Source of the DNA: Bacteroidaceae bacterium
Lineage (GTDB): Bacteria; Bacteroidota; Bacteroidia; Bacteroidales; Paludibacteraceae
Length of the DNA stretch: 64,000 bases
Reading direction: 5' to 3'
Assembly: GCA_963615895.1 (NCBI GenBank)
Contig: CAVEIE010000009.1
Span: 1,455 to 65,454 of the forward strand
Notes under the pieces: model-generated
The model's input: only the letters and a program-made list of their open reading frames with translations
What the model was told of the DNA's origin: nothing
Databases searched by the model: none
Position numbers and translations under genes: made by a program
Shown here: piece after piece, positions 1 through 64,000 of the stretch
Position numbering within the stretch: the stretch's first letter is position 1
How the letters are laid out: every line of letters starts with the position of its first letter

Positions 1-909
1 TATCAATATACGCTCAATACGCATGAGATTCTGTCTGAATCTCTGTATTACTATCCTTCTTCGCGCCGTGCCAAAGTTTTTGAGCGCAAAGCCGGTGAGA
101 AGAAATACACTTTCGGCTCTAAACTGCTGTTGCGTCCTAAAGAGATAGCCGATAGTTTGCTCTACAACAATCTCTATCTCTCTCGTGCATCTGCTATGAA
201 TCGTGAGTTGGCAATCCAAGTCTATGATTTCTTCCTGCACGATTTTATGCTCGACCTCTTCCCAGCGCAAAACGACTATGTGCGGGCGGCTTTCATCAAC
301 TATAAACCACTCATCTTGAAAGCGTTGGCTATTTGTGATAGCGATATAAGCAATATCGAACTGCGCCTCAAAGATGTTCTTCAGCCCGTACAAGTCATGC
401 AACCCAATGGCGAACCTACTATCACCCTTTTGCCCACCAAGGAACCGGTCTTCAAGACCTACCACAAGCAAAACCCGAAGTTGCAATTCGATATGGAAAC
501 CGAGGAGTCCGAAGGCACCAAACGTTTGTTCCAAATTGTACTGCGTTTTATTGATATAATCCGCAATGGCAAATCGCTGATGCTTGACGAGTTCGACCGG
601 CAACTCCACGTCCGTCTTGCTGATTTTATCATCGATATGGTGCACGCCACTCCGCATTCGCAGATGCTCTTCACTTCCCATAATACCAACCTTATTGATA
701 TGAAGCGCTTCCGCAAAGACCAGATTCTCTTCGTCAATAAGCGCAAAGATGGCTCTACCGAGGTGTACTCGCTCTATGATTTCAAAGATTTCCGAGAAAA
801 CATGGATGCCGAGAAGGGCTATTTGCAAGGACGTTTCGATGCGGTACCTGCAATTTCTGCATCTACGGCTGTTCTCAAATCGTTTTTAGGGGAGGTGCAA
901 CATGAGTAA
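1..909 (+). CDS. ABC/AAA-type ATPase, C-terminal part (N-terminus outside the window); RloA/AbiLi-like partner of the next gene
   Basis: Frame 1 has no stop from nt 1, so the caller's TTG at 130 is not the real start. It has a Walker-B-like LMLDEFD and a downstream FTSHN signature typical of AAA_21/ABC-fold defence ATPases. It overlaps the next ORF by 8 nt. Confidence 0.65.
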   Translation, partial: YQYTLNTHEILSESLYYYPSSRRAKVFERKAGEKKYTFGSKLLLRPKEIADSLLYNNLYLSRASAMNRELAIQVYDFFLHDFMLDLFPAQNDYVRAAFINYKPLILKALAICDSDISNIELRLKDVLQPVQVMQPNGEPTITLLPTKEPVFKTYHKQNPKLQFDMETEESEGTKRLFQIVLRFIDIIRNGKSLMLDEFDRQLHVRLADFIIDMVHATPHSQMLFTSHNTNLIDMKRFRKDQILFVNKRKDGSTEVYSLYDFKDFRENMDAEKGYLQGRFDAVPAISASTAVLKSFLGEVQHE

Positions 910-1477
910 CCGGCGACGACAACAAGCGCCCTCTCGTAAGATGAAAGAGGTCTTCCTCATCTTTTGCGAGGGGCAAACCGAAGAAGCATATATTGATATG
1001 TTACGCCGCTACTTCCGTGCGCCCATACGTATTGTGTCTTCTGTCCAGGGTCAATCTGTCTCCAAACATCTGATTGACGAATACAAACGCTCTATGCAAC
1101 TCAGCCCTTCCGACCGTGTCTCCACGTTCTTGATGTACGATTTGGATGTTGCGGAACTCCTGCCACGTTTGCAAAAATGCGATGCCGAGTTGCTGGTGTC
1201 CAATCCCACTATTGAACTCTGGTTCCTTTTGCACTCTGCCGACCAGCGCGCGGCTATCGCGTCCAAGTACGTTACGCATGCCTTGCAGCAGTCTGCACCG
1301 GAATGGCGCAACTATCACAAAGGAATGTTCACCGACCGACAGACACGACTATTGCAAAACAATATGTCTGCTGCCGTCAAACGTGCTACGCTGCTCACCG
1401 ACCTCGCCAACCCGTCGTCGCGTATCTACCTGCTCGTCCAACGGTTGCAAGCGGAATCATGTAAACAAACTTCATAA
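902..1477 (+). CDS. RloB-like (Toprim-like) protein
   Basis: The N-terminal FLIFCEGQTEEAYI matches the CEGxxTE signature of RloB-domain proteins. It is translationally coupled to the upstream ATPase, as in AbiLi/AbiLii and RloA/RloB pairs. Confidence 0.6.
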   Translation: MSNRRRQQAPSRKMKEVFLIFCEGQTEEAYIDMLRRYFRAPIRIVSSVQGQSVSKHLIDEYKRSMQLSPSDRVSTFLMYDLDVAELLPRLQKCDAELLVSNPTIELWFLLHSADQRAAIASKYVTHALQQSAPEWRNYHKGMFTDRQTRLLQNNMSAAVKRATLLTDLANPSSRIYLLVQRLQAESCKQTS

Positions 1478-1560
1478 ACAAACCTTCGCTATGCCATTAC
1501 AACGTAAACCTGACTATACTAACCTTCCAACCTCACCGATGCTTAGGTCAATCGTCTCTG

Positions 1561-1645
1561 CGCCTATGATTGTCTGAACCCCTCGCAGCCACGCGCTGCC
1601 ATGAGGAACGTGTCCCGGGTGCACACGTTCGACCTTGCACCCCGA
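1561..1645 (+). repeat. Conserved structured element, copy A (candidate cis-regulatory or small RNA)
   Basis: It aligns with 2878-2962. Hairpin GCAGC/GCTGC lies at 1585-1599. Hairpin GAACGTGT/ACACGTTC lies at 1606-1613/1623-1630. Loop GGGTGC (1617-1622) is complementary to GCACCC (1637-1642). Confidence 0.45.
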
Positions 1646-1777
1646 AACAACAGTCTGTTGATTATTGAGGTATATATCACATACCAATAGTCATTGCTAT
1701 TAAACCTTTTTGAGGTGGCTATTGAAATACAATACGTTCATTTTCAGCAAACAACTATGATTATTTTTTTTGTTTTC

Positions 1778-2029
1778 AACCCTTCTCGGCTGGATATACA
1801 CAACCGATATTTTACTATGGCATACATAGTACCCATGACGCACTTCGACACAATAAGTGGGAAGTACGCAAAAACAGATAGAGTGTACACGCGTGTACGC
1901 AAGTTTGATAATCGTACAATAGGCGTTGCCTTGAAGAATCCTGTCACCAACGACCCTCCCACAGAAGGGCAACAAACAGCACAGCAAAAGTTTGTAACGG
2001 TGCAAAACAAAGTGAAGACCATTCTATCC
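1778..2029 (+). repeat. 252-nt direct repeat, copy A
   Basis: It differs from 3084-3335 at 4 positions by eye, all in the first ~75 nt. Identity ends abruptly at 2029/2030. Confidence 0.9.
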
Positions 2030-2065
2030 ACTGCAAGTTTTTGTACGATATTGTGCTATAATTAA
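1817..2065 (+). CDS. Small basic protein, paralog copy 1 with a replaced 3' end (possible pseudogene)
   Basis: The start MAYIVPMTHFDTISGKYAK is shared with the 3123 gene. The first 71 codons are near-identical to copy 2, followed by an unrelated 11-codon tail. Confidence 0.4.
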   Translation: MAYIVPMTHFDTISGKYAKTDRVYTRVRKFDNRTIGVALKNPVTNDPPTEGQQTAQQKFVTVQNKVKTILSTASFCTILCYN

Positions 2066-2324
2066 CAACAAATGACGACTAAAAAGATGCAGTTATGTAT
2101 ACCTACAGCCATTTTAGCGATGCCCCTATGCATTCTCTCACTTTCGATCGAATAGATGCCGTTCCGTCGGCTTTAGTGCCTTTCCACGAAGCTATTCCCT
2201 CTATGCCTACTGCGTTCCGCGCAGTAGCCCACTTCTTTGTTGCCAATAGTATGTTCTTGCTACCTCCCGAATCCAATGCAAGACGGATAGTTGGCAAACT
2301 ATCATCCAATTTGATTAATCTTTA

Positions 2325-2714
2325 ATGTATAGAATTATGAATAACGAAAATCAACAGGCATTGGATAATGCCAACGACCCGGTTATAGGTCGCGACTTAT
2401 TGGGCAATCCCTTCAATAAGAAGTACCCGCCCGACACCGTCAAGTACGGAACCAACTATGATGGCTATCCCTCGTACAATCGTGAGGCCTTTTTTCTCGA
2501 TTTTGCTATTGAGGGGTACGATGTCTTGTTTGCCTACAATGGCAAGAACTATCTTGTTCAGCGTTGGGCAGAGGGGGCAGTACAACTCGACCCTGTTTCG
2601 CACCAACTCATTCGCCTTTTCGACAATGCCAATGTCTTAGTAGAGCAACTCGATGTTGAGGGCGCAAAACTGATCGACCGTATCGACCAAATTCAAATTA
2701 TAGAATTATTGTAA
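2325..2714 (+). CDS. Hypothetical 129-aa protein (unique insert between the two repeat copies)
   Basis: Clean ORF with ordinary composition and no motif I recognise. An alternative start is the second ATG at 2334 (MNNENQQ). Confidence 0.45.
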   Translation: MYRIMNNENQQALDNANDPVIGRDLLGNPFNKKYPPDTVKYGTNYDGYPSYNREAFFLDFAIEGYDVLFAYNGKNYLVQRWAEGAVQLDPVSHQLIRLFDNANVLVEQLDVEGAKLIDRIDQIQIIELL

Positions 2715-2877
2715 TCGCCACACTATCATTTGTGGAAAGATGGTCGCCAACTTCCGGACGCTTATCCTCTTACTCCCGAAATGCGTCACCTTTTGGACTA
2801 TGTGCGCAATGTCGGAGAATAATTTGACTATCCACCTTAACTATGCAAAATACACCCACCTGTAAAAACCCATTTCC

Positions 2878-2962
2878 CGCCTATGATTGTCTAATCGCCC
2901 TCGCAGTCACGCGCTGCCTATAGGGAACATGCCGGGGTGCGCATGTTCGACCTCGCCCCCAA
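2878..2962 (+). repeat. Conserved structured element, copy B
   Basis: Hairpin GAACATGC/GCATGTTC (2925-2932/2941-2948) keeps pairing through two compensatory changes relative to copy A. Hairpin GCAGT/GCTGC (2903-2917) keeps pairing only through a G-U pair on the + strand. Confidence 0.45.
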
Positions 2963-3083
2963 ACACTTTTTTTATACTGGTCTGTTGTCAATAAGGTATT
3001 TATACAATAAGGCACTTGTTGCCAAAAACCTAAACACATAAGTATGAAAATCTTTGTTTTCAACGACCTTAACTAAATCTTAT

Positions 3084-3335
3084 AACCCTTCTCGGCTGGA
3101 TATACACAACCGATATTTTACTATGGCACACATAGTACCTATGACGCACTTCGATACGATAAGTGGGAAGTACGCAAAAACAGATAGAGTGTACACGCGT
3201 GTACGCAAGTTTGATAATCGTACAATAGGCGTTGCCTTGAAGAATCCTGTCACCAACGACCCTCCCACAGAAGGGCAACAAACAGCACAGCAAAAGTTTG
3301 TAACGGTGCAAAACAAAGTGAAGACCATTCTATCC
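3084..3335 (+). repeat. 252-nt direct repeat, copy B
   Basis: Near-identical to 1778-2029. Confidence 0.9.
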
Positions 3336-3437
3336 GATGCTTCACAAAGAGCAGAATATGTGCTTAAATGGAAAAACCAAACCAAGTGCAAAACGCTGCG
3401 GGGCTTTGTATTCTCACAAGAATACAATAAACCTTAA
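3123..3437 (+). CDS. Small basic protein (104 aa), intact paralog
   Basis: ATG at 3123 (MAHIVPMTHFDTISGKYAK...). It is homologous along its full length to the 3517 gene, sharing SGK, NP, TE..Q...F, L.D.SQ and TLR.FV positions. Confidence 0.55.
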   Translation: MAHIVPMTHFDTISGKYAKTDRVYTRVRKFDNRTIGVALKNPVTNDPPTEGQQTAQQKFVTVQNKVKTILSDASQRAEYVLKWKNQTKCKTLRGFVFSQEYNKP

Positions 3438-3516
3438 TCTATAACCGGGTTCGGAGGTGTATGCGCTGCCAAAAGCAACGCATACACCCACTAACCCAAA
3501 ACAAATAATAAACCAC

Positions 3517-3852
3517 ATGGCTCAAGTAACATACATCGACCCTATTGCCACACTGAGCGGCAAGATAGTCAAACGGCACAAAACCATCTATTTGGTGAGG
3601 CAGGCAGCAACGGCCAACCCTGTAATGTTGGAGAACCCCTGTTTCACCACCTCACTCAGCAAACGCCGCACAGAACTCACCGAAGCCGAGCAGGAGCATC
3701 GCACACATTTCGGTGCTGTCTGCAAGGCAACCGCTGCCCGCCTGCAAGACCCCTCGCAGTCCCGTACCGACGCAATAGCCTTCAAGGCGCAGCAAGAGTA
3801 TACCACCCTCCGACAGTTTGTCTGGCACCAAGTCGAGAAAGACATCTCTTGA
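3517..3852 (+). CDS. Small basic protein (111 aa), divergent paralog
   Basis: MAQVTYIDPIATLSGKIVK... aligns with the 3123 protein at the conserved positions. It lies in tandem on the same strand. Confidence 0.55.
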   Translation: MAQVTYIDPIATLSGKIVKRHKTIYLVRQAATANPVMLENPCFTTSLSKRRTELTEAEQEHRTHFGAVCKATAARLQDPSQSRTDAIAFKAQQEYTTLRQFVWHQVEKDIS

Positions 3853-3927
3853 CAACTTGCCCGACACCTCCCCGTCGAAGGTCTGCATATACAAGTCTGT
3901 TTATACAAATTGTGTAACATCTCTTTT

Positions 3928-3965
3928 GCGCCCCAAAGCCCCACGCTTTGGGGCGCATTTCTTTC
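3928..3965 (+). terminator. Rho-independent terminator
   Basis: GCGCCCCAAAG / CTTTGGGGCGC is an 11-bp stem (3928-3956), followed by ATTTCTTTC. Confidence 0.7.
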
Positions 3966-4062
3966 TATGCCACACGGGGATGCCGATGCAATTTTCAATG
4001 CCATTTAGCACGAATCTGCTTCTCCAACTTTCAAACAGATTGCAGTATTAAGAAAAATGTTA

Positions 4063-4070
4063 TACCTTTG
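4063..4070 (+). promoter_or_regulatory. Bacteroidetes -7 promoter box (TACCTTTG)
   Basis: It matches TAnnTTTG and lies 55 nt upstream of tRNA-Arg. Confidence 0.45.
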
Positions 4071-4124
4071 CAGCCGGTTTCGGGGTATTGCCTGCGCCAC
4101 TCGTAGCAACCACTCCAACCGATT

Positions 4125-4198
4125 GGCCCCGTAGCTTAGTTGAATAGAGTGTCAGATTCCGGTTCTGAAGGTCCTGGGTTTGAGTCCCAGCGGGGTCA
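4125..4198 (+). tRNA. tRNA-Arg (anticodon CCG)
   Basis: Acceptor GGCCCCG/CGGGGTC, anticodon arm TCAGA-TTCCGGT-TCTGA, and T-arm CTGGG-TTTGAGT-CCCAG. Confidence 0.9.
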
Positions 4199-4323
4199 CA
4201 ACTAAACAATACCAAGTAACTACATATCAGTTACTTGGTATTCTTTTGTCCCTCATTCTGACGGCATTTTGACGGTAGAATGTCCATTTATCCAACCCAC
4301 AGACTTGAGAACTATACAAAAAA

Positions 4324-4354
4324 GAAAGCGGTTGCCTATTAAAGGCAACCGCTT
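4324..4354. terminator. Hairpin terminator downstream of tRNA-Asn
   Basis: AAAGCGGTTGCC / GGCAACCGCTTT is a 12-bp stem flanked by A/T runs on both sides. Confidence 0.65.
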
Positions 4355-4356
4355 TT

Positions 4357-4430
4357 GCGCTCCCTCAAGGACTTGAACCTTGGACCCCCTGATTAACAGT
4401 CAGATGCTCTAACCGACTGAGCTAAGGAAG
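4357..4430 (-). tRNA. tRNA-Asn (anticodon GTT)
   Basis: The reverse complement reads GCTTCCTTAGCTCAGTCGGTTAGAGC...CTGACTGTTAATCAG...GGTTCAAGTCC...AGGGAGCG. The anticodon loop is CTGTTAA. Confidence 0.9.
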
Positions 4431-4515
4431 CATCGCAAACCACTTAATAGAATGAGAGATTGTGTCCCCTCGAAATTTGCGTTGCAAAGGTAGAGGTTTT
4501 TCACAAAAAAAACAA

Positions 4516-4523
4516 TATCTTTG
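4516..4523 (+). promoter_or_regulatory. -7 promoter box (TATCTTTG)
   Basis: TAnnTTTG lies 23 nt upstream of the ATG at 4546. Confidence 0.5.
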
Positions 4524-4545
4524 CAAAAAAAATAGCACTATTTTT

Positions 4546-5544
4546 ATGAAGAAAGTAATTGGATTAGGTAATGCGCTGACTGATATACTCTTACAAGTTG
4601 CAGACAACGATGTATCTGCCTTAAATTTACCTAAAGGAAGCATGAACCTAATCAATTTCGACACTGCAATGGCGGTTCAGCGTCGTTTCGAGCGGGTAAG
4701 AAAGACGATGGTGGCTGGAGGCAGTGCCTCTAACACAATCAATGCTCTTGCCTTGTTGGGTAGTAAAGCCGCCTTTATAGGTAAGTTGGGCAATGATGAA
4801 GTAGGCGAATTTTATCGGAACGACATGCTTCGGAATGGTGTCAAACCTATGTTACTTCCTTCTGCGTTGATGTCGGGTTATTGCACCGTACTCATTACTC
4901 CCGATGGAGAGCGTACTTTCTGCACTTATCTGGGTGCGTCATCTGATTTGGTGGCGGAAGATATTCACAAGGAGGCTTTCCATGGTTACGATATATTCCA
5001 TATCGAAGGGTATATGGTGCAGAACCATGCCTTGATAGAGAAAGCCATTACCTTGGCTAAAGAAGCGGGGCTAATCGTGTCGATTGACCTTGCAAGTTAC
5101 AATGTGGTGAATGAGAACCACGATTTCTTGGAGTCGCTGATTCGGCGCTATGTGGATATTGTTTTTGCCAATGAAGACGAGAGTTTTGCATACACTCATC
5201 TTGCGCCTGAATTGGCAGTGGAAGCAATCTCCAAGCAATGTGAAATAGCCGTAGTAAAGGTGGGCAAGCGTGGCTCCTATGTGCAATGTGGCGAGGAGAT
5301 GTATCATATTGGTGCTGTCGCTTCCCGTTGCTTGGATTCTACCGGCGCCGGCGATTTTTATGCTGCCGGTTTTCTGTTGGGCTTGTCCGATGGCTTTGAT
5401 ATTCGTCGTTGTGCTGAGATTGGCACTTTGGCAGCAGGTCGGGTGGTAGAGGTAGTAGGTACAAAACTGCCAGAAGAGACTTGGGAAGAAATCAGGCGTT
5501 TATGTGCGTTATACCGTGGTTTTATGACCCATAGTAGTCGATAA
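4546..5544 (+). CDS. PfkB-family carbohydrate/nucleoside kinase (adenosine-kinase-like)
   Basis: The start MKKVIGLGNALTDIL was chosen downstream of the promoter box. It has the GGSASNT motif and the DSTGAGDFYAAGF (DTxGAGD) motif. Confidence 0.85.
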   Translation: MKKVIGLGNALTDILLQVADNDVSALNLPKGSMNLINFDTAMAVQRRFERVRKTMVAGGSASNTINALALLGSKAAFIGKLGNDEVGEFYRNDMLRNGVKPMLLPSALMSGYCTVLITPDGERTFCTYLGASSDLVAEDIHKEAFHGYDIFHIEGYMVQNHALIEKAITLAKEAGLIVSIDLASYNVVNENHDFLESLIRRYVDIVFANEDESFAYTHLAPELAVEAISKQCEIAVVKVGKRGSYVQCGEEMYHIGAVASRCLDSTGAGDFYAAGFLLGLSDGFDIRRCAEIGTLAAGRVVEVVGTKLPEETWEEIRRLCALYRGFMTHSSR

Positions 5545-5552
5545 AAACAGGA

Positions 5553-6278
5553 ATGTTTATGATACAGTTTTTTTACATCATATATCAGTATCTGATTGCC
5601 TTACCAATATTTCTTGTACTAACGACCTTTACTGCTCTTGTTACCATTGTATCGATACCCTGGCGAAATGCCGAGTGGTTACACAAGGTGCAGCAATTTT
5701 GGGCGCGTAGTTTTTGTTGGTTGCTGTTCCTTCCGGTTAAGGTGGAAGGGGTGGAGAATATTCGTCCGAATACCTCGTATGTTTTCGTGAGCAATCATCA
5801 GAGTATGGTCGATGTGTTTTTAATCTATGGTTGGTTGCCCGTTATCTTCAAGTGGATTATGAAGAAAGAGTTGCGCAAAGTACCCTTGGTAGGTGCTGCA
5901 TGCAAGGCTGCAGGGCATATCTATATTGACCGAAGGAACAAAATGGCATCGCAGAAGAGCATAGCAGAGGCGGAACATATTGTGAAGGATGGTGTTTGCG
6001 TGGTTATCTTTCCTGAGGGGACGCGTACTTCTACCGGCGAAGTGGGGAGGTTCAAGCGTGGTGCCTTCTCTATTGCAACCGACTTGCACCTGCCTATTGT
6101 GCCTATTTCTCTGTCGGGGTGCTACGATGTAATGCCGCGTACCCGCTTTTATGCCAAACGCCGACCTGTTAAAATGACTATAGGCAAGCCTATTGATACA
6201 TCGGCTTATTCAGAAGAGGAAAGAAATGCGTTGATAGAAGATGTTCGGCAAATCGTTGTTAACTCAATAGAAAGATGA
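5553..6278 (+). CDS. plsC: 1-acyl-sn-glycerol-3-phosphate acyltransferase
   Basis: It has the NHQSMVDV (HX4D) and FPEGTRT motifs and an N-terminal TM segment. Confidence 0.85.
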   Translation: MFMIQFFYIIYQYLIALPIFLVLTTFTALVTIVSIPWRNAEWLHKVQQFWARSFCWLLFLPVKVEGVENIRPNTSYVFVSNHQSMVDVFLIYGWLPVIFKWIMKKELRKVPLVGAACKAAGHIYIDRRNKMASQKSIAEAEHIVKDGVCVVIFPEGTRTSTGEVGRFKRGAFSIATDLHLPIVPISLSGCYDVMPRTRFYAKRRPVKMTIGKPIDTSAYSEEERNALIEDVRQIVVNSIER

Positions 6279-6973
6279 AAGTAGTTGTATTCACCGGGGC
6301 AGGTATATCGGCTGAAAGTGGTTTAAGCACTTTCCGTGACTCGGATGGTCTTTGGGAGAACTACCGAGTTGAAGATGTCTGTACTCATGCGGCCATAGAG
6401 CGTAACCGAGAGTTGGTTGTCCGCTTCTACAATGAGCGCAGGCGTGCTGCTATGGCGGCGCAACCTAATGCAGCGCATAAGGCTATTGCGGCACTGGAAA
6501 AGTATTTCGATGTAGAAGTTATCACACAGAATGTAGATGACTTGCACGAGCGTGCAGGCAGCAGTTGTGTGACGCACCTGCACGGTGAGTTGATGAAACT
6601 GCGCAGTTCCATTGACGAGACAGCCACCGTTCCTATCTCGCAGTGGGAACAACCCTTGGATGCTCGTCACGCCGACGGCAGTTTGTTGAGACCTTATATT
6701 GTGTTCTTTGGAGAGGGGGTACCCAATTTTCCTGTTGCTGTGAAGAAAGTGATGGACGCCGATATTTTCATTGTGGTGGGTACTTCGTTGGCGGTTTATC
6801 CTGCAGCATCGCTTCTGGAATATGTCCGAGAGAATGTGCCTGTTTATATTGTGGACCCCAATGAACCGAATAATGTGTCTTGCAGCAAGGTGGTGCATAT
6901 ACAGGAGAAAGCAAGTATCGGCGTGCCTATGCTGTGCAAGCAACTGACAGGGCACGACCTTACCAAAGACTAA
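6275..6973 (+). CDS. cobB: NAD-dependent protein deacylase (Sir2 family)
   Basis: It has the GAGISAESGLSTFRDSDGLWE, QNVDDLHERAG and HG motifs. It overlaps plsC by 4 nt. Confidence 0.85.
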   Translation: MKVVVFTGAGISAESGLSTFRDSDGLWENYRVEDVCTHAAIERNRELVVRFYNERRRAAMAAQPNAAHKAIAALEKYFDVEVITQNVDDLHERAGSSCVTHLHGELMKLRSSIDETATVPISQWEQPLDARHADGSLLRPYIVFFGEGVPNFPVAVKKVMDADIFIVVGTSLAVYPAASLLEYVRENVPVYIVDPNEPNNVSCSKVVHIQEKASIGVPMLCKQLTGHDLTKD

Positions 6974-7012
6974 CGGACAATATATTGAGTTGCTTATAGA
7001 TAGATAAGAAAA

Positions 7013-7046
7013 AGGCTATTCAACGGATGTTGAACAGCCTTTTTTG
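7013..7046. terminator. Bidirectional hairpin terminator
   Basis: AGGCTATTCAAC / GTTGAACAGCCT form a stem with one mismatch, followed by TTTTTT. It lies between convergent cobB and the tRNA cluster. Confidence 0.65.
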
Positions 7047-7048
7047 TT

Positions 7049-7135
7049 TGGTGCGCAGGATGAGACTCGAACTCACACGATCTTGCGACCACTACCCCCT
7101 CAAAGTAGCGTGTATACCAATTTCACCACCTGCGC
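7049..7135 (-). tRNA. tRNA-Leu (anticodon GAG), long variable arm, CCA encoded
   Basis: The reverse complement reads GCGCAGGTGGTGAAATTGGTATAC...CTACT-TTGAGGG-GGTAG...GGTTCGAGTC...CCTGCGCACCA. Confidence 0.9.
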
Positions 7136-7247
7136 ATTGTCGGAGTTTGCTTCGCTACAGAACTTCATATTGTGAATACCGTGTGCGTCGTACTCCGCTT
7201 CCAATAGGAACTTTCGTTCCCCCATTGTTAAAGAACCCTTCTTCAGG

Positions 7248-7329
7248 TGCCCGAAACAGGACTCGAACCTGCACGTCTCTCAACACTCGCACCTGAAACG
7301 AGCGCGTCTACCAATTCCGCCATTCGGGC
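7248..7329 (-). tRNA. tRNA-Leu (anticodon CAG), long variable arm
   Basis: The reverse complement reads GCCCGAATGGCGGAATTGGTAGAC...CTCGT-TTCAGGT-GCGAG...GGTTCGAGTCC...TTCGGGCA. Confidence 0.9.
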
Positions 7330-7343
7330 AAAATGCCTTTCTG

Positions 7344-7369
7344 AAAAAAACGCAGAACCTTTGTTCTGC
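7344..7369 (-). terminator. Hairpin plus T-run between tRNA-Gly and tRNA-Leu
   Basis: On the minus strand the GCAGAAC/GTTCTGC stem is followed by GTTTTTTT. Confidence 0.45.
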
Positions 7370-7381
7370 TCTCTTGGCTTG

Positions 7382-7454
<73 letters not shown>

Positions 7455-7520
7455 AATCTATTCGAAAGATACCTGTCTTCTGCGCAACACCTTGCAGAGA
7501 GCATCTTTGAAAAGCGGTTG

Positions 7521-7528
7521 CAAAGATA
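7521..7528 (-). promoter_or_regulatory. -7 promoter box (TATCTTTG on the minus strand) for the tRNA cluster
   Basis: CAAAGATA on the + strand lies ~65 nt upstream of the tRNA-Gly 5' end. Confidence 0.45.
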
Positions 7529-7612
7529 CGACATTTTTCTCTATCTCCAAACCGTTTTGCCAAAAAAAGTAGTAAAAAGTTTCACAATGCAGCAGAATTG
7601 TCGTGTTTTGCG

Positions 7613-7620
7613 TACCTTTG
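7613..7620 (+). promoter_or_regulatory. -7 promoter box (TACCTTTG)
   Basis: It lies 21 nt upstream of the ATG at 7641. Confidence 0.5.
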
Positions 7621-7640
7621 CAGTAGATTACAGGTAGTGT

Positions 7641-8393
7641 ATGGAACGAAGTAAAGAAGAAATAGCACTCATCAAACAGCGGATCAAGTTGACCCGCTTG
7701 TTTCACAAGGCTTGCTCGGAGTATGGATTGATAGAGGAAGGAGACAGGATATTGGTGGGTCTGTCGGGCGGGAAAGACTCGTTGGCGTTGGTAGAGTTGC
7801 TGGGCGAGCGTTCAAAGATATATGTTCCCCGCTTCAAGGTATATGCAGTGCATATATCGGTGGAGAACATAGGCTATGAGTCGGATATAGATTATTTGCG
7901 GAAGTTTTGTAGTGCGTACGATGTAGAATTTTTGCACCATAGTACCCGTTTTGACGAGCGAGCAGGAAACAAGAAATCGCATTGCTTTCTGTGTTCTTGG
8001 TACAGGCGCAAAGCCTTGTTTGAGGTTGCACAGGAATTGGGTTGCGGAAAGATTGCCTTAGGTCATCATCAGGACGATATTATAGAGACCCTGTTGATGA
8101 ACCTTATATTTCAGGGCAGTTTCTCTACTATAGCCCCTAATTTGCAGATGGACAAGTTTCCTATCCGCATGATACGCCCCTTGTGTTTGATGGAAGAAAA
8201 AGAGATTGCCCGATATGCCGAGATGCGTGGTTATCATAAGCAAGTGAAGTTATGCCCATTTGAAAAGGAGAGTTCAAGGAGCGAGGTGAAAGAGTTGGTG
8301 AATACATTAGAGAAGTTCAACCCTCATGTACGCGATAGTATATGGGGGGCGATGAGTAATATAAAAGAGGGTTATCTACCCATTAAAGTATAA
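7641..8393 (+). CDS. ttcA: PP-loop ATPase, tRNA 2-thiocytidine biosynthesis TtcA-like
   Basis: It has the SGGKDS PP-loop and the CFLCSWYRR Cys motif. Confidence 0.8.
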   Translation: MERSKEEIALIKQRIKLTRLFHKACSEYGLIEEGDRILVGLSGGKDSLALVELLGERSKIYVPRFKVYAVHISVENIGYESDIDYLRKFCSAYDVEFLHHSTRFDERAGNKKSHCFLCSWYRRKALFEVAQELGCGKIALGHHQDDIIETLLMNLIFQGSFSTIAPNLQMDKFPIRMIRPLCLMEEKEIARYAEMRGYHKQVKLCPFEKESSRSEVKELVNTLEKFNPHVRDSIWGAMSNIKEGYLPIKV

Positions 8394-8418
8394 CCGGTAA
8401 ACAGTAGCAATAGTTAAT

Positions 8419-8790
8419 ATGCACGGTCTTGAAACGATTGGGCTGCTTGTATGCAGCAATATCTTTATGACATTGGCATGGTATGGTCATTTGAAACTAC
8501 AGTCGGATGGTATTATAACCGACCATACACCTTTGTTTCTTATTATTTTGTTGTCGTGGTTAATGGCGTTGCCTGAATATATCTGTCAGGTGAACGGTAA
8601 CCGCATCGGATTTTCAGGTAACGGTGGTCCTTTTAGTCTGATGCAACTGAAGATTATTCAGGAAGTGATATCCATTACGATATTCACCTTGTTCTCTGTG
8701 TTTGTGTTCAAGGGTCAGGCGTTGCACTGGAATCACTTCGTGGCGTTTGTATGTTTGGTGGCAGCAGTCTATTTTGTGTTTCTCAAGTAG
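8419..8790 (+). CDS. Small DMT-superfamily membrane protein (DUF486-like)
   Basis: 123 aa with four hydrophobic segments. Size and pattern fit half-size DMT proteins. Confidence 0.6.
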   Translation: MHGLETIGLLVCSNIFMTLAWYGHLKLQSDGIITDHTPLFLIILLSWLMALPEYICQVNGNRIGFSGNGGPFSLMQLKIIQEVISITIFTLFSVFVFKGQALHWNHFVAFVCLVAAVYFVFLK

Positions 8791-8823
8791 CGCACAGACG
8801 GTTCCGACGATTGATTTCAACGG

Positions 8824-10509
8824 TTATTTTTTAGTAACAGTGGATGTGATATCCGATTGGATGTTACAAGTAGCGGGATTGCCCCAAACAACTATTTTGC
8901 TCACCCCATCCGCCTCTGCTGTGAGATATTGAGTACAGTTTATCTCGGCAGAAGCCGTCCCCGAACAGGATATATTGACCGTTTTTGCCACCAAGTCTTT
9001 TGCCTTGACCCCCGAAGCCCCTTCCTGCGACAGATGGAAAGTGTCGGCATTTCCCTGCAAGCGGCATTGTCCGATTCCCTCTACAGAGAGGTGCAGTACA
9101 CTTACATTGAGGTTTGCATCGAGGGAGGTAGCACCTTCGATGGAGATAAGCAGACTGTCGGTTTGTATGATTCCATCGGTATAAATCTTCGACATTCCTT
9201 CTATGGAGCAGGCATTCCAATGCGGTAATGTAACCCGCACGGAGGGTATATCGTTGTCGCTTAGTCCATAGAGATAGAGTACACCATCCTCTACATTTGC
9301 CGAGACTGCGGGTATAGCGGTGTTGGTGATACATATTGAGTGGGTATCGGCTTGTGCTATTTGCAGATTGACGGCTCCTTCAAGTTCGATAGCAGTAAAC
9401 GGCATTACGGATAGGGTGTCGGTGCAGTTTGCAAAATCAGGCTCAGCCTGTTGGGTTATTTCTGGTAGGTAGGTGGTTTGCAGATGTTTTCCAATGTGGA
9501 TGGTTACAGTGGCGAGTCCGATTAGTGAACCTAACCACAGAGCAAGTGTTATTATCCAAAACAGGGTGGACGGATGTTGGTGTTTCCTTAAGTACTTAAC
9601 AAGCCAATATATACCGATGAAAAGGGGAATTGCGAAGAAAAGCAGGAGCAGGGCTGCCGTTAGTATCAGCAACCACGGGTGCGAGAGAAGAACAGGGTTT
9701 TCGGTCAGTTCGGGCAACCAATCTGCTGCGCTAAACGGAACAGCGAACAAGGCTTGTGACATCGCTACGCTTGTGACAAGCAAGACAAACAGCATCAATG
9801 CGATAATGCCAAAGATGGGTAGCAGTACACAAATTACCACGATGAAAAGGAGTATTTTGAGGATAGTACGGAATACGCTTCTGGTTTTTGTTGCTATTTG
9901 GTGTTCTTCGGCGTATTGTGCGGCTCTCTCGTATTCTTTCTTGATATTGTCGATAGATGCTATCTCTCCTCTCATTTCCAAGCGTTGTGCAGCGGTGCGT
10001 GCAGCAGGGGCGATAATCCATATCAGCAAGTAAACAGGAATGGTGACCCCATATAGGAAAGTGCATAGTACGAAGATAATCCTTACCCATACCACATCCC
10101 AACCGAGATAGGCGGCTATACCGGAGCATACGCCTGCAAGGAGGGCGTTATCGGGATCGAGGTAAAGTCGATGGCGGCGGGGAGGCAAGTTGTCGGTATT
10201 CTTGTCGGAAGTGTCAGAATTGTCCGATGAAATGGTCTCGTTTTCCTGTGCAAAGTCCTCCGGTTTGCCAAGTTGCTCCATTACCTGACCGACCATAAAA
10301 TTGTTGATGACCTGTATGCCTTTGTGTTTGAGCATATCGGTGAAGAGTTCTGCGATGCGTGCTTCGACATCGTGCATAATCTCTTCGTTGTCGTCGGTTT
10401 CGCCTATCTGTTTGCGTACATTGTTGAGATAGGTATGGAGTGTTTGATAGGCATCGTCGTCGATATAGAAGACAAGCCCATTGAGGTTAATGGTGGAAGT
10501 AGGTTTCAT
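8824..10509 (-). CDS. PspC-domain membrane protein with a C-terminal beta-rich (GIN/DUF2807-like) region
   Basis: It has the PspC signature LYLDPDNALLAGVCSGIAAYLGWDVVWVRIIFVL, several TM segments, and a repetitive C-terminal region. Confidence 0.75.
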   Translation of the reverse strand: MKPTSTINLNGLVFYIDDDAYQTLHTYLNNVRKQIGETDDNEEIMHDVEARIAELFTDMLKHKGIQVINNFMVGQVMEQLGKPEDFAQENETISSDNSDTSDKNTDNLPPRRHRLYLDPDNALLAGVCSGIAAYLGWDVVWVRIIFVLCTFLYGVTIPVYLLIWIIAPAARTAAQRLEMRGEIASIDNIKKEYERAAQYAEEHQIATKTRSVFRTILKILLFIVVICVLLPIFGIIALMLFVLLVTSVAMSQALFAVPFSAADWLPELTENPVLLSHPWLLILTAALLLLFFAIPLFIGIYWLVKYLRKHQHPSTLFWIITLALWLGSLIGLATVTIHIGKHLQTTYLPEITQQAEPDFANCTDTLSVMPFTAIELEGAVNLQIAQADTHSICITNTAIPAVSANVEDGVLYLYGLSDNDIPSVRVTLPHWNACSIEGMSKIYTDGIIQTDSLLISIEGATSLDANLNVSVLHLSVEGIGQCRLQGNADTFHLSQEGASGVKAKDLVAKTVNISCSGTASAEINCTQYLTAEADGVSKIVVWGNPATCNIQSDITSTVTKK

Positions 10510-10518
10510 TGTTGGTTG

Positions 10519-10749
10519 TTATCTATCGTTATTTCTATCGATGAAATCATCGGAATGGGTAGCAGAAGGCATAATGACAGCCATAATGATGTATAGTAGC
10601 AGGCCCGGGAAACCTGCACTAAAGACAGACAGTGCGGCATACACTACACGGACTACTGTAGGGTCGAGGTCGAAATAATCGGCAAGCCCTGCACATACTC
10701 CTGCCAAGATTTTGTTGTCAGAGCGACATAGTTTTTTGTTAGATTCCAT
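10519..10749 (-). CDS. PspC-domain protein (76 aa)
   Basis: KLCRSDNKILAGVCAGLADYFDLDPTVVRVVYAAL followed by a TM segment. Confidence 0.75.
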   Translation of the reverse strand: MESNKKLCRSDNKILAGVCAGLADYFDLDPTVVRVVYAALSVFSAGFPGLLLYIIMAVIMPSATHSDDFIDRNNDR

Positions 10750-10754
10750 AATAG

Positions 10755-11087
10755 TTATTCTTTATTGTTTGTTACGATTTCAACGGAAGTTTTGATACTA
10801 CTCCACTCTTGTTGGAGTGAAGCATAGATGTCGATACCCTGTTGGGTAAGCCTATAATACTTGCGCGGTGGACCTTCGGTGGACTCTTGCCAACGGTAGG
10901 AAAGCAGTCCCGAGTTCTTCAGTCGCATGAGCAAAGGATAGATAGTTCCCTCTACCACAAAGAGGTTTGCTTCTTTGAGCGTGGCGAGTATGTCGGACAC
11001 ATAAGCCTCTTGGTTGTTGTATAGCACCGCCAATATGCAGTACTCGAGGATACCTTTCCGCATCTGTGTTTTGATGTTTTCAATCAT
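10755..11087 (-). CDS. PadR-family transcriptional regulator
   Basis: Start chosen at MIENIKTQMRKG. It has a winged-HTH pattern GILEYCILAVL...YPLLMRLKNSGLL...PPRKYYRLT. Confidence 0.8.
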   Translation of the reverse strand: MIENIKTQMRKGILEYCILAVLYNNQEAYVSDILATLKEANLFVVEGTIYPLLMRLKNSGLLSYRWQESTEGPPRKYYRLTQQGIDIYASLQQEWSSIKTSVEIVTNNKE

Positions 11088-11129
11088 ATATTCGTGCCTT
11101 TCTGTTCCGTTCGTTATTCTATCCGGCTG

Positions 11130-11137
11130 CAAAGGTA
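11130..11137 (-). promoter_or_regulatory. -7 promoter box (TACCTTTG on the minus strand) for the padR-pspC operon
   Basis: CAAAGGTA on the + strand lies ~43 nt upstream of the padR ATG. Confidence 0.45.
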
Positions 11138-11300
11138 ATGCATTGTTTTGTATTATGCAATACATAGTAGTTTATTTTTGCTATTTTTGCAGATAAAATT
11201 TATTCACATACACCTGTTCTTTTGTCAATATATCACATATAATGATTTATTGGTTTTTCCATATTGGAAACGGAGTGTTTCTTCGTTGATTGGATATTCT

Positions 11301-11340
11301 TCCTATATTCGTCCTATACTCATCCTATATAGATCCCATA
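11301..11340. repeat. Four helically phased heptamers (TCCTATA x3, TCCCATA x1) at an exact 11-nt period
   Basis: The copies start at 11301, 11312, 11323 and 11334, in the padR-rfbA intergenic region. Confidence 0.8.
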
Positions 11341-11683
11341 TCAAACCTTCGAAATAGATAGTATTTACTGGGCTTTGCGGAGGGCAGTTGTTTTGTATGC
11401 GAAGAGAAAGCACAGGCTTGGCGAGAGGGAATATGTTTATGTTGTTTAAGAATTTGCAATGAATAACCAATGGACAGAAAGTGGCGGAGATGGACTGTGG
11501 GTAACGATTTTTCATAACGATTTGGTTACGCATATAAAAAGTTGTATCTTTGCGGTGTTTAGTATGCGGGGGTGTCGGTTTGGCGGCAGAGAGGAAGGGG
11601 AACGGCAGGGTTGTGGAGGAGATGCGGACGGAACAGGAACAAATCAGCAACAAACATAGAATAAAACAAGCAATTGAATCGTT

Positions 11684-12550
11684 ATGAAAGGAATCATCTT
11701 AGCAGGAGGCAGTGCAACCCGATTGTATCCTCTGTCGAAGGCCATCAGCAAGCAAATTATGCCGGTGTATGACAAGCCTATGATCTATTACCCGTTGTCC
11801 ACACTTATGTTGGCAGGGATACGGGAAGTGCTTATTATTTCAACGCCGAGAGATTTGCCGATGTTTCGTGAGTTGTTGGGCGATGGCAGCCGGTTGGGTA
11901 TGCGTTTGGAGTACAAGGTGCAGGAGGTTCCTAATGGGTTAGCGCAGGCTTTTGTGTTGGGTCGTTCGTTTCTGAACGGCGATAAGGGCTGTTTGATATT
12001 GGGGGATAATCTTTTCTACGGGCAGAGTTTCAGTAAGATGCTGCACCGTGCTGCCTCGTTGGAAAAGGGTGCTTGCATATTTGGTTACTATGTGAAAGAC
12101 CCCCGTGCTTACGGTGTTGTGGAGTTTGACGGGCAGGGGAAGGTGCTTTCGTTGGAGGAGAAACCTGCGGATCCTAAAAGTCATTTCGCAGTGCCGGGTT
12201 TGTATTTTTACGATGAGAGCGTCTGCGACAAGGCGGCTGAGTTGAAGCCATCGGCTCGCGGAGAATATGAGATAACCGACCTAAACAAGGTCTATTTGGA
12301 GGAGGGTAGTTTGCATGTGGAGTTGTTTGGCAGGGGTTTCGCATGGCTGGACACGGGCAATTGCGACAGTTTGCTGGATGCCAGCAACTTCATTGCCACG
12401 ATACAGGGTCGTCAGGGCTTCTATGTCAGTTGCATAGAGGAGATTGCATGGCGGAACGGATGGATCGATACGGACGCTCTGCACCGTTTGGGAGAAGAGT
12501 TGGGTAAAACCCAATACGGACAATATCTGTTAGGTCTTGATAATCATTAG
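11684..12550 (+). CDS. rfbA: Glucose-1-phosphate thymidylyltransferase
   Basis: [18 protein letters not shown]...; 288 aa, with the typical RmlA length and motifs. Confidence 0.9.
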
Positions 12551-12555
12551 GAGTT

Positions 12556-15500
12556 ATGCGCACAAGGTGGGAAATCGGGTTACTAAGCATTGTCTTGGCG
12601 GTAGGCAGTTTCGGTTCCGTTGCAGGGATGGGGGCTACCACTAACCCTTACAGTGTATGGCACTACTCTGTGGAGGACGGGCTGAGCCAGAATACGGTGA
12701 TGGCTATTTTGCAGGACGACGACGGCTATATGTGGTTTGGCACATGGGACGGTCTGAACCGTTTTGACGGTTACACCTTTACGACTTACAAGTCGTCGCC
12801 CCGATCGGACCAAAAAATGCAGAACAGCCGTATTCACTTCATCTATGAGGATGCATTGCATTATATCTGGATACAGACTTACGATGGAAACATACATCGT
12901 TTTGACAAGCATAAAGAGGAGTTCTATTCGTTGGATGAGCCGTTGGAACACCTGCACAATCACACTCATCCCCTGTACACAGAGCCTCGCAAGGGGGAAT
13001 TGTGGTTTGCGGGAATAGAAAACATCCTGAGAATAAACAATCAGGAAGACCCAGCCAGTCCGAAGGTAACCCGTTACTCGTTGAGTCGTCCTTCGCATTT
13101 TCTTGTAACCGATTCGGAGGGTAATGTGTGGTACGATGATAACGGGGCGTTACATTGCATTGATTCGATCGGTAACGACAGCCGTTTTGTGCCACAGGGC
13201 AAACAGAGCGACGAGCAGTTTATGTCGTGTTTTGTGGACAAGCACAGTATATTGTTCGGCACGGACAAGGGGTGTATTTGGCGTTTATTCCTGCAGGACA
13301 AGCGTTTTGAGCGTATTCGGACAAACAGTATTACGGAGATTACGGACATACAGGTGCTGGACGACGGCAGTATCATGTTCAGTACTTCTTCGGAGGGCTT
13401 TTTTGTGTATGATGTCAAGTCGGGCAGGCTTCAGCAATACTCCTCGAAGACAGACTCTTCTATCCGTTCGAACCAGTTCATCTCGATAGACCTTGATTCC
13501 CGCGGCGTGGTGTGGTTGGAGAACACGGAGTACGGTATATTCCGCTATCGGACGAAGGACGGCAGTTTGAAGCATTTGCGTCCGGACATAGACGAGCGAT
13601 ACAAGGGATTGCTTGCACCGAACTTCCTCTTGATAGAGGACTTGTACGGTAACACTTGGGTCAATCCGAACGGAGGAGGTTTCGGTCGGTACAATTACAC
13701 ATCGGATGAGTTGGAGGACCCGATAGACGGGCTAACGAACATGATACATACGGCGTATTCAGACCGTAACGGAATTCTGTGGATCAGTACTTACGACAAG
13801 GGTATAGACCAAGTGAACATGAAGCCATCGCCGTTTAATGTGACGGATATTCGTATGCCTCATCAATACTTGAGCGAAGTGCGTGCTATATGCGAGTTGA
13901 GCAACGGGGATGTGCTGATGGCTAACAAGGGCGGGAATGTGTTGGTTTATGACAGTAACTTGCACAGCAAAGGGGAGTTGTCGGTGAAGGACTTGGTGTA
14001 TTGCATCCACGAGGACAGCAAGGGGAATGTATGGTTCGGGACTCGTGGTTCGGGACTGATGGTGGGCAAGATGACGAGCAACGGAGTCAGAGATATTCGC
14101 CCATTTGAAACAGACAGTGCAGATTATGCCCTCTCGTCGAAAGATGTGTATTCCATAGCAGAAGGGAAAGACGGTACGCTGTATATCGGCACTTACGGGG
14201 GAGGAGTAAACATATTGCGTGACGGGAGATTTATTCACAGTGGAAACCTATGGGTAGATTATCCTTTGAGCAAAGCAGGGCAGGTGCGCGATTTGTTGTT
14301 GGATGATGACAGTGTCCTTTGGGCTGCTACGACGAAAGGATTGTTGCGGACGGACTTGTCGTCGTTGTCGTGTTGTTTTGTGCCTTACTATGATATTACC
14401 TGTTTACACAGAGACAAGCAAGGTCAGTTGTGGTGCGGTAGTTACGGAGCCGGACTCAACAAGGTGGTGACGGGGGACAGTGTAGAGGATATTCGCATAG
14501 AGATTTGTGTGGGGAAGGAAGTCTTGGGGAACGACATTATTCTGAACATTGTAGAGGATGAGGAAGGGGTGTTGTGGTTGGTGTCGGAGCGCCCGATTAT
14601 GCGATACAGTCCGATCGACAGTACCTTCCAATACTTCAATCCGTTGAACAGAGTTCCGTCGGGCTACTTCAGTGAAGCCTCAGCCTTGCAACTGCAGACG
14701 GGCTTGATTGTATTGGGTTATAATAGCGGGTTCTGTTCATTCATGCCTCAGTTGATACTCCACTCGGATGATGTTCCTCCGCTGATGCTGACGAAGTTTG
14801 AGTTGTTCAACAAAGAAGTGGAGATTGGCGGCAAAGGGTCGCCCTTGAAAGAGAGCATCTCGTACACAAACAAGATAGTGCTACGACCCGGTCAGGAGGT
14901 ATTCAGTATAGAGTTTGCCGCACTGGACTTTGAAGATGCCGGCAAGATACGCTACGCCTATATGTTAGAAGGTTTTGAGGACGATTGGAACTATGTCAAT
15001 TCTCGGCGTGTAACCTATACAAACCTGCCGAACGGTACCTATCGTTTCTGCGTGAGGAGTACGAATGCAGAAGGTATATGGACCGATAATATGCGAGAAC
15101 TGACGATCAAGGTACTTCCCACTTTCTGGGAAACGGGTTGGGCTGTCGTTTTATACATTGTTATTGCCGTGATAGTGCTAATGATTGCGTTGAAGATGTT
15201 TTCGACTTACAGTGATCTACAGCACAAGGTTCAGTTGGAGCAGACTATCACAGACATCAAGTTACGATTTTTCACGAACATCTCTCACGAGTTGCGTACT
15301 CCGCTGACGCTCATCTCAGGGCCTGTGGAAAATATCCTGAAGACCGAGCGTATCTCGCAGAGTGTGCGCGATCAGTTGGAGATTGTGCAGAACAACTGCA
15401 ACCGGATGCTCCGTCTGATAAACGAGATTCTTGATTTCCGTAAGATACAGAACAAGAAGATGCGTTTGAAGATACAAGAAACAGACTTGGCGGCATTGAC

Positions 15501-16800
15501 AGAGAATACTTGTGCCAACTTCTCGAAAGAAGCGTACGACAAACATATTACCTTTGAGATAGAGAACCGGACTGAAGATTTGAAGGTATGGGTCGATAAG
15601 GAGAAAGTGGATATTATCCTCTACAATATTCTCTCGAATGCGTTCAAGTTTACTCCGGCAGGCAAGAAGATAAAAGTGGTTATATCGCAGAAACCTAATT
15701 TCGCCATTGTTCAAGTGAGCGACGAAGGTGTGGGTATCCCATCGGATAAGCGTTCGATTCTTTTTGAGCGTTTCACCTCACAGAATGAGATAAAGAACTA
15801 CAGTTCCGTTTCCAGCACGGGGATAGGACTGAACCTTGTGAAGGAATTGGTGGATATGCACAAGGGGTACATAGAAGTAAACAGCGAGTTAAACAAGGGG
15901 ACTACCTTCTCTATCATGTTCCGCTTAGGGAAGGAGCATTTCGGGAACGAGGTTGATTTTATTTCCTACTCTCAACTATCGCCACTGAGAGATGAGCCGA
16001 AGCAGAGAATAGGCACAAGTGATACGCAGCAGACGAAAGAACAGACGCTGCTGATAGTGGAAGACAATCAGGATATGCGCGAGTTCTTGAGCAAGATGTT
16101 CCAAAACGATTTCCAGATAAAAGTTGCACACGACGGCAAGGAAGGCTTGGAGATTACCAAAGAGGTGGTTCCAGATATTATCATCTCAGATTTGATGATG
16201 CCAAACATGGACGGGTTGGAACTGACGGAGAAGATAAAAGAAGACCCGAACATCAATCACATCCCCGTCATTCTACTCACGGCGAAATCGAATATCGAGA
16301 GCAGGTTAGACGCAATGCGCTATGGGGCTGACGATTATATCACGAAGCCGTTCTCGTCGGAATACCTGAAAGCACGCGTAGAGAACATACTGAAACAGCG
16401 TTCGCAACTGCAAGAGAACTACCGGAAGACCCTATTGAGTCTGCAACCGAAAGAGGTGAAGACGCAATCACCCAACGACATATTCATTGCCAAGTTGATG
16501 GATTTTATGGAGCGGAATATGGATAACAACGATTTGATTGTGGAAGACATGGTGAGCGAGATGGCATTAGGCAGGACGGTGTTCTTCAACAAGTTGAAGA
16601 GTCTGACGGGGTTGTCTCCTGTCGAGTTTATCCGTGAAGTGCGCATCAAGCGTGCGGCTCAACTGCTCAAATCGGGGACCTATAACATCACCGAGATTAC
16701 TTATATGGTGGGGATGAACGATAGCCGTTACTTCTCAAAGTGCTTCAAAGCCGTGTATGGTATGACACCTACGGAATACAAGAAACGGGAGTGTAACTGA
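12556..16800 (+). CDS. Hybrid two-component system sensor kinase/response regulator with an AraC-type HTH (HTCS)
   Basis: It has a signal/TM segment, beta-propeller repeats (WFGT/WIST motifs), a TM segment and the H-box SHELRTPLT. It also has an HATPase region (GIGLNLVKELV), a REC domain (DLMMPNMDG) and a C-terminal AraC HTH. Confidence 0.9.
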   Translation: MRTRWEIGLLSIVLAVGSFGSVAGMGATTNPYSVWHYSVEDGLSQNTVMAILQDDDGYMWFGTWDGLNRFDGYTFTTYKSSPRSDQKMQNSRIHFIYEDALHYIWIQTYDGNIHRFDKHKEEFYSLDEPLEHLHNHTHPLYTEPRKGELWFAGIENILRINNQEDPASPKVTRYSLSRPSHFLVTDSEGNVWYDDNGALHCIDSIGNDSRFVPQGKQSDEQFMSCFVDKHSILFGTDKGCIWRLFLQDKRFERIRTNSITEITDIQVLDDGSIMFSTSSEGFFVYDVKSGRLQQYSSKTDSSIRSNQFISIDLDSRGVVWLENTEYGIFRYRTKDGSLKHLRPDIDERYKGLLAPNFLLIEDLYGNTWVNPNGGGFGRYNYTSDELEDPIDGLTNMIHTAYSDRNGILWISTYDKGIDQVNMKPSPFNVTDIRMPHQYLSEVRAICELSNGDVLMANKGGNVLVYDSNLHSKGELSVKDLVYCIHEDSKGNVWFGTRGSGLMVGKMTSNGVRDIRPFETDSADYALSSKDVYSIAEGKDGTLYIGTYGGGVNILRDGRFIHSGNLWVDYPLSKAGQVRDLLLDDDSVLWAATTKGLLRTDLSSLSCCFVPYYDITCLHRDKQGQLWCGSYGAGLNKVVTGDSVEDIRIEICVGKEVLGNDIILNIVEDEEGVLWLVSERPIMRYSPIDSTFQYFNPLNRVPSGYFSEASALQLQTGLIVLGYNSGFCSFMPQLILHSDDVPPLMLTKFELFNKEVEIGGKGSPLKESISYTNKIVLRPGQEVFSIEFAALDFEDAGKIRYAYMLEGFEDDWNYVNSRRVTYTNLPNGTYRFCVRSTNAEGIWTDNMRELTIKVLPTFWETGWAVVLYIVIAVIVLMIALKMFSTYSDLQHKVQLEQTITDIKLRFFTNISHELRTPLTLISGPVENILKTERISQSVRDQLEIVQNNCNRMLRLINEILDFRKIQNKKMRLKIQETDLAALTENTCANFSKEAYDKHITFEIENRTEDLKVWVDKEKVDIILYNILSNAFKFTPAGKKIKVVISQKPNFAIVQVSDEGVGIPSDKRSILFERFTSQNEIKNYSSVSSTGIGLNLVKELVDMHKGYIEVNSELNKGTTFSIMFRLGKEHFGNEVDFISYSQLSPLRDEPKQRIGTSDTQQTKEQTLLIVEDNQDMREFLSKMFQNDFQIKVAHDGKEGLEITKEVVPDIIISDLMMPNMDGLELTEKIKEDPNINHIPVILLTAKSNIESRLDAMRYGADDYITKPFSSEYLKARVENILKQRSQLQENYRKTLLSLQPKEVKTQSPNDIFIAKLMDFMERNMDNNDLIVEDMVSEMALGRTVFFNKLKSLTGLSPVEFIREVRIKRAAQLLKSGTYNITEITYMVGMNDSRYFSKCFKAVYGMTPTEYKKRECN

Positions 16801-16801
16801 G

Positions 16802-17311
16802 ATGAGGAGATTGATTGTTGCGATATTGGCAAGTTGTTTGCTGTGTAGTTGTCAGCGGACGAAGCCTCAGGCTCCGAGTCACCGTTCTGCACAGGACACG
16901 GCACAGGTGGCTTTGCTTCTGATGACCCAACGCATGGCGGAAGAGGCCGACAAAGAACTGACGAACTATGTGAATCATATTGATTCGGGATACACCCTGA
17001 ATGAAGCGGGGATATGGTATCGATACACCAAGCGTACGAATGAGAAGCGTTGGCAAAAGGGAGAGAATGTGCTATTGCATGCGCAAGTGTACACGATGGA
17101 CGGGAAATTGCTGATAGACAGCCGAGAGACGATAGCCTTAGGCAAGGGAGAGACACTGCTGTCGATCGAGAATATACTGCAAACAATGAGGAGGAATGAG
17201 GCTTGCGAGTTGCTTGTGCCTTGGTATCAGGCTTTTGGGGTGTCAGGAAGCGAAGAGGTTCCGCCCTATACGAATATAAAAATAAATATGGAAACATACA
17301 CAACAGACTAA
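16802..17311 (+). CDS. FKBP-like peptidyl-prolyl isomerase lipoprotein (GldI-like)
   Basis: It has the lipobox LLCSC and an FKBP-like pattern V..Y..DGKLLIDS...LGKGE...M..NE...LVPWYQAFG. Confidence 0.55.
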   Translation: MRRLIVAILASCLLCSCQRTKPQAPSHRSAQDTAQVALLLMTQRMAEEADKELTNYVNHIDSGYTLNEAGIWYRYTKRTNEKRWQKGENVLLHAQVYTMDGKLLIDSRETIALGKGETLLSIENILQTMRRNEACELLVPWYQAFGVSGSEEVPPYTNIKINMETYTTD

Positions 17312-17315
17312 GCGT

Positions 17316-17864
17316 ATGAAACATTATGGTATCCTTGTGGCGCTGTTCGGTCTTGCAACGGCATTCTTCATACAGAGTTGCAGCAGCAGTCAGACCTATG
17401 CCAAAGATTTGAAGAAAGAAAAGAAGGCGATTGATGATTATATTGCCCGGAATAATATAAACATCATATATGCCGCCCCTACGGATGGGAATTGGGGTGA
17501 GCGTGATTATTTGCAGGTGGGTGATTATTGTTATTTTCATCTGAGCAAGGCAGGAGATACCGACCAAGACTCGTTGGTGTATAAAGATATTGTGCTACTT
17601 CGTTACAGACAATACACCTTAGACGAGTATTCGAAGACAATCAAGGACTGTTGGACGACCAACGAAGCAGCAGACCCTGTGGAGTTTCAGTATGGGGTAT
17701 CGTCGTCGAGCGTGCTATCGGGTTGGTTGTTAGCCCTACCCTATTTGAAATACAATGCGGCAGAAGGCAAACTGATATGCCCAAGCAAGTTGGGGTCGAG
17801 CGATGCCATTTCGGATGTGACGCCCTACGGTTATGATATGAAAATACAAATACGCAAATTTTAA
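17316..17864 (+). CDS. Lipoprotein of unknown function (FKBP-like C-terminus)
   Basis: It has a signal peptide with cleavage-site Cys (FFIQSC) and a C-terminal GW..ALPYLK...G.LICPSKLG pattern. Confidence 0.5.
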   Translation: MKHYGILVALFGLATAFFIQSCSSSQTYAKDLKKEKKAIDDYIARNNINIIYAAPTDGNWGERDYLQVGDYCYFHLSKAGDTDQDSLVYKDIVLLRYRQYTLDEYSKTIKDCWTTNEAADPVEFQYGVSSSSVLSGWLLALPYLKYNAAEGKLICPSKLGSSDAISDVTPYGYDMKIQIRKF

Positions 17865-17878
17865 TATACTCTATTCTT

Positions 17879-19264
17879 ATGTCACTTGTCAAATCTATTT
17901 CAGGTATTCGCGGGACGATAGGCGGTCCTGTAGGTGAGGGATTGAATCCGGTAGATATTGTTCGTTTTACCGCAGCATACGCAACGCAGCGTGCTAACAA
18001 TCTGCCACAGAACAGAAAAATAGTGGTAGGCAGGGATGCGCGCATATCGGGCGAGATGGTTGACCTGCTCGTTACCGGTACGCTATTGGGCATGGGATAC
18101 GATGTGGTTAATATCGGTCTGGCCACGACGCCTACTACAGAACTGGCGGTTGCGGGAGAAAAGGCAGCCGGTGGTATTATCTTGACGGCATCTCATAATC
18201 CTAAACAATGGAACGCTCTCAAATTACTGAATGAGAAAGGTGAGTTCTTGAACGATGCAGAAGGAAAGGAAGTGCTTCGCATTGCAGAAGAAGAGTCGTT
18301 TGTATTCTCCGAGGTGGACAATTTAGGACATCTCGACCACAAAGACTATTTGCCATATCATATCAACAATGTGCTTTCGTTGGAATTGGTAAACAAAGAG
18401 GAAATTGAGAAAGCCGACTTTACAGTGGCTATCGATTGTGTGAACTCGGTGGGAGGTATAGCCATTCCTGCGGTACTGAAAGCATTAGGCGTGAAGAATA
18501 TCATTGAACTGAATTGCACCCCTAACGGCAAGTTTCCTCATAATCCGGAACCTTTGCCACAGCATTTGACTGAGATTTCGGACTTAATACGCAAGAATAA
18601 AGTAGATGTCGGTTTTGTAGTAGACCCTGATGTGGACCGTTTGGCGATTATCTGCGAGAACGGCGATATGTTTGGCGAGGAGTACACATTGGTGTCGGTA
18701 GCAGATTATGTACTACAACACACACCCGGCAACACAGTGAGCAATATGAGCAGTACCCGTGCGCTAAGTGATGTTACGAAGCGTTATGGAGGGTCTTATT
18801 CTGCGAGCGCAGTGGGAGAAGTGAATGTAGTCGCCGAGATGAAGCGCACATCGGCAGTGATTGGCGGAGAAGGCAACGGAGGAGTTATCTATCCTGCAAG
18901 TCATTACGGCAGAGATGCATTGGTTGGAATTGCTCTGTTCTTAAGTAATTTGGCGCAGAAGCGAATAAAAGTGTCGGAGTTGAAACAACAATTCCCACAG
19001 TATTTCATTTCGAAAAATCGTATTGATTTAACACCTGCGATTGATGTAGATTCGTTGCTTCAACAGGTAAAGGAACTATATAAGAATGAGCAACTCAATG
19101 ATAAAGACGGTGTTAAGATAGACTTCAAAGAGGGGTGGGTTCATTTACGGAAATCGAATACAGAGCCTATTATTCGTGTCTATTCGGAGGCTGCATCTGA
19201 AGAGAAGGCAAAGGCTTTGGCACAACAAATTATTGATGACATACACACCATAGTAGCCCACTGA
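17879..19264 (+). CDS. glmM: Phosphoglucosamine mutase
   Basis: It has the active-site TASHNP, the FVVDPDVDRL metal loop, and is 461 aa long. Confidence 0.9.
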   Translation: MSLVKSISGIRGTIGGPVGEGLNPVDIVRFTAAYATQRANNLPQNRKIVVGRDARISGEMVDLLVTGTLLGMGYDVVNIGLATTPTTELAVAGEKAAGGIILTASHNPKQWNALKLLNEKGEFLNDAEGKEVLRIAEEESFVFSEVDNLGHLDHKDYLPYHINNVLSLELVNKEEIEKADFTVAIDCVNSVGGIAIPAVLKALGVKNIIELNCTPNGKFPHNPEPLPQHLTEISDLIRKNKVDVGFVVDPDVDRLAIICENGDMFGEEYTLVSVADYVLQHTPGNTVSNMSSTRALSDVTKRYGGSYSASAVGEVNVVAEMKRTSAVIGGEGNGGVIYPASHYGRDALVGIALFLSNLAQKRIKVSELKQQFPQYFISKNRIDLTPAIDVDSLLQQVKELYKNEQLNDKDGVKIDFKEGWVHLRKSNTEPIIRVYSEAASEEKAKALAQQIIDDIHTIVAH

Positions 19265-19270
19265 TAGATT

Positions 19271-20035
19271 ATGGAGATACTCATTACGAACGATGACGGG
19301 TTCAACTCGAAAGGATTGCTTGTCCTTGTACGGCAGATGCAGAAATTAGGGCATGTTACAGTTGTAGCCCCTGATGGTGCAAGGAGCGGACAATCGAGTG
19401 CCATCAGTGTAATGAAACCGATGCGATTGAAGAAGATTGAATGCGCGGAGAACAAGAATGTGGATTTCTATGTGAGCAATGGCACCCCCGCAGATTGCGT
19501 CAAGTTGGCACTTAATGTTCTGTATAAAGACCACTACCCTGATCTTGTGGTGTCGGGAGTTAATCATGGTTCAAATGCATCGGTTAATGTTGTTTACTCG
19601 GGTACAATGGGTGCGATATTCGTAGCAGCAGAGCATAATATTCCTGCCATCGGGTTTTCTCTGTGTGCGCATGAAGCGAGTGCGGACTTTTCTGAGATAG
19701 AGCGTTATATCTGCCCCTTGACAGAGAAATTGTTATCTCGTCCATTCCCTTATGGTTTTTGCTATAACATCAATGCACCGAAGGGACATGTTGCAGGTGT
19801 AAGAGTTACTCGCCAATGCAATGGTTATTGGGAGAAAGAAATAAAAGAGTATGTAGATCCAAATGGCGAACCTTTCTATTGGTTGGTTGGAGAGTTTGTA
19901 AACTGTGAACCTGACAACGAAGATACCGACGAGTGGGCTTTATCGCATAGGTATATTTCCATTACGCCCACTTCTATTAATATGACAGATAATAGATGGA
20001 ACGATTTGATAGATATTGGATTGGTATCGTTATAG
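19271..20035 (+). CDS. surE: 5'/3'-nucleotidase SurE
   Basis: ILITNDDGFNSKG and SGVNHGSN motifs. Confidence 0.9.
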   Translation: MEILITNDDGFNSKGLLVLVRQMQKLGHVTVVAPDGARSGQSSAISVMKPMRLKKIECAENKNVDFYVSNGTPADCVKLALNVLYKDHYPDLVVSGVNHGSNASVNVVYSGTMGAIFVAAEHNIPAIGFSLCAHEASADFSEIERYICPLTEKLLSRPFPYGFCYNINAPKGHVAGVRVTRQCNGYWEKEIKEYVDPNGEPFYWLVGEFVNCEPDNEDTDEWALSHRYISITPTSINMTDNRWNDLIDIGLVSL

Positions 20036-20274
20036 GATTGTTGCTGCCTGCTGTGTTTGGTTATCTTTATATTGACCAAATGAATTTGTGGTATGCCCTT
20101 AAAACCTTCCAGTTTCAAGCGGGATCTGTACTTAACAAACTGCTGTTAGTTAGTGTTTTCCCTGATTTGGCGTTATTATTCCTTTTCTACTTGACTGATA
20201 CATGGAAGTTATCTAAAGGGGTGTTGCTTGGAGCAATGCCTTATATTCTTGCGAGTATCTTTGTTTCTATGTAA
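19996..20274 (+). CDS. Small membrane protein (92 aa)
   Basis: It has three hydrophobic segments and overlaps the surE 3' end by 40 nt. Confidence 0.4.
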   Translation: MERFDRYWIGIVIGLLLPAVFGYLYIDQMNLWYALKTFQFQAGSVLNKLLLVSVFPDLALLFLFYLTDTWKLSKGVLLGAMPYILASIFVSM

Positions 20275-20282
20275 CCTCTTTT

Positions 20283-21386
20283 ATGAAGTATTTCATTATC
20301 TCAGGAGAAGCATCGGGCGATTTACATGGGGCGGGGCTTATTAGTCAGTTACAGCGTCTTGACCCTTTGGCAGATTTTACGGGCTTGGGAGGTGACAAGA
20401 TGCAGCGTGCAGGCTGTAAACTTGTGCAGCACTATCGTAATATGGCCTTTATGGGAATAAGTGCGGTGTTGCGTAATATCCATAAAGTAAATGAGAACTT
20501 CCGTTTGACACAAAATGCTTTACTAAACTATCAACCCGATGCGTTGATTCTTATAGATTATCCGTCATTTAATTTGAGGATTGCCAAGTTTTGCAAGAAG
20601 CATCTTCCTTGTGTCAAGATATTCTATTACATCCCTCCTAAAATATGGGCTTGGAAATCGTGGAGGGTACATAATATTGCCGAGTTATCTAACCTTGTAC
20701 TGGCTATTTTCCCTTTTGAACCTGCGTTCTACCGGCGTTATGGCTACGAGGCTTTGTATGTGGGCAATCCTACAATGGACAGTGTTCTGGCGTATCAGCA
20801 AGCAGAGAGCAATATATCTTCGGAGAGGGAACATTGTATTGCCATTCTACCCGGTTCGAGGAAACAAGAGATTGAGAAGTGTCTTCCCACAATGCTGCAA
20901 GCCGCAAGAAATATAGAAGGATACAAGATTGTAGTAGCTGGTGCGCCGAGTATAGAGTCCGCCTTCTATGAGAAGTATCTGCAAGGTGAGCGTATTGTAT
21001 TTGATGAGACCTACCGTTTGCTGTCCCACGCAGAAGCGGCAATTGTCAATTCAGGCACCGCCACATTGGAGGCTGCGCTTCTTCGATGCCCGCAAGTAGC
21101 AGTGTATCATATTGCTTGTGGCAGGTTTTTATGGAATATCAGGCAATTGGTATTTAAGATACCTTTTTTCACCTTAGTGAATATACTGGGGAACAAAGAA
21201 GTGATTAAGGAATATATTGGTCCTCTCTTTACTGCAAGCAATATAGAAAACGGCTTGCGTCAATTACTTACAGATACGGCTTGCCGCAGCAAGATATTGA
21301 AAGATTACGATGATATTGCGGCATTGTTGGGTAATGGCAATGCTGCAGAGAATGCTGCCAAATCTATTGCTAATTACGGTATATAA
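20283..21386 (+). CDS. lpxB: Lipid-A-disaccharide synthase
   Basis: GEASGDLHGA at the N-terminus, PGSR, and 367 aa in length. Confidence 0.85.
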   Translation: MKYFIISGEASGDLHGAGLISQLQRLDPLADFTGLGGDKMQRAGCKLVQHYRNMAFMGISAVLRNIHKVNENFRLTQNALLNYQPDALILIDYPSFNLRIAKFCKKHLPCVKIFYYIPPKIWAWKSWRVHNIAELSNLVLAIFPFEPAFYRRYGYEALYVGNPTMDSVLAYQQAESNISSEREHCIAILPGSRKQEIEKCLPTMLQAARNIEGYKIVVAGAPSIESAFYEKYLQGERIVFDETYRLLSHAEAAIVNSGTATLEAALLRCPQVAVYHIACGRFLWNIRQLVFKIPFFTLVNILGNKEVIKEYIGPLFTASNIENGLRQLLTDTACRSKILKDYDDIAALLGNGNAAENAAKSIANYGI

Positions 21387-21496
21387 TGCGATGTTTAGGC
21401 GAAGTATTTGAGGGCGATTTTCTCCCAAAGTTAGATTATTTTACATTATTATAGGAAATATATTGTAAATTAGTTGCGTAGTTAAAAAAAACATTA

Positions 21497-21504
21497 TAAC
21501 TTTG
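21497..21504 (+). promoter_or_regulatory. -7 promoter box (TAACTTTG)
   Basis: It lies 85 nt upstream of the ATG at 21589. Confidence 0.4.
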
Positions 21505-21588
21505 TAGCGTATTGTGTATCCTTACCCTTTTAAGGATAAGAGTATGTATACGCTTATAAATATATTGTGAAACTAACAATTAGATATT

Positions 21589-23151
21589 ATGAATAAGATT
21601 TCCTCGTTGCTTGTCGCAGGGTTGCTTGTACTGTCTGTGGTAGTTCAAGCCAAGACGAAGCAAGATTCTACCATTAGCAATGATAGTACTCTTGGTATTC
21701 ACCCATGGAAACAAACGAGTAATATGTCTGATGGTTTTGCACACTGGTCATTAACATTTGAAGTGGGTTTTGACTTGATTGATGCAGACTTCAATCGTTC
21801 AGAGGTGACCATTATTCCAAAGACGAAGGTAAGACCGTCCGGCGGTATATCATTGCAGTATGATTTTACGCCCACATGGGGTTTGATGGGTTTATATACT
21901 TATGCCAACTATGGAGTAATGCCGAAGGGTTCGACGGACTGGTTACTCTATGGTCATTTACATTCTTTGGACTTGCTGCTTACATACGACCTTGTAGATG
22001 CATGGTTCCCCCATCGGAAGACCGATATTTTCTCGTGCTATCTTTTGGCAGGTATCGGTATGGCATTCTACAACAGTGAACTGAATGCCGATGCAGGTAT
22101 AGTCAAGCCTCGTACAGATGAGAAGTACGATATGGCAGGGTCTGTAACAATGGGCGTTGCCTTTGAATTCAATATCAGTCGTCCTTTGGCATTGGGTGTA
22201 AAAGGGTTGTATCATGTCTATACCAAAGATAACTTAGACGGTAAGATTCAGGGGAACAGCAATGATTGCCAAGAGTATGTATCTGCATATCTGCGATGGA
22301 AGATAGAGGGACGAAAGAAGAATCACCAACGCAATTTCCCGAGTGATGAAGTGTTTGCATCACGATTGCAAGATAGCGAACAGAACAAGAAGAGAGAACC
22401 GTTGAAAGATACTATCGTTATCATCAACAGAGATACAGTTGTGGTTCAAAAGGAATATGTAGCACAAGAGGTAAAAGAAACCACAGACCGTCAGTATGTA
22501 TATTTTGCCAACGACAAGTATTCGTTAGATGATCTTGCGCTTATTACCATACAGCAGTTTGCAGCAAAGATGCAAGAAGACAGCACTATCTGTGTAGAAT
22601 TGTCGGGTTATTGTGACAACACGGGTAGTGAAAAGCATAACCAAGAATTGTCGCAGCAGCGTGCCAACAGGGTTGCTAAAGAGTTGATGGATATATATGG
22701 TATTTCGGAAGAGCGCATTGTGACAGCAGGTAATGGTGTTCTTTCCAATGTATCGAATTCTTATCTTCCTAATCGTCGTGTAGAGATACGCATTGTTACC
22801 AAAGAAGAATGCAAGCAACTGAAAGAGCAGAGGAAGAACATAGAGAAGGTTCAAACAAGTGAAATTAACGAACCAGAAGAGGAGTCTGCAGGCAAGCCTG
22901 CCATACTGACTACTGTCACGACAAAGAAAAACTCTACTACCCTGTCGCGTCTTGCACGGAAATACTTCGGCAATACAGATTGTTGGGTATTTATTTATGC
23001 CGCCAATAGAGACAAATTGAGTAATCCGGACTATATTCCTGAGGATATTACACTAAATATTCCCAATATCAGTGAGGAACAAAAGAATATCTCGCACGAG
23101 GAGGCAATACAGTTTGTACAAGAGTTAGCCAAAGTATCAGCAAGGGAATAA
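21589..23151 (+). CDS. OmpA-family outer-membrane protein with a C-terminal LysM-like module
   Basis: It has a signal peptide and an OmpA_C motif (SGYCDNTGSEKHNQELSQQRANRV...NRRVEIRIV). A LysM-like segment follows (TLSRLARKYFG...IPEDITLNIP). Confidence 0.8.
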   Translation: MNKISSLLVAGLLVLSVVVQAKTKQDSTISNDSTLGIHPWKQTSNMSDGFAHWSLTFEVGFDLIDADFNRSEVTIIPKTKVRPSGGISLQYDFTPTWGLMGLYTYANYGVMPKGSTDWLLYGHLHSLDLLLTYDLVDAWFPHRKTDIFSCYLLAGIGMAFYNSELNADAGIVKPRTDEKYDMAGSVTMGVAFEFNISRPLALGVKGLYHVYTKDNLDGKIQGNSNDCQEYVSAYLRWKIEGRKKNHQRNFPSDEVFASRLQDSEQNKKREPLKDTIVIINRDTVVVQKEYVAQEVKETTDRQYVYFANDKYSLDDLALITIQQFAAKMQEDSTICVELSGYCDNTGSEKHNQELSQQRANRVAKELMDIYGISEERIVTAGNGVLSNVSNSYLPNRRVEIRIVTKEECKQLKEQRKNIEKVQTSEINEPEEESAGKPAILTTVTTKKNSTTLSRLARKYFGNTDCWVFIYAANRDKLSNPDYIPEDITLNIPNISEEQKNISHEEAIQFVQELAKVSARE

Positions 23152-23229
23152 CAGGCTGCTTTTGCAGATAAAAACAGAATCGTGCAAAATTAGTTGTATC
23201 GATTGTTTGCATAATTCAGCAAATTGTTC

Positions 23230-23237
23230 TACCTTTG
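23230..23237 (+). promoter_or_regulatory. -7 promoter box (TACCTTTG)
   Basis: It lies 59 nt upstream of tRNA-Met. Confidence 0.45.
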
Positions 23238-23295
23238 CCGCGCTTTTGTTCGAAACGCTGTTGTAATCGCAGCAGCGTGGAAAGAATAGGCAGCA

Positions 23296-23370
23296 GGTCT
23301 CATAGCTCAGTTGGTTAGTAGCACCTGACTCATAATCAGGGGGTCGTAGGTTCAAGCCCTACTGAGACCA
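23296..23370 (+). tRNA. tRNA with anticodon CAT (elongator Met type; Ile2/lysidine not excluded)
   Basis: GGTCTCATAGCTCAGTTGGTTAGTAGC-A-CCTGA-CTCATAA-TCAGG-GGGTC-GTAGG-TTCAAGC-CCTAC-TGAGACCA. Confidence 0.9.
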
Positions 23371-23387
23371 CAAGACATAAATTATTA

Positions 23388-23427
23388 AGAATAAGGTACT
23401 TACGAGTTGGCTCGAGTACCTTATTCT
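23388..23427 (+). terminator. Strong hairpin downstream of the tRNA
   Basis: AGAATAAGGTACT / AGTACCTTATTCT is a 13-bp perfect stem, followed by GCATTTTAT. Confidence 0.6.
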
Positions 23428-23488
23428 GCATTTTATACTATACTTTGACACAATTCTTTGTAAACCCCAATAGATAAAGGGCAAAGAG

Positions 23489-23540
23489 GGTACATTTGGG
23501 GTACATTTGAAAACACACAAAACCGTGCAAAAACCGTGCA
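23489..23540 (+). promoter_or_regulatory. Two pairs of 11-nt tandem direct repeats upstream of int (GGTACATTTG x2; AAAACCGTGCA x2)
   Basis: GGTACATTTG lies at 23489 and 23500, and each copy contains a TACATTTG -7 box. AAAACCGTGCA lies at 23519 and 23530. Confidence 0.5.
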
Positions 23541-23575
23541 ACTTTTTCATACAACTAAATTCAACAGTATATATC

Positions 23576-24766
23576 ATGGCAAAACTATCTGTATTTATTG
23601 ACAAGAGAACACCAAACTCAAAAGGCTTGTTCCCGATTAAGATACGCATAAACAATGGCGCAAGTGCAACAACAGTCAGTTCTAAAATTTATGTGTTAGA
23701 AAAAGCATTTACCGGCAATCCCGAAAAAGTAGTGGAAAAGACTTATCCTAATGCGGTTGTAATAAATACCCGCATTAAGGAACTATATCTCGAATATGCA
23801 GTGGCGATTACTGATTTAGACCATGAGGGGAAACTGCAACGAATTACTGCAGCAGGTATTAAGGACTATGTATTGAAGAGAAAACAAGGCGATGTCCCTG
23901 AAACTACTTTCTCGGCAGAAATAGAACAGTATATTTCAAACTGCCGCTCACCAAAAACGAGAGAGGGGTATGTATATGCTCGCAATATGCTCTATAAGTT
24001 TATGAAAAAGACTACGGTTCATTTTGACGAACTGACTTACCAGGCAATAGTCGATTTTGACCGCTGGATGGAGCGACAAGAACTATCTATAAACACGCGC
24101 GGTATTGTTATGCGTTACATCCGCTCGGTATTCAACTCCGCTATCAAGGCAGATAAAATTTCACCTAATACCTACCCGTTCCGCAAGTTCACAATCAAGA
24201 GAGCGCAAAAAGAAAAGGAGTTCCTTACGCTTGACGAAATACAGAAACTGCGCTCACTCGAACTGAAAGGTATGCGAGCCGTGGCACGGGACTTCTTTAT
24301 GCTATCTTTCTATCTGTGTGGCGTGAACCCGACAGACCTGTTCCATTTCCCGAAAGCAAACAAAAAGGGCAACCTCGTCTTTGTCCGACAGAAGATTGCC
24401 CATACAGAGCCTATGCCTCTGCACCTGCATATTCAGCCGGAGGCGCAGGAGATAATAGACCGCTATGCAGGGAAAGAACATTTGCTGTCTTTTATTGAAC
24501 GATACTATGAATTTGAGAACTTCCGGAGAAAACTAAGCAAACAACTGAGGGATATAGGCAAACTCATAGACCGTCGTCTCTATTTCTATTTGGCACGCTA
24601 CACTTGGGCAACCTTTGCCGACCATGTAGGAGTGTCGCACGATGTCATCAGCAAAGCCCTCGGGCACTCTGACAAAAGCACCGCTGAAAAGTACTATATC
24701 AGTTTCAACTGGGACAGAGCAAATGCCGCCAATCGGCAAGTGATAGATTATTTGGCGTGTAAGTAA
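23576..24766 (+). CDS. int: Tyrosine-type site-specific integrase
   Basis: Start chosen at MAKLSVFIDKRTPNSKG, a Bacteroidetes Arm-binding-type N-terminus. The C-terminal catalytic pattern is ARYTWATFA...ALGHSDKSTAEKYY (R...HxxR...Y type). Confidence 0.85.
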   Translation: MAKLSVFIDKRTPNSKGLFPIKIRINNGASATTVSSKIYVLEKAFTGNPEKVVEKTYPNAVVINTRIKELYLEYAVAITDLDHEGKLQRITAAGIKDYVLKRKQGDVPETTFSAEIEQYISNCRSPKTREGYVYARNMLYKFMKKTTVHFDELTYQAIVDFDRWMERQELSINTRGIVMRYIRSVFNSAIKADKISPNTYPFRKFTIKRAQKEKEFLTLDEIQKLRSLELKGMRAVARDFFMLSFYLCGVNPTDLFHFPKANKKGNLVFVRQKIAHTEPMPLHLHIQPEAQEIIDRYAGKEHLLSFIERYYEFENFRRKLSKQLRDIGKLIDRRLYFYLARYTWATFADHVGVSHDVISKALGHSDKSTAEKYYISFNWDRANAANRQVIDYLACK

Positions 24767-24865
24767 CTCCCTAACAGTTTTTGCACCCCGAATTGAAACG
24801 GGGTATAGGCTTGTATTTCCCTATACCTGTTATGATGAGTTGCTGACTTATCGGTGTGGTGTCTG

Positions 24866-25150
24866 CTATTTTCGGTTTAGTCTTTGCCATAGGTCTGTGT
24901 ATTTGTGGTTCAGCCATACCAGTAGTATGCCGAACCAGTTCGACAAATATGCCATTGCGAACGATAGCAGAATAGCGGCTACTATGTCATACTCTGCCCA
25001 ATATAGTGCAATGAGGGTCGCCCAAAACGACAGGCACTTGGGACACTTGCACACCCTGCCTGCCACAGACACTATCGCCTGCGGCAGACCTAAGTGTACG
25101 CCTATCGTTGCCGACATCATCACCGCTATTGCTATCAGTACCTCAATCAT
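24866..25150 (-). CDS. Small 3-TM membrane protein with a CKCPKCLSFW motif (DUF1360-like)
   Basis: It has hydrophobic segments flanking CxCxxC followed by FW. This resembles the CPxCxxxW signature of DUF1360 phage membrane proteins. Confidence 0.45.
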   Translation of the reverse strand: MIEVLIAIAVMMSATIGVHLGLPQAIVSVAGRVCKCPKCLSFWATLIALYWAEYDIVAAILLSFAMAYLSNWFGILLVWLNHKYTDLWQRLNRK

Positions 25151-25181
25151 CTTTCATTTTTGCTTCGGGACTGCTTCGGGG

Positions 25182-25607
25182 TTAGCCTGTTGTGACGGCG
25201 ATACTCAACGGGGTTTCACTCACAAAGGTGCGGCTGCATTGTTGGCACGCCGAGGTGGATACTGCATTGACCGTTGCCCCTGCCGTTATCGTTACTGCCG
25301 TGGGAGCTGTCGCCGACGCAATAGGAATGGTGCAAGTGCCGTTGAGCGGTTGCGACTTGGTACTGCAACAGCCGCCGTTGCATGGCACATACGAGATAAT
25401 ACCCTGCACACGGATAGTGGCTGCATACTGTCCCGTGCCTACCTGCGATACGCCTACCAGCGAGAACTGTGGGGCGAAGACGGGTGTGTTCTCCGCACAG
25501 GTCGGGAAGCATAGCCGCTGCGTGATGTTGAGTTGGTAATAGTACGGACTTGCCGTGCTGCCCGCTGCCAACACGGGCGTGATGATTGGCGATTGGATTT
25601 TGTTCAT
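25182..25607 (-). CDS. Cys-rich beta-type hypothetical protein (141 aa)
   Basis: It has 9 Cys, including PCNGGCC and CQQC, and is rich in T/S/A/V/G. No known motif. Confidence 0.45.
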   Translation of the reverse strand: MNKIQSPIITPVLAAGSTASPYYYQLNITQRLCFPTCAENTPVFAPQFSLVGVSQVGTGQYAATIRVQGIISYVPCNGGCCSTKSQPLNGTCTIPIASATAPTAVTITAGATVNAVSTSACQQCSRTFVSETPLSIAVTTG

Positions 25608-25640
25608 ACTCTTTGGCTGTTAAGAGTGGCTGCTGTCTAT

Positions 25641-25835
25641 TTACTCTATTATATCGGAAGTGTCGCCGGCAGCATTAGGCTCTTCCTCTTGGGGTGGCAC
25701 AAGTGAGGCATAAAGCACGCCGACCATCTCGGCGAGTTTGTCCACTTTCTCGTGCATGGTGTTCATGTCCTCCGACATGGTGACGATATTCTCGTTGATA
25801 CAATCGAATATCGTGCGGGGTTGTTTCGTTTCCAT
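25641..25835 (-). CDS. Hypothetical acidic protein (64 aa)
   Basis: Its ATG overlaps the stop of the upstream gene (TAATG at 25833-25837). Confidence 0.4.
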   Translation of the reverse strand: METKQPRTIFDCINENIVTMSEDMNTMHEKVDKLAEMVGVLYASLVPPQEEEPNAAGDTSDIIE

Positions 25836-26026
25836 TAGCGTAAAAAATTAGAGATTATCGGATTGCTGCCCCATTGGTCGAGCAGCGTATTCAGTCGTTG
25901 TGCCGTGACGGCTACGCCTCGCTCCCGTTGCCGGTTGACAAAGGCTTTCATGGCACTCTGCAAGCGGTCGGCTTCGTCCTTGCTCTCAGCATAGACATAC
26001 ATATCTATCTTGTAGGGTTGCAGCAT
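25835..26026 (-). CDS. Hypothetical protein (63 aa)
   Basis: Compact helical-looking ORF, tightly packed in a minus-strand gene string. Confidence 0.4.
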   Translation of the reverse strand: MLQPYKIDMYVYAESKDEADRLQSAMKAFVNRQRERGVAVTAQRLNTLLDQWGSNPIISNFLR

Positions 26027-26032
26027 AGGTCA

Positions 26033-26374
26033 TCAGGGTATAGGTGGTACATCGGCAGGGGCGGAGGGTACGGACACGCCCGCTTTGCCCGTGAGGGTGC
26101 GCAGGAGGTTGTAGTAGCCGAGCACCTTGTCTTGGTTGCCGTCTATCCATCCGAGGACGCCGAGTGCCGTGTCTTTGACCTGTGAAATAGCGGAGGTGGT
26201 CGGCGGGTCGTAGTCGGGCATATTGGGCATATCTTTCATAAAGTAGTCGCAGACCTCTGTGGCGGCTTTTACATCGCCCCCGCAAACAAGCAACGCCGAG
26301 CGTTTGAGTGCGTCCTTGGAGGTGGTTTGCAGCAGCGTGGTGTCGTAGGTGATTTTGTTCCCGAATAGTGCCAT
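26033..26374 (-). CDS. Hypothetical protein (113 aa)
   Basis: Ordinary composition. It is the first gene after the terminator at 26486-26522. Confidence 0.45.
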   Translation of the reverse strand: MALFGNKITYDTTLLQTTSKDALKRSALLVCGGDVKAATEVCDYFMKDMPNMPDYDPPTTSAISQVKDTALGVLGWIDGNQDKVLGYYNLLRTLTGKAGVSVPSAPADVPPIP

Positions 26375-26485
26375 GGTGGGTGTGTTTTAGGTTGGAGGTA
26401 ACTCGTAGGTGTCCTGTATCTGACCCGTGTTTGCTTTGGAGTTGGTATAGTGTTCCTATAGTATTCGTATAGCAAAAGCGGGTGT

Positions 26486-26522
26486 GAAAAAGGTAGCACC
26501 TCCGGGGATTGGAGGCACTACC
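26486..26522 (-). terminator. Rho-independent terminator (minus strand)
   Basis: On the minus strand, GGTAGTGCCTCC...GGAGGTGCTACC (5+5 bp with an internal 2-nt mismatch) is followed by TTTTTC. It lies immediately after the stop of the 159-aa gene. Confidence 0.55.
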
Positions 26523-26530
26523 TTTCGGGT

Positions 26531-27010
26531 TTAGTTGCCGCAAGTGTCGCAACCGCAGGGTTGGGGTGCGGAGTAGCGTTGCACACGCAAGAAGTTCTCG
26601 CTGCCAATAGCGGAGTTGATACCGCTGTTGTTGTTCTGTGCCAAAGCATACGCCACGGCTTCGGCTACGGCGTTGGCACTGACGCTCGGGTTGGAGGTCG
26701 CCTGCGACTGCACATCGACATACTGTTTGACGGTCGGGGTCTGCAAGTTCTGCCATGTCTCACGGGCGTTGCGCTCGCTCAGGGCAAATTGCGACACAAG
26801 ACTGAGTGCGTCTTTGTTGCCTGCCACTGCCTGCTCGGCTGCCTTTGCACGAGCCTCTGAGGCTTTGTTAATACCCCAGCCAAGACCGATAGCGAGCAAC
26901 AATGCACCGCCACCAAGACCGGCTGCCAGACCGATTGCCGTTGCGCTTTGTCCATGGGAGTTGTGATGTTTGGTCATCATCATAACATCGGACGGAGTTA
27001 GTTCTGCCAT
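26531..27010 (-). CDS. Membrane protein with a glycine-zipper TM segment and a C-terminal CGCDTCGN
   Basis: It has a GLAAGLGGGALLLAIGLGWG segment and an Ala/Gln-rich helical remainder. Confidence 0.5.
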   Translation of the reverse strand: MAELTPSDVMMMTKHHNSHGQSATAIGLAAGLGGGALLLAIGLGWGINKASEARAKAAEQAVAGNKDALSLVSQFALSERNARETWQNLQTPTVKQYVDVQSQATSNPSVSANAVAEAVAYALAQNNNSGINSAIGSENFLRVQRYSAPQPCGCDTCGN

Positions 27011-27109
27011 AATGGTGTGTTTTTGCCGCCTCTAATACCTTCGGCGATTGGTATCGAAACAATGACTGTTTCGACGCTGCAAAGGTACGGCGTTTGTGCA
27101 ACACGGGCA

Positions 27110-27415
27110 CTATGGTTCTTGGAGAGTTGTCGACAACTTGTTGGCTATATGTTGGGCAATTAGTCGGAAAGTGGCGGAGGAACGCTTGTAGATTTGGAAG
27201 TTGACAAGGTAAGCATAGACGGTCTCGGTGTGCTTGCGGGCGAGAAAACGGGCGATGTCGTTGGCACAAATACCATATTGGTGGCTGAACCAAACAAACA
27301 GCGTGCGGGCATACAAGACCTCCGTTGGCTTGCACTTGCTTCGGATGAGTTCGACTGGCGTTTCGCAGTAGTCTGCTACTACTTGCAGGATGTGGTGGAG
27401 AATTTGGCTTTTCAT
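27110..27415 (-). CDS. Small HTH protein resembling the DnaA C-terminal DNA-binding domain
   Basis: The pattern YARTLFVWFSHQYGICANDIARFLARKHTETVYAY parallels ARQIAMYL...IG..FGGRDHSTVIHA of DnaA domain IV. Confidence 0.5.
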   Translation of the reverse strand: MKSQILHHILQVVADYCETPVELIRSKCKPTEVLYARTLFVWFSHQYGICANDIARFLARKHTETVYAYLVNFQIYKRSSATFRLIAQHIANKLSTTLQEP

Positions 27416-27442
27416 GGATAGGGGTATTTAGTGTTGTTATGT

Positions 27443-27853
27443 TTATTCTCGCAGGTAGGCTTCGACCTCGTGGCGGAACTCGTCTATTGTGCGGCAGACG
27501 ACCACCTTGTTGCCGTAGGCTTCCAGGCGGGGAATAAGTTCTTTCTGATGGTCGGACAGTCTGCCCGCTTTGCCGTTTTTCATTTCGATATAGAGGCTCG
27601 CAAAGCCATTGCGGGGGATAGGTATGCAGAGGTCAGGAATACCATGCACCACACCCTCCGCCACCAACTTGCGGGCGGTCGTCTTGGTCGTGTACGCCCC
27701 GTTCGGAATAGCATAGCACAGCACATCGGGGTGCTGGTAGCGCAGCCAACGCAGGCACTCCACCTGCAGGGCGTGTTCGCTCTGTGCCGCCTTGCCCTTG
27801 TTGGCTTTGTCCCAAAGGGCGTGCAACTCATCTATAGTATATGCGGTCGGCAT
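27443..27853 (-). CDS. VRR-NUC domain nuclease
   Basis: It has a PD-(D/E)xK-type pattern GIPDLCI...LYIEMK and the characteristic LRWLRYQHP...IPNG N-terminal part. Confidence 0.75.
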   Translation of the reverse strand: MPTAYTIDELHALWDKANKGKAAQSEHALQVECLRWLRYQHPDVLCYAIPNGAYTTKTTARKLVAEGVVHGIPDLCIPIPRNGFASLYIEMKNGKAGRLSDHQKELIPRLEAYGNKVVVCRTIDEFRHEVEAYLRE

Positions 27854-27873
27854 AGTATCGGGCTATGAGGCTA

Positions 27874-29838
27874 TTATGCCGGTTGCGCCGGTGCGGTTTG
27901 TCCAGCGGACTGCTGTGCCGCTTGGGCGGCTTGCAGTTGTGCTGCCTCTGCCTGTTGCTGCTGTGCCTCCTCTTGTTTGCTCTTTAACCGCTCCAACATC
28001 TTATCCGCAAAGGGCGAAGTACTGCTTTCGAGGTAGGTTTCCAAATCGATGGCGTTGCTCTGCAACAAAGACAGTAGCAAGTTCTCGTTCTGCACACGGA
28101 ACATACCCTGCGACTGGTTCTCGACAAGGGCGAGGTCGAACTGCGAATTGCGCACCTTGTCCGGGTCGTACCACTTACTCTCCTCGGAGTAGTCCTTGCC
28201 TGCGATATTCATATACCGCCGCTCGGTATAGTACTGCTGGACGACCTGCATAATCTTGTAGTCGCGCTTGCGGATAAGACCATTGTACCATTGCATCATA
28301 TCGGCAATGTTGTTGTTGGCGTTCTGCGTCTCCTGCGCATAGAGAGAGGACGGCGTGCCGCTCTTGGCTTGCTCGCCACGCATGGCACCGTGCGCACCCG
28401 TAATCTCGTTGAGCAGGTTCATATACTGCGAGAGCATTTGCACATCGTCCTGCTTGCTGCTCGTACTATGCACCTGCTTGAACGGCTCTTCTCCGCCCTC
28501 CCAGTCTAATACCATAACACCTGCGGGGGAGGTAATGGTGCGGGCGACATCCTCAATGTTTATGTCGCTACGCTCCAAGACTTTTTTATTGACGACAAAC
28601 AAGCCCTTAATGTCGTTCATACGCTGGTACTCGATACGAGATAGTAGGCGGTTGGTCATGCGCTGCGGGTTGATAGCGTCCTCGACAAAGGAATGTATCT
28701 CACCGTCTACGAGTGGGAAAGCACCAACTACAAAGGGGTGCGAGCCGTGCGTGTATGGGCTGACTTCTTGGTGGAGAACATACCCGTTCGGGGATAGATA
28801 GCGCACGACCCATTTCTCCTCTACACGATACTCGTATTCTATCACGGCAGCGTCCTCCGCAGTGCCGCCTGCCTGCACCATGTCATATACACGGCGGTTG
28901 TTCTCGGCAACGATAGTCGCTTCGTCTTGCACAGGGACAAAATACTGCTCGCCCTTGGCTGTATCGTGGCAATAGAGAGAGTCAAACTGTTCTTTCGTCC
29001 ATATCTCTACGACACGGCACTGCTCCGGTTGCAATGGATGATAGAAATCAATATGCGGACGGCGTGTATTCGGTTGGAACTGTTGGTCGGTTACAGGGTA
29101 GAGTTGGGCGCAGTCTTTATATATCTGCCGTATCTGCTCTGCCTCCTGAGGAGAATGGGCGAACTTGGCAAGCAACGCACCCAAAGCCATATCATGCAGG
29201 TATCCTATGCAGGAGATATGCTCGAAATACTGCCCCGATGTGTTGGGGTCGAAAGCGAGGCGGTTGTCGTCCACCAAAGACACAACGACATCACTGCTCT
29301 TCCGTTCGTGGTTGATGTCGAAACCGACACGGAACGCAGGCAATGCGGAGAGCAGGAACTCCTCGCAGCCGCGTGTGTTAATCTCCGGCAGGTTCTCGTT
29401 CTGATAGACATACTCCATGGCAATAGACATCATCTCGCCGAGTTTCTGTTCGTCTCGGTCACGGGCTATTGCCAATGGCTCGAAGTTGGATTGACAATAG
29501 ACACCGAGTACAGCCTTGACCGCTTTGCGTATGATATTGAGCGACATCGGTGTAATACCTTGGTCTGCCATTAGTTTCTCCTCAGAGACAAGCCCGCAAC
29601 CGCTCGGGTCGGGTACGAGGTCGGAAAGTTGGTCGCCGAAATAGTACTTCTTGCACCGCTCACGCTTATCTCGAAATGTTTGCAGGCTGTCGTAGTAATG
29701 GTGAAAGCGTTCGAGCAGAATTTGGTTCTGCTGAAAGATATGTTCTGCGGCTTGCGACGAGGGTCTGCTGCCATCGGTATTGGGCAGCAGGTTCTTACGC
29801 GTGAAACGGCGGTAGTTGTTCTTGGTTAGTTTTGCCAT
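27874..29838 (-). CDS. Portal-like protein (654 aa)
   Basis: The size fits a portal. It has a Q/A-rich C-terminal coiled tail (KQEEAQQQQAEAAQLQAAQAAQQ) like P22-type portal barrels, and it sits in a structural gene string. No search was run. Confidence 0.5.
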   Translation of the reverse strand: MAKLTKNNYRRFTRKNLLPNTDGSRPSSQAAEHIFQQNQILLERFHHYYDSLQTFRDKRERCKKYYFGDQLSDLVPDPSGCGLVSEEKLMADQGITPMSLNIIRKAVKAVLGVYCQSNFEPLAIARDRDEQKLGEMMSIAMEYVYQNENLPEINTRGCEEFLLSALPAFRVGFDINHERKSSDVVVSLVDDNRLAFDPNTSGQYFEHISCIGYLHDMALGALLAKFAHSPQEAEQIRQIYKDCAQLYPVTDQQFQPNTRRPHIDFYHPLQPEQCRVVEIWTKEQFDSLYCHDTAKGEQYFVPVQDEATIVAENNRRVYDMVQAGGTAEDAAVIEYEYRVEEKWVVRYLSPNGYVLHQEVSPYTHGSHPFVVGAFPLVDGEIHSFVEDAINPQRMTNRLLSRIEYQRMNDIKGLFVVNKKVLERSDINIEDVARTITSPAGVMVLDWEGGEEPFKQVHSTSSKQDDVQMLSQYMNLLNEITGAHGAMRGEQAKSGTPSSLYAQETQNANNNIADMMQWYNGLIRKRDYKIMQVVQQYYTERRYMNIAGKDYSEESKWYDPDKVRNSQFDLALVENQSQGMFRVQNENLLLSLLQSNAIDLETYLESSTSPFADKMLERLKSKQEEAQQQQAEAAQLQAAQAAQQSAGQTAPAQPA

Positions 29839-29852
29839 AGTAGTATAGTTAT

Positions 29853-32800
29853 TTAGCGTATTTTTGTGGATAGTTTAGACTTTCGGCTACTGACCTCTAA
29901 GTAGTCGAAACGGCTGTCTTTGCTCACTTGCCCTGCAAGCACAAAGCGGAAGAAACGACAATCGGTGCGCTCGACCAATGCACCTATGTCTCGGAAGTCC
30001 CCGCTCTTCTCTCTGTGTCCGAGTAACGACCACTTGCGACCGTCGTACGAGCCGAAGATATACAAGCCAAGAATACCCTCGTAGGTAGTATCGGTATCTA
30101 CAATCGTCTCTGTATGTTCAGGAATGGTTTGCAAAATATGCTGAACGATAGGCGGAGTTGTGAGTGACAACATCCTGTATTCATTAGTTATACTGCCTGC
30201 ATACATAGTGGCATAAATTTTCATATCCCATGTGAGTATAAAGTTAGCAGGTTGCTCGGCAGCACTTTCATCTGTCGTGGCAATTATATTCTGCAGCCGT
30301 ATTTCTGTATGATATGTACCCGCTTGAAGTTTTATGTCAATACGCTTTTTTTGTTTATCATACTCGTCGGGGAGTTTATAGCGTATGCGCCAATCGAATA
30401 TGCGTTCACTATCTTCACTATCTTCTTTAAGAGTAACTAAATAGCCTTGCATAGCATACGACCATACAATGTTGCCATTGTTATCACATATACATAAGAT
30501 AGCCTCTCCGTAGTCGGGGTCAATATTAGGTACTCCATCGCTCCACTCAACAGTGGTCGTTCCATCTTTTTTCAGTGCATATAAGTCGAACACTAATCCA
30601 TTTCCGTTGCCATTGAATGTGAGTGATATATTGGCGGATAAGTTTTTAGGAACCGTGAATGATGTTGTGTTGCCATATTCGTCTTGGTTGTAGGTGATGA
30701 GTTGCGGATAGTTGTCTGCATACATATCAATCTTGACGATGGTATCTAAACTATATGCGTATCCTGTTTCTCCATTATCTCCAATCTCAATAGCAGGCAA
30801 GTTATTATTGTCAATGAGATTATTGTTAGTGTAGGAAGTAGTATCTAAGATATTACCTATCATTAGAGTGCAATGGTATGACACATTAAACTCCGCACCG
30901 TAGAATTCGGTTGGTGCTATAGTTGCAATGTTGCCAGATGTGACTATCCGTTGACGGTAGTTGCCTTCGGGTAGTTCAACAGTTCTCTCTTCTCCTAATA
31001 TGTACAGGTGCAAGTTTTGATAGACAGAGAATGTTCTTTTAACGCCATCGAGTTCATCTTGGTATGTGTCTCCATTATCTCGGCTTAAATCATCGGTTAA
31101 GTCTAATGCATAGACTACTTCGTCTTTCTCATTGACAATCTGAAACTGCACTTTCGGTGGTTCAAATGCCTGCGTTTCACCTGTTTCCATTCCAATGGTA
31201 TCAATTAGTGTAGAAGGATAAGTACTCTCACTATCTTGGTTGTAGGTATTTAATGTTGTTTTTGTAGCATTTGTTGTTATCGTTAAAATACCCAAACTGT
31301 TAGCAGGTATTACGATTTCTTCTTTGAGTTCAGTAGTATTCGTATTATCATCGTAATATGCGAACCGTATATCTTTTTTCTCTGATTTGATAGCATAGTA
31401 GTATATATCATCAACTTGCGAGATAAGTTCGGCTGTAAGAGAGCCACCTTGGTCTCCTACAAGTTCTCTTTCACAATCAAACTCGGTTACTTGCGTATTA
31501 TTGCTACTCTTGAGAAAAACCTCGCCCTTAATAGATAGGATAATATGGTATGCTTTGTTGTTCTCTAATTCGGTGGCGATTGAGAATGGATAGAAAGTGA
31601 GTGTAATTGTTTCTTCTGTTACAATGGCATTATCGATAGTTTCATAATCAATGATATTACCATAGTCATCGATTATTTTGTATGATATCATAAGTCTGTT
31701 ACTCTCACTGGTATCGATAGTGCAGTCGGCACATTGAAGTATGATTGTCTGTTCTTCGGAGAAAGAAACTATTAGTTCTTGTTGGAATGGACTTGCTGGA
31801 ATATCTAAGCGATAGATGTCTTGCTCTATATCTCGTATTAAAGTACCCAATACCGACTTCTCATTATACTCAGCGAGTGTACCTTTTGCAGAAGTGAGAG
31901 TAATCTTTTTCTTGCTCTCCGGTATATCAATAGTCTTGTACACTTTCTTACTGACAGTCTGCCAATAGCCACGTGCCACTACTCGGTGCAACTCCTTGAA
32001 GCCGATACTGTCTAACTTGATAATATGCGACATAAGGTAGATACCATTTTCTGCGTCGCTCTGCTTATCTACTTGATACCACTCGTTGCCTGCTACACGA
32101 TATGATGTCGGGTAGTTATTCACATACTCCTCCGCACGAATATCACGGCGAGACCAGTTGCCCTGCTTATCAAGAATGTAGGTATAGTTGTAGTTCGGGT
32201 TGCTGACCATTAACTCGAACTCGTTGTGGTTGTAGTTGATTATACTCCCCTTGAGGTACGAGAGGAAATCGGTCTGCGTCATGCTGTCCTCCGCTGTTAC
32301 GCTCTCGTCTGGCAGACCTGCTATCTGCTTCATATAGTAGGCGTTCTTGGCTATCTTGGAATAGTCTATATGCCCTGCGGTAGTGAAATGCGCCCAATCG
32401 CCCTCCAACGGCTGACCTATCTCCTTCACCTGCTCGCCTGCAATCTCCATAAGTCCTCTGTCGGTGGTGAATACCACACCGCTGTCAATAGGGGTTACCG
32501 ACTTGGCGTTGTTGCATACATCACGGGCAATGACACGGGAGTTGGTATAAGCCATCTCTCCTTTCTCGTCCACGAATAGCGCATACACACCGTCTTTGCA
32601 GAATACATAGAGCGGGGCTGCACCCGTCTGTCCCGTACCCACTGCGACGGAGTTAGACATCAGTGCTACTATCTCCGCAGAACCGACTTGGTAAGTGTTC
32701 TCTACGGGGAAATAGAGCGGGTTGTTCGTGCTGCTCACTTTCAGCCCGTTGGGACAGTTCTCCGTCACTCGCTCCTCTGCGGGGGCGGGGTTGAAATTCG

Positions 32801-35093
32801 GTTTTTGGTCTGTCTGATATTCAGTTACGGATTTTGTTCCTATCTTATCTAACTCTATCGGACAAAGATTTTCGTCCATATAATAGGCTATATTCAAATA
32901 TGGATGATGTTTAAGTTCGAACTCCTTTTTATATAGCGTCATCGTTACTCCATCTGTATTCTCCAAGATACTGATAGTCATTTTTGTGGCACGACCATCA
33001 GGGAAAGATAGTATCGGGTCAAGCGTCTCGATAAAGTCTCTATTCGATACATCTGTATTAAACGGAATAAATCTGCATACCTTTTGTTTACCATCATTAA
33101 CTGTTTCGACCTCTACTAATGTATATGCTGATACATCTTTGGTTTGTTGGACTGCTTCTCTCAATTGGGAACCAGCAGTTCGCATTAGGTAATGAGTAGT
33201 GCGCTTTTCTGATAATGTATCATCATAGAATGATGTAAGTTTGAATAGTGCCTCTTTGAAATATCCGAAATTATTATCACTTATAATTGTATTATCACCA
33301 CAATATTGCAATGAGTGATTATTCAAATGGAATGTATCAAGTGGATAACCATGAAATTGCGAGCGAGTGTAGTTTGCTATATGCAGTCGCCCATTATAGT
33401 TGTATTGTTCTTTGGGGATATAAGAATATCGAATGACTGCCTCTACCTTAAGTGTATCTTGCTGTGTGATATTATTTAACACCCCATCGTATTTGGGGTC
33501 TTGCAAATCTACTATCGGATTGTCTAATAAATCAGGCAACTCATCTTGTGTGTATTCTCGTAACAGATAGAATTGACTATGTAATAAATCGTATTGAATG
33601 TCGTCGTTACCGCGCTGTTGTGGCATATAAGACATATTGGCTACACTGGTGCGAAAATCCTGTGTTGTCTTTATAAGACCATTAGTAACTGTCGCCGAAC
33701 CAGCAACCGTATCTAATGTCCGCCTACAATAGCCTTTTTTCTCAACATCCATTTCATATACCGAAGATTGAGGTGTAATAAAGATACAGAGTGATTGGAA
33801 TATATCTTTGTTGTCATCCATTATCTTAATTAGATTTTTATCAATAGATACACAAAGATTACAACCTCTTATTTGGAATTTCCAAGAAGATGTGTTGATG
33901 TTATAGTAACCAAGATATGCATAAGCAGAACCGCTGGTATAATGTGCTGTCGTATAGATACCATTTCGGAATACTCCGAACACATCTTCGCCACCCGGTC
34001 TTGCATGTTGGAAGTCCGCCATTTTAGAGTCGGTGCTTATTGTTCCTATATCGTCAGTTAAATCGATAGGCGTATCCAAGAGAATACTACCGGGTATATT
34101 ATCTATATAGGTATTTGGCGTACCCCAATATGCCGATATGGTATCATTAGGTACAAGCAATGCGCCATTATTAGAATAGACACCTCGTGATGTTATCTCA
34201 TCAAACCCATCATTTAGTTTGTCAGTTGGGTTTTTATGTGCGCAACGACTTCTCGTGTTATATGTACGCTGACGAGGGAATATCATTGTCGGTGCACTCG
34301 CATACATATACTTACCATCATAGAGTTTTATAGCAGCACACACAAGAAATGGGTCTGTGAAGTAGTTTTTCTCTTTTAGTTTGCCGTATAGCGTAACCAT
34401 TTCATTATGTAATGTTTCAATCCCTCCACCTGATAGTTCTCCAAAATCATTTGCTCGAATACCTACTGCAAGACCTTTGTATGCCAATTTCCAGTCTTTT
34501 TCTCTCCTACCCCATTTGTCCCATCCCTCCTTGTTTGTTTTGTCCTCGGTGATGGTGCCTGCTGCGCCTGCGTCTGCCCAGTTGAAATGTATTTGCCCGA
34601 AAGGATAGACACCTCGGTCGGTCTGCGAGCCGTTCTCGTCCACATAGAGTTTCTTATAGAGCGTGTCTGCAGGCTCGAACAACAGGTACTCGAAACCGCC
34701 TGCGTCGTCGATGATAGTGAGCAAATGCCCCGTCTGACAGATATACAAATCGCCCGATACGCTCGTGAGTTCTGCGGGCGTATCCAACGCTTCGAACACT
34801 CCGTCGGTGTCGATAGTACCAAACCAGTAGAGCCTGCTCTCCCGCACACCGAGGATATGCCGATAGACATTGGTGTGGATATACAACTGCGTATAAGAAA
34901 GTCCGCTCGTGTTGGCGACATCGGATTGGTACTGCATGGAGAATACATGCTTTCCGTCCCCGCTCGCACGCCACGAGCCGTCCTTGAAACGCAGATTGAC
35001 CAAGTCCTCGCAGTCGCCGTCCTGAACGCCTATCTTGGTGGCATTATGCACTATGCCATTCAACTCGATTGCTTTTACATTCTCGCTATCCAT
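29853..35093 (-). CDS. Giant virion structural protein (1,746 aa; tail/receptor-binding candidate)
   Basis: It is uninterrupted and adjacent to the portal-like gene. It contains repeated beta-sandwich-like segments: IIDDYGNIIDYE, IVNEKDEVVYAL and ICDNNGNIVWSY, plus L..G.Y...I motifs. The C-terminus is jelly-roll-like (RFFRFVLAGQV). Confidence 0.5.
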   Translation of the reverse strand: MDSENVKAIELNGIVHNATKIGVQDGDCEDLVNLRFKDGSWRASGDGKHVFSMQYQSDVANTSGLSYTQLYIHTNVYRHILGVRESRLYWFGTIDTDGVFEALDTPAELTSVSGDLYICQTGHLLTIIDDAGGFEYLLFEPADTLYKKLYVDENGSQTDRGVYPFGQIHFNWADAGAAGTITEDKTNKEGWDKWGRREKDWKLAYKGLAVGIRANDFGELSGGGIETLHNEMVTLYGKLKEKNYFTDPFLVCAAIKLYDGKYMYASAPTMIFPRQRTYNTRSRCAHKNPTDKLNDGFDEITSRGVYSNNGALLVPNDTISAYWGTPNTYIDNIPGSILLDTPIDLTDDIGTISTDSKMADFQHARPGGEDVFGVFRNGIYTTAHYTSGSAYAYLGYYNINTSSWKFQIRGCNLCVSIDKNLIKIMDDNKDIFQSLCIFITPQSSVYEMDVEKKGYCRRTLDTVAGSATVTNGLIKTTQDFRTSVANMSYMPQQRGNDDIQYDLLHSQFYLLREYTQDELPDLLDNPIVDLQDPKYDGVLNNITQQDTLKVEAVIRYSYIPKEQYNYNGRLHIANYTRSQFHGYPLDTFHLNNHSLQYCGDNTIISDNNFGYFKEALFKLTSFYDDTLSEKRTTHYLMRTAGSQLREAVQQTKDVSAYTLVEVETVNDGKQKVCRFIPFNTDVSNRDFIETLDPILSFPDGRATKMTISILENTDGVTMTLYKKEFELKHHPYLNIAYYMDENLCPIELDKIGTKSVTEYQTDQKPNFNPAPAEERVTENCPNGLKVSSTNNPLYFPVENTYQVGSAEIVALMSNSVAVGTGQTGAAPLYVFCKDGVYALFVDEKGEMAYTNSRVIARDVCNNAKSVTPIDSGVVFTTDRGLMEIAGEQVKEIGQPLEGDWAHFTTAGHIDYSKIAKNAYYMKQIAGLPDESVTAEDSMTQTDFLSYLKGSIINYNHNEFELMVSNPNYNYTYILDKQGNWSRRDIRAEEYVNNYPTSYRVAGNEWYQVDKQSDAENGIYLMSHIIKLDSIGFKELHRVVARGYWQTVSKKVYKTIDIPESKKKITLTSAKGTLAEYNEKSVLGTLIRDIEQDIYRLDIPASPFQQELIVSFSEEQTIILQCADCTIDTSESNRLMISYKIIDDYGNIIDYETIDNAIVTEETITLTFYPFSIATELENNKAYHIILSIKGEVFLKSSNNTQVTEFDCERELVGDQGGSLTAELISQVDDIYYYAIKSEKKDIRFAYYDDNTNTTELKEEIVIPANSLGILTITTNATKTTLNTYNQDSESTYPSTLIDTIGMETGETQAFEPPKVQFQIVNEKDEVVYALDLTDDLSRDNGDTYQDELDGVKRTFSVYQNLHLYILGEERTVELPEGNYRQRIVTSGNIATIAPTEFYGAEFNVSYHCTLMIGNILDTTSYTNNNLIDNNNLPAIEIGDNGETGYAYSLDTIVKIDMYADNYPQLITYNQDEYGNTTSFTVPKNLSANISLTFNGNGNGLVFDLYALKKDGTTTVEWSDGVPNIDPDYGEAILCICDNNGNIVWSYAMQGYLVTLKEDSEDSERIFDWRIRYKLPDEYDKQKKRIDIKLQAGTYHTEIRLQNIIATTDESAAEQPANFILTWDMKIYATMYAGSITNEYRMLSLTTPPIVQHILQTIPEHTETIVDTDTTYEGILGLYIFGSYDGRKWSLLGHREKSGDFRDIGALVERTDCRFFRFVLAGQVSKDSRFDYLEVSSRKSKLSTKIR

Positions 35094-35105
35094 AAGACAA
35101 AAGGA

Positions 35106-35849
35106 TTAAAAGATACGGGGTATTCTATCTACTACTGCGGGCAACATACGCACGGAGTACTTGCGGATGTCGTTGATTGCGTCTTGGAATTGCGCCTCAT
35201 AGACATTGGCGTCGTCGGGGTAGGCAGAGAGCAACCACTTCCATATAATGAAATATATCAATGCGTCTTGCACCGATTGGTCTAAGGGCTCGATAAAACT
35301 CGGGTTGAGCAACTTGCCCCACTGGATGATATAGTGAATACTCTCTCGGTAGTCCTCCGTGGGTGCAAGATTGGCAAACGTATCGCTGTCGCCTGCACCG
35401 GTAGCCAGATACAGGACACGCTTGTAGAGAATGTAGTCACCCTTTGCGTAGGTCTGCGCAGGTATTGCTCCGTGCGTCAGCGTGATGGTGTGACAATTGA
35501 CATCCCATATATAGGCTTTCTCTATATGGCGGGTGTGCTTGCCGAGTGGGTCGAATACTTTTGCCATTGCCGAGCGGGCGAACGAATGGAACAGGTCGCT
35601 CTCGTCTTTGGTCATAGCGATAAGGTCGAGCAGGTGCGGGGCGTTCTCCGTGCCTCGGTGCTTGCCGAGATACGAGGTGCGCTTGTGTATCTCCTCCTGC
35701 AAGAGTGCAAGCGGATAATACAAGTGCAGGATGTCCATTGTCTCTCCCGAGCAACACCCGAGCATATCACACCACGGAGTGCGATACGGAACGAGTATGT
35801 TAGGCTCTATCTCGGTATATTGTGTTTGACAAGATGTGCGTGCGTACAT
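35106..35849 (-). CDS. Hypothetical structural-module protein (247 aa; start uncertain)
   Basis: It is packed between the endolysin and the giant structural gene. An internal ATG at 35738 (MDILHLYYP) is an alternative start. Confidence 0.45.
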   Translation of the reverse strand: MYARTSCQTQYTEIEPNILVPYRTPWCDMLGCCSGETMDILHLYYPLALLQEEIHKRTSYLGKHRGTENAPHLLDLIAMTKDESDLFHSFARSAMAKVFDPLGKHTRHIEKAYIWDVNCHTITLTHGAIPAQTYAKGDYILYKRVLYLATGAGDSDTFANLAPTEDYRESIHYIIQWGKLLNPSFIEPLDQSVQDALIYFIIWKWLLSAYPDDANVYEAQFQDAINDIRKYSVRMLPAVVDRIPRIF

Positions 35850-35878
35850 AGGCTATTGGTTTTGTGTGTTTATATTTC

Positions 35879-36295
35879 CTATCTCTGTGTCAAGTGTTTG
35901 TATTCAGTGGTGGCGTCGAATGAGGGGCAGGCTTTGTTGGCGTAGTCCCTGTGGCTGTGAATAGTTGCCTGCGGATACTTCTTCACGAGGTGGCGCAAGA
36001 GTTGCTCTAATGCCTTTTTCTGTGCGTCTGTGCGGGTGTCCGTTGCCGCCTTGCCGTCTGCCGACAGACCGCCGATATAACACACGCCTATGCTGTTGCT
36101 GTTGTGACCCACACAATGTGCGCCAACCTCATTCTCCAAACGACCACCCTCTATGCTGCCGTCAAGCGTCACCACATAATGGTAGCCTATCTTCTTGTAA
36201 CCACGCCGTTTGTGCCAACGGTCAATGTCCGAAGCGTGAAAGTCTGCACCCTCTCGGGTAGCACTGCAATGGACGATTATCTCTGTTATGTTCAT
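35879..36295 (-). CDS. N-acetylmuramoyl-L-alanine amidase (Amidase_2/PGRP type) endolysin
   Basis: IVHCSATREG...RGYKKIGYHYVV...GAHCVGHNSNSIGVCYIGG...H..Y..KACPSF. Confidence 0.85.
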   Translation of the reverse strand: MNITEIIVHCSATREGADFHASDIDRWHKRRGYKKIGYHYVVTLDGSIEGGRLENEVGAHCVGHNSNSIGVCYIGGLSADGKAATDTRTDAQKKALEQLLRHLVKKYPQATIHSHRDYANKACPSFDATTEYKHLTQR

Positions 36296-36322
36296 ATCTT
36301 TTCGTTTTAGTTTATAGCATAC

Positions 36323-36358
36323 AAAAAAGCGGCTATCTTCGTATTGAAAATAGTCGCT
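36323..36358 (-). terminator. Rho-independent terminator after the moron
   Basis: The minus-strand stem AGCGACTAT/ATAGCCGCT (9 bp, one G-U pair) is followed by TTTTTTGT. It lies between the 262-aa gene stop and the endolysin start. Confidence 0.6.
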
Positions 36359-36426
36359 TGGGGCAAACCCACCGAATTCGAGGGGGTAGATTATGTCAGT
36401 TCCCTTTCAGTTAGCCAAGAGTGCTA

Positions 36427-37215
36427 TTAAGACACATTTAGTTTGAACATATTCTCTTTCGTACCCCTCTGACTCCACAAGATATATGGGATATTTCGGC
36501 TCTCAAAGGCACTTATATAATCACTATTAATGTCCTTATTTGTGTCGTTAATAATAGCGACACTACTTAATTTCTTGCCAGATATGCGCTCCCGTCCTTC
36601 TTTGATGTCATCAAGGCTGAAGAGAAAATTTGGTACATTCATTTTGTTCAAAACATTGAAAGATTTTATGACTTTTTCCTCTTTCATTCCTGCAAGTTGA
36701 AAATCAAAGGTAAACTCAATTCCCGTTCTTCCCTTGGCTATAAATTCAGGAGTATAGACCAAACCTCTCTCATTAAGCATATTGCGAACATCCTCATTAA
36801 ACATTGTAGATATGGTATTTTTTGCCATAAGTTCCATTTCTGCTATGGCACAAATAGCGCATATCATATTATGTTTCTTTTGCGGAAAGTCTTGTGCAGT
36901 AGCCTTTGTAGTCAGTTCCTTATCATCTAACACAATGCCATAATTGCAAAGGATAGCATTCAGCCATTCTTTCCTTTTGGTAGAATGATTAAAACTGACA
37001 CCTACTTGCTCTAAATTCGTTAGTGTTTCGCCGTCATCAGACATCAATATATTCCCCCGTTCATCTTGTTTGATATAAATATCTATGGGGTCGTTGTAGA
37101 TACCGTAAAACGGAGTGGATATAACACTCCAATTCGTTTTGTCATCGGTATAATAAGATGTCTTATCTTTTAACCAAGTGTAATAAGCCTTTATGCTTTC
37201 ATCTACCCAACTCAT
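36427..37215 (-). CDS. DUF1828/DUF1829-like protein (262 aa)
   Basis: WSVISTPFYGIYNDPIDIYIKQDERGNILMSDDGETLTNLEQVGV...KRKEWLNAIL matches my memory of the DUF1828 signature (TPF...ND.I.IY...LSDDG.TL..LE..G...KR). The gene is low in G+C. Confidence 0.55.
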   Translation of the reverse strand: MSWVDESIKAYYTWLKDKTSYYTDDKTNWSVISTPFYGIYNDPIDIYIKQDERGNILMSDDGETLTNLEQVGVSFNHSTKRKEWLNAILCNYGIVLDDKELTTKATAQDFPQKKHNMICAICAIAEMELMAKNTISTMFNEDVRNMLNERGLVYTPEFIAKGRTGIEFTFDFQLAGMKEEKVIKSFNVLNKMNVPNFLFSLDDIKEGRERISGKKLSSVAIINDTNKDINSDYISAFESRNIPYILWSQRGTKENMFKLNVS

Positions 37216-37739
37216 AGTATGCTCCTTTCTACCTTTATTTCGGTGGTGATATGTATTGCTTTTGCAAATGCTTGTATAGCCTTTTCTATAGACTCGGAAC
37301 TTGCATCAAACAATTTTGTTTCTATGTCAGACGCCTCTATTGGCATTGCCCACTCCATTTGTCGTGTATCACTCGAAACATGAATATGTACATGGCTTTC
37401 TCTTGCTCCAAAATACTTGCCCACATACGGGAGAAAGAACTCTGGCAAATCATCTGGGGCTACCGCAGGATTTCTGTGTCCTCTATTGTAATCCACCCGA
37501 ATTATTCCGATGTTGCTTTCGTATTGTTGACAGTGCAAACTCATACGCAAAGAGTCTTTCTTACCTTGGTCTATTTGCCATGTAAACAACCATTCATCCC
37601 CTTTGTCTTTAACGGCAAGGTCTATTTGAGCAAGCATAGGAAATTTTTGAACGATACGAAAAACCTCTATAGGTTCTCCTTTGTCAATGATTGTCTTGGG
37701 AGTTTGTATGAATTCTATGGCTTGTTCCGTGGTTATCAT
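37212..37739 (-). CDS. Hypothetical 175-aa protein (His-rich core GHRNP...RESHVHIHV)
   Basis: Its stop overlaps the downstream start as ATGA (37212-37215). It is low in G+C and I could not assign a family. Confidence 0.5.
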   Translation of the reverse strand: MITTEQAIEFIQTPKTIIDKGEPIEVFRIVQKFPMLAQIDLAVKDKGDEWLFTWQIDQGKKDSLRMSLHCQQYESNIGIIRVDYNRGHRNPAVAPDDLPEFFLPYVGKYFGARESHVHIHVSSDTRQMEWAMPIEASDIETKLFDASSESIEKAIQAFAKAIHITTEIKVERSIL

Positions 37740-37751
37740 AACTCATTGTTC

Positions 37752-37842
37752 TAATTTTGCGCTGCAAAATTACTCCTTTTTCTCCACATACGCAATATGC
37801 TCTGCGACATAGTACCATTTTGCGGACTTGCGCAAAATGGTA
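37752..37842. promoter_or_regulatory. Two palindromes sharing the core ATTTTGC/GCAAAAT upstream of the moron; one overlaps a -7 box
   Basis: TAATTTTGC-GCT-GCAAAATTA lies at 37752-37772 and contains the minus-strand TAATTTTG box at 37765-37772. TACCATTTTGCG-GACTTG-CGCAAAATGGTA lies at 37813-37842. Confidence 0.5.
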
Positions 37843-37955
37843 TGTATTTCCATTTTGGAAACTGTCGAGTATTTCTCGGTAGTTGCGACTATTTTCAATA
37901 TTTCAAAGAACGCTTGTGCTTACACCAAGTGTAAGGCTTTGAGCCGTCGGAGAGG

Positions 37956-38069
37956 TTACTCTCTGCCGGTGATGATAGACCACAGCCCGATAAAGACGAT
38001 ACCGACAGCAAAGAACGGCAGTGCCAACAACTGCCGCACACAATAGACCGCACGCTTAATCTTGGACAT
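37956..38069 (-). CDS. Very small TM protein (37 aa; holin-size candidate)
   Basis: MSKIKRAVYCVRQLLALPFFAVGIVFIGLWSIITGRE has a single TM segment. It overlaps the upstream gene end by 14 nt. Confidence 0.3.
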   Translation of the reverse strand: MSKIKRAVYCVRQLLALPFFAVGIVFIGLWSIITGRE

Positions 38070-38451
38070 CGCTCTCTTTCTCTTTCCTGTTGCTTTTCTT
38101 GGCTTTCTTGGTTGCCGAGATAGGGCAGTCAATGCGTATGCGCTGCGGACAATTCTCCCGAACACACGAGTAGTCTTTGAGCGTAGCCCGTAGGCTGACC
38201 ATTTCGTTGGTCAAATCGTGCTGACGCTTATAGAGTTCGTCTATCTTGTCGGAGAGCCGTCGGTTTTCCGACTTGACCTCTTGATACAACTCTTTCCATT
38301 GGGCAATCTCATTGCTTTCGCTCTCCTGCTTTTTGATTTCCACCTCTACCTCTTTCATTGCCCGGTTCTGCTTGAAGTAGATGATACTGCCACCCCCTAC
38401 TGCTGCGAGCAGGGAGCATACTGCCGTGACGATGACTTGTAACCATTCCAT
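38056..38451 (-). CDS. N-terminal-TM coiled-coil protein (i-spanin/holin-like lysis accessory)
   Basis: It has the TM segment VIVTAVCSLLAAVGGGSIIYF, a long charged coiled coil, and a basic C-terminal tail containing Cys. Confidence 0.45.
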   Translation of the reverse strand: MEWLQVIVTAVCSLLAAVGGGSIIYFKQNRAMKEVEVEIKKQESESNEIAQWKELYQEVKSENRRLSDKIDELYKRQHDLTNEMVSLRATLKDYSCVRENCPQRIRIDCPISATKKAKKSNRKEKESDVQD

Positions 38452-38457
38452 AACTGA

Positions 38458-38877
38458 CTATCGTTTCAAATATACTCTGATTAAAATTCGTATTGCTGCG
38501 CCTATACCGAGTAAGGCAACTAATATCCAAAAAGCAAGCGACACGCCCTTGTAGTAGGTCGGCACTACCTCCCGTATCTCCACATCGTGTTTCTGCGTGG
38601 CCTGGTAGATAGTGTCGTGCCGCTCCACTATCTTGTCCCGATAGCGGATTGACCACCGCTCACGCCACACCGTGTCGCCTTTTGAGTGGATGTATATGCT
38701 GTCTTTCTCGTAGGTCTGTATCGTGTCGTGCAGGTATCTTGTTACAATACTGTCCCGATACTCCGTCACGGGCAGGCAGGTCGTAGTCTTGCAACCCGCA
38801 AGCAGGCAGCATAGCATAAAACCGATAGCAAAGCCTGCTATCGCCATTAACGCTCTGTATAGTCCACCGTTGTCCAT
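38458..38877 (-). CDS. Unimolecular-spanin-like protein (N-terminal lipobox plus C-terminal TM)
   Basis: It has the lipobox LLAGC after a signal-like segment and a C-terminal TM segment (AFWILVALLGIGAAIRILI), followed by basic residues. This is the same topology as T1 gp11-type u-spanins. Confidence 0.5.
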   Translation of the reverse strand: MDNGGLYRALMAIAGFAIGFMLCCLLAGCKTTTCLPVTEYRDSIVTRYLHDTIQTYEKDSIYIHSKGDTVWRERWSIRYRDKIVERHDTIYQATQKHDVEIREVVPTYYKGVSLAFWILVALLGIGAAIRILIRVYLKR

Positions 38878-39014
38878 TATTTTTTGTATTTGTTGTTTGT
38901 TATTCCATTTTTTTGTCTTACCTTTGCAGTGAGGAATGAGGTTTATGCTCCTGCCTCTTCAGCGAGAGGTTCTGCTCTTGCGAGTTTATAGTCGAGGTTC
39001 TGCTCGACTATTTT

Positions 39015-40580
39015 TTATGTCTGCCACCTGCCAATGCCATAAGTTAGTCCTTGGGTATCATTGCGAGTTTTCCGTGCCATAAACGGCAGATAACCTGTTA
39101 CCCACTCGTCATTCCGCTGAATACGCACTCCGCATTTCTTGTTGAATAAATAGAAGTGGTAATCTTGGTGTTTGGTTTTGAACACATCTATAATCGAGGT
39201 GACAGTACTATCTGACACTTGGCACACCTGCCATACATCCTTGTTGGCTGATAATGTTGCAAACGCTGTTTCTTGGTATAGTTGCAAGGGAACAGCCTTT
39301 TGGCATACCGAAGAACCGCTTGGTTTTATATGAGGCTCTTTCCAACCTATCGTTCGGCGGCGACCTTTGGTGCTCCGTTTTAGGTTGCTATAGGTGGAAT
39401 ACCTGTTGTTGCTCCTCACATAACGAAACAGAACCACATTGTCCGTGCTTTTGATATACCCTGTGTCGCAGATGATATAGAGTTTCCCTGCAAGGCACAT
39501 CAACTCGACATGAGGTTGCACACGCAGACCGTCCACATACATCTCCAAGTACTGAATGGTTGAGCCCAACTCCTCGCCGTTGAGGTGCAGTTTGGCGGGG
39601 TCGTCCTCTGCACCGACATACACATCGCCCGCAAGCAAACGCAACGCAGTCGTAGCCGTCAGTTTGCTTTCCTCTCCTGTGAGAGTTAGTCCTTTGCCGC
39701 CGAACTTGCACTCGGTGGAGGTGGATTTCAGACGCACACCCATTGAGCCTGTGGCGGCATTCTTGAGTGTGGTTTCACCAGGAGTGATTGTAAGGACTTC
39801 TTTTGTATCGCTGCCTGTTGTAGTGTAATCGGACGCTGTCTTTATACTGATTTTGGACGGATGTTTGATTTCCATACTACCGGAGGAAATATCGACATAT
39901 TTGTCATTTGCGCTCCTGATATTGGCACGGTCACTGCCCAGGGTAACCCGAGTATTACTATCGAATGGAGATTTTATTGTGGTCGTATCACTACTGAACT
40001 CTGCCGTTGATGTACTACCGCCACCAAATATCTCTATTCCCGCCTTGTTGTTATCTGGATTAAGGGCTTTGAGAACAGTGTTACCTCTATTATCTTTTAT
40101 GAGTACATTGCTACTGTCTGTTACCACAGCCGTACTGCCTGTACTGATACTGCTGTGCGTATGGTTGGTATTGGCTTTGCCTGCCAAGCCGTTATTGACT
40201 GCATTACAGGTGGGTATCTTGGTCGTGCTGTCTATGGTGTCTGATATGTTGCGGAACTCACCATTGCCCTGCACGACGACACCTGCTGTGCCGAGTGTCC
40301 CTGTTCTTTCCATAAAAAAGCCCTCTGTTGCCTGCAATGGGCTTTTAAGCACGACAGCGTCGCCGCTCGAACCATTATGTATGGCATACACATCCAAGTC
40401 GGCTGTTACTACTGCGGTTGCGTTGTCAATATTATGTCTGCCCATATCCAAGTCTCCGCTCATCGTGTCGCCGTCCTTGCTGACCTTGCCGCTGACCTCA
40501 ACGACCAACGCGCTGATAGCCGTTTTGAGTTTCAGCCACAGAGCGTCAAGACCTGTCGTGTCGAGAAATGATTTTGCCAT
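39015..40580 (-). CDS. Fibre/spike-like protein (521 aa)
   Basis: The start MAKSFLDTTGLDALWLKLK was chosen by analogy with the 198-aa paralogous N-terminus. It has a long T/S/G/N-rich beta-type middle region. Confidence 0.5.
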   Translation of the reverse strand: MAKSFLDTTGLDALWLKLKTAISALVVEVSGKVSKDGDTMSGDLDMGRHNIDNATAVVTADLDVYAIHNGSSGDAVVLKSPLQATEGFFMERTGTLGTAGVVVQGNGEFRNISDTIDSTTKIPTCNAVNNGLAGKANTNHTHSSISTGSTAVVTDSSNVLIKDNRGNTVLKALNPDNNKAGIEIFGGGSTSTAEFSSDTTTIKSPFDSNTRVTLGSDRANIRSANDKYVDISSGSMEIKHPSKISIKTASDYTTTGSDTKEVLTITPGETTLKNAATGSMGVRLKSTSTECKFGGKGLTLTGEESKLTATTALRLLAGDVYVGAEDDPAKLHLNGEELGSTIQYLEMYVDGLRVQPHVELMCLAGKLYIICDTGYIKSTDNVVLFRYVRSNNRYSTYSNLKRSTKGRRRTIGWKEPHIKPSGSSVCQKAVPLQLYQETAFATLSANKDVWQVCQVSDSTVTSIIDVFKTKHQDYHFYLFNKKCGVRIQRNDEWVTGYLPFMARKTRNDTQGLTYGIGRWQT

Positions 40581-40634
40581 AGTTGATTTTCTTTTTGTAA
40601 ATGCAGGCGAACCCAATCACCTGCACCCTAATGC

Positions 40635-41231
40635 TTACGACAATGCGTTGATATAGGTCGTCGGGATGGCGACAACATCGTCGGGCTGCAATGCCGTGTC
40701 GGCTAATGCCCCTTGTGCGGTGGTGGCGGCTTGAACATTCACTTTCTTGTTCGTGATGGTCAAGTCCGTGCCGTTGAACTGCACACCCGTCAGAGGTACA
40801 CGGGCGTCAATCTTGCTGTTCAGGTCGGATGACTTGACATAAGTGCTGGCTGCGTCCGTCTTCGTCAGATAACCGGACAGGTCAATGGTCGAACCTAACT
40901 CCTCCCATTGTGTGCCGTCCCATACATACTCCGCCGACTTTTCCGTGACATGATACACATCACCCGTATTGTTGCCCGAAGTAGGGAGAGCAGAGGAGGT
41001 CGCTACCGTCCCTTTGAAACTCAATACACTGCCTAATGCGGTGATTTTACTGTTCACCTCGCTAATTTTACTGTCAACACTCGTCTTGTTGTAGTAGTTC
41101 GCTGCAAGGTCATCCGCTACCTCCGTAGCCTTTGCTTCGGCGGCGGACTGCGCTGCTGCAGCCTGCGCTTTCACTTTCGCCCAAAACGCATCAACACCCG
41201 CTTGGTCGAGAAACTTTTTAACTTCTGCCAT
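40635..41231 (-). CDS. Fibre-like protein (198 aa)
   Basis: It has MAEVKKFLDQAGVDAFWAKVKAQ at the N-terminus, an Ala-rich coil, the motif GDVYHV...YVWDG..WEELG, and AIPTTYINALS at the C-terminus. Confidence 0.5.
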   Translation of the reverse strand: MAEVKKFLDQAGVDAFWAKVKAQAAAAQSAAEAKATEVADDLAANYYNKTSVDSKISEVNSKITALGSVLSFKGTVATSSALPTSGNNTGDVYHVTEKSAEYVWDGTQWEELGSTIDLSGYLTKTDAASTYVKSSDLNSKIDARVPLTGVQFNGTDLTITNKKVNVQAATTAQGALADTALQPDDVVAIPTTYINALS

Positions 41232-41253
41232 AATTCTGTTTGTTTGAGTATAA

Positions 41254-41499
41254 TTATTCTAAATTGTTAATGTAATCTATCGGTATCGCATCTGCCTGTC
41301 CCTCCGCTATCTCGGCGAACTTCAACATAAGGTCAGTCTGGTTCTCAATACTACCGCCTATCGTTCCCCACACACCTATCACCTTGTAGTCTTCTGCCGT
41401 AAGGTGCAGGTCATTGTCCGTGTCAGCAGTGAAAGCAAGAGGCTCGGCAGCACATATCTCCACATCGAATTGCCCTATTTCAGCCAATACATCTGCCAT
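41254..41499 (-). CDS. Small structural-module protein (81 aa)
   Basis: It contains WGTIGGSIENQTDL and the C-terminal AIPIDYINNLE, both shared with neighbouring genes. Confidence 0.45.
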   Translation of the reverse strand: MADVLAEIGQFDVEICAAEPLAFTADTDNDLHLTAEDYKVIGVWGTIGGSIENQTDLMLKFAEIAEGQADAIPIDYINNLE

Positions 41500-41502
41500 G
41501 CA

Positions 41503-41841
41503 TTAGTTTTTCAAAGAAGTGGAACGCACGGTCGCATAGTTCTCGTCATACATCATCTGCTCTTTGTTCTCCGTGTCGTACACCTCGAATATCACTTTCC
41601 CTGTCTTGAGTTCTGCGGTCTGCTCGGGCGTAAAGTCGAACACACAAGCCACTACCTCCGTCATTACTCCGTCTATCTCCTGCTGCTCTGTGGCGGCTTC
41701 CTGCGTTACATCTGCACGCCCCTCCTGCTTGCTCGGAGAGTAGTAGAGCACGGCGGTGTAGTTCTTACCTGTGACAAGCCCGCTTCCGTACACCCGTATC
41801 TTACAATGCACGCCTTTGTTGATTATGTTCTGTGTCTTCAT
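41503..41841 (-). CDS. Hypothetical structural-module protein (112 aa)
   Basis: Tightly packed ORF with ordinary composition. Confidence 0.45.
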   Translation of the reverse strand: MKTQNIINKGVHCKIRVYGSGLVTGKNYTAVLYYSPSKQEGRADVTQEAATEQQEIDGVMTEVVACVFDFTPEQTAELKTGKVIFEVYDTENKEQMMYDENYATVRSTSLKN

Positions 41842-41842
41842 A

Positions 41843-42649
41843 TCAGAATGGGATTTTTAGGAGTTCCTTGCCGTCGGCATCAACTAACTGCCAGTAATTA
41901 TTTTTCGCGCCATCTATCGTCATCTGCACAGCGAACGCACCCGACAAACCATATAGTTTCTCAAGGTACACTATGATGTCCTCCGTAAGGACTATATCGA
42001 ATGTAGGAACGGATATGAAAGGCTCTGATAGGTTCACAATCCTGTCGTAGAAACGCATAAGACACGGCTTGAAATACTGCTTGTGTAGCAACGATTGGGT
42101 ATCGTCGGTGTAGAACAACGGAGTGCCATCGGCGTAGAATTTCACATAACCACCCGACCACCTACTAAGTTTCTTTGCGGCTTCGTCGGTAGTGGCGGTT
42201 TCAACACCGTTTGCCAAAGCATCATAGTATTCGATTAAGAAGCCTCCTATACTTTTTGATATTATCTCAGGGAACTGCGGTATGCCGTCTTCGTTATTTT
42301 TGATTGGTACTCTGAGTGTTAAAGCACATAAATCCCAAATTTCGCTAATTTCCACGGAGAGGGTATTCTGCAATGTTTCCAAGTCGGACTGCACGGTCTG
42401 GGCTGCCGATAAGGCTTCGCTTGCGGTGCTTTGCGCCGCCTCTGCTGCTGTAGAGGCGGTATGGGTTATCTCCGAGCGGACTGCTGCAAACTCTGCTGCC
42501 AAATCGGTCTGGTTGGTGAGGTTGCCTGTAATCTCTCCCCACATAACATCGCACTTGGTAGTATCGTACCGACTGGTGCAGGTAGCATTATGCTCGCAGT
42601 AGGCGCACATACGAGGGTCTTGTTCTAATGAGCATTGGGTAGTTATCAT
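41843..42649 (-). CDS. Hypothetical structural-module protein (268 aa)
   Basis: It has an N-terminal Cys cluster followed by WGEITGNLTNQTDL and an Ala/Ser/Thr coil. Confidence 0.45.
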   Translation of the reverse strand: MITTQCSLEQDPRMCAYCEHNATCTSRYDTTKCDVMWGEITGNLTNQTDLAAEFAAVRSEITHTASTAAEAAQSTASEALSAAQTVQSDLETLQNTLSVEISEIWDLCALTLRVPIKNNEDGIPQFPEIISKSIGGFLIEYYDALANGVETATTDEAAKKLSRWSGGYVKFYADGTPLFYTDDTQSLLHKQYFKPCLMRFYDRIVNLSEPFISVPTFDIVLTEDIIVYLEKLYGLSGAFAVQMTIDGAKNNYWQLVDADGKELLKIPF

Positions 42650-43320
42650 TGCAGTATAGTAGTTTTCTTGGTTTCAAATTCGTCTGCAAAAGTCTTGGCT
42701 GCATTAGCGTCGCCCAGTATCTCCTCTACATACATCGCACAGATAAGCACGATAAAGTCCTCGATATACGACTGCACATTCTCGGCAGAGATATGGCTGT
42801 CGATATAATACAAGACAACGGGCATGGTAAACATATTACCGCACTGACAGCAGCCACAGCCGGTGGGGTAGGAATAGAGTTCGAGTTCGGAGGTGTCGGG
42901 TGAATAGACCACCACGGGTTTGGCACAACCGCCCCGTGTATGAGCGTTCTGCTGCAAGAGGTAGAGCGGGTCGGCAGTGGAGATAAACATAGTAACATCT
43001 CGCTCCCATATATCTGCGTCATCGTGCAAGCGTATGAGCCGCCAATACTCGTCAATGTTGGCAATATGCCCCACACCTTTCTTATCAACCGAAGCAGTGG
43101 TACTCCATTTTGTTACATCTCGTGCAAGCAAAGTGAGCGGTAGATTGTTCAGACAGAACCAAGCGGCTTTGTCTAAACACTCGTCTATATAGGACACGAT
43201 AGGCTTGACCTCTTCGTAGTCGGTGTCGCCGGCGGCGGCAATGAACGAGGAGGGCTCGTCGAACGGACTTATCTCGTCCAACTTCGCCTTGACTGCGAGT
43301 ATGTAATTGGCACGGGTCAT
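42646..43320 (-). CDS. Hypothetical head/neck-module protein (224 aa)
   Basis: It overlaps the next gene by 4 nt and is the first gene after the repeat array. Confidence 0.45.
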   Translation of the reverse strand: MTRANYILAVKAKLDEISPFDEPSSFIAAAGDTDYEEVKPIVSYIDECLDKAAWFCLNNLPLTLLARDVTKWSTTASVDKKGVGHIANIDEYWRLIRLHDDADIWERDVTMFISTADPLYLLQQNAHTRGGCAKPVVVYSPDTSELELYSYPTGCGCCQCGNMFTMPVVLYYIDSHISAENVQSYIEDFIVLICAMYVEEILGDANAAKTFADEFETKKTTILQ

Positions 43321-43336
43321 ATCTGCTTTCTGCTTT

Positions 43337-43475
43337 GCGTATGGTCGGCTTGCGCTTTATTTTCGCTATCGCGTATTTTCGCTGCGCGTATTTTCGCTGT
43401 CGCGTATGGTTGCTGAAGCGTATTTTCGCACTTCGTGCGTATGTTCGCGTTGCGTAGGGTTGCTGCGCGTAGGGC
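43337..43475. repeat. Degenerate tandem array, 15-16 (19) nt period, about 9 units built on GCGTA(T/G)(T/G)(T/G)T(T/C)GC
   Basis: GCGTA starts at 43337, 43371, 43386, 43402, 43418, 43437, 43452 and 43467. A GCGCT variant lies at 43352. Confidence 0.85.
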
Positions 43476-43480
43476 TGTAA

Positions 43481-43855
43481 TTAGAGATTGGGGAATGAGA
43501 TATTCAACTCTTCGGCTGCCTGACGGATTGCCTCTTTGCTCTTGAGGCTGTCGGCAGCGGCGTGGTACTTGGAAACAAGTATGTCTTTGGCGTCCTGCGA
43601 CTTGGTAACCTCCGGGTAAGCGGCTGCGTAAGTCTTGGGCTCCTCAGTAGGCGTGTCGGACGGCTCTACCTGCTCGGTGATGACCGTACCGAAATGCGGG
43701 TGGCGGCGGATAGCGGCTACCAACAAAGGGGCGCTCACGGCAAAGATACCATTGTAGTACGGCTTGTCGCGCGGGACAAAACGAATACGGTAGATAGCCC
43801 CGTTCACCCGCATAGAGGTGGAGAGATTGGGAATAGTGGATAGGAAAATAGCCAT
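43481..43855 (-). CDS. Hypothetical protein downstream of the capsid gene (124 aa)
   Basis: Compact ORF in the structural string. No motif recognised. Confidence 0.45.
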   Translation of the reverse strand: MAIFLSTIPNLSTSMRVNGAIYRIRFVPRDKPYYNGIFAVSAPLLVAAIRRHPHFGTVITEQVEPSDTPTEEPKTYAAAYPEVTKSQDAKDILVSKYHAAADSLKSKEAIRQAAEELNISFPNL

Positions 43856-43930
43856 AGTAGTAGCGTGTTAAGGGAAAAGAATAGAGGACGGCGGCGTGCC
43901 GCCCTCTACTCCGTTCACAGGGTTAATCTA

Positions 43931-45343
43931 TCAGGGACGAGTACCCTCCTTGAAAATCCACAGGGCGTGTGCCTTAGGATACTTAACGACAGGAGCGGAC
44001 ATCTCGCACCATACACGGCTGTTACCGTCGTAAGTACCAGTCTTCTTCAACTCAAGAACGGTCTCCTCCATAGAGCGATAAACACGACGCTCGATGTATT
44101 GACGGTCGAGTATCAACGCCCAGTTGCGATACGATGTACCTGCTTTGTCCATCTTGTCGAACAACGGGTGGTGATAGAAACGGATGTTGTAACCCATAAG
44201 GCTCAACTGCGAGAAATCGTAATTGAAAGCACGGAACTCCTTAATAGTTACCATCTTGGTAATGTCCTTGATACCCCAAATAGCCGGTGCTACATTGCAA
44301 CCCATATAGCCGTAACGGGTGTTGCTGCCTGAGTTACCGATAAAGGTATCGTTGGTAGCAGCCAACAGGTCGGAGAACTCGAGGTCGCCCTTGTAGAGTT
44401 CGACAACCGTAGAGCCGCCCAACATCATCTGTTCGATAATACCCGAGCAGGTACGAGTGTAACGCTTCTCGGTCGGGTTGAAAGTATAGGACTTGACAGA
44501 GAATAGATACGATTTCTCAATATCCTCCAAAAGTTGGTGAACGATAACCTCATCCACATCATTTTCAGTCCAATTAACCTCTTTTGCGGACTGTTGGAAT
44601 ACGGTACTTACTTGCGACTGTACCATGAACTTCTGGATGTACTGCTCATCCGGAGTAGGCAGCGAGAACCACGGAGTGGTGCTTGCGTCTTCCTCTGCAA
44701 CAGCGTGACCAAGGTTAGCAATGTAAGTATTGGCTCCGATTGTCAAATTCTCTGTGCCGGTAGCGTCGGTTTTGCCATTCAGGAACTGAACGGTGATAGT
44801 CGTTGCGTCCTTAATCTCCAATACCAATGCATTGAGGTTTACATTAGGCAGTTCTGTGAATACACCATTCTCTACCTTGTAACCGGGGATACCTGCGAAA
44901 ACAATTTGGTCGCTTTCGTCAAAAATATATGCGTCCACAACCGTGATGTCGGTCGGTTTCGGAATGGTGCGGTCGAGGTTCTTGCCGCTTATTTTTTGCT
45001 CTGCGCTACCCGTTGCACCATCGACTACGCGCAAGTCAACGCTCCAATGCTTGAACACGGTGCTGTTTACCTTACGAGAACCCATGTCTCGCATCATCGC
45101 ATTAATAGGGGTCTGCGACCAACCCATTTTCACAATGTTCTCATCGCTCTGGTCGCGAAAAAGTCCGGGGGCTATTGTGCGAGTTAAGTCTTCGCTCAAT
45201 CCTGCACTGCCATTAGCCGCAGTGGTAAAACTGCCTTGACCATGGATACCTACACCCTCAGAGCCCGCTCCTGCCTGTTGAGACATTGTACCTGCGCCCG
45301 GTTCTGTTCCAGTGGTCGCAGGATTTACATTTGCTTGTGCCAT
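43931..45343 (-). CDS. Major capsid protein candidate (470 aa)
   Basis: It lies directly after the scaffold-like gene. The size and G/A/T-rich N-terminal extension fit HK97-fold capsid proteins. No search was run. Confidence 0.5.
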   Translation of the reverse strand: MAQANVNPATTGTEPGAGTMSQQAGAGSEGVGIHGQGSFTTAANGSAGLSEDLTRTIAPGLFRDQSDENIVKMGWSQTPINAMMRDMGSRKVNSTVFKHWSVDLRVVDGATGSAEQKISGKNLDRTIPKPTDITVVDAYIFDESDQIVFAGIPGYKVENGVFTELPNVNLNALVLEIKDATTITVQFLNGKTDATGTENLTIGANTYIANLGHAVAEEDASTTPWFSLPTPDEQYIQKFMVQSQVSTVFQQSAKEVNWTENDVDEVIVHQLLEDIEKSYLFSVKSYTFNPTEKRYTRTCSGIIEQMMLGGSTVVELYKGDLEFSDLLAATNDTFIGNSGSNTRYGYMGCNVAPAIWGIKDITKMVTIKEFRAFNYDFSQLSLMGYNIRFYHHPLFDKMDKAGTSYRNWALILDRQYIERRVYRSMEETVLELKKTGTYDGNSRVWCEMSAPVVKYPKAHALWIFKEGTRP

Positions 45344-45378
45344 AATTCAGTTTTTGTTTGGTTTATAGTTTTGGTTGA

Positions 45379-46140
45379 TTATAAATTACGCGCTCTCACT
45401 CCAATTTCTGCCATACGGGACAATGGGTTGTTTTGCGCTTTTCCGCTTCCTGCTGCTGACGCTCCATTTGCTTGCCCATCCGAACCTGCAGCCGATTTCT
45501 TTCGCTGCGCTGCTATGTTTGCATTACGCCCACGCACCTCAGCTGCTTCTACGGCATTATCATAGTCTGCCATTTTGAGAAAGGAGCGCACTTGTTCTTT
45601 ACATTGTTCAAGGGTCTCGCATGGATTATTAAAGACGGCTTGCAATGCCTCCAATGCTGCCTCTGGGTCTGCTACCCCTTGTTCTTGGCACACCTCCTCG
45701 AATGCCTGCTCACGGAGAGATTGCGTTTGCTCGTCTTTTGCTTTCTTAGCAACTGCTTCCTCTTCTTTTTTCTTACGGTCTGCAAGGTATTCCTCGTCTC
45801 CGTAATTCTCGTCTGTAATGTACCGTTTTAAGTCAGGCGGGAGGTTGCGCAATGCTCCGGCGGGATTGCCGTCTTTGCCACGCGTAAATATCTCGGCAAA
45901 GACACCTGCAAGGTCTGGATTTGCTATTAGAATACTTTCCAATTCCTCTGCCTCTGCACTATATCGTTTTGCTGCATCATGTTCTGCGTCATACCCGCTC
46001 ATAGAAAGGTCGTATAACTCCTCGTCCGATTTATCATCGCCATATTTGCTGCGCAGATTTGTACGCCACTTGTCAAAATTAGGCGTTTGCGACGGCTCTT
46101 GCACTGTCGGTGCTTGTGCTTGTTCGTTTTCTCTTGCCAT
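45379..46140 (-). CDS. Scaffolding-protein candidate (253 aa)
   Basis: It is highly charged (E/D/K/A-rich), predicted helical, and sits upstream of the capsid candidate. Confidence 0.45.
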   Translation of the reverse strand: MARENEQAQAPTVQEPSQTPNFDKWRTNLRSKYGDDKSDEELYDLSMSGYDAEHDAAKRYSAEAEELESILIANPDLAGVFAEIFTRGKDGNPAGALRNLPPDLKRYITDENYGDEEYLADRKKKEEEAVAKKAKDEQTQSLREQAFEEVCQEQGVADPEAALEALQAVFNNPCETLEQCKEQVRSFLKMADYDNAVEAAEVRGRNANIAAQRKKSAAGSDGQANGASAAGSGKAQNNPLSRMAEIGVRARNL

Positions 46141-46169
46141 AGTTGTAACTATTTAATAGATTTTGGGGG

Positions 46170-46261
46170 CAAAGATAGTAGTAAGAATACATAAATCATA
46201 TTTACTTATGATACTATTTTTGTTAATTTTGATACTATATCGCAAAATTATTGTATCTTTG
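46170..46261. promoter_or_regulatory. Divergent promoter region
   Basis: CAAAGATA (46170-46177) is a minus-strand TATCTTTG box 30 nt from the scaffold ATG. TATCTTTG on the + strand lies at 46254-46261. TGATACTAT direct repeats lie at 46209 and 46230, 21 nt apart. TAATTTTG (46224-46231) and CAAAATTA (46243-46250) form an inverted pair. Confidence 0.5.
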
Positions 46262-46268
46262 CGCAGAG

Positions 46269-46667
46269 ATGAAACCTAATACCGTCATAGAGCAACGAAA
46301 TGAAGCATTGCGAATGCTCCATAAGAAAATCATTGCGGAAAGTCGCGGTATTTGCTATCTTAATCGTCAGTCGATTGTTTCGTTCATTCACGAGCAACCT
46401 GCTCCCCGTTTCTATATAACACCATTTACCGCTCGTCTATATATAAACAACAACAATCAGCGCGCAGAAAAAGGCGAGAAGCAAGAGATGATATTAGACC
46501 TGATAGAGACATACCATAGATTGCGCCGAGAGTACCCCAATGCCCCCAAAAAATGGTTGTATGAGGTGGTTGTGGAGCAGCCTGCCAAATCGTTCTATAT
46601 GTCAAAACACCGAATAGAGGAAATAATCTTTAATTACTCAGGAAGAAATGGAAAGTCCAAAAAATGA
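46269..46667 (+). CDS. Hypothetical protein (132 aa) upstream of the terminase
   Basis: The ATG lies 8 nt after the -7 box. The protein is basic and helical. It could be a DNA-binding or small-terminase-type protein, but this is unproven. Confidence 0.45.
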   Translation: MKPNTVIEQRNEALRMLHKKIIAESRGICYLNRQSIVSFIHEQPAPRFYITPFTARLYINNNNQRAEKGEKQEMILDLIETYHRLRREYPNAPKKWLYEVVVEQPAKSFYMSKHRIEEIIFNYSGRNGKSKK

Positions 46668-47313
46668 AATGAATATGCGCTACACCGCAGAGCAACTCAA
46701 AAGCCGATTAGAAAAAGAGTTGCCGATTATGCGCCAAAATTACAAGTCGCTTCAAAGGACGGAGGATTTTAGTATTGTGCCGATGGCTGTGCATAACATT
46801 TCTCTATGTGTTAGTGAGCGTGTGTATTTATTCATAAAACCGACCATTCGGTTGTACGAAGCCATGTTGCCAAAACGCGGTTTCTTAGGGACGTTCTCCA
46901 AAAGACTATCAGACAATGAAAAGGAAATAAAAAAGCGCATTGCTTTTCTGAACGATATATTGCGTCAAGAGTTGGCTCTGTATAACGAGCAATTAGAAGA
47001 AGCGCAAGAGGACATTAAGCGAGAGAAAAAAGAGCAAAAGAAGGCAACCAAAGAAGGTAAAACTGCCGTCCAACAAGTGCCGCCTCTATTGGATAGAGTT
47101 GCTAATTTTAGACATATCGAGGTGGATATGTATGAGTTCCTGTACCCGTATATGGTATTGGTAAGCCGTGGAGAGATAGAACCAAACGAGCAGCAGATAG
47201 AGGAAATGCAAAAAATGCACGATATTGCTTTGGCAATTCTTCGGGAGTTTATTCCAAAGCGTGAGCAGGCATTGGAGACTTGCAACACTATTCTACAATC
47301 GGATGTCGAATGA
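46648..47313 (+). CDS. Coiled-coil protein (221 aa; small-terminase candidate)
   Basis: It lies immediately upstream of TerL and overlaps it. It has a charged coiled-coil centre. The start is uncertain (46648, 46669 or 46675). Confidence 0.4.
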   Translation: MESPKNEMNMRYTAEQLKSRLEKELPIMRQNYKSLQRTEDFSIVPMAVHNISLCVSERVYLFIKPTIRLYEAMLPKRGFLGTFSKRLSDNEKEIKKRIAFLNDILRQELALYNEQLEEAQEDIKREKKEQKKATKEGKTAVQQVPPLLDRVANFRHIEVDMYEFLYPYMVLVSRGEIEPNEQQIEEMQKMHDIALAILREFIPKREQALETCNTILQSDVE

Positions 47314-49342
47314 TAGCAATGAAATAATAGCAGAGAACAGGCGTAGATTAGCCGCACACGCTTTTTATGACCCGCTTATAGGCACACAGTATTGTGACGC
47401 AATACATCGTGTGCCTATTCATATCGAGGACGCTCCTATCATGGATATGAATATACCCTCCGAAATGGATAGTGAGGCGTTTGTCCAATTACTACGCAGA
47501 GAGGGCACATTGGGTAAGGCTTGTCGGAAAATGTACGGCGAGACATCCACCGCAAAGCATATCGCATTGTGGCGATACTTCCATAAATTACGGTGCAAAT
47601 ACGACTTCGAGTATTGGTGTTGTACTCAGATAAAGATAAAACTCAAAGGAAAAGGAAAGCGGGACTATCTTATACTTAATCGTGCGCAGCGTTATTATTT
47701 GTCCGTCTTAGAACGGTTACGCAAACAGAATGCACCTATCTATATTATTCTGCTGAAAGCACGACAGTGGGGCGGTTCTACCCTTACGCAGTTCTATATG
47801 ATGTGGATACAGAAAATGCACCGCAAGCATTGGAACTCAGTCATTATTGGCGATGTGGAAAAACAATCGAAAGTTGTACTTGCAATGTATGAGCAAGCCT
47901 GCGAGGACTACGATACTTTTATCGATGAGGGTGTGCCGACTATTCTCAAACCATACGGGCGTACGAATGATGTGCGGCAGTTGGAAGACAGGGGGTGTAC
48001 TATTTCTATTGGCTCTATGCAGAAACCGAACAAAATACGCTCGGAAGATATATCTATGGCACACCTGACAGAGGTCGGTATATGGAAAGAAACAGACGGT
48101 AAGTCTCCGGAGGATGTCATACAATCAATAGAGGGGTCTATCTTGCCCGGGGCATACACAATGCTCGTGGAAGAGTCAACTGCTAAGGGAGTGGGGAACT
48201 ATTTCCATAATACATATACCGCTGCTAAGGCTGGTGAGAATAATTTCACACCTGTGTTTATTCCGTGGTTTATGATTGATATATACTCCAAAAAGATTTC
48301 TGTTTTCAATAACGAGACAACCGAACAGGAGTACAAAGACTTTATCGCAACCATGACAGAATACGAGCAGGCTCTTTGGGATATGGGTGCGACATTAGAG
48401 GCAATAAATTGGTATCGGACAAAGTCGCGCGGCATAGACGAGTGGCGTATGAAGTCCGAGTTCCCAAGTACGGATTTAGAGGCGTTCCAATCAACGGGAC
48501 ACGGGTTCTTTAAGGACAAGTATCTTGATGAGTGCTATCAGTCTTGTCAGCAACCAAAGATTGTCGGGGAGATTGTATCGCCCGCTAATAACCTTAACAA
48601 AGCACAATACTTGCAGAACTTACGCATAGAACCAAACAATAGAGGACACCTTAAGGTTTGGGCGGATGTAGATAGGTCTGTCGATATGCGCGACCGCTAT
48701 GTGGTATGTGTTGACTTGGGTAAAGGTGCAACTGACGCAGCAGATAGTAGTATCGCCTGTGTGTTTGACCGATATTGGCAACAGGCAGGAGAGGACGGCT
48801 ACCCCGAAGTTGTGGCGGAGTGGGCTGGCAAAGAGAGTGAGACGGACTTGTTGGCATGGCGTATAGCACAGATAGCGGCATACTACAACAACGCCCTGCT
48901 CGTGATAGAGAGTAACACGATAGACAGCAGCAAAGAGAGCCGTTTCCGTGCAGTGTTGGACGAGATAAAAGACTACTACTCGAACATCTACAAGCGCAGT
49001 ATCGGTAACAAAAACGATGTGGGTACAACGGGCGGTTTTCGCTACGGGTGGAATACAAACCACCAATCGAAAGAAGAGATATGCGCTGACTTAGGCTGGG
49101 CGTTGCGTGAGGGGATGTATGTGGAGCGTTGCCGTGAGGCGGTGGACGAGATGAAGATATTCGAGCGCAAAGCCGACGGCTCGCTCGGCAATGTGGAGGG
49201 GAAACACAACCACGACGACCGAGTGATTACACGGGCGTTGGGCATTCATTTCTGCTACAAGAAAATGCCGAAACCGCATATCGTGGAGCGGGACGGCAAA
49301 CACAGCGTGGTGCGCAAAGTGGTAAACGATATGACATTATGA
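47303..49342 (+). CDS. terL: Terminase large subunit
   Basis: Start chosen at MSNDSNEII. It has the ATPase motif LKARQWGGSTL, the nuclease-half motifs VVCVDLGKG, LLVIESN and HDDRVITRALG, and is about 680 aa. Confidence 0.8.
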   Translation: MSNDSNEIIAENRRRLAAHAFYDPLIGTQYCDAIHRVPIHIEDAPIMDMNIPSEMDSEAFVQLLRREGTLGKACRKMYGETSTAKHIALWRYFHKLRCKYDFEYWCCTQIKIKLKGKGKRDYLILNRAQRYYLSVLERLRKQNAPIYIILLKARQWGGSTLTQFYMMWIQKMHRKHWNSVIIGDVEKQSKVVLAMYEQACEDYDTFIDEGVPTILKPYGRTNDVRQLEDRGCTISIGSMQKPNKIRSEDISMAHLTEVGIWKETDGKSPEDVIQSIEGSILPGAYTMLVEESTAKGVGNYFHNTYTAAKAGENNFTPVFIPWFMIDIYSKKISVFNNETTEQEYKDFIATMTEYEQALWDMGATLEAINWYRTKSRGIDEWRMKSEFPSTDLEAFQSTGHGFFKDKYLDECYQSCQQPKIVGEIVSPANNLNKAQYLQNLRIEPNNRGHLKVWADVDRSVDMRDRYVVCVDLGKGATDAADSSIACVFDRYWQQAGEDGYPEVVAEWAGKESETDLLAWRIAQIAAYYNNALLVIESNTIDSSKESRFRAVLDEIKDYYSNIYKRSIGNKNDVGTTGGFRYGWNTNHQSKEEICADLGWALREGMYVERCREAVDEMKIFERKADGSLGNVEGKHNHDDRVITRALGIHFCYKKMPKPHIVERDGKHSVVRKVVNDMTL

Positions 49343-49343
49343 T

Positions 49344-49757
49344 ATGAAAAAAGCAAATTGGAAACGGGCATACAGGCAGGCGGTAGAGGTGTTTGACCGC
49401 ACGAGAGACTACGAAAACAACCTCTGTGTCGCAAGGGCAAGCGACTACCAACTGCGGTGGATTGTCCGCTATCATGTACTATTGCACGCCGGAGATTATT
49501 CGTGGATAGACAAGTTCGGCAGACCACACTCACGCAAGGCGTTGATAGCCCTTTGCAATGAGGCGTTGGCAGACATAGAAAAGGCATGGAAAGGGCTATG
49601 CGTATATGACAGCAACAGACAATACTTTGCACAGCGGGCGTTCCTGAAACGGTTGCGGTTCTCGGCGGAACATTTCCCGCTGCTTTTCCATATCAAGTTT
49701 CTTCCTCTTCTGCGATGGACTCGGAAGCCTGTTGTTGTTCGGAAGTCTCTCGGATAG
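49344..49757 (+). CDS. Hypothetical protein (137 aa)
   Basis: It follows terL by 1 nt. Its 3' end overlaps the convergent 99-aa ORF by 65 nt. Confidence 0.4.
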   Translation: MKKANWKRAYRQAVEVFDRTRDYENNLCVARASDYQLRWIVRYHVLLHAGDYSWIDKFGRPHSRKALIALCNEALADIEKAWKGLCVYDSNRQYFAQRAFLKRLRFSAEHFPLLFHIKFLPLLRWTRKPVVVRKSLG

Positions 49758-49992
49758 CCATACGCACTTTCAATGCCCGCTGCGACAGGAGTTCGAGCGT
49801 GACATCGGATGTGGACTGCGTGTCGTCGTTGAGTACCAACGGCGACACTTGCGTTATGATACGGGCAAGTGTCGCCGGGTCGGCGTTCTTAATCTGGCGG
49901 CGCAGGTTGATAATGGCGTCGCCACAGAGTTTGCGCAACTCCTCGCGCTGTGCTGCAGGTGAGTATCTCTCTTCGTTGGTGGGGCGTGCCAT
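49693..49992 (-). CDS. Hypothetical protein (99 aa) directly downstream of the giant ORF
   Basis: Its ATG lies immediately after the giant ORF stop codon (49994-49996), with no intervening base. The C-terminus is acidic. Confidence 0.45.
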   Translation of the reverse strand: MARPTNEERYSPAAQREELRKLCGDAIINLRRQIKNADPATLARIITQVSPLVLNDDTQSTSDVTLELLSQRALKVRMAIRETSEQQQASESIAEEEET

Positions 49993-49993
49993 A

Positions 49994-52900
49994 TCAGTTT
50001 CTCAACTCCTTTCTTTCGTTGTATAGTTTCTTAAAGCGTTTTTCAGCGTTCTTCTCTACTTTCCCAGCGTTCTCATCGCCTCGCAAGAACCATGTCAGCG
50101 GAGCGGTGTGGATTGCCATATAACGCTTGTAATCCTCAACAGCGTGGCGATAGTCTTTCCGGTTGTTTATTACTTCGTCTATCAACATCTGCTCATATTG
50201 CGACTGTGGAATACTGAGCAACGCTTGCGATACTCGCATAAACTGAACGGATGTATCAAGGTCTTGCTCGCTATCAATGGTTGTAGCAACACGGGTGATG
50301 ATGTCTGCTGCAGTCATAGGGTCAAACCCTGCGCCAGACTGCATAAGAACAGATAGTGCTTGTGAGGCAAATTCTGCATACTTGTCGTTCTGTAAGTATT
50401 GCTCTGCTTTCTTTGCGTCTTGCGTGAAAGGTAATTCGGGAGCAAACATATCTACTACATTTGCGTGTCCGTCCAAAGCACTCTCTACAATACCTCCACC
50501 TATTAAGCCATCGAAAGGACTGAAAAGCATGCCGCCTGTTACTGCGTCTTTGGCAAGTTCTTTCTTCTTCTCATTGTCTTTGCCGAATAGGTAGTAGGGT
50601 GCATTACCTACCAATCGCCACAGCAAGTTCAACAGCGCTCCATATACGACAATTCCAATAGTAGCCGAGATGTTTGCCTTACGCCAATCTGTTTCTGCTG
50701 CTTTGCGTGCCTGCTCTTCTGTAAGCCCATCTGCAATATATTGTTTGGCACGAGAGGCTGTCATTTCGTCTTTCTTGCCTCGATTATTCAACAATGTGCG
50801 GACTGCATAGAAGAAGTTGCGGGTATATTGGAAGTTCGATGTACGGAATACAGTTAGGGCAGCCGTAAATAAATTACGGTCTACTTGTACCGGAGCCATA
50901 AATGCACCTTCGGACGACTGCTGAGAGGTGTTGAACGAAACCTCAGCATCCTGTCTTGCCCGATTTGCTGCTTCTTCCTCAGTATATCCTTTGTTGATAT
51001 AATCTGCGTATTTGCTATCATATACTGCTCTTGCTCCAGTAGCACAAGTGAGCACATCAAAGAATACATTGGCAGCCATTCCGTATTTACTACTCAATTC
51101 AAGCAACCGCTTGTTCCATTGCCAATCTGTTGTGCGCTGCATGAGACGCATATCGCCCATATCTCGTTTCCTTATACGCTTGTCGAAATTAGGTAATGTC
51201 GTTCTTGCCCACTGCATTGTTTCATGTGGTTTTATCCAATTGCGCAAGTACGATTTTACAAATACGCCATCCGTCATATAAGTAAAGAATGCGGGAAAAG
51301 AGGCTAACTGTTTGAGTGCAGTGAATGTACGGAAATTGATTTTTGCAGAGGTAACACCCTTGGCCATATTCAGCGTAAATTCAGAAAATGGGTCGGTCTT
51401 GGATTGATAAGTCCCGAGTGCCACCTTGAAAGCGTCTTTCATGTGGTTGTAGAGTTGGTCACCCTTACCGTATATCGTGCCGTTCATACCCTTTATGCGA
51501 TTGCGGAAATCAATGTCCGAGAATAGGATATTTGCGTCTCGTGTTAGTTGCGCAAAGGCAGACCAACGCTCCATTTGAGCAATATGGCGAACGACCTCGG
51601 TAAAGAAGTCGGCATTGCGTACATCCAACGGCAGAGAATTACGAGTACGGCGTTTGATTGCTCCTGTGCTTGTGCCTCTCAGTAGGCGAGAAGCGTCGGT
51701 ATCAGGGCTGCCTAAGTCTTCGTTCTTTTGGCGTGCATTAGGATTAATACGCAATGGGAAGTAATTCTCGATAGCGTCCATTGGTGCTCCAAATAAATCC
51801 TCGTGTATTGGGTTGAAACGATTGCGCAACTGTGAGAAATATTCGGTTTGTATCCAATCGACGACATCAAGTATCTCCTGTCCGAATGCCTTACGGACTT
51901 CTTGGGTGAGTTTTTCGACATCCTCCTCTGTGATGTTCATCGCACTCAGTTTCATTCGCCCGTCTTCCATCTTATTGACGGCATAGATATAGAGAGCATT
52001 GCCCGCATTGAGCGGTATTTCTTCCTCAACAGGATTACCCGCACCATCTACGCCATTCAAAACTTTAATGGAGAACTTATTGTGACTTTTGTCGTTTATC
52101 TTACGCGCTGCTTCTTCCCATGTTTTGTATTTGCCGTGTGTAAGTTCAGACATCTTGTTGTCCAATGTACGGCTTGCTTCGGTAAGCCCTGCTTGCTCTC
52201 GGTCTGCTCCGTCTATCCAGTTACGCATGAAATGGTTGTATAGATACCCCTCTCCATCGGGCGTGTTCCTACCACATAGCCGCAACATTGATTGTAAATC
52301 ACGCATAGGTGACGCAAATGCGTCCCAAATAGAACGGGCTATATCCCGTTTTGTACGGGAACGATGGGGGTTCGTTGCTATACCTTCAAGGTCTTTTGCC
52401 GCATAGTCGCGTATTTTTTCACGATTGGCGTTTTGCTTTGCAATAAACCCTTTTGCCTCCACTGCTTGACCATCTACATATTCTTGTAGGTCTTTTAGTG
52501 ATTGCGCATACGCTTCGGACTGTCCCAAATAATTATCACGCATTGCCTCCTTAATAGAACCGACTAATTGACGGCGTGCTGCTGGTTTGAGAGACATATT
52601 ATTGCGTGCTGCGTCTAACTCGTTTTGTAATTGAATGCGTTCTTGCTTGAGCGGGGCTATGCGTTCGATGTGTTGCTGGGCTATGGTGTAACCAATCCAA
52701 CGACCCTTGAACTGCGTTCTCAGACTTTCGTCAGTAGCACTCATCTCGTTAGACATGGCTTCCCCTATCATATTCTCTAACTGCTCGGTAGTAAGGTTGT
52801 TGTCTAATGCCTCATTAAGTGCCTTGAGTGCGTGTTGCCCCTGCAATGCGACTTTGCCTTGTGCAACAACTCCACTAATGTTAAGTTTTTCGATAGGTGT

Positions 52901-55900
52901 ATTCCGCAACTTGTCCCATTGGCGTTGTGCGGCTTTGACTTGAGCATCTACGATATAGTCAAATATGGTGTTCACCTCTTTGCTTATATCTTCCTTTCCA
53001 ATAGCATAAACTATTTGCGAGGCTACACGGTGCGATGTGTCAGGCATATATCCTGCCCATACGCTATTTGCCTGCATAAGAGTACTATACAGATTGAGTA
53101 ACGAACTAACCACATTGCGGTCGTATTCCGACTGTAATCGCATGGCTTTTTGTATCCCCCTAATATCGCTTCCTACTTTCTTTATAGCACTCTGCATTGT
53201 GTTATAGTCATTCTGCGCATTCTGCACCAATGTTTTCGTTGCTATCTCGCTTTGGGTCATGTGCGGTGTTGCACCAGTTGCGGAAGAAGATATGGAGAAC
53301 TCGGTTTCGTTCTCGTTCTTGGCGGGGTGTCCGAGGTCGGTGGCGTTGATAAGGTCGTAGAGGACACGGTCGGCTGCCTCCTGACGGCTGCCGAAACGGC
53401 GTATATGGAACAGGTTCTCGCCTATCCAGTTCCACAGTTGACGGAGGAGGTTGCGCATACGCTCACGCAAAGAGATAGCACGGGCGAGCGGCTGTTTGCC
53501 CTGCTTCTTGGCTTCGTCGATGTGCTTCTGTGCCTCTTGCTCCATACGCTCTGCGCCCTGCTTGCCGCTGAAACGGGAGATAATCTCGCTCAGTTTGGCG
53601 TGGTCGGAGAGGTGGCTGTAGTTGGGGTCGCGGTCAAGTTCCGCCCACATATCGGGCAGGTTCTCGCGGCTGAACAGGTCTTGCAGGTTGGCATAGAGTT
53701 CGGGGTTGCGCCGGCGCACGGCAGCGACCCACAAGTGGGTGTACTCGTGGATAGGCGTGTTGGGGTTCAAACCCTGCTCGGTGAGGTAGATGTTGCCGTT
53801 TTGAGCGTAGCCGTAGATTGTGCCGGAGGGGGTAAGGAGGAACTCGCGTTGCTGCGGTTCTCGTCCTGCTTTCCGCACCAAGTCATCAACTTCCTCATTG
53901 GTTAGCACCCGGTTCACTTTCATTGCACCGGTTATAATCCATGGGTCGGTTTCGGGATTAGGGTTGGTGCGGTAGCGATAGAAGCCATCAACAGGCAGGT
54001 GTTTCAGTCCTGCATAGGAGTGGCGGTACTTGCCGTTGTCGGTGTACCCCTCTTGTTCTGCTTCTTGCTGGTAGTTGTTATCGGCTGCATACTCCACCTC
54101 TGCCCATACAAAGTCTTTCGGGAATAGTGTGCGATTGCCGTCTGCGTCCTTTCTATTGAATTGCAGGGCATAGGGTATCTCTCCAAGGTGCCAGCCGGGG
54201 CGGTATGCGAGTTGCCCACTGCCTCCTTGCGTTCCTTTGCCTCCTGCTTTTACTTGTGGTCGTCCTGTTTTGCTTTCTCCTGCTATTGGAGCAGCGTCCG
54301 CATTGAGCCACACACCCACTGGGGTGTCTGCCCCGTTAGGATTGGCGACCATTGGCGGGTATAGTTTGCCGTCTTTTCCACGATAGAATACTTTGTAACC
54401 TATGCCTGTTTTTTGAGGAGCAGGGGTTTGGCGGACGGAGAACTGAGGTGTATCTACATTTTTTCCGACAAAAGATTTGGCAGTATCAAAATCATGTACT
54501 ACCTTTGCAGCAGAAATAGCACCTTTGTTATTATCCGTGGGGGCAATGGGAGCCTCAGTGCGAATGTAACGGAGGGCTTTTTCTTTATCTACCGACAACA
54601 GTTTCCCCTTATTAATCCAACCGATAATGCCGTCTTTGTTCTTGTCGTATATAGAACTTACAAGAACAAAGTCGTCTATTTTGGCATTCTTTATATCTAC
54701 GGAAACAATAGCCTCTTTATCATGGATTGTCATCTCTACAAGAACGGCAAATGTATTGTCGTGCGAGCCTTTGAATACGGCTATAGGGTTTTGTAGGTAC
54801 TCGGGCAGGTTGCGTATATCGGTTATGTCAAACCCATGCTCTGTTGCTTTCTTTCGTAATGTTTCGCCATTCAACACTATCCGTTGGTTAGGCATACCTG
54901 CCAATAGCAGCCCCTCGGAGGGCATACCGCAGTTGAACTTGATACGGTCGGCGTTCTCGTCGGTGTATCGGTTGAGCGTGTCGTTGAACTGCTCTGTGAC
55001 TGCCATTAGTTCTACATGGCTCTGTTTTGCGAGAACTCTCTGTGCTTCCTCTTGGCTGACAACCTCAACAGGTATGCCTGCGTCTTTCAGTGCGTCTAAC
55101 ACCGTATCGGTGGCAAGTTGCTGGGCAGCGGTGATGTGGTCGGGGGTGTAGTCCAAGTCGGCGTATTGTGCCTCCGCTGTGTCGTCTTCTGTGTCGTCTT
55201 CACCGTCTAACTTGTCGAGGTCAACGGCTTTGTGCGATTGAGTAGCGTACTTCGCCTCTTTTTCCGCCATCTCTTTTTTCATCTTCTCGGTGTACTCATC
55301 GACTAATGCTTGTGCCTTTTCCAACTCGGCTTGGTGCTCGAAAGGTTTACCCTCACGCGCACGCATTAGGGTGTTGTCCTTTTGCAGACGCTCGATATAG
55401 TCTTTGGAATAGGCTATATCATCTTTCGCCTGTTTGCCCGAAAGGACATCGTTCTCAATGGTCTCGATAAGACGGTCGAGGACTTTGGTTTGTGACGGAA
55501 CAGGTTTATCACCCAATGCAGTCGCACTATACGACAATTCTTTCTCAATAGAGATAACGGTTTTGCCGTCTTTGTAGTTTACCTTGCGGGCAAGTTGTAC
55601 ATAGAAATGGAACGGAATACCATTGAACGATACCGAATAGGCTAAGGACTTCTTGTCTCCCCACCGGTCTTCACGGAGTCTGTCGCTCTCGGCGGCTATT
55701 TCCTTGTTGAGTCCTTTGAGTGCACTCTTGACTTCTTCGGCTGTATGGCAGACCGTGCCGTTGATATTGTACTCACTGACCTTGCCGTTGGGGAAAGTCT
55801 TTTCAAGTAGGTCTATCAGTTTCTCGTTGTCGGCAATCTTTTTGGTACGATAGGCGATAATGAGGTCGTTTTTCTTGGTCTTGTCGGCAATGAGTGTCTG

Positions 55901-58900
55901 GTCGATACGGTGCTGCTGCTCGCGTGCTTTCCACTTGCGCAGGTCACGCTCGGCTTGTGTTTTCAGCAACGCATACTGCGAACCGGAAAGCATTGCCACA
56001 GGATTATCAAATATGCCCTCGTCGACATCCTCCAAGACGCGGTTTTCGAGGTTGTTGTCTATCATAGATTTGCCGTTCATGATACTGTCGATGAAGCCAG
56101 CCTTGGTTTTCAGTCGTTGATACGATGTAACATCGAGAGAGTCTTCGACACCAAAGCGCAATACACGGACAGGAATACCCCATGCTTTGTGCATATTGCC
56201 CTGTCGCAAGATACGCCCGTTACGCTGTGTATAGTCCATCGGGCGGTCGGGGGCGTCCATGTGGATAAGTGTGTGCAGACGGGTCTGTATATTCACGCCC
56301 GTACCCAAAGTCTGCGTACTGCCCATGATAACACGAATATCGCCCTCACGCACAGCGTCAAAGATTTTCTGCTTGGCGGTGTCGGACATCTCGCTGCGGA
56401 TAATGGCAATCTGGTTGGCAGGTACGCCCTGCAAAAATAATTTGTCTTTTATGTCGTTGAATAGGTTGAACCCGCTCTGCTTGTTCTGGTAACTATCACA
56501 GAATATCGCCACCGTACCATTGTATTTTTTGCTTTCATTGAGTGAGCGCAGTACCTCTGTAACGGCTCGGTTGGTTTTCGACAACGGCTCGTCTTTGGCA
56601 TTCTCGTCCACAAGGCGCGGGTCGATGGCGGCACGCTTGGCGATACCATACATCGTAAGGGGGATATAGGAGTACTCCCGTTTCTCTTTGGGTGTCATAT
56701 TCTCGTATTCCTCCAACTGGTCGCGTACGGCTGCCATAATGTCCATTAGCGATGGCGACTGCGCCAAGAATATATCTTGCGCTTTGCCTCCCTCTAACTC
56801 CGGCACTTTGTCGTTGACCTGCCCTACTTCGCGTGTAAGGGTACAGTCGGCAACAGACAGCCACAGACGCATTAACTCCGGCACATTATTGTACTGCGCA
56901 AAACGGTTGTTTGCTTTGAACTTACCGTTGGTGGCAAACTCCAACTGCTCGTTGATTTTACCAAAGTCATGCACAAAGTCGTCGAAATAGTAGATGTCAT
57001 TCTCTTTGAGCATGGACTTTGGCATGAGGTATTTCATAAAAGTCCATATCTCGGCAGCGGTGTTGCTGATAGGTGTACCTGTGGCGAAGATAACATTCTT
57101 ATGCCCGCTGCGCTCGAATACCGACTGGCACTTGAGATAGAGAGCAGCAGCACGCTTGGAGTAACTCGGGTCAACTCCCTTTACACCACGCTGCATCATG
57201 GTAGCAAAGCCAAGATGTTTGTAGTTGTGCGCCTCGTCAATAAGGAGTGCGTCGATACCCATCTCGTCGAAGTCTGCTACTTTGTCAGTCTTGCGGTCGA
57301 GCATTTCTTGGGCGCGGGCTTTGGCGTTTGCACGCTTTTCCGCCTCCTTCTTTGCGTCTTTGTCTTTGTTCTTGCTCTTTTTGCCGCTCATATTGTTGGT
57401 TTCGAGGTCACCACGAAGCGATATGAGTTCTTTCTCCATGCTATTGGTTACCTTTGCGCTCACCCCTGCTTCTTTGGCAGCCTCGATGGCGTGCATTTTC
57501 TCCTCTATCTTTTCGTTGATAAAGTCCTGCATGCGCGACTCGCTGTCAGGTATCATATCGAAGACAGACTGCGGAACAATAATCAAGTCCCAATCGTTGT
57601 ATTTGATTTTGGCATAGAACTCCTGTCGTCCCTCTGCGGTGCGGTCTCGGTCGCTGACGGTCAGTATCTGTGCGTTCGGGTACAAGTCCTTAGCGTCCGC
57701 CACGAACTGCTGTGTGGTGGCGTTCTGAACGACAATCATCGGTTTCTTGGCTGTACCCAAACGGCGCATTTCCATAGCCGTGGAGATGAGCGAGATAGTC
57801 TTGCCCGTACCCACCTCGTGTGCAAGCATAAGCGGTTGAGTCAATCCTCGTGCTACGGCTTGTTGCTGGTGCGGATAGAGGTCGTACTTGGCACTGTTCT
57901 GCCCTGGCAGATGTTTTGATAGGAATATATCATCGACCTTAAGCATAGGCACAACGGCATTAAAACGGTCGTTGTATATCTTTTGCACACGCTCGGCAAG
58001 TTCGTTGTCCTGCTGCATTTTCCCACGTGCCCAATCGACAAAGTCGTCTTTTATCTGACTAATCTTGTCGGAACAAGCGGCAGAGGCTTCTTTGTCGGTA
58101 ATGGTTTCTTTGGTTTCTTTTGTACCATCGTAGTGTTTTTCTACCTTGCTGACGACCACAGGCACATTATTCATTGCCGCAACCATCAATTCATGCCCAT
58201 AGACCTGTTTGCCGACCAATTCGGAATAGACGCCCTCGGAACGGTCTTTCTCGTTTGTTCCCCATACATCGTTGGCTATCCACGAACTGGCGACATGGTT
58301 GAGTTTGAAGTCGTTGATGTCGTATTTCTCTTTCGCATATTGCTTGTACAATTCAACGGGTATCCATGTAGAGCCTATGTTGAACTCAATCAAGTGCGCA
58401 GGTATATCAACGGGGACTACCTTGCGCAACTCCTCGATGTTAGCGTCCAACGAGCCGTCTGTGTTATGCGCCTCTGCATACGCCAGTTTCTCCCGTACAT
58501 TGCCAGATAGATACTGGTGGCGTACCTCGATGTCGCCTGTCTGCGGGTTGCGGAAACCCAAACGGGTATCGAGTATTTCTTTCTCTACCTCGTCGGTCGA
58601 TTTGCCTAACCACTCCGCAATCTTGTCGGGTTGAATAGTCCCGAACTGCTGCATAGAGAGAATAACACCGTCTTTGGCGTTTTCTGCTTTTGGCACGGCT
58701 TGCACACCGAGCACCCGTTTGGTAAACAGGTCGGTTTTGCTGACCTCTACCTTTTTCTTGCCATTGACATCGACGGTCTCTTTTACCTTTTCGATAGCGG
58801 CAATGCTTGCCCACTGCACATCATTGCGCAAGAATGCCAGAGAGGTGTTTCGGTTAAGATTACCGTACTTGCGGACAAAGTCGTCATATACGCTGTTTAG

Positions 58901-61900
58901 TTTGCGCAAGTAGGGTTTTAGTTCTGCGTCTGAGATACCTTTGGTCTGCACTTGCAAGAGGTTGGAAATGGCTTGTTTGATAGCATTGTAGTCTTTGGCT
59001 ACTTGCGCCTTTGTATAACCTTTTACCTTGTTTGAGTTGATACCCTCGATAGGCACTAATGTCTTTTTGTCACCTTTACTACCATAGGCGTTACATATCT
59101 CGCCCTTTGAATTAACCACGAGTGCGCCGTAGGGCATATCTCCCTCGATGGTTTCGTAGTCCCCGTTGGCGATAGTGCTCGGCTGTTCCTCTACGGTTTG
59201 CAGATGGTCGGATTTCTCTATTTTATCCACCCACTTTTTCAGGCGTTCCGCTTGATTAATGTCGGCAGAAGGGTAACAACTAAGCGTTGTTTCGCGCCAT
59301 GTGCTGCCGTGTTCGAAAGCAAACTCCATGACACCGCCCATATTATTGGGATGTAAAGTAAAGTAGTTGTTGTAGATAACCTTAAACTCTTTGTCCTCGG
59401 GGCGTTTATACTCTTGTGTCTTTCTGTCCCACACCTCGTCCTGCTGCTGTTTGGCAAAACGCTCGGTTGAGGTGTCGAGAACATTAATGGCACGCGGGTC
59501 TATCTGACCGTTCACACGCTTGCGCACCACGATAATATCTGAGGTGGCGTTTGTGCCGCCAAATGTTTCGTTGTTTAGACGGAAAGCACCGATAACATCG
59601 GCATTGCCCTCACCGTTGAGCCATACACGCAGGTCTTTCGACTTGTCGAGTGTGTTGCTTGTGGTAATGAATATGCCCAAGCCTCCCTGTTTGAGTTTGC
59701 GCACATTCTTGGCGATACAGAAATCGTGAATACTGCCGAAGCGTTTGGACAAGTCTTTCTCCTGTTTGTCATAGACATGCAGGTCTGTTACAAACGGCAC
59801 ATTGGTAATGGTAAGGTCTTGCGAGTTGTTGGGTATATCCACATCTTGGAAGCCTGCGTGGTGCGTGGTGGCGTTCGGATAGAGTTGTGCAAGTATGCCT
59901 GCCGTGATGTCGTCTATCTCAACGGCGGTAAGGTTACTGCGGTGAGAGATACTTTCAGGCATCAGCGCAAAGATATTACCGATACCCGCCGAACCCTCCA
60001 AGATATTACCGCCCTTAAAACCTAACCGCTCCGCTATCTGCCACATAGTATGGATGACATTCTCCGGCGTATAGTAGGCAGAGTTACGCGACATTTGGGC
60101 GGCTTCCATCTCTTCGGGTGTAAGCAACGCCGCAATGGTTTGGTACGGGGAGTTCTCTCCGTGCATTGAGTAATAGGTAGTGCCGGGTTCGCCCTTGAAG
60201 AACTCACCCAGTCCTCCCCAGCCGCTGTATTGCGACAGAACATCCATCTCTTGCGGGGTGGCTTGCCTGTCCTCGTCTTGCAGTTGTTTCAACAAGCGTA
60301 TAGCCGCGAGGTTTGCCTCGTAGCGTGCTTTGGGTGTGGCAGGAGCAAGCCGCTCTTTACTGCCCGCCGTAAAATTGCGTGTATTACGCCATTGCGACGG
60401 CTCTATATTGTCCGTCGGCTCTGCGGATGTTACAGTCGGTTCTGCAGGCTGTAGAGGAGTTCCTCCGCTTCGCTCTCCGTCATGCACCCGATGTGGTGTA
60501 CTACTTGTACCCACTCGTCCGCCGACAGGTCTTTCATCTTGCGGTTGTTGGCTTCCTCCCAACGCTCCATTCTCGTTCCGAGATTGTCCACTTGGTTCGG
60601 CTTGCGCGGTGCTACTTTCTCGCCGCCCATCAGTTCGTAGTTCTCCATTGTTGTTTGTATTTAATGGTTCTTCGGTTGTCTGCTCTTGCTGTGCTGCCTC
60701 GTTCAGTGTGTCGGTGACATCACCGAACAGGCTGAGCACCGGCTGGTTATTCGGAATGCTGTTTGTGTCCTTTTTCTTGCGGCTGGCTTTCTCTACAACC
60801 TGCTTTGCTATCTCCTGCTTGGTAGTTCCTACGGGAATAGTTGGGAGATAGTTCCTGCCAACTCTGCGAATATCGCTTAGCAAATCGGCATATGTGGTCG
60901 TTGCTTGACCAAACTCAAAATACCCGTAGGGTTGGTTGGGTATGAGATAACGGCGTTGCCCATTGGCTTGCGGGTCTTCCACGCGCCAAAACATTTGGTC
61001 TGCAACCAATGCGTCAGCATTGCCTTTGCCATAAAAGTCGCCGAAATTCTTTTGTATATTTACATATAGACACAACTCTTTTCCGTTCTCCAGTGGCAGA
61101 CTGAAATAGATTTTCCCACCCGCAGGCGCGATGTTGGCTTTGGCGATAGTCTTTCGTTTGCTTACCTCTATGCCGAGGTCGCTTGCGAGTTGTTTGGCAA
61201 GACGGTCTATGTCCTTAACGGCTGCTGCTTCTGCGGTCTTGAGATAGCCATAAGACTCGTGGTACTTTCCCGGGTCGGAGGCGTCGGCTTCGTAGAAACC
61301 GAGTACCGCGAGTTGGTTGTTTATTTTGTCCGTTGCCTGCTCTATCTTTTCGATAGTATGCTGACGGGTCTTGACCTCTGCGTCTGCCTGTTCGGGGGTG
61401 AGTGTTACCTGTTCAGGTTCTCGAACGCCTCCCTCAGCGACTTCTGTGCCGGGCTCTCGTTCTGCTCCTCTATTATCTCGTCTATCTCTTGTAATAGACG
61501 ACGCTTCTCCTTGTATAATTTCTCCCTCACGGCAAGCAGTCTCTGTATCTGTGCCTGTCTGGTCTGTTGTAATCTCTTCATCGTTTATTCGGTTAAATTT
61601 GTTTGCGTCTTCTTCGGATGTGAATATAAAGCCCCTGTTCTTGGCAAAACTGCTATAATAGCCACCACACATTTTTGCACGGGCTTTGAGCAACTTAAAC
61701 TCCTCGTCGCCGACACGCTCTGCGGGCTTAACTACCCAAATATCCTCACCGGTCTTGGTGTGTTTGGACTTGCGTACCTCTCCTATTTGCTGGTGAGGGC
61801 GGGCACTGTCTGTTCCGGGAATAGGCTCGTCGCTCTCAGACGACCATACTAACTTGGTAGGTTCTCCGAATGCGACATCATTATTCTTCCACTCAGCCTT

Positions 61901-64000
61901 GGCGAATAAGTAGTCGTTTAGTAGATTGCCTCCCCGTTGTAGTCCTCCCTGCTCCAGAGTTCCTTGAATGTGCTCTCCGCTGCTCTCTCGTCCCTCTCGT
62001 CCCAGTCCGGGAAAAACCCGCTCCTCCAGTCTTTGAACGCTTCCAGTCCCTCCTCGTAGGTCTTGTACTTGTTGTGTAGATAATTCATCTTGAACCTCCT
62101 TTAGTGATTTGTTTGCATAGTTGACAAAATTCTTCTCTGCCTTATCTTTGATACCCTTAAGATACCCTATTGACAGGTAGCGACCTGTTTCGGCAAATCG
62201 GGCAGCGGCTCGCATAATGGACGCCCCCTCCGACACCTCATTGTAGTACAACTCGACAGAGTATCCTGCATTGCGCAAGTCGGCTGCCATTTTGATAACA
62301 CTCTTACCGCCGATTTTAGGTATTACGATATTATCGCCATTCTCTACGGCTTTTGCAAGTGCGAATTTAGCTACCTTATCGCTCGCTTCCTGCACATAAC
62401 CTGCTCCATCGCCTCCGTCGAACCCGTCAAGCCACGGCTTTACGACATCGCTGTCGATGATACGTGCTTTGTTTTGCGCTGACAATGGGTTGGCATAAAC
62501 ACTACTCTTCCCTCCTGCTGGGCGACCGATAACAAACAACGCTTTGCGTTCTTGTGCTACCTCTCCGCTAAAATCCTCCTCTCCATTGCGCTTGTTTATC
62601 TTGCCTTTGGCATTAAGCACTGCACTGCCATGTTCTGCATCCAACAGGCGGGAGGCATAGTCTGCTATCTGTTCGTCGGTCAATTCAAGGCTCTGCCCGC
62701 TGCGCGCGTCTATCTTGGCTTGTGCGGCTTGGATATTCGGGTCTTGCAACAATACTTCGGCTGGTATCTTTGCGCCGTCTATCGAGGCGTAAGATATATA
62801 AGCCGATGTAGGTACTGCCAAGGGTTTCTCGCTCTGCTGCGACAATTCAGCGAACAATGCTTTTGCCTCATCGGTGATATAGGTCTTGTAGTCAGCCTTA
62901 TCAACCACAATCGACTTCCCATTGCACTCGTACCGCTTCTCTGTCTCCCGCAAAGGTACATTCTTTTTCTCGTTTAGCAAAGTACCTTGCAAATTTTCCG
63001 CTGCTTTTATTCGGTTGGCGGTGGTACTTTTCTCTTGCGCTTTGGGCGTTTCGAGAGTTAGAGCCTTGACATCGAATTGTGCAACGGTAGCATAGTCGTC
63101 CATCTCTCTGGACAACTCTTCCGCTTCCGGCAGGTCGCGCAGACCATTGTAGAACGATTTGAGGTAGGGGCGTATCTTATCACCGAACTCCTCTATCATC
63201 CGCTTGGCAAAGTCGGCAAACTTGCGTGCGCCTTTTTCTACATGGTAGCCTGCCATAATAAGACCGTCCGACAACATCTCGGGGTCTAAACCTGCATTGA
63301 GGCGGTTCAATCGCTCGTGCATACGGCGGCGGGCTGCCTCGTATGCGTCGTCGGTGAATATCTTATTCTCCGATTTCTTTTTGCCTGACTGCTGCTTGTT
63401 ACCTTTGCTGCCGTTTGTATGCTCGCCTTTGGGCGTCTCTTGGGTGGTCTGTTCGTTTTCGGTGGCTTGCTCTTTGGGTTGGGTATTTTCGATTGTTCCA
63501 CGCTTCGGAGTTCCTCCTATTATTCGTCCAGTACCTGCTTGTGGGCTTGGTATAGGAGATTGAGTTTGCGGGTTTTGAGGTCGGCTTGCGGCTGTGCCTG
63601 CGGTTGGCTCGACTGCGGCTGTTGATTGTCGGTTTGCATAATGTTGTAGTATTTCGTTCTTGATGTCCTCTACGGTACGCGGCTCGAACAGTCCTGCTTG
63701 ACCGTTCGCCTCGTCACGGGCAGAGGTGTTATACAGTGTGAGTACTTGACGGAATGTGTCCACACCGGACGACATCTCCTCGGCAAGTAACATCTCGAAA
63801 GGCGTGTAGCGGTCGCTCACTTTCCCCTCGAATGCGTCCACTTGGCGTATGTACAAAGAGTATGCCTGACCTGCTTGGCGTGCCTCGTAAAGCAAACGAA
63901 TAGCCCCGTTGATGTCGTTGGTCAGAGCATAATTGCCTAAGCGGCGGTTCTCTACGATAGACGGTAAGGCTCGGAGAATGGACTGTTTCAGCCCCTTGTC
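49994..64000 (-). CDS. Giant polyvalent protein, at least 4,668 codons and 5'-open at the window edge
   Basis: No stop codon occurs in frame between 63896 and 64000, so the caller's TTG at 63895 is not the start. Motifs located:
- GRPAGGKSS, zeta-toxin-type P-loop kinase (62501-62527)
- EGSAGIGN, N6-adenine methyltransferase motif I (59975-59998)
- NVPF, methyltransferase motif IV (59792-59803)
- GTGKT, SNF2 helicase (57797-57811)
- DEAH (57227-57238)
- QRNGRILRQGN, helicase motif VI (56195-56227)
- HEYTH, HExxH peptidase (53735-53749)
Large regions remain unassigned. Confidence 0.85.
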   Translation of the reverse strand, partial: DKGLKQSILRALPSIVENRRLGNYALTNDINGAIRLLYEARQAGQAYSLYIRQVDAFEGKVSDRYTPFEMLLAEEMSSGVDTFRQVLTLYNTSARDEANGQAGLFEPRTVEDIKNEILQHYANRQSTAAVEPTAGTAASRPQNPQTQSPIPSPQAGTGRIIGGTPKRGTIENTQPKEQATENEQTTQETPKGEHTNGSKGNKQQSGKKKSENKIFTDDAYEAARRRMHERLNRLNAGLDPEMLSDGLIMAGYHVEKGARKFADFAKRMIEEFGDKIRPYLKSFYNGLRDLPEAEELSREMDDYATVAQFDVKALTLETPKAQEKSTTANRIKAAENLQGTLLNEKKNVPLRETEKRYECNGKSIVVDKADYKTYITDEAKALFAELSQQSEKPLAVPTSAYISYASIDGAKIPAEVLLQDPNIQAAQAKIDARSGQSLELTDEQIADYASRLLDAEHGSAVLNAKGKINKRNGEEDFSGEVAQERKALFVIGRPAGGKSSVYANPLSAQNKARIIDSDVVKPWLDGFDGGDGAGYVQEASDKVAKFALAKAVENGDNIVIPKIGGKSVIKMAADLRNAGYSVELYYNEVSEGASIMRAAARFAETGRYLSIGYLKGIKDKAEKNFVNYANKSLKEVQDELSTQQVQDLRGGTGSVQRLEERVFPGLGREGRESSGEHIQGTLEQGGLQRGGNLLNDYLFAKAEWKNNDVAFGEPTKLVWSSESDEPIPGTDSARPHQQIGEVRKSKHTKTGEDIWVVKPAERVGDEEFKLLKARAKMCGGYYSSFAKNRGFIFTSEEDANKFNRINDEEITTDQTGTDTETACREGEIIQGEASSITRDRRDNRGAEREPGTEVAEGGVREPEQVTLTPEQADAEVKTRQHTIEKIEQATDKINNQLAVLGFYEADASDPGKYHESYGYLKTAEAAAVKDIDRLAKQLASDLGIEVSKRKTIAKANIAPAGGKIYFSLPLENGKELCLYVNIQKNFGDFYGKGNADALVADQMFWRVEDPQANGQRRYLIPNQPYGYFEFGQATTTYADLLSDIRRVGRNYLPTIPVGTTKQEIAKQVVEKASRKKKDTNSIPNNQPVLSLFGDVTDTLNEAAQQEQTTEEPLNTNNNGELRTDGRRESSTAQAEPSGQSRNENGALGGSQQPQDERPVGGRVGTSSTPHRVHDGERSGGTPLQPAEPTVTSAEPTDNIEPSQWRNTRNFTAGSKERLAPATPKARYEANLAAIRLLKQLQDEDRQATPQEMDVLSQYSGWGGLGEFFKGEPGTTYYSMHGENSPYQTIAALLTPEEMEAAQMSRNSAYYTPENVIHTMWQIAERLGFKGGNILEGSAGIGNIFALMPESISHRSNLTAVEIDDITAGILAQLYPNATTHHAGFQDVDIPNNSQDLTITNVPFVTDLHVYDKQEKDLSKRFGSIHDFCIAKNVRKLKQGGLGIFITTSNTLDKSKDLRVWLNGEGNADVIGAFRLNNETFGGTNATSDIIVVRKRVNGQIDPRAINVLDTSTERFAKQQQDEVWDRKTQEYKRPEDKEFKVIYNNYFTLHPNNMGGVMEFAFEHGSTWRETTLSCYPSADINQAERLKKWVDKIEKSDHLQTVEEQPSTIANGDYETIEGDMPYGALVVNSKGEICNAYGSKGDKKTLVPIEGINSNKVKGYTKAQVAKDYNAIKQAISNLLQVQTKGISDAELKPYLRKLNSVYDDFVRKYGNLNRNTSLAFLRNDVQWASIAAIEKVKETVDVNGKKKVEVSKTDLFTKRVLGVQAVPKAENAKDGVILSMQQFGTIQPDKIAEWLGKSTDEVEKEILDTRLGFRNPQTGDIEVRHQYLSGNVREKLAYAEAHNTDGSLDANIEELRKVVPVDIPAHLIEFNIGSTWIPVELYKQYAKEKYDINDFKLNHVASSWIANDVWGTNEKDRSEGVYSELVGKQVYGHELMVAAMNNVPVVVSKVEKHYDGTKETKETITDKEASAACSDKISQIKDDFVDWARGKMQQDNELAERVQKIYNDRFNAVVPMLKVDDIFLSKHLPGQNSAKYDLYPHQQQAVARGLTQPLMLAHEVGTGKTISLISTAMEMRRLGTAKKPMIVVQNATTQQFVADAKDLYPNAQILTVSDRDRTAEGRQEFYAKIKYNDWDLIIVPQSVFDMIPDSESRMQDFINEKIEEKMHAIEAAKEAGVSAKVTNSMEKELISLRGDLETNNMSGKKSKNKDKDAKKEAEKRANAKARAQEMLDRKTDKVADFDEMGIDALLIDEAHNYKHLGFATMMQRGVKGVDPSYSKRAAALYLKCQSVFERSGHKNVIFATGTPISNTAAEIWTFMKYLMPKSMLKENDIYYFDDFVHDFGKINEQLEFATNGKFKANNRFAQYNNVPELMRLWLSVADCTLTREVGQVNDKVPELEGGKAQDIFLAQSPSLMDIMAAVRDQLEEYENMTPKEKREYSYIPLTMYGIAKRAAIDPRLVDENAKDEPLSKTNRAVTEVLRSLNESKKYNGTVAIFCDSYQNKQSGFNLFNDIKDKLFLQGVPANQIAIIRSEMSDTAKQKIFDAVREGDIRVIMGSTQTLGTGVNIQTRLHTLIHMDAPDRPMDYTQRNGRILRQGNMHKAWGIPVRVLRFGVEDSLDVTSYQRLKTKAGFIDSIMNGKSMIDNNLENRVLEDVDEGIFDNPVAMLSGSQYALLKTQAERDLRKWKAREQQHRIDQTLIADKTKKNDLIIAYRTKKIADNEKLIDLLEKTFPNGKVSEYNINGTVCHTAEEVKSALKGLNKEIAAESDRLREDRWGDKKSLAYSVSFNGIPFHFYVQLARKVNYKDGKTVISIEKELSYSATALGDKPVPSQTKVLDRLIETIENDVLSGKQAKDDIAYSKDYIERLQKDNTLMRAREGKPFEHQAELEKAQALVDEYTEKMKKEMAEKEAKYATQSHKAVDLDKLDGEDDTEDDTAEAQYADLDYTPDHITAAQQLATDTVLDALKDAGIPVEVVSQEEAQRVLAKQSHVELMAVTEQFNDTLNRYTDENADRIKFNCGMPSEGLLLAGMPNQRIVLNGETLRKKATEHGFDITDIRNLPEYLQNPIAVFKGSHDNTFAVLVEMTIHDKEAIVSVDIKNAKIDDFVLVSSIYDKNKDGIIGWINKGKLLSVDKEKALRYIRTEAPIAPTDNNKGAISAAKVVHDFDTAKSFVGKNVDTPQFSVRQTPAPQKTGIGYKVFYRGKDGKLYPPMVANPNGADTPVGVWLNADAAPIAGESKTGRPQVKAGGKGTQGGSGQLAYRPGWHLGEIPYALQFNRKDADGNRTLFPKDFVWAEVEYAADNNYQQEAEQEGYTDNGKYRHSYAGLKHLPVDGFYRYRTNPNPETDPWIITGAMKVNRVLTNEEVDDLVRKAGREPQQREFLLTPSGTIYGYAQNGNIYLTEQGLNPNTPIHEYTHLWVAAVRRRNPELYANLQDLFSRENLPDMWAELDRDPNYSHLSDHAKLSEIISRFSGKQGAERMEQEAQKHIDEAKKQGKQPLARAISLRERMRNLLRQLWNWIGENLFHIRRFGSRQEAADRVLYDLINATDLGHPAKNENETEFSISSSATGATPHMTQSEIATKTLVQNAQNDYNTMQSAIKKVGSDIRGIQKAMRLQSEYDRNVVSSLLNLYSTLMQANSVWAGYMPDTSHRVASQIVYAIGKEDISKEVNTIFDYIVDAQVKAAQRQWDKLRNTPIEKLNISGVVAQGKVALQGQHALKALNEALDNNLTTEQLENMIGEAMSNEMSATDESLRTQFKGRWIGYTIAQQHIERIAPLKQERIQLQNELDAARNNMSLKPAARRQLVGSIKEAMRDNYLGQSEAYAQSLKDLQEYVDGQAVEAKGFIAKQNANREKIRDYAAKDLEGIATNPHRSRTKRDIARSIWDAFASPMRDLQSMLRLCGRNTPDGEGYLYNHFMRNWIDGADREQAGLTEASRTLDNKMSELTHGKYKTWEEAARKINDKSHNKFSIKVLNGVDGAGNPVEEEIPLNAGNALYIYAVNKMEDGRMKLSAMNITEEDVEKLTQEVRKAFGQEILDVVDWIQTEYFSQLRNRFNPIHEDLFGAPMDAIENYFPLRINPNARQKNEDLGSPDTDASRLLRGTSTGAIKRRTRNSLPLDVRNADFFTEVVRHIAQMERWSAFAQLTRDANILFSDIDFRNRIKGMNGTIYGKGDQLYNHMKDAFKVALGTYQSKTDPFSEFTLNMAKGVTSAKINFRTFTALKQLASFPAFFTYMTDGVFVKSYLRNWIKPHETMQWARTTLPNFDKRIRKRDMGDMRLMQRTTDWQWNKRLLELSSKYGMAANVFFDVLTCATGARAVYDSKYADYINKGYTEEEAANRARQDAEVSFNTSQQSSEGAFMAPVQVDRNLFTAALTVFRTSNFQYTRNFFYAVRTLLNNRGKKDEMTASRAKQYIADGLTEEQARKAAETDWRKANISATIGIVVYGALLNLLWRLVGNAPYYLFGKDNEKKKELAKDAVTGGMLFSPFDGLIGGGIVESALDGHANVVDMFAPELPFTQDAKKAEQYLQNDKYAEFASQALSVLMQSGAGFDPMTAADIITRVATTIDSEQDLDTSVQFMRVSQALLSIPQSQYEQMLIDEVINNRKDYRHAVEDYKRYMAIHTAPLTWFLRGDENAGKVEKNAEKRFKKLYNERKELRN

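What the first reader, a model, noticed from the sequence alone, without database searches (positions are those of the whole stretch)
1561..2962. Duplicated ~85-nt element with compensatory base changes: a candidate unannotated structured RNA next to the defence pair
Seen in the sequence:
- Copies at 1561-1645 and 2878-2962 align along their length.
- In the main hairpin, copy A pairs GAACGTGT with ACACGTTC and copy B pairs GAACATGC with GCATGTTC. Both differing stem positions change on both arms (G:C to A:T and T:A to C:G), so pairing is preserved.
- In the upstream hairpin (GCAGC/GCTGC versus GCAGT/GCTGC) the change gives a G-U pair on the + strand. On the - strand it would give an A-C mismatch, which argues for a + strand transcript.
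- A closing helix also shifts compensatorily (CCTC...GAGG versus CCCT...AGGG).
- The hairpin loop (GGGTGC in A, GGGGTGC in B) is complementary to a downstream GCACCC/GCCCCC tract, so a pseudoknot or alternative pairing is possible.
- Each copy lies about 170-240 nt upstream of a copy of the small basic ORF, and weaker homology continues to about 1685/3008.

Inference: this is a cis-regulatory leader or small RNA. I do not recognise it as any named RNA family.
Basis: partly seen in the sequence, partly recalled or inferred. Interest (0 to 1): 0.62.

Follow-up and report, generated by a model that had tools for sequence, protein, structure and literature searches.

The report
Pseudoknotted leader RNA with a mini-ORF
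The duplicated ~85-nt element is a real, uncatalogued folded RNA (a three-codon mini-gene, a hairpin and a pseudoknot) that sits in the long leader of a pair of small basic protein genes in one genus of gut Bacteroidales; it belongs with those genes, not with the neighbouring phage-defence pair.

Summary
Copies at 1561-1645 and 2878-2962 are about 80% identical, and they have homologs in at least 25 of 267 genomes of the same genus, and in none of the 32 other genera sampled in the family.

Across 25 copies the fold is kept by compensatory changes. It comprises P1, P2, P3 and a pseudoknot between the P3 loop and the 3' tail. On my hand-curated alignment 94.6% of cells pair, against 74% in shuffles and 25-48% when partners are slid. 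Sixteen of 21 pairs change on both sides.

New here: the conserved 5' motif reads ATG-NNN-NNN-stop in all 26 copies, ending 3 nt before P1 in the window.

The element always lies 83-473 nt upstream of the small basic ORF sbB, on the same strand. What lies upstream of it varies (AbiL pair, other cargo, or just a canonical Bacteroidetes promoter). In a close relative, metatranscriptome contigs run unbroken from about 275-290 nt upstream of sbB through the element into sbB-sbC.

There is no Rfam, phage or plasmid match, and it is not a MITE.

Best reading: a cis-acting domain of the sbB-sbC 5' leader, possibly coupled to translation of the mini-ORF. The mechanism is unproven. The duplication in this window is a polymorphic merger of two cargo alleles.

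The parts
1527..1560 (+). Conserved block upstream of copy A (AACCTCACCGATGCTTAGGTCAATCGTCTCT, 'P0'). In relatives it is the palindrome ACGATTG..CGTAATCGT. It is absent upstream of copy B.
   Evidence: Shared by type-A loci, L041-43 and L044-49, L079, L081. The sequence is conserved but shows no covariation. In cargo-less loci the TACCTTTG promoter box lies about 20 nt upstream of it.
1566..1577 (+). Mini-ORF of copy A: ATG ATT GTC TGA (Met-Ile-Val-stop). The stop is 3 nt before P1.
   Evidence: ATG-NNN-NNN-stop is present in 26 of 26 copies. All three stop codons are used, and codons 2-3 are fully replaced in L039, L040 and L081.
1581..1606 (+). Copy A P1/P2 hairpin: CCTC-GCAGC-CACGC-GCTGC-CAT-GAGG.
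   Evidence: P1 is 97% paired and all 4 pairs change on both sides. P2 is 100% paired, with C:G to U:A at one pair.
1607..1642 (+). Copy A H-type pseudoknot: P3 AACGTG/CACGTT (1607-1612/1624-1629), and its loop GGGTGCA (1617-1623) pairing with TGCACCC (1636-1642).
   Evidence: P3 is 99% paired, with 4 of 6 pairs covarying. The pseudoknot helix is 86% paired, and all 7 pairs change on both sides.
1648..1690 (+). Weakly conserved mid-leader after copy A (CAGTCTGTTG ... GAGGTAT).
   Evidence: CAGYCTGTTR and AAGGTA recur after the element in most loci. I did not analyse this stretch for structure.
1780..1816 (+). Start-proximal leader of the truncated sb copy. It looks like an internally deleted version of the second pseudoknot seen in relatives.
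   Evidence: Comparison of the 110 nt upstream of sbB in 25 loci.
1817..2065 (+). sbA', a truncated copy of sbB. Codons 1-74 are 97% identical to sbB at the protein level, followed by an unrelated tail.
   Evidence: The repeat 1778-2034 versus 3084-3340 is 98% identical. tblastn results.
2883..2894 (+). Mini-ORF of copy B: ATG ATT GTC TAA.
2898..2925 (+). Copy B P1/P2 hairpin: CCCT-C-GCAGT-CACGC-GCTGC-CTAT-AGGG.
   Evidence: The P1 register is slipped by one base relative to copy A.
2926..2960 (+). Copy B H-type pseudoknot: P3 AACATG/CATGTT (2926-2931/2942-2947), and its loop GGGTGCG (2935-2941) pairing with CGCCCCC (2954-2960). There is one T.C mismatch.
2961..2975 (+). AAACAC plus a run of seven T directly after copy B.
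   Evidence: A T-run follows the element in about half of the loci (winB, L030, L031, L034-36, L038, L040) but not in type A. The consensus scan did not call it a terminator.
3086..3122 (+). Start-proximal leader of sbB.
3123..3437 (+). sbB, a 104-aa small basic protein. This is the gene the element is always linked to.
   Evidence: In 21 of 21 loci with enough flank, sbB starts 83-473 nt downstream on the same strand. The family alignment is A8. No Pfam or NCBIfam match.
3517..3852 (+). sbC, a 111-aa paralog of sbB, followed by a terminator-like hairpin at 3927-3957.
1..1477 (+). AbiLi (C-terminal part, 1-909) and AbiLii/RloB (902-1477). This is variable cargo upstream of copy A and is not part of the element's unit.
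   Evidence: PADLOC: AbiLi 4e-73 and AbiLii 3e-20. Pfam: AAA_21 and RloB. Other genes replace this pair in other genomes.
2095..2714 (+). orf76 (2095-2325) and orf125 (2337-2714). This is the second cargo unit, upstream of copy B.
   Evidence: The same pair precedes the type-B element in G236, G291 and G390. No family match.

Best explanation
The element is a folded domain of an RNA read from the + strand. It is part of a long (about 250-330 nt) 5' leader of the sbB-sbC operon.

Its order is:
- a three-codon mini-ORF (Met-X-X-stop);
- 3 nt later, a hairpin (P1 enclosing P2);
- immediately after, a classical H-type pseudoknot, in which P3 forms the first stem and the P3 loop pairs with the 3' tail with no linker.

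I propose that it acts in cis on expression of sbB-sbC. A ribosome terminating on the mini-ORF would cover and open P1/P2, so mini-ORF translation, or a protein bound to the fold (possibly the basic sb proteins themselves), would change the leader's conformation, stability or read-through.

What is shown and what is inferred:
- Shown: the fold, its conservation, its fixed linkage and orientation to sbB, and a transcript spanning it in one relative.
- Inferred: that the mini-ORF is translated, that the element is regulatory, and in which direction it regulates.

My confidence that this is a selected RNA structure is about 0.9. That it is a cis-acting leader element, about 0.55. That it works by mini-ORF coupling specifically, about 0.3.
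For: 1. Homologs occur in 22 of 267 genomes of the genus by covariance model, plus G519, G428 and G511 by eye. Each genome has one copy, except the window's own genome, which has two.
2. On the curated 25-copy alignment A9, 94.6% of 518 cells pair. Shuffles give 74.1% (0 of 500 reach the observed value) and slid partners give 25-48%. Sixteen of 21 pairs and 112 cells change on both sides (the 23-copy version is).
   - P3 variants: AACGTG/CACGTT, AACATG/CATGTT, GACATG/CATGTC, CGTATG/CATACG, CCTATG/CATAGG, CGATG/CATCG.
   - Pseudoknot variants: GGGTGCA:TGCACCC, GGGTGCG:CGCACCC, GAAGAGTA:TGCTCTTC, TGACTCG:TGAGTCA, CGCTTG:CAAGCG, GCTTA:TAAGC.
3. RNAalifold on an uncurated alignment independently finds P2 and P3.
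4. The mini-ORF ATG-N6-stop is present in 26 of 26 copies, with TAA, TGA and TAG all used, synonymous GTC/GTA and GCA/GCC/GCT changes, and three lineages with wholly different codons.
5. sbB lies 83-473 nt downstream on the same strand in 21 of 21 loci, while the upstream genes differ.
6. In the two cargo-less loci a canonical Bacteroidetes -7 box (gcagTACCTTTGca; the consensus TAnnTTTG is established knowledge) lies 49 nt upstream on the same strand.
7. In pig-gut metatranscriptomes, a 949-nt contig (depth 27.5, run X42) and a 340-nt contig (X40) of a strain about 97% identical to L081 run unbroken from sbC/sbB through the whole leader, the element and P0. They end about 275-290 nt upstream of the ATG, next to a TAnnnTTTG-like box.
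8. In the well-covarying pseudoknot core the only wobble pairs are G.U on the + strand (5 cells).
9. A second pseudoknot sits next to the sbB start codon in relatives. It shows its own covariation and + strand G.U pairs, which shows that these leaders are RNA-structured.
Against: - RNA data exist for relatives only, as undirected assembled contigs.
- On the G366 locus, contigs from seven true RNA-seq runs cover sbB-sbC but stop 32-80 nt upstream of the ATG and leave the element uncovered. Only the run of uncertain type, X39, covers it. The mature sbB mRNA may therefore start downstream of the element in some strains.
- Some loci have a good TAnnTTTG box between the element and sbB (L032, L033, L034).
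- Almost all pairs are Watson-Crick. Overall wobble counts do not favour the + strand (7 G.U against 23 A.C, mostly at two doubtful positions).
- The mini-ORF has a poor initiation context for Bacteroidetes (C at -3), and in L081 its stop is 13 nt from P1 rather than 3.
- Unpaired loops are poorly conserved, so no ligand pocket is evident.
- My alignment was fitted by hand to the structure, and the P1 register slip is my choice.
Confidence: 0.55

Rival explanations
1. The element is a discrete small RNA of about 90-130 nt that acts in trans or sequesters a protein. It would be either transcribed from the promoter just upstream and terminated after the pseudoknot, or cut out of the leader or out of the 3' end of the upstream cargo transcript.
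For: - A T-run follows the pseudoknot's 3' strand in about half of the loci.
- On the G366 locus seven RNA-seq runs assemble sbB-sbC with only 32-80 nt of leader, while the element region is missing. This is what size-selected libraries would give for a short separate RNA.
- In X42, a contig of an L081-like strain coming from upstream ends 11 nt into the element.
- Some loci have a -7 box between the element and sbB.
Against: - Contigs in X42 and X40 run through the element into sbB without a break.
- Type-A copies, including window copy A, have no T-run, and the terminator scan finds none there.
- The strict co-orientation and proximity to sbB in every genome is more typical of a cis element.
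Confidence: 0.2
2. The element is a metabolite-sensing riboswitch of the pseudoknot type that controls sbB-sbC.
For: It is a compact pseudoknotted fold in a 5' leader, with a possible terminator-like T-run in some loci.
Against: - The loops and junctions (L1, L3, the P2-P1 junction) vary freely. Only the mini-ORF and the P2 pentaloop YMCGM are conserved, so there is no conserved pocket.
- The downstream genes are small basic proteins, not enzymes or transporters.
- Its distribution is limited to part of one genus.
- No Rfam riboswitch matches.
Confidence: 0.07
3. The element is a DNA-level site: a recombination or cassette-boundary site used by the neighbouring resolvase-type serine recombinase. 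The inverted repeats would be protein half-sites or single-strand DNA folds, as with integron attC sites.
For: - Variable cargo always ends exactly at the 5' edge of the conserved block.
- A resolvase-family gene lies divergently upstream of the cargo in G000, G236 and G356.
- In the window each of two cargo units is followed by a copy.
- Pairs are almost exclusively Watson-Crick.
- Population variants join the repeats: contigs skip 1769 to 3084 and 1579 to 2898.
Against: - There is one copy per genome in 24 of 25 carriers, not arrays.
- The recombinase was found in only 3 of 16 extended loci.
- Interleaved (pseudoknotted) repeats and four covarying helices are not what dimer binding sites look like.
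- Sequence varies while structure is kept.
- The variant joints lie in the sb repeat or in a 9-nt identity. Homologous exchange between alleles explains them.
- The region is transcribed.
Confidence: 0.07
4. The element has no function. It would be neutral sequence carried along with a duplicated segment, or the end of a MITE or IS.
For: The window's duplication itself is a by-product of merging two alleles.
Against: - Compensatory changes in 16 of 21 pairs across genomes whose sbB proteins are only 50-78% identical.
- Single copy per genome at a fixed position relative to sbB. I saw no terminal inverted repeats or target duplications, though I made no dedicated search for them.
- No match in phage or plasmid collections.
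Confidence: 0.02

Closest known systems
Autoregulatory leader pseudoknots of small nucleic-acid-binding proteins (phage T4 gene 32 mRNA; E. coli rpsO/S15 and alpha-operon/S4 leaders). Comparison from established knowledge.
   Same: An H-type pseudoknot lies in the 5' leader of genes for small basic proteins. The second, start-proximal pseudoknot seen in relatives lies 5-15 nt from the start codon, as in those systems.
   Different: No sequence or Rfam relationship. The element under study is 83-473 nt from the start codon. Binding by sbB or sbC is untested, and the sb proteins have no recognised RNA-binding domain.
Leader-peptide (ribosome-dependent) attenuators such as the ermC, cat and cmlA leaders, and two- or three-codon minigenes such as lambda bar. 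Comparison from established knowledge.
   Same: A very short ORF lies immediately before a stable RNA structure in a leader, so a ribosome on it must melt the first helix.
   Different: The ORF has only three sense codons. I found no mutually exclusive alternative pairing that links it to the sbB start or to a terminator. Bacteroidetes lack Shine-Dalgarno-led initiation, and the ATG context is weak.
Pseudoknot-type riboswitch aptamers (preQ1-II/III, SAM-II, fluoride)
   Same: Compact H-type pseudoknot geometry: stems of 6 and 5-8 bp, a zero-length linker and a 5-8 nt third loop.
   Different: No Rfam hit, loops not conserved, no metabolic gene association.
Integron attC sites
   Same: A structured repeat follows variable gene cassettes downstream of a promoter, with a divergent recombinase gene. 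Structure is kept more than sequence.
   Different: The recombinase is a serine, not a tyrosine, recombinase, and it is present in a minority of loci. There is one element per genome. I recognised no R/L core sites in the alignment (no pattern scan was run). The fold is pseudoknotted, and the region is transcribed with the downstream gene.

Membership tests
Any Rfam 15 family | Covariance-model match at or near the gathering score | tested here: not met
   No match at E<=10 within 1500-3500 of the window. No match at E<=1 to the element or leader in nine relatives' loci.
H-type pseudoknot (structural class) | The loop of stem 1 pairs with sequence 3' of stem 1, and both stems are supported by covariation | tested here: met
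   P3 is 99% paired, with 4 of 6 pairs covarying. The loop-tail helix is 86% paired, with 7 of 7 pairs changing on both sides. Slid controls give 25-48%.
Cis-regulatory 5' leader | Lies between the promoter and the regulated ORF on the same transcript | tested here: inconclusive
   Met in an L081-like strain, where contigs span the leader plus sbB, and by promoter position in G366 and G519. Not seen in contigs on the G366 locus in seven runs. There are no data for the window's own species.
Leader-peptide attenuator | A conserved short ORF in the leader | tested here: met
   ATG-N6-stop in 26 of 26 copies, with all three stop codons and synonymous variation. Translation itself is not testable here.
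Leader-peptide attenuator | Alternative pairings that couple ribosome position to a terminator or to the downstream start site | tested here: inconclusive
   I found no conserved alternative helix by inspecting the alignments. A T-run follows the pseudoknot in only about half of the loci.
Riboswitch | Conserved unpaired nucleotides that form a ligand pocket | tested here: not met
   L1, L3 and the P2-P1 junction are variable in A9.
Integron attC / recombination site | Arrays of cassette-plus-site next to a cognate integrase | tested here: not met
   One copy per genome in 24 of 25 carriers. A resolvase gene is present in 3 of 16 extended loci.
MITE / IS end | Many dispersed copies, terminal inverted repeats, target-site duplication | tested here: not met
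   Two copies in the genome, a fixed position upstream of sbB, and no phage or plasmid matches. I saw no terminal inverted repeats or target duplications in the alignments but did not search for them specifically.
Type III toxin-antitoxin RNA (ToxI-like) | Tandem array of repeats upstream of the toxin gene | tested here: not met
   A single unit per locus. The two window copies are 1.3 kb apart, with genes between them.

The most novel reading that the evidence does not exclude
The mini-ORF plus hairpin plus pseudoknot is a translation-sensing RNA switch of a kind not described in Bacteroidota, which lack Shine-Dalgarno-led initiation. Ribosome occupancy of a three-codon ORF would set the fold of a long leader that governs a large, uncharacterised, multi-copy family of small basic proteins. 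The same leader would mark the fixed right-hand border of a promoter-proximal slot into which defence cassettes (AbiL and others) are repeatedly inserted.
Probability: 0.2. Interest if true: 0.72.

Novelty: new variant of a known kind. Interest (0 to 1): 0.55.

Why it matters
This adds a well-supported new structured-RNA class, with a covariation-supported pseudoknot, to a phylum where post-transcriptional control is poorly mapped and start-site selection does not use Shine-Dalgarno pairing. A three-codon ORF kept in every copy right before the fold gives a simple hypothesis to test about ribosome-coupled RNA switching.

It also gives a handle on the sb proteins. This family is found in 231 of 267 genomes of the genus, often in several copies, has no annotation, and has leaders that are all long and structured.

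The limits are real. The element is confined to part of one uncultured gut genus, and its function is unknown.

Tried and rejected
- **Single-sequence folding.** Energies were no better than shuffles, so I relied on relatives.
- **Rfam.** No match in the window or in relatives.
- **TATGATTG as a promoter.** I first read it as a Bacteroidetes -7 box with the transcript starting at P1. I rejected this for three reasons: T8 and G9, the free 'nn' positions of TAnnTTTG, are invariant; three lineages lose the TTG yet keep ATG-N6-stop; and canonical boxes lie further upstream.
- **Strand call from G.U versus A.C.** Inconclusive.
- **Protein coding across the element.** Rejected, because three 1-nt indels separate the two types.
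- **Link to the AbiL pair.** Rejected.
- **Metagenome pattern scan** with GCCTATGATTGTNTAA. It returned chance hits plus G177's own contig only.
- **Family-wide search** with the broader model R2. No hits outside the genus.
- **sbB function.** All of the following were uninformative: Pfam, NCBIfam and PADLOC; a PDB profile search; AlphaFold (pLDDT 65, N-terminal half unmodelled); and Foldseek. DUF6266 gave only a sub-threshold hit (E 0.06) on one paralog.
- **RNA runs.** None were found for the window's own species or for G308. G362 and G519 are not present in the pig-gut runs.
- **** used a mistyped structure (pair 31/38 instead of 31/39). One search supersedes it.
Full report
**What is in the window**

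The two copies (A 1561-1645, B 2878-2962) align with three 1-nt indels and about 80% identity. They are the only copies in the 2.2-Mb genome.

The gene order is:
- AbiLi and AbiLii/RloB (1-1477);
- copy A;
- a truncated small basic ORF, sbA' (1817-2065);
- orf76 and orf125 (2095-2714);
- copy B;
- sbB (3123-3437) and its paralog sbC (3517-3852);
- a terminator-like hairpin (3927-3957), then tRNA-Arg.

The sb repeat (1778-2034 versus 3084-3340) is 98% identical, while the two elements are only about 80% identical. Copy A matches the 'type A' elements of G356 and G302. Copy B matches the 'type B' element of G236. The tandem arrangement is therefore a merger of two alleles, not a duplication of the element as such.

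Single-copy folding energies are unremarkable, and there is no Rfam match.

**Relatives**

- A BLAST search of 401 genomes of the family found the element only in the window's genus.
- A covariance model built from nine copies found it in 22 of 267 genomes of the genus, down to 25 bits.
- Two more copies turned up beside sbB orthologs, and one, with an insertion, was found by eye (L081).
- A broader model, R2, again found nothing outside the genus: 11 of 401 genomes, 1 of 33 genera.
- A metagenome pattern scan added nothing.
- Phage and plasmid collections have no match.
- Source labels on related proteins name Paludibacteraceae MAGs.

**Structure**

The divergent copies keep four helices through changes on both strands. 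Examples:
- P2: GCAG/CTGC becomes GTAG/CTAC.
- P3: AACATG/CATGTT becomes CGTATG/CATACG, CCTATG/CATAGG or GACATG/CATGTC.
- Loop-tail helix: GGGTGCA:TGCACCC becomes GAAGAGTA:TGCTCTTC, TGACTCG:TGAGTCA, CGCTTG:CAAGCG or GCTTA:TAAGC.

I aligned 25 copies by hand, placing indels only in loops and writing gaps as N so that the register was preserved.

With the pseudoknot written in, 94.6% of 518 cells pair. Shuffles give 74.1% (0 of 500 reach the observed value), and sliding the partners gives 25-48%. Sixteen of 21 pairs and 112 cells change on both sides (one search covers the 23-copy version; one search had a typing error).

Per helix, the paired fractions are P1 97%, P2 100%, P3 99% and the pseudoknot 86%.

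Caveats:
- The alignment was fitted to the structure.
- The P1 'slip' (CCTC:GAGG versus CCCT:AGGG) is my choice of register. GCCT:AGGC and TGCC:GGCA are independent two-sided changes.
- The sequences are related, so the shuffle counts are not probabilities.
- RNAalifold on an unfitted nine-copy alignment still recovers P2 and P3.

The geometry is that of a classical H-type pseudoknot: stem 1 of 6 bp, first loop 2-4 nt, stem 2 of 5-8 bp, no linker between the stems, and third loop 5-8 nt.

**The 5' motif is a mini-ORF**

The conserved GCCTATGATTGTMTAA reads ATG-NNN-NNN-stop in all 26 copies.
- Peptides: MIV in 14 copies, MIA in 4, then MLA, MNV, MLV and MTV. L039 (MYT), L040 (MVF) and L081 (MKH) have entirely different codons, and L081 has these despite an insertion.
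- Stop codons: TAA 20, TGA 4, TAG 2.

In the window the ORFs are 1566-1577 and 2883-2894, with the stop 3 nt before P1.

This pattern is suggestive but not decisive. The expected number of TGG codons under independence is only 0.3, and L081 keeping a stop at codon 4 has a chance of about 3/64.

I had first read the motif as a -7 promoter box. The invariance of its 'free' positions, and the lineages that lose TTG, argue against that.

**Which gene it belongs to**

In all 21 loci with enough flank, sbB starts 83-473 nt downstream on the same strand, usually followed by sbC.

What lies upstream differs between loci: AbiLi/AbiLii, another AAA ATPase, orf76/orf125, unrelated ORFs, or nothing.

In the cargo-less loci G366 and G519, a canonical box gcagTACCTTTGca lies 49 nt upstream. 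The conserved palindromic block P0 lies between that box and the element. Where cargo is present, it ends exactly at P0, or in type B at the mini-ORF motif.

About half of the sbB orthologs have other leader types without this element.

**Strand**

Wobble counts do not decide the strand: 7 G.U against 23 A.C. However, 9 of the A.C cells lie at a position that varies independently of its partner, and 6 lie at a helix end in one clade. Within the covarying pseudoknot core, the five wobble cells are all G.U on the + strand. The + strand call rests on the promoter position, on co-orientation with sbB, and on the RNA data.

**RNA evidence**

No RNA run holds the window's own sequence. The runs that do hold it are of unknown type and have flat depth.

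Pig-gut metatranscriptomes hold relatives:
- **L081 (G511).** Run X42 has a 949-nt contig (depth 27.5) covering 1138-2087. This spans sbC', sbB, the start-proximal pseudoknot, the element (1965-2052) and P0, and ends about 275 nt upstream of the ATG. Run X40 has a 340-nt contig reaching about 290 nt upstream.
- **G366.** Contigs from seven RNA-seq runs cover sbB-sbC but end 32-80 nt upstream of the ATG. Only X39, of uncertain library type, covers the element.

Contigs carry no direction and show presence, not absence. The element is therefore transcribed together with sbB in at least one strain. Processing, attenuation or a second start site in others remains open.

**Mechanism**

The most economical reading is a cis-acting leader domain. 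I favour either coupling to the mini-ORF (a terminating ribosome would open P1/P2) or binding by a protein, possibly the basic sb proteins by analogy with T4 gene 32 and the S15 and S4 leaders. Both are inferences.

- A separate small RNA is the main rival, supported by a T-run in half of the loci and the missing coverage in G366.
- A riboswitch is unlikely, because the loops are variable.
- A DNA recombination site is unlikely but not excluded. A resolvase gene lies upstream in three loci, and cargo ends at the element's edge.

**Novelty**

I found no described family that matches. It is a new RNA motif of a familiar general kind, narrowly distributed and of unknown function.

Noticed in passing
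L031:1660-1775, L039:1650-1757, L046:1680-1734 and other relatives; window remnants at 1780-1816 and 3086-3122: A second H-type pseudoknot ends 5-15 nt before the sbB start codon and covaries on its own.
- Type alpha: CCCCT-CGGGTGTGCTA-AGGGG ... (inserted hairpin CATACC/GGTATG) ... CACACCC. Stem variants are CCTCT/AGAGG and CCCCC/GGGGG.
- Type beta: CTTCCG-ACCCCGAAG-CGGAAG-TAAAGAAAT-CTTCGGG. Loop-tail variants are CCCAGAG:CTCTGGG, CCCAAGG:CCTTGGG, CCTGAAG:CTTCAGG and CCTGGAG:CTCTGGG (two G.U pairs).
It also occurs in sb loci that lack the distal element (L022, L024, L057). The window's version looks internally deleted. No Rfam match.
   Followed up: partly
window 3123-3852; other copies in the same genome at C4:52840-53518, C6:72191-72694, C32:4596-5355, C3:135684-135938, C4:80167-80505: The sb proteins form a large unannotated family.
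- They match in 231 of 267 genomes of the genus, with up to 16 matches per genome, often as adjacent pairs.
- At least 225 clusters at 50% identity exist in a library of 1.8 billion proteins.
- No Pfam match. There is only a sub-threshold DUF6266 hit on one paralog.
- The AlphaFold model gives a low-confidence N-terminal half and three confident C-terminal helices.
- Paralogs also have TAnnTTTG promoters and leaders of 100-300 nt. Some leaders contain short tandem repeats (GATAAGCAGAA x3, ACGGTAGATAC x5).
   Followed up: partly
L013:70-759 (- strand; same contig, about 700 nt upstream of the window start), L013:971-978, window 1-2714: This looks like a promoter-proximal cargo slot. A resolvase-family serine recombinase (PF00239) is transcribed divergently. 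A TAATTTTG box follows, then variable cargo (here AbiL, then orf76/orf125), then the leader and sbB-sbC. The recombinase is also present in G236 and G356 but was not seen in 13 other extended loci. Cargo always lies between the promoter and the conserved leader.
   Followed up: partly
window 1579/2898 and 1769/3084: The tandem arrangement is polymorphic in public runs. One contig (X4, depth 14) joins 1769 to 3084, giving AbiL-elementA-sbB-sbC without orf76/orf125/element B. Another (X6) joins 1579 to 2898 inside a 9-nt identity of the two elements. A third (X1) goes back from 3140 to 1835. The library type of these runs is unknown.
   Followed up: no
L051:2083-2826, L023:7091-7834, L057 (upstream of sbB): In some relatives a 247-aa sigma-70-family gene (regions 2, 3 and 4) lies directly upstream of sbB on the same strand, in place of the distal element.
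   Followed up: no
L033 about 1371-1440 (G302), L032 (G356); L013:780-860: C-rich short tandem repeats lie between the cargo and the leader (CCCCTTA repeated about eight times in G302). Similar CCCCTAAT-like repeats lie between the recombinase gene and the AbiLi promoter region in the window's contig.
   Followed up: no
L038:1700-1990 (G177 spacer): The 473-nt spacer between the element and sbB in G177 carries three or four copies of a repeat of about 30 nt (TTTAATGGTCATTTAATCGCAATTAACGGAGG-like) that other loci lack.
   Followed up: no
L046 about 1640-1665 and the equivalent position in all leaders; window about 1700-1712 and 3018-3030: A conserved GCYRTTAAACCTAAA block in the mid-leader coincides with where RNA contigs on the G366 locus end, 32-80 nt upstream of the ATG. 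One end is marked by adapter read-through at L096:4568. This could be a processing site or a second start site.
   Followed up: no
window 4125-4198 (+), 4358-4431 (-): tRNA-Arg(CCG) and tRNA-Asn(GTT) lie just downstream of the sb operon. Seven other carriers examined have no tRNA in their fetched flanks, so the locus is not at a fixed chromosomal site.
   Followed up: partly

Follow-up and report, generated by a model that had tools for sequence, protein, structure and literature searches.

The 64,000-nucleotide stretch of DNA that we analysed, called the window throughout, carries a compact two-gene unit lodged between the lysis genes of a prophage. We interpret the region as a moron cassette in the lysis module of a temperate phage of a Bacteroidota-type host, whose cargo would be a lysogen-expressed, nuclease-based defence module, and we put the probability of this interpretation at roughly 0.6. 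The two cargo genes, here called A and B, match the PADLOC candidate system PDC-M24. Newly described here are the prophage-moron context of PDC-M24 and the promoter/terminator slot that it shares with other cargo.

The cassette splits a prophage lysis module

The prophage part of the window has a tRNA-Met and an integrase gene at 23.3-24.8 kb, which likely mark the left end of the integrated element, and the cassette sits inside its lysis genes. The integrase homologue is 72% identical to the Phage_integrase gene of the related prophage L011. Relatives are located in contigs of 180-285 kb, which, together with the tRNA-Met and integrase, supports a temperate context for the cassette. The backbone features are as follows:

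23296-24766, plus strand: tRNA-Met (23296-23371), then tyrosine-integrase homologue (23507-24766)
35879-36295, minus strand: Amidase_2 endolysin, downstream backbone neighbour of the cassette
37956-38877, minus strand: upstream lysis-module genes of the backbone, comprising the next three
37956-38165, minus strand: 69-aa transmembrane (TM) protein
38056-38451, minus strand: 131-aa Rz-like TM/coiled-coil protein
38458-38877, minus strand: 139-aa protein with a lipobox and a C-terminal TM segment

The sequence-only reading had placed the pair between spanin-like genes and an amidase, and the flanking genes are indeed of these kinds: Rz-like and lipobox/TM proteins lie on one side and the Amidase_2 endolysin (Pfam 1.3e-16; phrog_822 6.5e-59) on the other. 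The upstream lysis-module genes have homologues in the related loci L001 and L002, and the endolysin of the relatives is a Peptidase_M15_3 rather than an Amidase_2 protein. A nucleotide search of the region against the phage collection returned a weak amidase match and nothing more.

The cassette carries its own predicted promoter and terminator

Between these neighbours, the cassette comprises two genes and a series of non-coding elements:

37885-37900, minus strand: upstream arm of a perfect 16-nt inverted repeat flanking the cassette, TATTGAAAATAGTCGC on the minus strand
37847-37861, minus strand: short inverted repeat TTTCCA-AAA-TGGAAA, upstream of the promoter
37813-37842, minus strand: palindrome with 12-bp arms, TACCATTTTGCG-N6-CGCAAAATGGTA, outside the conserved promoter block
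37752-37813, minus strand: conserved 62-bp element, the predicted promoter of the cassette, laid out as ATTG (37796-37793), N20, TAATTTTG (37772-37765, minus strand)
37212-37739, minus strand: gene A, 175 aa, DUF6978 / PDC-M24A, mostly-beta
37212-37215, minus strand: ATGA overlap of the gene A stop and the gene B start
36427-37215, minus strand: gene B, 262 aa, DUF1828 + DUF1829 / PDC-M24B
36368-36385, minus strand: small G+C-rich palindrome in the 3' untranslated region, a variable insertion
36322-36359, minus strand: predicted intrinsic terminator that closes the cassette; its hairpin has a 13-bp stem (one mismatch) and a 5-nt loop and is joined to a T-run

The 62-bp block upstream of gene A probably acts as the cassette's own promoter. 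Its ATTG-N20-TAATTTTG arrangement fits the Bacteroidota TTTG/TAnnTTTG promoter type, and the -7 box is embedded in a palindrome with 9-bp arms (37752-37772). The block is near-invariant in eight related phage loci, two of which carry different cargo, and is found in full in three of the nine metagenome contigs matched by a pattern scan; the same scan of IMG/VR recovered the two known contigs and no others. Because the element occurs just once in the 64-kb window, we rejected the idea that it is a generic phage promoter. Moreover, the cassette is inverted relative to its neighbours in L007-L012, which implies independent transcription.

At the other end of the cassette, the hairpin and T-run that had been proposed as a terminator are in place at about 36322-36359 (dG -14 kcal/mol, z -5.2), and none of 200 shuffled sequences folds as well. 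All cassettes retain this hairpin at their 3' end, and the changes to its stem in L001 and L007 are compensatory. Fold and conservation together indicate, by computation, that the cassette has its own terminator. The terminator ends 27 nt before the amidase ATG, so that late transcription must pass through it. A consensus promoter/terminator scanner reported neither the cassette promoter nor the terminator; its sigma-70 model is ill-suited to this promoter type. Both elements were identified through folding and comparison with relatives.

The pair also stands out in base composition. Its low G+C content had been put at about 30%; the dip is real, but the value for the two genes together is 37.6% (40.2% for gene A and 35.9% for gene B), and the flanking genes measure 49-53% instead of the 52-58% once given for them. 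Among windows of equal size in the prophage part (mean 47.9%, sd 4.2), the pair ranks in the lowest 1.7%, and at nearly all loci its AT content exceeds that of its flanks, the average difference being 6.7 points.

Related prophages exchange cargo in a common slot

Comparison with related prophages reveals how mobile the cassette is. The close relatives L001 and L002 (g247 76-77% identical) lack genes A and B between the same backbone genes. Other relatives share the block that holds the pair (about 37813-36399/36292 in the window) with a nucleotide identity of 79-88%; it resides at other backbone positions in L003-L012 and points against its neighbours in L007-L012. At least three backbone positions and both orientations of the cassette are seen among the relatives. 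The promoter element and the terminator hairpin also surround different cargo in L001/L075 and in L002/L080, and the two elements are conserved around three different cargoes. One alternative cargo matches the PADLOC candidate PDC-S42 (6e-36). An alternative cargo of 290 aa bears the NCBIfam name 'putative phage structural protein', so not all cargo of the slot is clearly defensive. These comparative data support the view, first formed from the window's letters, that the unit is a moron: the pair is missing from some relatives and mobile in others, and its predicted promoter and terminator travel along with it.

Classical morons are promoter-gene-terminator units of the lambda/HK97 type, and P2 and P4 phages have cargo hotspots. 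The cassette resembles these in having its own predicted promoter and terminator, a deviant composition and exchangeable cargo at a fixed slot, and in being missing from related genomes. It differs from classical morons in its predicted promoter of Bacteroidota type, in splitting a lysis module, in reusing the same 62-bp promoter element and terminator for different cargo, and in being bracketed by a conserved 16-nt inverted repeat.

Genes A and B form an obligate pair that belongs to PDC-M24

Both open reading frames named in the sequence-only reading, of 175 and 262 aa, exist. Gene A matches Pfam DUF6978 (E 2.6e-15) and, with residues 1-175 on positions 1-166 of the 166-position profile, PDC-M24A (PADLOC PDLC04537; E 4.4e-40). 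Gene B, already suspected to be DUF1828/1829-like, matches Pfam DUF1828 (E 2.9e-26) and DUF1829 (E 7.9e-21), and its residues 1-253 align to positions 1-249 of the 255-position profile of PDC-M24B (PADLOC PDLC04539; E 2.2e-85). Both genes match at full length and are adjacent and co-oriented in the order A then B. Finding no structural difference from PDC-M24, we assign the window pair by these profile matches to this catalogued candidate and do not treat it as an uncatalogued system. The PDC entries of PADLOC are predicted candidates; no experiment on PDC-M24 turned up in the literature that could be searched, and some PDC candidates put to the test gave no protection (PMC12409345). Neither gene belongs to an NCBIfam family, and a sequence search of both against PDB chains gave nothing meaningful.

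The window indeed has the ATGA overlap, which had been taken as a sign of translational coupling, and 60 of 62 loci across several phyla preserve an overlap of 4 nt. Gene B lies directly downstream of gene A on the same strand in 46 of the 50 genome loci located via gene A, the other four being contig ends or decayed copies; in the decayed copy at L066 both genes are broken. The order of A followed by B is essentially invariant, which supports the earlier idea of a two-component system, and the partnership of the two genes is obligate.

Gene B has the predicted fold of a PD-(D/E)xK nuclease

The AF2 model of gene B (pLDDT 90.1) points to a nuclease. In Foldseek searches, its C-terminal half matches PD-(D/E)xK nucleases (E 5e-4 to 1e-2, probability 0.9-1.0), among them the R2 restriction-like endonuclease domain, AF1548, VC1899, Can2, Bax1 and Cdn1. 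In the model this DUF1829 half displays the alpha-beta-beta-beta-alpha-beta core of the PD-(D/E)xK fold. D171, Q173 and E180 do not vary among homologues, K184 is kept in 97% of them, and D171, E180 and K184 are intact in the window copy. The resulting motif is non-canonical (D171...E180-x3-K184, as opposed to (D/E)xK), and a helix glutamate present in 86% of homologues is an alanine in the window copy. From the model we infer that B is a nuclease. A single-sequence scan of IMG/VR with gene B found no relatives.

Upon examination of the N-terminal half, we rejected a CARF-like sensor. Pfam gives DUF1828 alone there, the predicted secondary structure (a helix, a four-strand meander and further helices) is not Rossmann-like, and the long Foldseek alignments have rmsd values of 8-19 A. 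The likeness of B to Can2/Card1, VC1899 and other PD-(D/E)xK nucleases is thus at the level of the fold and of a two-domain layout with a C-terminal nuclease. B has no sequence-level relation to them and its motif spacing departs from the canonical one; in contrast to Can2/Card1, no CARF or other known sensor is detected in B, and no cyclase or signal-synthase gene lies near the pair.

The earlier statement that the DUF1828/1829 family has no assigned function needs amending for DUF1829, which has since been linked to DS-6B of HipAD/DS-6, a validated two-gene defence system (PMC13092281). DS-6B carries DUF3037 and DUF1829; in this two-gene system too, DUF1829 resides in the non-enzymatic or partner protein (PMC13092281). 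In HipAD/DS-6, by contrast, the partner is a HipA-like kinase, the N-terminal domain is DUF3037 instead of DUF1828, and there is no DUF6978 protein.

Gene A is a rigidly conserved protein of unfamiliar fold

Gene A yields a confident AF2 model (pLDDT 93.5, pTM 0.90) for which Foldseek finds no significant match (best E 0.6 in the PDB and 0.13 in BFVD). Its invariant residues are H69, R81, D83, Y84, N85, N90, H116 and H118. H116, H118 and H120 are conserved in 100%, 100% and 91% of 65 homologues and make up an HxHxHxx motif; the third histidine is absent from distant Firmicutes homologues, where the HIT-like motif is weaker. The invariant histidines may be catalytic, as the sequence-only reading suggested. 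The stretch H116-V-H-I-H-V followed by RQMxW resembles the C-terminus of HINT1, a HIT hydrolase, and hhalign aligns 19 columns of the two at 62% probability. Membership of the HIT family was rejected, as no HIT protein is among the best 50 Foldseek matches listed (best E 0.6), a profile search of the PDB gave no match, and Pfam HIT is found in none of the 65 members. The likeness is a motif resemblance and a weak lead. No DNA-binding domain was detected in gene A. At 50% identity the family forms about 190 clusters, which come from Bacteroidota, Chlorobiota and other phyla. Gene A is recognisable as DUF6978 and as nothing else, by family or by fold, so any role given to it is a guess.

Most homologues are embedded in restriction-modification operons

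Most homologues of the pair are found not in phages but on bacterial chromosomes, inside restriction-modification (R-M) operons. At about 32 of 44 bacterial loci, type I hsd genes lie on the same strand and no more than three open reading frames away. The pair usually lies between hsdS and hsdR (hsdM-hsdS-[A-B]-hsdR) and often abuts or overlaps hsdR, with tiny or negative intergenic distances. Other neighbours include a Type ISP enzyme, AbiEii/DUF6088, SoFic, AAA_15/RloB, YhcG/DUF1016, RhuM and McrBC. Distant versions of gene A occur in prophages of Staphylococcus, Streptococcus and Lactobacillus. Staphylococcus phage 37 and Lactobacillus prophage Lj965 carry distant A-like genes paired with DUF1828/1829 genes in their lysogeny modules, where the pairs adjoin a repressor, an integrase and a superinfection-exclusion gene.

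As to the survey proposed earlier, homologous pairs are present in prophages L003-L012, in type I R-M operons and in defence islands. The accompanying guess that the pair serves defence gains backing by association, through the PDC-M24 matches and through the R-M operons and defence islands in which its homologues reside.

A proposed mechanism and its alternatives

We propose that in the lysogen the cassette would be transcribed from its own conserved promoter up to its own terminator, and that proteins A and B would be made together through ATGA coupling. B would be the effector, in which a sensory or regulatory DUF1828 domain at the N-terminus precedes a DUF1829 nuclease of the PD-(D/E)xK type. 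A may be a compact, His-rich controller of B, either holding it inactive in the manner of an antitoxin or sensing infection. When another phage infects, the nuclease would be released and would cut nucleic acid, thereby blocking the infection. Promoter activity and expression during lysogeny are suggested by sequence conservation, and the defence phenotype by the company that the homologues keep.

The embedding of the pair in type I operons could mean that it normally works with R-M rather than alone. One account, which we consider unlikely, goes further and holds that the pair is not autonomous but a type I R-M accessory that monitors or backs up the host's system, fires when a phage anti-restriction factor disables it, and in the prophage copy plugs into the R-M of the host. 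The many same-strand hsd operons argue for this account, as does the presence at these loci of RloB/AAA_15, YhcG/DUF1016 and RhuM, which are known to be R-M-linked. So does the precedent of PrrC, a single ABC-ATPase/anticodon-nuclease protein that sits at the hsdS-hsdR position of the type I locus EcoprrI. The pair shares this niche with PrrC and the Rlo open reading frames, and would share with them a latent nuclease-type effector, but it has no sequence or domain relation to them and also occurs without linked R-M. Adjacent type I genes are missing at the window, in L003-L012, in the Firmicutes phage copies and in L018, where the pair lies by a Type ISP enzyme, so the pair is kept intact without linked R-M. 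In addition, R-M operons commonly harbour unrelated defence genes, and location in such operons serves to predict defence genes in general (10.1101/2024.01.29.577857).

Rather than defending the lysogen, the pair might mainly stabilise the prophage or the R-M island as a toxin-antitoxin addiction module, with B as toxin, A as antitoxin and no direct anti-phage role; we regard this as quite improbable. As in type II modules, a small upstream gene is coupled through the ATGA overlap to a larger, nuclease-like downstream gene, and the pair is mobile, AT-rich and carried on integrative elements; the joint breakage of both genes in L066 fits as well. Against it, the neighbourhoods are overwhelmingly made up of defence genes and not of generic mobile-element backbones, and A, which has an invariant His/Asp cluster and in which no DNA-binding domain was detected, is larger and more rigidly conserved than is usual for an antitoxin. 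Many toxin-antitoxin modules are themselves defence systems, so this alternative overlaps with the defence module that we favour. That the pair, as part of the late operon, serves the lytic cycle of the phage itself, for instance by processing DNA or by regulating lysis, seems to us highly improbable. Such a role would agree with the co-orientation of the pair with lysis and structural genes, with its place between the spanin-like genes and the endolysin, and with the late transcription that must cross the terminator to reach the amidase. It is at odds with the lack of the pair in close relatives whose backbone genes are the same, with the changing position of the pair and its reversed orientation in L007-L012, with the preponderance of homologues in bacterial R-M operons, and with the conserved predicted promoter and terminator of the pair itself.

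A more far-reaching proposal, which we hold to be unlikely, is that PDC-M24 is a new two-protein immune switch and that the 16-nt repeat flanking the cassette is functional as well. Here, A may be an enzyme of an unseen fold that uses its His/Asp cluster and HVHIHV stretch to make or destroy a nucleotide-type ligand or to modify B, and B may be a PD-(D/E)xK nuclease gated by this ligand or by its partner, with DUF1828 as a new sensor domain. The repeat, for its part, could possibly act as a long-range anti-terminator that allows late-operon read-through of the moron terminator into the endolysin gene, or as a site at which recombination moves or inverts the cassette.

The pair represents a widespread candidate immune system, one of whose proteins, A, has no known fold. 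The window offers a natural, compact and probably self-expressing version of about 1.6 kb that includes the predicted promoter and terminator and is directly clonable. The reusable slot swaps cargo among the prophages of gut Bacteroidota, a poorly studied phage group, and provides a practical route to further lysogenic-conversion or defence genes. The near-constant hsdS-hsdR embedding of the bacterial copies raises the question of whether the pair guards type I restriction against phage anti-restriction factors.

Inverted repeats around the cassette

Both palindromes noticed in the earlier reading, that with 9-bp arms holding TAATTTTG and that with 12-bp arms at 37813-37842, are present and far above chance (0.01-0.03 expected). 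As RNA, the 12-bp-arm palindrome folds with -16.8 kcal/mol (z -5.6). It is variable among relatives, being found in the window and, with another stem sequence, in L003, and absent from L005, L006, L001 and L002. The short inverted repeat at 37847-37861 may be a regulator site; ATTTCC-N4/5-GGAAAT is retained in L001, L002 and L003. The 16-nt flanking repeat has the same arrangement in L001, L002 and L003, with compensated substitutions, and the predicted duplex of its upstream and downstream arms has an energy of -20.8 kcal/mol. Transposon-like terminal inverted repeats with target duplications find no support, as the outer flanks of the cassette are not direct repeats. A search of 35800-38300 against Rfam returned no known RNA family. 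The G+C-rich palindrome at 36368-36385 is absent from L003 and L006 and occurs in the window and, as a variant, in L005.

The gene pair lies among the lysis genes of an integrated phage

Genes A and B lie between spanin-like genes and an amidase gene. The sequence-only reading had described this arrangement, and we recovered both ORFs and their ATGA overlap where it had placed them; Pfam, phrog_822 and weak Rz-like matches annotate the neighbors accordingly. The relevant features of the window are:

23296-23371: tRNA-Met gene, followed by the integrase ORF
23507-24766: tyrosine-integrase homologue immediately after tRNA-Met, sharing 72% identity with a related contig's Phage_integrase protein
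35879-36295: Amidase_2 endolysin gene, downstream of the pair (Pfam 1.3e-16; phrog_822 6.5e-59)
36427-37215, minus strand: gene B, 262-aa ORF
37212-37215, minus strand: ATGA overlap of A and B, read from the sequence
37212-37739, minus strand: gene A, 175-aa ORF
upstream of the pair: lysis-type gene for a 69-aa transmembrane protein
upstream of the pair: lysis-type gene for a 131-aa protein with an N-terminal transmembrane segment and coiled coil (weak Rz-like spanin matches)
38458-38877, upstream of the pair: lysis-type gene for a 139-aa protein with an N-terminal lipoprotein signal (lipobox LLAGC) and a C-terminal transmembrane segment

The 139-aa protein has the layout of a unimolecular spanin and gave no match in Pfam or PHROG. 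G+C content averages 37.6% across the pair (A 40.2%, B 35.9%), compared with 49-53% in the adjoining genes and 46.9% in the whole window, which places the pair within the lowest 1.7% of equal-size windows of the prophage part. The low-G+C dip noticed earlier is therefore genuine, but its first estimate (about 30% against 52-58%) was too strong. The only stretches of still lower G+C (33-39%; about 30.4-30.7 kb and 32.7-34.4 kb) fall in a 1746-aa gene (29853-35093). The phage relatives L001 and L002 lack a counterpart of residues 1108-1585 of its product, which may be a receptor-binding or tail protein of mosaic origin.

Portal, terminase, tail-fibre-like and capsid genes are located after the integrase, and the phage relatives were found within contigs of 180-285 kb. 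Its gene content marks the element as a temperate phage in integrated form, and this arrangement makes 'lysogen' a fair term. The tRNA-Met/integrase site at 23296-24766 is the probable attL end; the first 23.3 kb, where five further tRNA genes lie, probably belong to the host chromosome. On the minus strand, one ORF of 4633 aa (49994-63895) extends almost to the window end.

Whereas the window encodes Amidase_2, all relatives examined, L001 and L002 among them, carry a non-orthologous Peptidase_M15_3 endolysin gene followed by VRR-NUC (compared loci: L001 3769-4230; L002 5924-6385; L003 12465-12884). A VRR-NUC homologue lies elsewhere in the window, adjoining the portal gene (27449-27853), so the backbone has been rearranged. 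In L009, a SocA_Panacea-domain gene and a 139-aa gene (11839-12868) sit between VRR-NUC and the M15 endolysin gene, giving this lysis neighborhood a second site for cargo.

The pair is exchangeable cargo of a mobile cassette

The pair had been read as a moron. Upon comparison, the IMG/VR relatives L001 and L002 (g247 76-77% identical) share with the window the spanin-like genes and the 247-aa and approximately 1650-aa genes, and lack both A and B. Other relatives carry the pair with 82-95% protein identity at differing places: between a 139-aa-like gene and an Rz-like gene in L003 and L004, and adjoining a 98-aa gene, opposite in orientation to all neighbors, in L007-L012. Nucleotide homology to the window starts at about 37813 (37917 in L003/L004) and ends at 36399 or 36292, thereby covering promoter through terminator. 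The same predicted promoter and terminator enclose other cargo:

L001 (4551-5423) and L075: 290-aa protein, matching the PADLOC candidate defense system PDC-S42 (6e-36) and the NCBIfam 'LAPAL motif putative phage structural protein' (5.7e-59)
L002 (6693-7484) and L080: 263-aa low-G+C protein, phrog_9226, without further annotation

Near the lysis module, sequence comparison thus reveals a promoter/terminator slot that is reused and whose cargo can be exchanged. Such a slot backs the moron view more directly than base composition does by itself. The cassette is mobile and, given its predicted promoter and terminator, probably autonomous.

A 62-bp block upstream of A (37813-37752) is near-invariant in 8/8 aligned loci and reads ATTG-N20-TAATTTTG, which we take to be a predicted promoter of the Bacteroidota -33/-7 type, with the -7 box inside a 9-bp palindrome. 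This block is found once in the window and so does not serve as a promoter for the phage in general. Both palindromes claimed earlier are present at the positions given for them, and their common half-site pattern, ATTTTGC...GCAAAAT, occurs nowhere else in the 64 kb (0.01 expected). The palindrome with 12-bp arms (37813-37842), which precedes the promoter and which no T-run follows, was otherwise seen only in L003 (about 9405-9435), where the stem differs (TTTTCG/CGAAAA vs TTTTGCG/CGCAAAA in the window), so that structure rather than sequence is kept.

Downstream, the hairpin and T-run proposed as a terminator are borne out by folding: a 13-bp stem with one mismatch and a 5-nt loop (dG -14 kcal/mol, z -5.2), although a generic terminator scanner did not report it. 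The hairpin is common to cassettes with different cargo (L001/L075, L002/L080), shows compensatory stem changes (AGCGACTA/TAGTCGCT in L007; AGCAACTA/TAGTTGCT in L001) and ends only 27 nt upstream of the endolysin start codon. A small G+C-rich, CCCCCTCGAATTCGGTGGG-like palindrome, which may be a small mobile hairpin element, is inserted variably among cassettes: it lies in the cassette 3' UTR in the window (36368-36385) and in L005 (about 4395-4430), and just upstream of the cassettes in L001/L002.

The whole cassette lies between the arms of a 16-nt inverted repeat without mismatches (37885-37900 and 36342-36357), and the arm on the downstream side forms the 5' arm and loop of the terminator hairpin. 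The repeat is kept, with two compensated substitutions, in L001 (4434-4455/5462-5483), L002 (6584-6598/7542-7556) and L003 (9303-9319/10861-10877), around three different cargoes including that of the window; it was not seen around the inverted cassettes of L007-L012. The predicted inter-arm duplex (-20.8 kcal/mol) is stabler than the terminator hairpin (-13.9). Possibly, late transcripts, which contain the upstream arm, bypass the terminator while cassette transcripts stop there; the repeat may also be a site of recombination or inversion, or an insertion scar in the form of a degenerate, inverted copy of the terminator.

Both proteins conserve putative active-site residues

Protein A matches DUF6978 (2.6e-15) and PDC-M24A (4.4e-40), one half of the PADLOC candidate system PDC-M24. 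Its family is small, with 194 clusters (50% identity) in a set of 1.84 billion representatives, and nearly all members are stand-alone proteins of about 165-190 aa. The AlphaFold model is mostly beta and of very high confidence (pLDDT 93.5, pTM 0.90). Its best fold matches had E 0.6 against PDB and E 0.13 against BFVD, neither of them significant. Across 65 homologues, H69, R81, D83, Y84, N85, N90, H116 and H118 are invariant and H88 (98%) and H120 (91%) nearly so; selection clearly acts on the His-rich core singled out by the first reading. The HVHIHV...RQMxW stretch looks like the HINT1 histidine-triad motif, with hhalign aligning only 19 columns at 62% probability; fold, Pfam and PDB-profile searches show no HIT relation, and we do not accept A as a HIT protein.

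Protein B comprises DUF1828 and DUF1829, as had been suspected, and matches PDC-M24B (2.2e-85). Its model (pLDDT 90.1) has a pTM of 0.61, in keeping with two domains linked by a long helix. The modeled C-terminal half has a nuclease-like fold, matching PD-(D/E)xK nucleases (E 5e-4 to 2e-2, probability up to 1.0) that include the R2 restriction-like endonuclease domain, AF1548, VC1899, Can2, Bax1, Cdn1 and R.BspD6I. Among homologues, D171, Q173 and E180 do not vary and K184 is 97% conserved; the window copy has all four. The E-x3-K spacing is non-canonical. The N-terminal DUF1828 domain, for which we found no recognized relative, carries a separate invariant acidic cluster (N41-D42, S59-D60-D61).

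The pair is obligate and mostly nests in type I restriction operons

A scan with the A profile, one genome per species, yielded 50 loci, mostly in Bacteroidota and Chlorobiota, with others in Thermodesulfobacteriota, Spirochaetia, Nitrospirales and Saccharibacteria MAGs. B lies directly 3' of A on the same strand in 46; of the other four, two are cut off by the contig end, one is a fragment of A and one has both genes decayed. The 4-nt overlap is preserved in 60/62 loci. In line with the two-component idea, this co-occurrence indicates an obligate, translationally coupled partnership. In a Nitrospirales MAG (L066 9917-11155), frameshifts break both genes, a joint decay.

Type I hsd genes lie at most three ORFs away on the same strand in about 32 of 44 bacterial loci, where the pair is typically sandwiched hsdS/hsdR or hsdR/hsdS and often abuts or overlaps the next gene. 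Other neighbors are further HsdS genes, YhcG/DUF1016, RhuM, PDDEXK_3, Fic/SoFic, AAA_15/AAA_21/RloB, McrBC, a Type ISP enzyme and AbiEii/DUF6088, a strong association with defense genes. The pair is AT-richer than its flanks at almost all loci. Nesting inside defense operons is itself used as a predictor of defense genes (10.1101/2024.01.29.577857). PDC entries are unverified candidates, some of which fail when tested (PMC12409345) and a few of which protect (10.1101/2024.09.26.614923). Our literature searches found no work on the function of PDC-M24, DUF6978 or DUF1828. In HipAD/DS-6, a validated system, the partner protein has DUF1829, as B does (PMC13092281).

A candidate abortive defense system

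The finding is real and its first interpretation essentially right; the pair is also already catalogued by PADLOC as a candidate system, a fact that the sequence-only reading did not have. That the cassette cargo is PDC-M24 is near certain, and what is new is its prophage-cassette context. We propose, at a probability of about 0.6, that the lysogen would express the pair from the cassette's own promoter, that B would be a nuclease effector kept latent until infection by its DUF1828 domain, protein A, or both, and that activated B would degrade nucleic acid and abort the infection. A defense role as such stands at roughly two in three, and the specific division of labor between A and B is less likely than that.

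The type I operon embedding would also suit a guard dependent on restriction-modification, in a position analogous to PrrC, and a pure addiction module is a further rival to the abortive mechanism. A function in the lytic cycle is unlikely, being disfavored by the comparison with relatives. The chief interest of the finding lies in the fold of A, which has no known relative, in the near-universal type I restriction-modification operon embedding, and in the cargo-swapping slot.

Related pairs occur in Firmicutes phages

Temperate phages of Firmicutes, and satellites, also encode DUF1828/1829 homologues, at 25-33% identity. The repressor-integrase region is the usual place of lysogen-expressed exclusion genes, and in Staphylococcus phage 37 (L081 2503-3759) and Lactobacillus prophage Lj965 (L082 2571-3786) the DUF1828/1829 gene lies in this interval of the lysogeny module; in Lj965 a superinfection-exclusion gene follows two genes downstream. 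In both, an approximately 151-aa gene precedes it whose product aligns to A (hhalign probability 87% and 74%, respectively) and keeps the R-x-D-x-N-G-G-x-H-K-N-P and/or H-x-H motif. Both phages are cultured, and their pairs may be handy experimental models.

Follow-up and report, generated by a model that had tools for sequence, protein, structure and literature searches.

The minus-strand gene that fills the last 14 kb of the window (the whole stretch of 64,000 nucleotides of DNA analysed here) is large and real, and is not a new kind of gene. Judged by its predicted domains, its product belongs to the polyvalent proteins in the sense of Iyer, Burroughs, Anand, de Souza and Aravind (J Bacteriol, 2017; PMC5512222), and the protein family of which it is a member keeps a constant C-terminal carrier and swaps enzymes between close relatives. 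[quoted passage not shown] The product is at least 4,668 residues long, it combines several unrelated enzyme-type domains and its gene lies in a prophage with packaging genes, all of which are features of the published class; of the published hallmark domains, the methylase–SNF2 pair, the MuF_C domain (PF18819) and an HExxH motif are in the window, and ddrB-ParB was found only in a collinear relative (P0129).

Translation of the window gave 4,668 sense codons on the minus strand, from 64000 to 49997, followed by a single stop codon at 49994–49996 (ORF 49994–64000), as an earlier reading made from the sequence only had reported. Because stop codons are expected at a frequency of about 3/64 per codon, this length is beyond chance. 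The interval given by the gene caller was 49994–63895, with a TTG start, and the 35 codons upstream of this TTG are likewise open, just as that sequence-only reading had stated. Residues are numbered here from the window edge, so that its numbers, counted from the TTG, equal ours minus 35. The same reading had placed the true start outside the window, and two results agree with this: the frame is unstopped at the window edge (64000), and the ORF is collinear with the relative P0129, of 6,086 residues and 73–78% identical, only from residue 1534 of the latter onward. Comparison with the collinear relatives suggests that about 1,450–1,530 residues are absent upstream of the window, a ddrB-ParB domain among them, and that the full-length protein would comprise roughly 6,100–6,200 residues, its full architecture resting on the relatives. 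The source genome is recorded solely as short Logan contigs from SRR13434688, and these did not yield the true N-terminus. An exact 45-nucleotide pattern taken from the window edge was absent from IMG/VR, and a megablast search of the ORF against INPHARED phages gave no match. Protein searches with residues 1–500 and 645–1100 returned few fragments, the low-complexity linkers appearing to swamp the word index; the proteins returned were all of about 720 residues or fewer, and giant proteins were thus invisible to these searches. The possibility that the split ORFs of one close relative (L014) represent a naturally split gene was considered and rejected, as one of the breaks is a run of N.

The part of the protein that opens at the window edge begins with a conserved N-domain (residues 1–160; 63521–64000, this and all following features of the ORF being on the minus strand), which is 73% identical to residues 1534–1691 of P0129 and is present in 35 of 150 family representatives. 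In P0129, a ddrB-ParB domain (PF18763, residues 1280–1406) stands ahead of the N-domain, and its counterpart here would lie outside the window. A small helical domain at residues 200–330 (63011–63403) is matched by phrog_938 at residues 210–309; further DarB-like proteins of Bacteroidaceae likewise have it ahead of the methylase (matches P0003–P0006), and it matches residues 2330–2499 of gp55 of BKO1-TP3, a temperate phage isolate of Bacteroides (PMC12694917). Residues 330–645 (62066–63013) make up a zeta-toxin-type P-loop kinase cassette, matched by Pfam PF06414 at residues 484–630 with an E-value of 2.6e-11 and a score of 43.8 bits against a curated cut-off of 22.3, and the Walker A motif, GRPAGGKS at residue 492, is intact. 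This cassette is absent from P0129 and present in P0137 and L013, and a search of the segment against PDB sequences gave no match. The region that follows, residues 645–1100 (60701–62068), is conserved and travels with the methylase, the two being found together in five relatives (P0129, P0134, P0136, P0137 and P0139); it matched nothing in Pfam, and the match to phrog_10089 begins only at residue 836. It is succeeded by a low-complexity linker of G, E, Q, S, P and T (residues 1100–1230; 60311–60703), which corresponds to the G/E/Q/S/P-rich linker that had been claimed at about 60400–60700, 63% of residues 1101–1200 being of these six kinds.

The central part of the protein is a DarB-type methylase–SNF2 pair. 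The predicted N6-adenine methyltransferase (residues 1230–1560; 59321–60313) is matched by the PADLOC model MTase_II (E = 4.5e-8) and, by blastp, by residues 89–274 of phage P1 DarB (E = 5e-16). It has motif I, EGSAGIG, at residue 1335 and motif IV, NVPF, at residue 1400, both of which are of the DarB type in an alignment with P1 DarB, BKO1-TP3 gp55 and 16 relatives. Residues 1560–3020 (54941–59323) hold a linker region, an SNF2-type ATPase and a C-terminal extension, recognized by the Pfam models ResIII, SNF2-rel_dom and Helicase_C, with motif I (GTGKT) at residue 2064, DEAH at residue 2255 and QRNGRILRQG at residue 2592; the ATPase region also matches PADLOC DrmD. The N-lobe and C-lobe of the helicase match residues 624–1174 and 1452–1604 of P1 DarB (blastp, E = 1e-13 and 3e-7, respectively), and residues 836–3017 match the PHROG family phrog_10089, labelled ‘DarB-like antirestriction’, with E = 0; a search against PDB sequences found a generic helicase C-lobe only. 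The pairing of methyltransferase and helicase in the manner of P1 DarB, proposed in the sequence-only reading, is thus upheld by collinear blastp matches and an identical motif IV. The kinase, methylase, SNF2 and HExxH motifs that it had listed are all present once its positions are shifted by 35, and Pfam, PADLOC and PHROG profiles back those of the kinase, methylase and SNF2 modules against the suspicion that they might be spurious. Its total of four enzyme modules was too low: the four that it named stand, and the window holds at least five when a PBECR/MuF-C RNase is included.

This predicted RNase occupies residues 3049–3142 (54575–54856), matched by Pfam PF18819 with E-values of 5e-16 to 8e-17; P0129 and L013 have other sequence in the same place. 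It is followed at residues 3183–3387 (53840–54454) by a very conserved beta-rich domain, which we refer to as D205, detected by homologue search and matched by phrog_30118. Its motifs are, in order, YKVFYRGKDGKLYPPM, RPGWH, VWAEVEY and YRYRTNP, and the invariant residues are RPGWH, QF, YQxxA and YRTNP. The block running from YKVFYRGKDGKLYPPM to VWAEVEY, which had been remarked on as conserved-looking, lies at 54089–54397 and forms part of this domain. D205 gave 510 matches in many architectures, with 51–88% identity among the matches listed, and stand-alone copies adjoin DarA_C giant proteins. Its AlphaFold model has a pLDDT of 87.9. Foldseek found nothing below E = 0.27 in the PDB, and in a viral library found only uncharacterized proteins and weak matches to DUF7666. 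The top Foldseek entries for D205 in the PDB were only weak matches to RES toxin, tankyrase and exotoxin-A-like proteins, at TM-scores of about 0.2–0.26, and point towards toxins of the ADP-ribosyltransferase fold, which we record as a lead, not as evidence.

Residues 3388–3560 (53321–53839) form a putative gluzincin-like metallopeptidase, with the motif HEYTH at residue 3418 and Glu3472 as candidate third ligand. In 48 homologues of median identity 32%, His3418, Glu3419 and His3422 are 100% conserved and Glu3472 is 98% conserved; the segment gave no match to the Pfam model MPTase-PolyVal even at E-values up to 10. The remainder of the protein, residues 3580–4668 (49997–53263), is an all-alpha C-terminal module of about 1,080 residues. 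Within its 1,089 residues there is a single weak hydrophobic helix (residues 4442–4465; 50606–50677), and its AlphaFold model has a pLDDT of 70. Foldseek against the PDB gave a best E-value of 0.04, to non-specific helical membrane proteins only, at TM-scores below 0.1. Neither this module nor D205 was matched by Pfam, including the LPD models in the copy used, and an NCBIfam search gave no match either, not even to a PLxRFG model. No similarity of the module to domains with a proven role in encapsidation was detectable, N4 gp50 and PLxRFG-type domains having been compared. The HMM of the module is collinear with the C-terminal 900 or so residues of gp74 of the Tenacibaculum phage Gundel_1 (E = 4e-10; tblastn, E = 7e-11). 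Two identities proposed for the module were rejected: as the encapsidation domain of N4 gp50 it gave an HMM E-value of about 1 and an hhalign probability below 1%, and as a diverged PLxRFG domain it gave an hhalign probability of 0.3%, its HMM missing DC1 gp67, LASTA gp01 and BKO1-TP3 gp55. About half of the ORF had been described as unassigned, which holds for residues 645–1100 in that they have no Pfam match, but residues 836–3017 (by the DarB-like profile), D205 and residues 3580–4668 can all be assigned to families.

The family defined by the C-terminal module numbers 872 clusters when grouped at 50% identity and is nearly confined to Bacteroidales; the module is almost always placed at the C-terminus of proteins of 4,000–7,100 residues (median 4.9 kaa among the top 150 representatives) and the genes are usually found beside those for portal and terminase. 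In genomes we located 71 loci with such giant genes, almost all of them in Bacteroidales. The rest of the protein varies. Among the 150 best representatives, the DarB pair occurs in 16–17 (about 11%), D205 in 65, the peptidase in 48, the PBECR domain in 31 and the zeta-type kinase in two; the kinase and RNase cassettes are exchanged between relatives that are 77–85% identical, and two relatives (L008 and L016) have the carrier without the DarB pair.

The giant gene is situated inside a prophage that has inserted at tRNA-Met into the chromosome of a member of the Bacteroidales. The left boundary of the prophage (23296–24766, plus strand) consists of the tRNA gene, found by ARAGORN at 23296–23371, and a tyrosine integrase gene (23507–24766) with Pfam matches to Phage_int_SAM_5, Arm-DNA-bind_5 and Phage_integrase. 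The matches to a P22-type portal protein (27874–29838, minus strand; phrog_156, E = 1e-58; PF16510) and to an SU10-like major capsid protein (43931–45343, minus strand; Pfam PF17236, E = 7e-14) mark the prophage as podovirus-like. The portal protein is 33–34% identical to the portals of the Bacteroides phages BS-TP4, BKO1-TP3 and BF1-TP2. With an amidase gene, also in the prophage together with tail-fibre fragments, these features bear out the assignment to a temperate phage of Bacteroidales. A terminase-like gene (47225–49342, plus strand; phrog_24361, ‘terminase’, matching residues 530–675) is convergent with the giant gene, and an ORF of 99 residues (49693–49992, minus strand), which tblastn found in seven related loci at up to 97% identity, lies directly downstream of the latter. 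Among the 45 related loci that span 19 kb or more, terminase-like homologues adjoin the giant gene in 36 and a portal homologue is found within its flank in 34, the portal gene often starting about 0.4–0.5 kb past the giant-gene stop. In the window, it is the terminase-like and capsid genes that lie beside the giant gene; the portal gene is adjoined by a separate ORF of 1,746 residues. Since related Bacteroides phages carry diversity-generating retroelements, template and variable repeats of such elements were sought in the prophage, and none was found. In P1, DarB works within a multi-component system that comprises DarA, Hdf, DdrA, DdrB and Ulx. A tblastn search of the window with DarA, DdrA, DdrB and Ulx of P1, one that distant homologues would escape, gave a best E-value of 0.11, in host DNA.

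On the explanation that we favour, the protein would consist of a carrier in two parts with effector cassettes between them. One part would be the N-terminal region, which lies mostly outside the window and in relatives contains a glycine-rich hydrophobic stretch and the ddrB-ParB nuclease domain; the other would be the gluzincin-like peptidase followed by the all-alpha module of about 1,080 residues. The cassettes, joined by low-complexity linkers, would be the kinase, the methylase–SNF2 pair, the PBECR/MuF-C RNase and D205. The C-terminal module may direct incorporation into the head, or form part of the ejection apparatus, so that the giant protein would enter the cell together with the DNA, where the peptidase may cleave it into units and the cassettes would act immediately on entry. 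The methylase–translocase would act in cis to shield the entering DNA against type I restriction, and the RNase and kinase would attack the RNA of the host and targets in its cell wall or nucleotide pool. The analysis itself shows the identities of the domains, the exchange of cassettes between close relatives, the C-terminal placement of the module across the family and the linkage to portal, terminase and capsid genes; packaging and injection are inferred by analogy, from the genomic context, P1 DarB, the virion RNA polymerase (vRNAP) of N4 and the virion proteomics of a Lessievirus. Several results weigh against this explanation: the C-terminal module resembles neither the encapsidation domains compared with it nor any PDB fold, the giant gene of this prophage does not adjoin the portal gene, and homologues of DarA, DdrA, DdrB and Ulx, components of the P1 system in which DarB is packaged, were not detected in the window.

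The alternatives differ mainly in which part of the protein is taken to matter. In our view, there is a negligible chance that faulty assembly or gene decay explains the ORF: the ORFs are indeed split in one close relative (L014), but the breaks there amount to one scaffolding run of N and one single stop, and the window ORF runs for 14 kb without interruption, keeps its catalytic motifs and has intact collinear counterparts in independent assemblies (P0129/L007, L013 and P0133). A more substantial alternative, which we nevertheless think rather unlikely, holds that the protein is mainly structural or serves ejection, its N-terminal region and C-terminal module taking their places in an internal core or a trans-envelope conduit, by analogy with T7 gp14–16, the P22 ejection proteins and the N-terminus of N4 gp50, and the enzyme cassettes being dispensable passengers. 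The C-terminal module alone is universally conserved in the family, its all-alpha make-up includes one hydrophobic helix, the gene usually adjoins the portal gene in a podovirus-like context (P22-type portal and SU10-like capsid protein), and a polyvalent protein of phage PTXU04 is a fitness gene (PMC11879866), a precedent that also speaks for the favoured explanation; all of this accords with such a role; however, the module has no similarity in sequence or fold to known ejection or core proteins, one weak hydrophobic segment is all that its 1,089 residues contain, and the catalytic motifs of the cassettes are intact and therefore argue for selection on activity. This alternative overlaps with the explanation that we favour, the sole difference being which role is essential.

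The emphasis of the sequence-only reading was on an enlarged DarB orthologue, the sole relevant function of which would be protection against type I restriction. The PHROG label, at E = 0, and the collinearity with P1 DarB, with the same motif IV, speak for this, but we consider it improbable, because the pair takes up some 1,800 residues out of 4,668 or more, occurs in only some 11% of the proteins that have the C-terminal module and is missing from the carriers of L008 and L016, because the accessory genes of the P1 Dar system were not detected and because the same protein has further intact enzyme modules. A role outside phages, whether as effector of a conjugative element or as interbacterial toxin, is more improbable still. 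Conjugative elements encode polyvalent proteins about as often as phages do (PMC5512222), and kinases of the zeta-toxin type are found in toxin systems as well; against this, the gene lies within a prophage in which integrase, portal, capsid and amidase genes, a terminase-like gene and tail-fibre fragments were recognized and no genes for transfer or secretion were seen, and fusions with ddrB-ParB and PBECR have been reported as characteristic of phages. Within the favoured account of a packaged carrier with exchangeable cargo, we put forward a further proposal more tentatively, as a real possibility that we would not yet call likely: that the peptidase, the C-terminal module and the N-terminal region form a dedicated and undescribed carrier for incorporation and ejection, specific to podovirus-like phages of Bacteroidota and spanning at least 872 clusters, onto which effector cassettes are exchanged freely, the DarB pair being one option among them and D205 a new family of injected effector enzymes.

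Polyvalent proteins are thought to deliver the first wave of counter-defence enzymes of phages and plasmids, and almost none has been studied beyond those of P1 and N4. The locus shows that temperate phages of Bacteroidales, which are abundant in the gut, spend more than 14 kb on such a protein; for scale, the genomes of the related phages BKO1-TP3, BS-TP4 and BF1-TP2 are 64–68 kb. The family offers the carrier module and D205 as two targets for which neither fold nor function is known, and a natural system in which to study the packing of very large proteins into short-tailed capsids and their ejection from them. It also carries a warning for annotation, as the label ‘DarB-like antirestriction’ fits a single cassette but not the protein family as a whole.

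The combination and size of the protein had been thought unexplored, a view that comparison with known systems shows to be exaggerated: the class was described in 2017 (PMC5512222), and DarB-like proteins of 4,400–4,650 residues are annotated in Lessievirus and Lastavirus. With the polyvalent proteins of Iyer et al., ours has in common a mosaic, multi-enzyme chain of more than 2,000 residues, a prophage with portal–terminase packaging, and the methylase–SWI2/SNF2, zincin-like peptidase, PBECR RNase and zeta-toxin-like kinase modules, together with ddrB-ParB in relatives; it differs in the order of the modules and in the C-terminal module and D205, neither of which any Pfam model recognizes. 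P1 DarB (2,255 residues), which is packaged in the capsid and counters type I restriction, has collinear methylase and helicase lobes and the NVPF motif, and darB adjoins the P1 portal gene; the in-window part of the present protein alone exceeds twice that length, its DarB-like portion is just one of several cassettes, and DarA, DdrA, DdrB and Ulx homologues were not detected in the window. The resemblance to coliphage N4 gp50 is one of layout, that of a very large packaged and injected protein with a C-terminal zincin peptidase plus a further domain; there is no detectable sequence similarity, and gp50 carries an RNA polymerase as its cargo in place of counter-defence enzymes. In N4, the C-terminal 1,400 residues of vRNAP, including the zincin peptidase domain, are required for encapsidation (PMC5512222).

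The C-terminal module is shared with Gundel_1 gp74, encoded a few genes upstream of the portal gene in a podovirus of the Pachyviridae that also has a Bacteroidota host. This protein is about 20% identical, is much shorter (2,482 residues), has no DarB pair and comes from a lytic marine phage, and its label ‘structural protein’ is an annotation. The DarB-like core has its counterparts elsewhere. BKO1-TP3 gp55 (PQ571269.1; 5,553 residues), annotated as DarB-like, again tells against a first instance in a temperate phage of Bacteroidales: over some 2,000 residues its core shares 46% identity with the window protein, it has the helical pre-domain, and the portal of the phage is 34% identical to that in the window. 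In contrast, its N-terminal and C-terminal thirds are unrelated to the window protein, the C-terminus being of the Lessievirus type (22% identical to residues 3814–4508 of DC1 gp67), and its gene, unlike the window gene, is immediately upstream of the portal gene. The giant proteins of Lessievirus and Lastavirus (Bcep22 gp75, DC1 gp67 of 4,650 residues, JC1 gp69 of 4,515 residues and LASTA gp01 of 4,433 residues; ‘PLxRFG domain-containing’) differ in having another C-terminal module, an annotated lytic transglycosylase, of which none was seen here, and hosts among the Proteobacteria. They resemble the window protein in their temperate or podovirus context and in a DarB-like core with 28–31% identity over 81–90% of a query of 1,800 residues, and one of them, the DarB-like JC1 gp69, was represented by 51 unique peptides in mass spectrometry of CsCl-purified virions (PMC9144972).

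Translation of the minus strand gave a single frame without a stop from the window edge at 64000 to 49997, a run of 4,668 codons closed by a stop codon at 49994–49996. The start chosen by the ORF caller is a TTG at 63895 and, because the preceding 35 codons are open as well, the N-terminus lies beyond the window, as the sequence-only reading had proposed. With residues numbered from the window edge rather than from the TTG, a shift of +35, a scan of this frame recovered every motif which that reading had reported: GRPAGGKS (residue 492) of the kinase, EGSAGIG (1335) and NVPF (1400) of the methylase, GTGKT (2064), DEAH (2255) and QRNGRILRQG (2592) of the SNF2 helicase, and HEYTH (3418) of the zincin. 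The low-complexity linker (63% G/E/Q/S/P/T in residues 1101–1200) and the YKVFYRGKDGKLYPPM...VWAEVEY block (54089–54397) were likewise present.

Pfam matched Zeta_toxin at residues 484–630, exceeding the curated threshold, and ResIII/SNF2/Helicase_C at 2039–2601, and PADLOC confirmed the methylase (1302–1494). Residues 836–3017 matched phrog_10089, ‘DarB-like antirestriction’ (E = 0), and blastp against P1 DarB gave three collinear segments, corresponding to the methylase and the N- and C-lobes of the helicase. P1 DarB has precisely the same unusual motif IV, NVPF, which is also invariant among the Bacteroidales relatives that align across this region. The initial list of modules proved incomplete, having overlooked MuF_C at residues 3049–3142 (Pfam E 5e-16), which Iyer et al. 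(PMC5512222) describe as PBECR, a predicted RNase. In 48 segments homologous to the peptidase (median identity 32%), His3418, Glu3419 and His3422 are invariant and a glutamate 50 residues downstream of the HExxH, Glu3472, is 98% conserved. Judged by this conservation, the HExxH at residue 3418 is no chance motif, the invariant residues and Glu3472 together forming a gluzincin pattern; none of the curated peptidase profiles in Pfam matched this candidate peptidase.

Host chromosome occupies the window from 1 to approximately 23,200 and includes a hybrid two-component regulator of Bacteroidales type (12556–16800), a phosphoglucomutase (17879–19264) and an OmpA-family gene (21589–23151). Five tRNA genes (Arg, Asn, Leu, Leu, Gly) also lie in the host part, within 4125–7454. 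A tRNA-Met (23296–23371) directly followed by a tyrosine integrase (23507–24766) forms the left prophage end, all DNA leftward of 23296–24766 being host. To the right of the integrase, among tail-fibre fragments, are a P22-type portal (27874–29838), an amidase endolysin (35879–36295), an SU10-like major capsid protein (43931–45343) and a terminase-like gene (47225–49342), and the giant gene therefore lies in an integrated podovirus-like prophage, whose portal shares 33–34% identity with its counterparts in three temperate Bacteroides phage isolates. A second very large ORF, of 1,746 residues (29853–35093, minus strand), lies immediately upstream of this portal gene, in the position taken by the giant polyvalent gene in many relatives. 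Its GC content, 0.39–0.42, is below that of the neighbouring intervals (0.49–0.52), it has no Pfam match and its sole PHROG match is phrog_32516, of unknown function; weak homologues adjoin the portal gene in the related loci L017 and L062. An ORF of 99 residues directly after the giant gene (49693–49992, minus strand) is kept in seven related loci, with up to 97% identity, and no family match was found for it.

The closest full-length relative, P0129 (6,086 residues; identical to the ORF of IMG/VR contig L007), is collinear with the giant protein, residues 1–159, 161–326, 732–2993 and 3182–4668 aligning with P0129 residues 1534–1691 (73% identity), 1851–2020 (65%), 2067–4383 (77%) and 4597–6086 (78%), respectively. 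The intervening cassettes have been exchanged: P0129 has no counterpart of the kinase cassette (327–731) and carries unrelated sequence in place of the PBECR cassette (2994–3181), while locus L013 keeps the kinase and has residues 2992–3385 replaced. Among other relatives, P0137 (6,588 residues) has both the kinase and the DarB-type methylase–SNF2 pair, and P0133 (6,170 residues) has the same order of PBECR, 205-residue domain (3183–3387), peptidase and C-terminal module (~3580–4668) as the giant protein. P0001, a 278-residue fragment from a Logan contig and a 92%-identical relative of residues 225–400, is a further cassette variant, in which the mismatch-binding domain I of MutS (PF01624) has been inserted and separates the helical domain from the pre-kinase segment. 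Because the N-domain (residues 1–160) begins at residue ~1,430–1,530 in all three full-length relatives, just downstream of a ddrB-ParB domain in P0129, the full protein probably has ~6,100–6,200 residues. In a 98%-identical relative, L014, the gene is seemingly split into three ORFs (breaks at ~3725 and ~7093); scaffolding left ten consecutive N at one break, and the other is a single stop that could reflect either a sequencing error or a genuine nonsense mutation.

When 1.84 billion cluster representatives were searched exhaustively, without profiles, for the C-terminal module, 872 proteins matched at E ≤ 0.001 (492 at E ≤ 1e-30). In all of the best 150 of these 872, which have a median length of 4,928 residues and a maximum of 7,091, the module forms the extreme C-terminus, with a median of 107 residues after it. 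When the same best 150 were scanned for other segments of the giant protein, the 205-residue domain was found in 65, the peptidase in 48, the N-domain in 35, PBECR in 31, the DarB-type pair in only 16–17 and the zeta kinase in two. The family is therefore defined not by DarB but by its carrier, consisting of the N-terminal region, peptidase and C-terminal module. In L008 and L016 the C-terminal module is 68–70% identical, L008 also sharing the N-domain, and blastp detected no DarB methylase–SNF2 core in either; in these relatives the carrier thus bears completely different cargo. With one genome scanned per species, 71 loci encoded the module, almost all from Bacteroidales (Prevotella, Muribaculaceae, Porphyromonadaceae, Bacteroides, Alistipes) and including the isolate Prevotellamassilia timonensis. 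Linkage to head genes is frequent: among the 45 loci for which 19 kb or more of sequence was available, the flanks contain a portal homologue in 34 and a terminase-like homologue in 36, and the portal often starts ~0.4–0.5 kb past the stop of the giant gene. Several loci with the module (L011–L013, L028, L030 and L032) are assigned to bins outside Bacteroidales, such as Azospirillum sp. CAG:239, Firmicutes CAG:95, Dialister, Akkermansia and Eggerthellaceae. Most are short metagenome contigs, with identity to the Bacteroidales prophage of this window reaching 92%, and the assignments therefore probably reflect phage contigs that were wrongly binned.

The 205-residue domain gave 510 database matches, with 51–88% identity across the domain among the matches listed, and the flanking sequence differs completely between proteins; residues 3197–3382 fall in a PHROG family of unknown function. 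It occurs alone, in proteins of ~300 residues, or fused to LPD3, LPD11, LPD13, ART-PolyVal, Kinase-PolyVal or PBECR2/3, with further fusions to an XkdF-type protease, a glutamine deamidase or DUF4406. Stand-alone copies (L082–L085), some of them fused to DUF4406 and one (L085) adjoining a separate DUF4406 gene, directly precede proteins that range in length from 1,907 to at least 3,657 residues; three of these four large neighbours (L082–L084) have a DarA_C domain, which argues that the 205-residue domain belongs to the same injected-effector repertoire. Its AlphaFold model is confident and beta-rich (pLDDT 87.9) and had no structural match in the PDB (best E 0.27), ADP-ribosyltransferase-fold proteins recurring among the weak matches as a lead only; a viral structure library returned uncharacterised proteins. 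The model of the C-terminal module is all-alpha (pLDDT 70), with no fold match in the PDB.

The sequence comparisons show which domains are present, that their catalytic motifs are intact, that cassettes are exchanged between relatives, how the family is built and that its genes are linked to head genes. By analogy with P1 DarB, N4 vRNAP, in which a C-terminal, peptidase-containing region is required for encapsidation (PMC5512222), and JC1, the giant DarB-like gp69 of which was found in purified virions (PMC9144972), we infer that the carrier steers the protein into the capsid or belongs to the ejection machinery. The protein would then enter the cell along with the DNA, where the peptidase may free individual units, the methylase–translocase would shield incoming DNA against type I restriction, and the RNase, kinase, upstream ParB nuclease and 205-residue domain would act on other host targets. 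Against this scheme, the comparisons made revealed no resemblance of the carrier to domains proven to act in encapsidation, the giant gene is not adjacent to the portal gene in this prophage, and no homologues of the P1 Dar accessory proteins were detected in the window.

The giant protein belongs to the polyvalent proteins of Iyer et al. 2017 (PMC5512222), which include the methylase–SNF2 pair, PBECR RNases, zeta-toxin-like kinases, ddrB-ParB and zincin peptidases with a proposed role in processing the polypeptide, and the genes of which adjoin head genes. The sequence-only reading was thus right in kind, as to both the polyvalent class and the DarB-type pair, but overstated the novelty, the class having been known since 2017 and giant DarB-like phage genes having been annotated, among them those of Lessievirus and Lastavirus phages (4,400–4,650 residues). 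In the isolated temperate Bacteroides phage BKO1-TP3, a gene annotated ‘DarB-like antirestriction’ lies immediately upstream of the portal gene, its 5,553-residue product being 46% identical to the giant protein in the core and unrelated at the termini; the paper describing the phage (PMC12694917) mentions neither DarB nor anti-restriction. No record of a Bacteroidales family defined by the C-terminal module and 205-residue domain was found in the literature searched, and these two parts, highly conserved and with no structural match, are the ones worth pursuing. An HMM of the C-terminal module left the C-termini of BKO1-TP3 gp55, DC1 gp67, LASTA gp01 and N4 gp50 unmatched, and gave a collinear match to the C-terminus of Tenacibaculum podophage Gundel_1 gp74, which is annotated as structural and encoded upstream of the portal gene.
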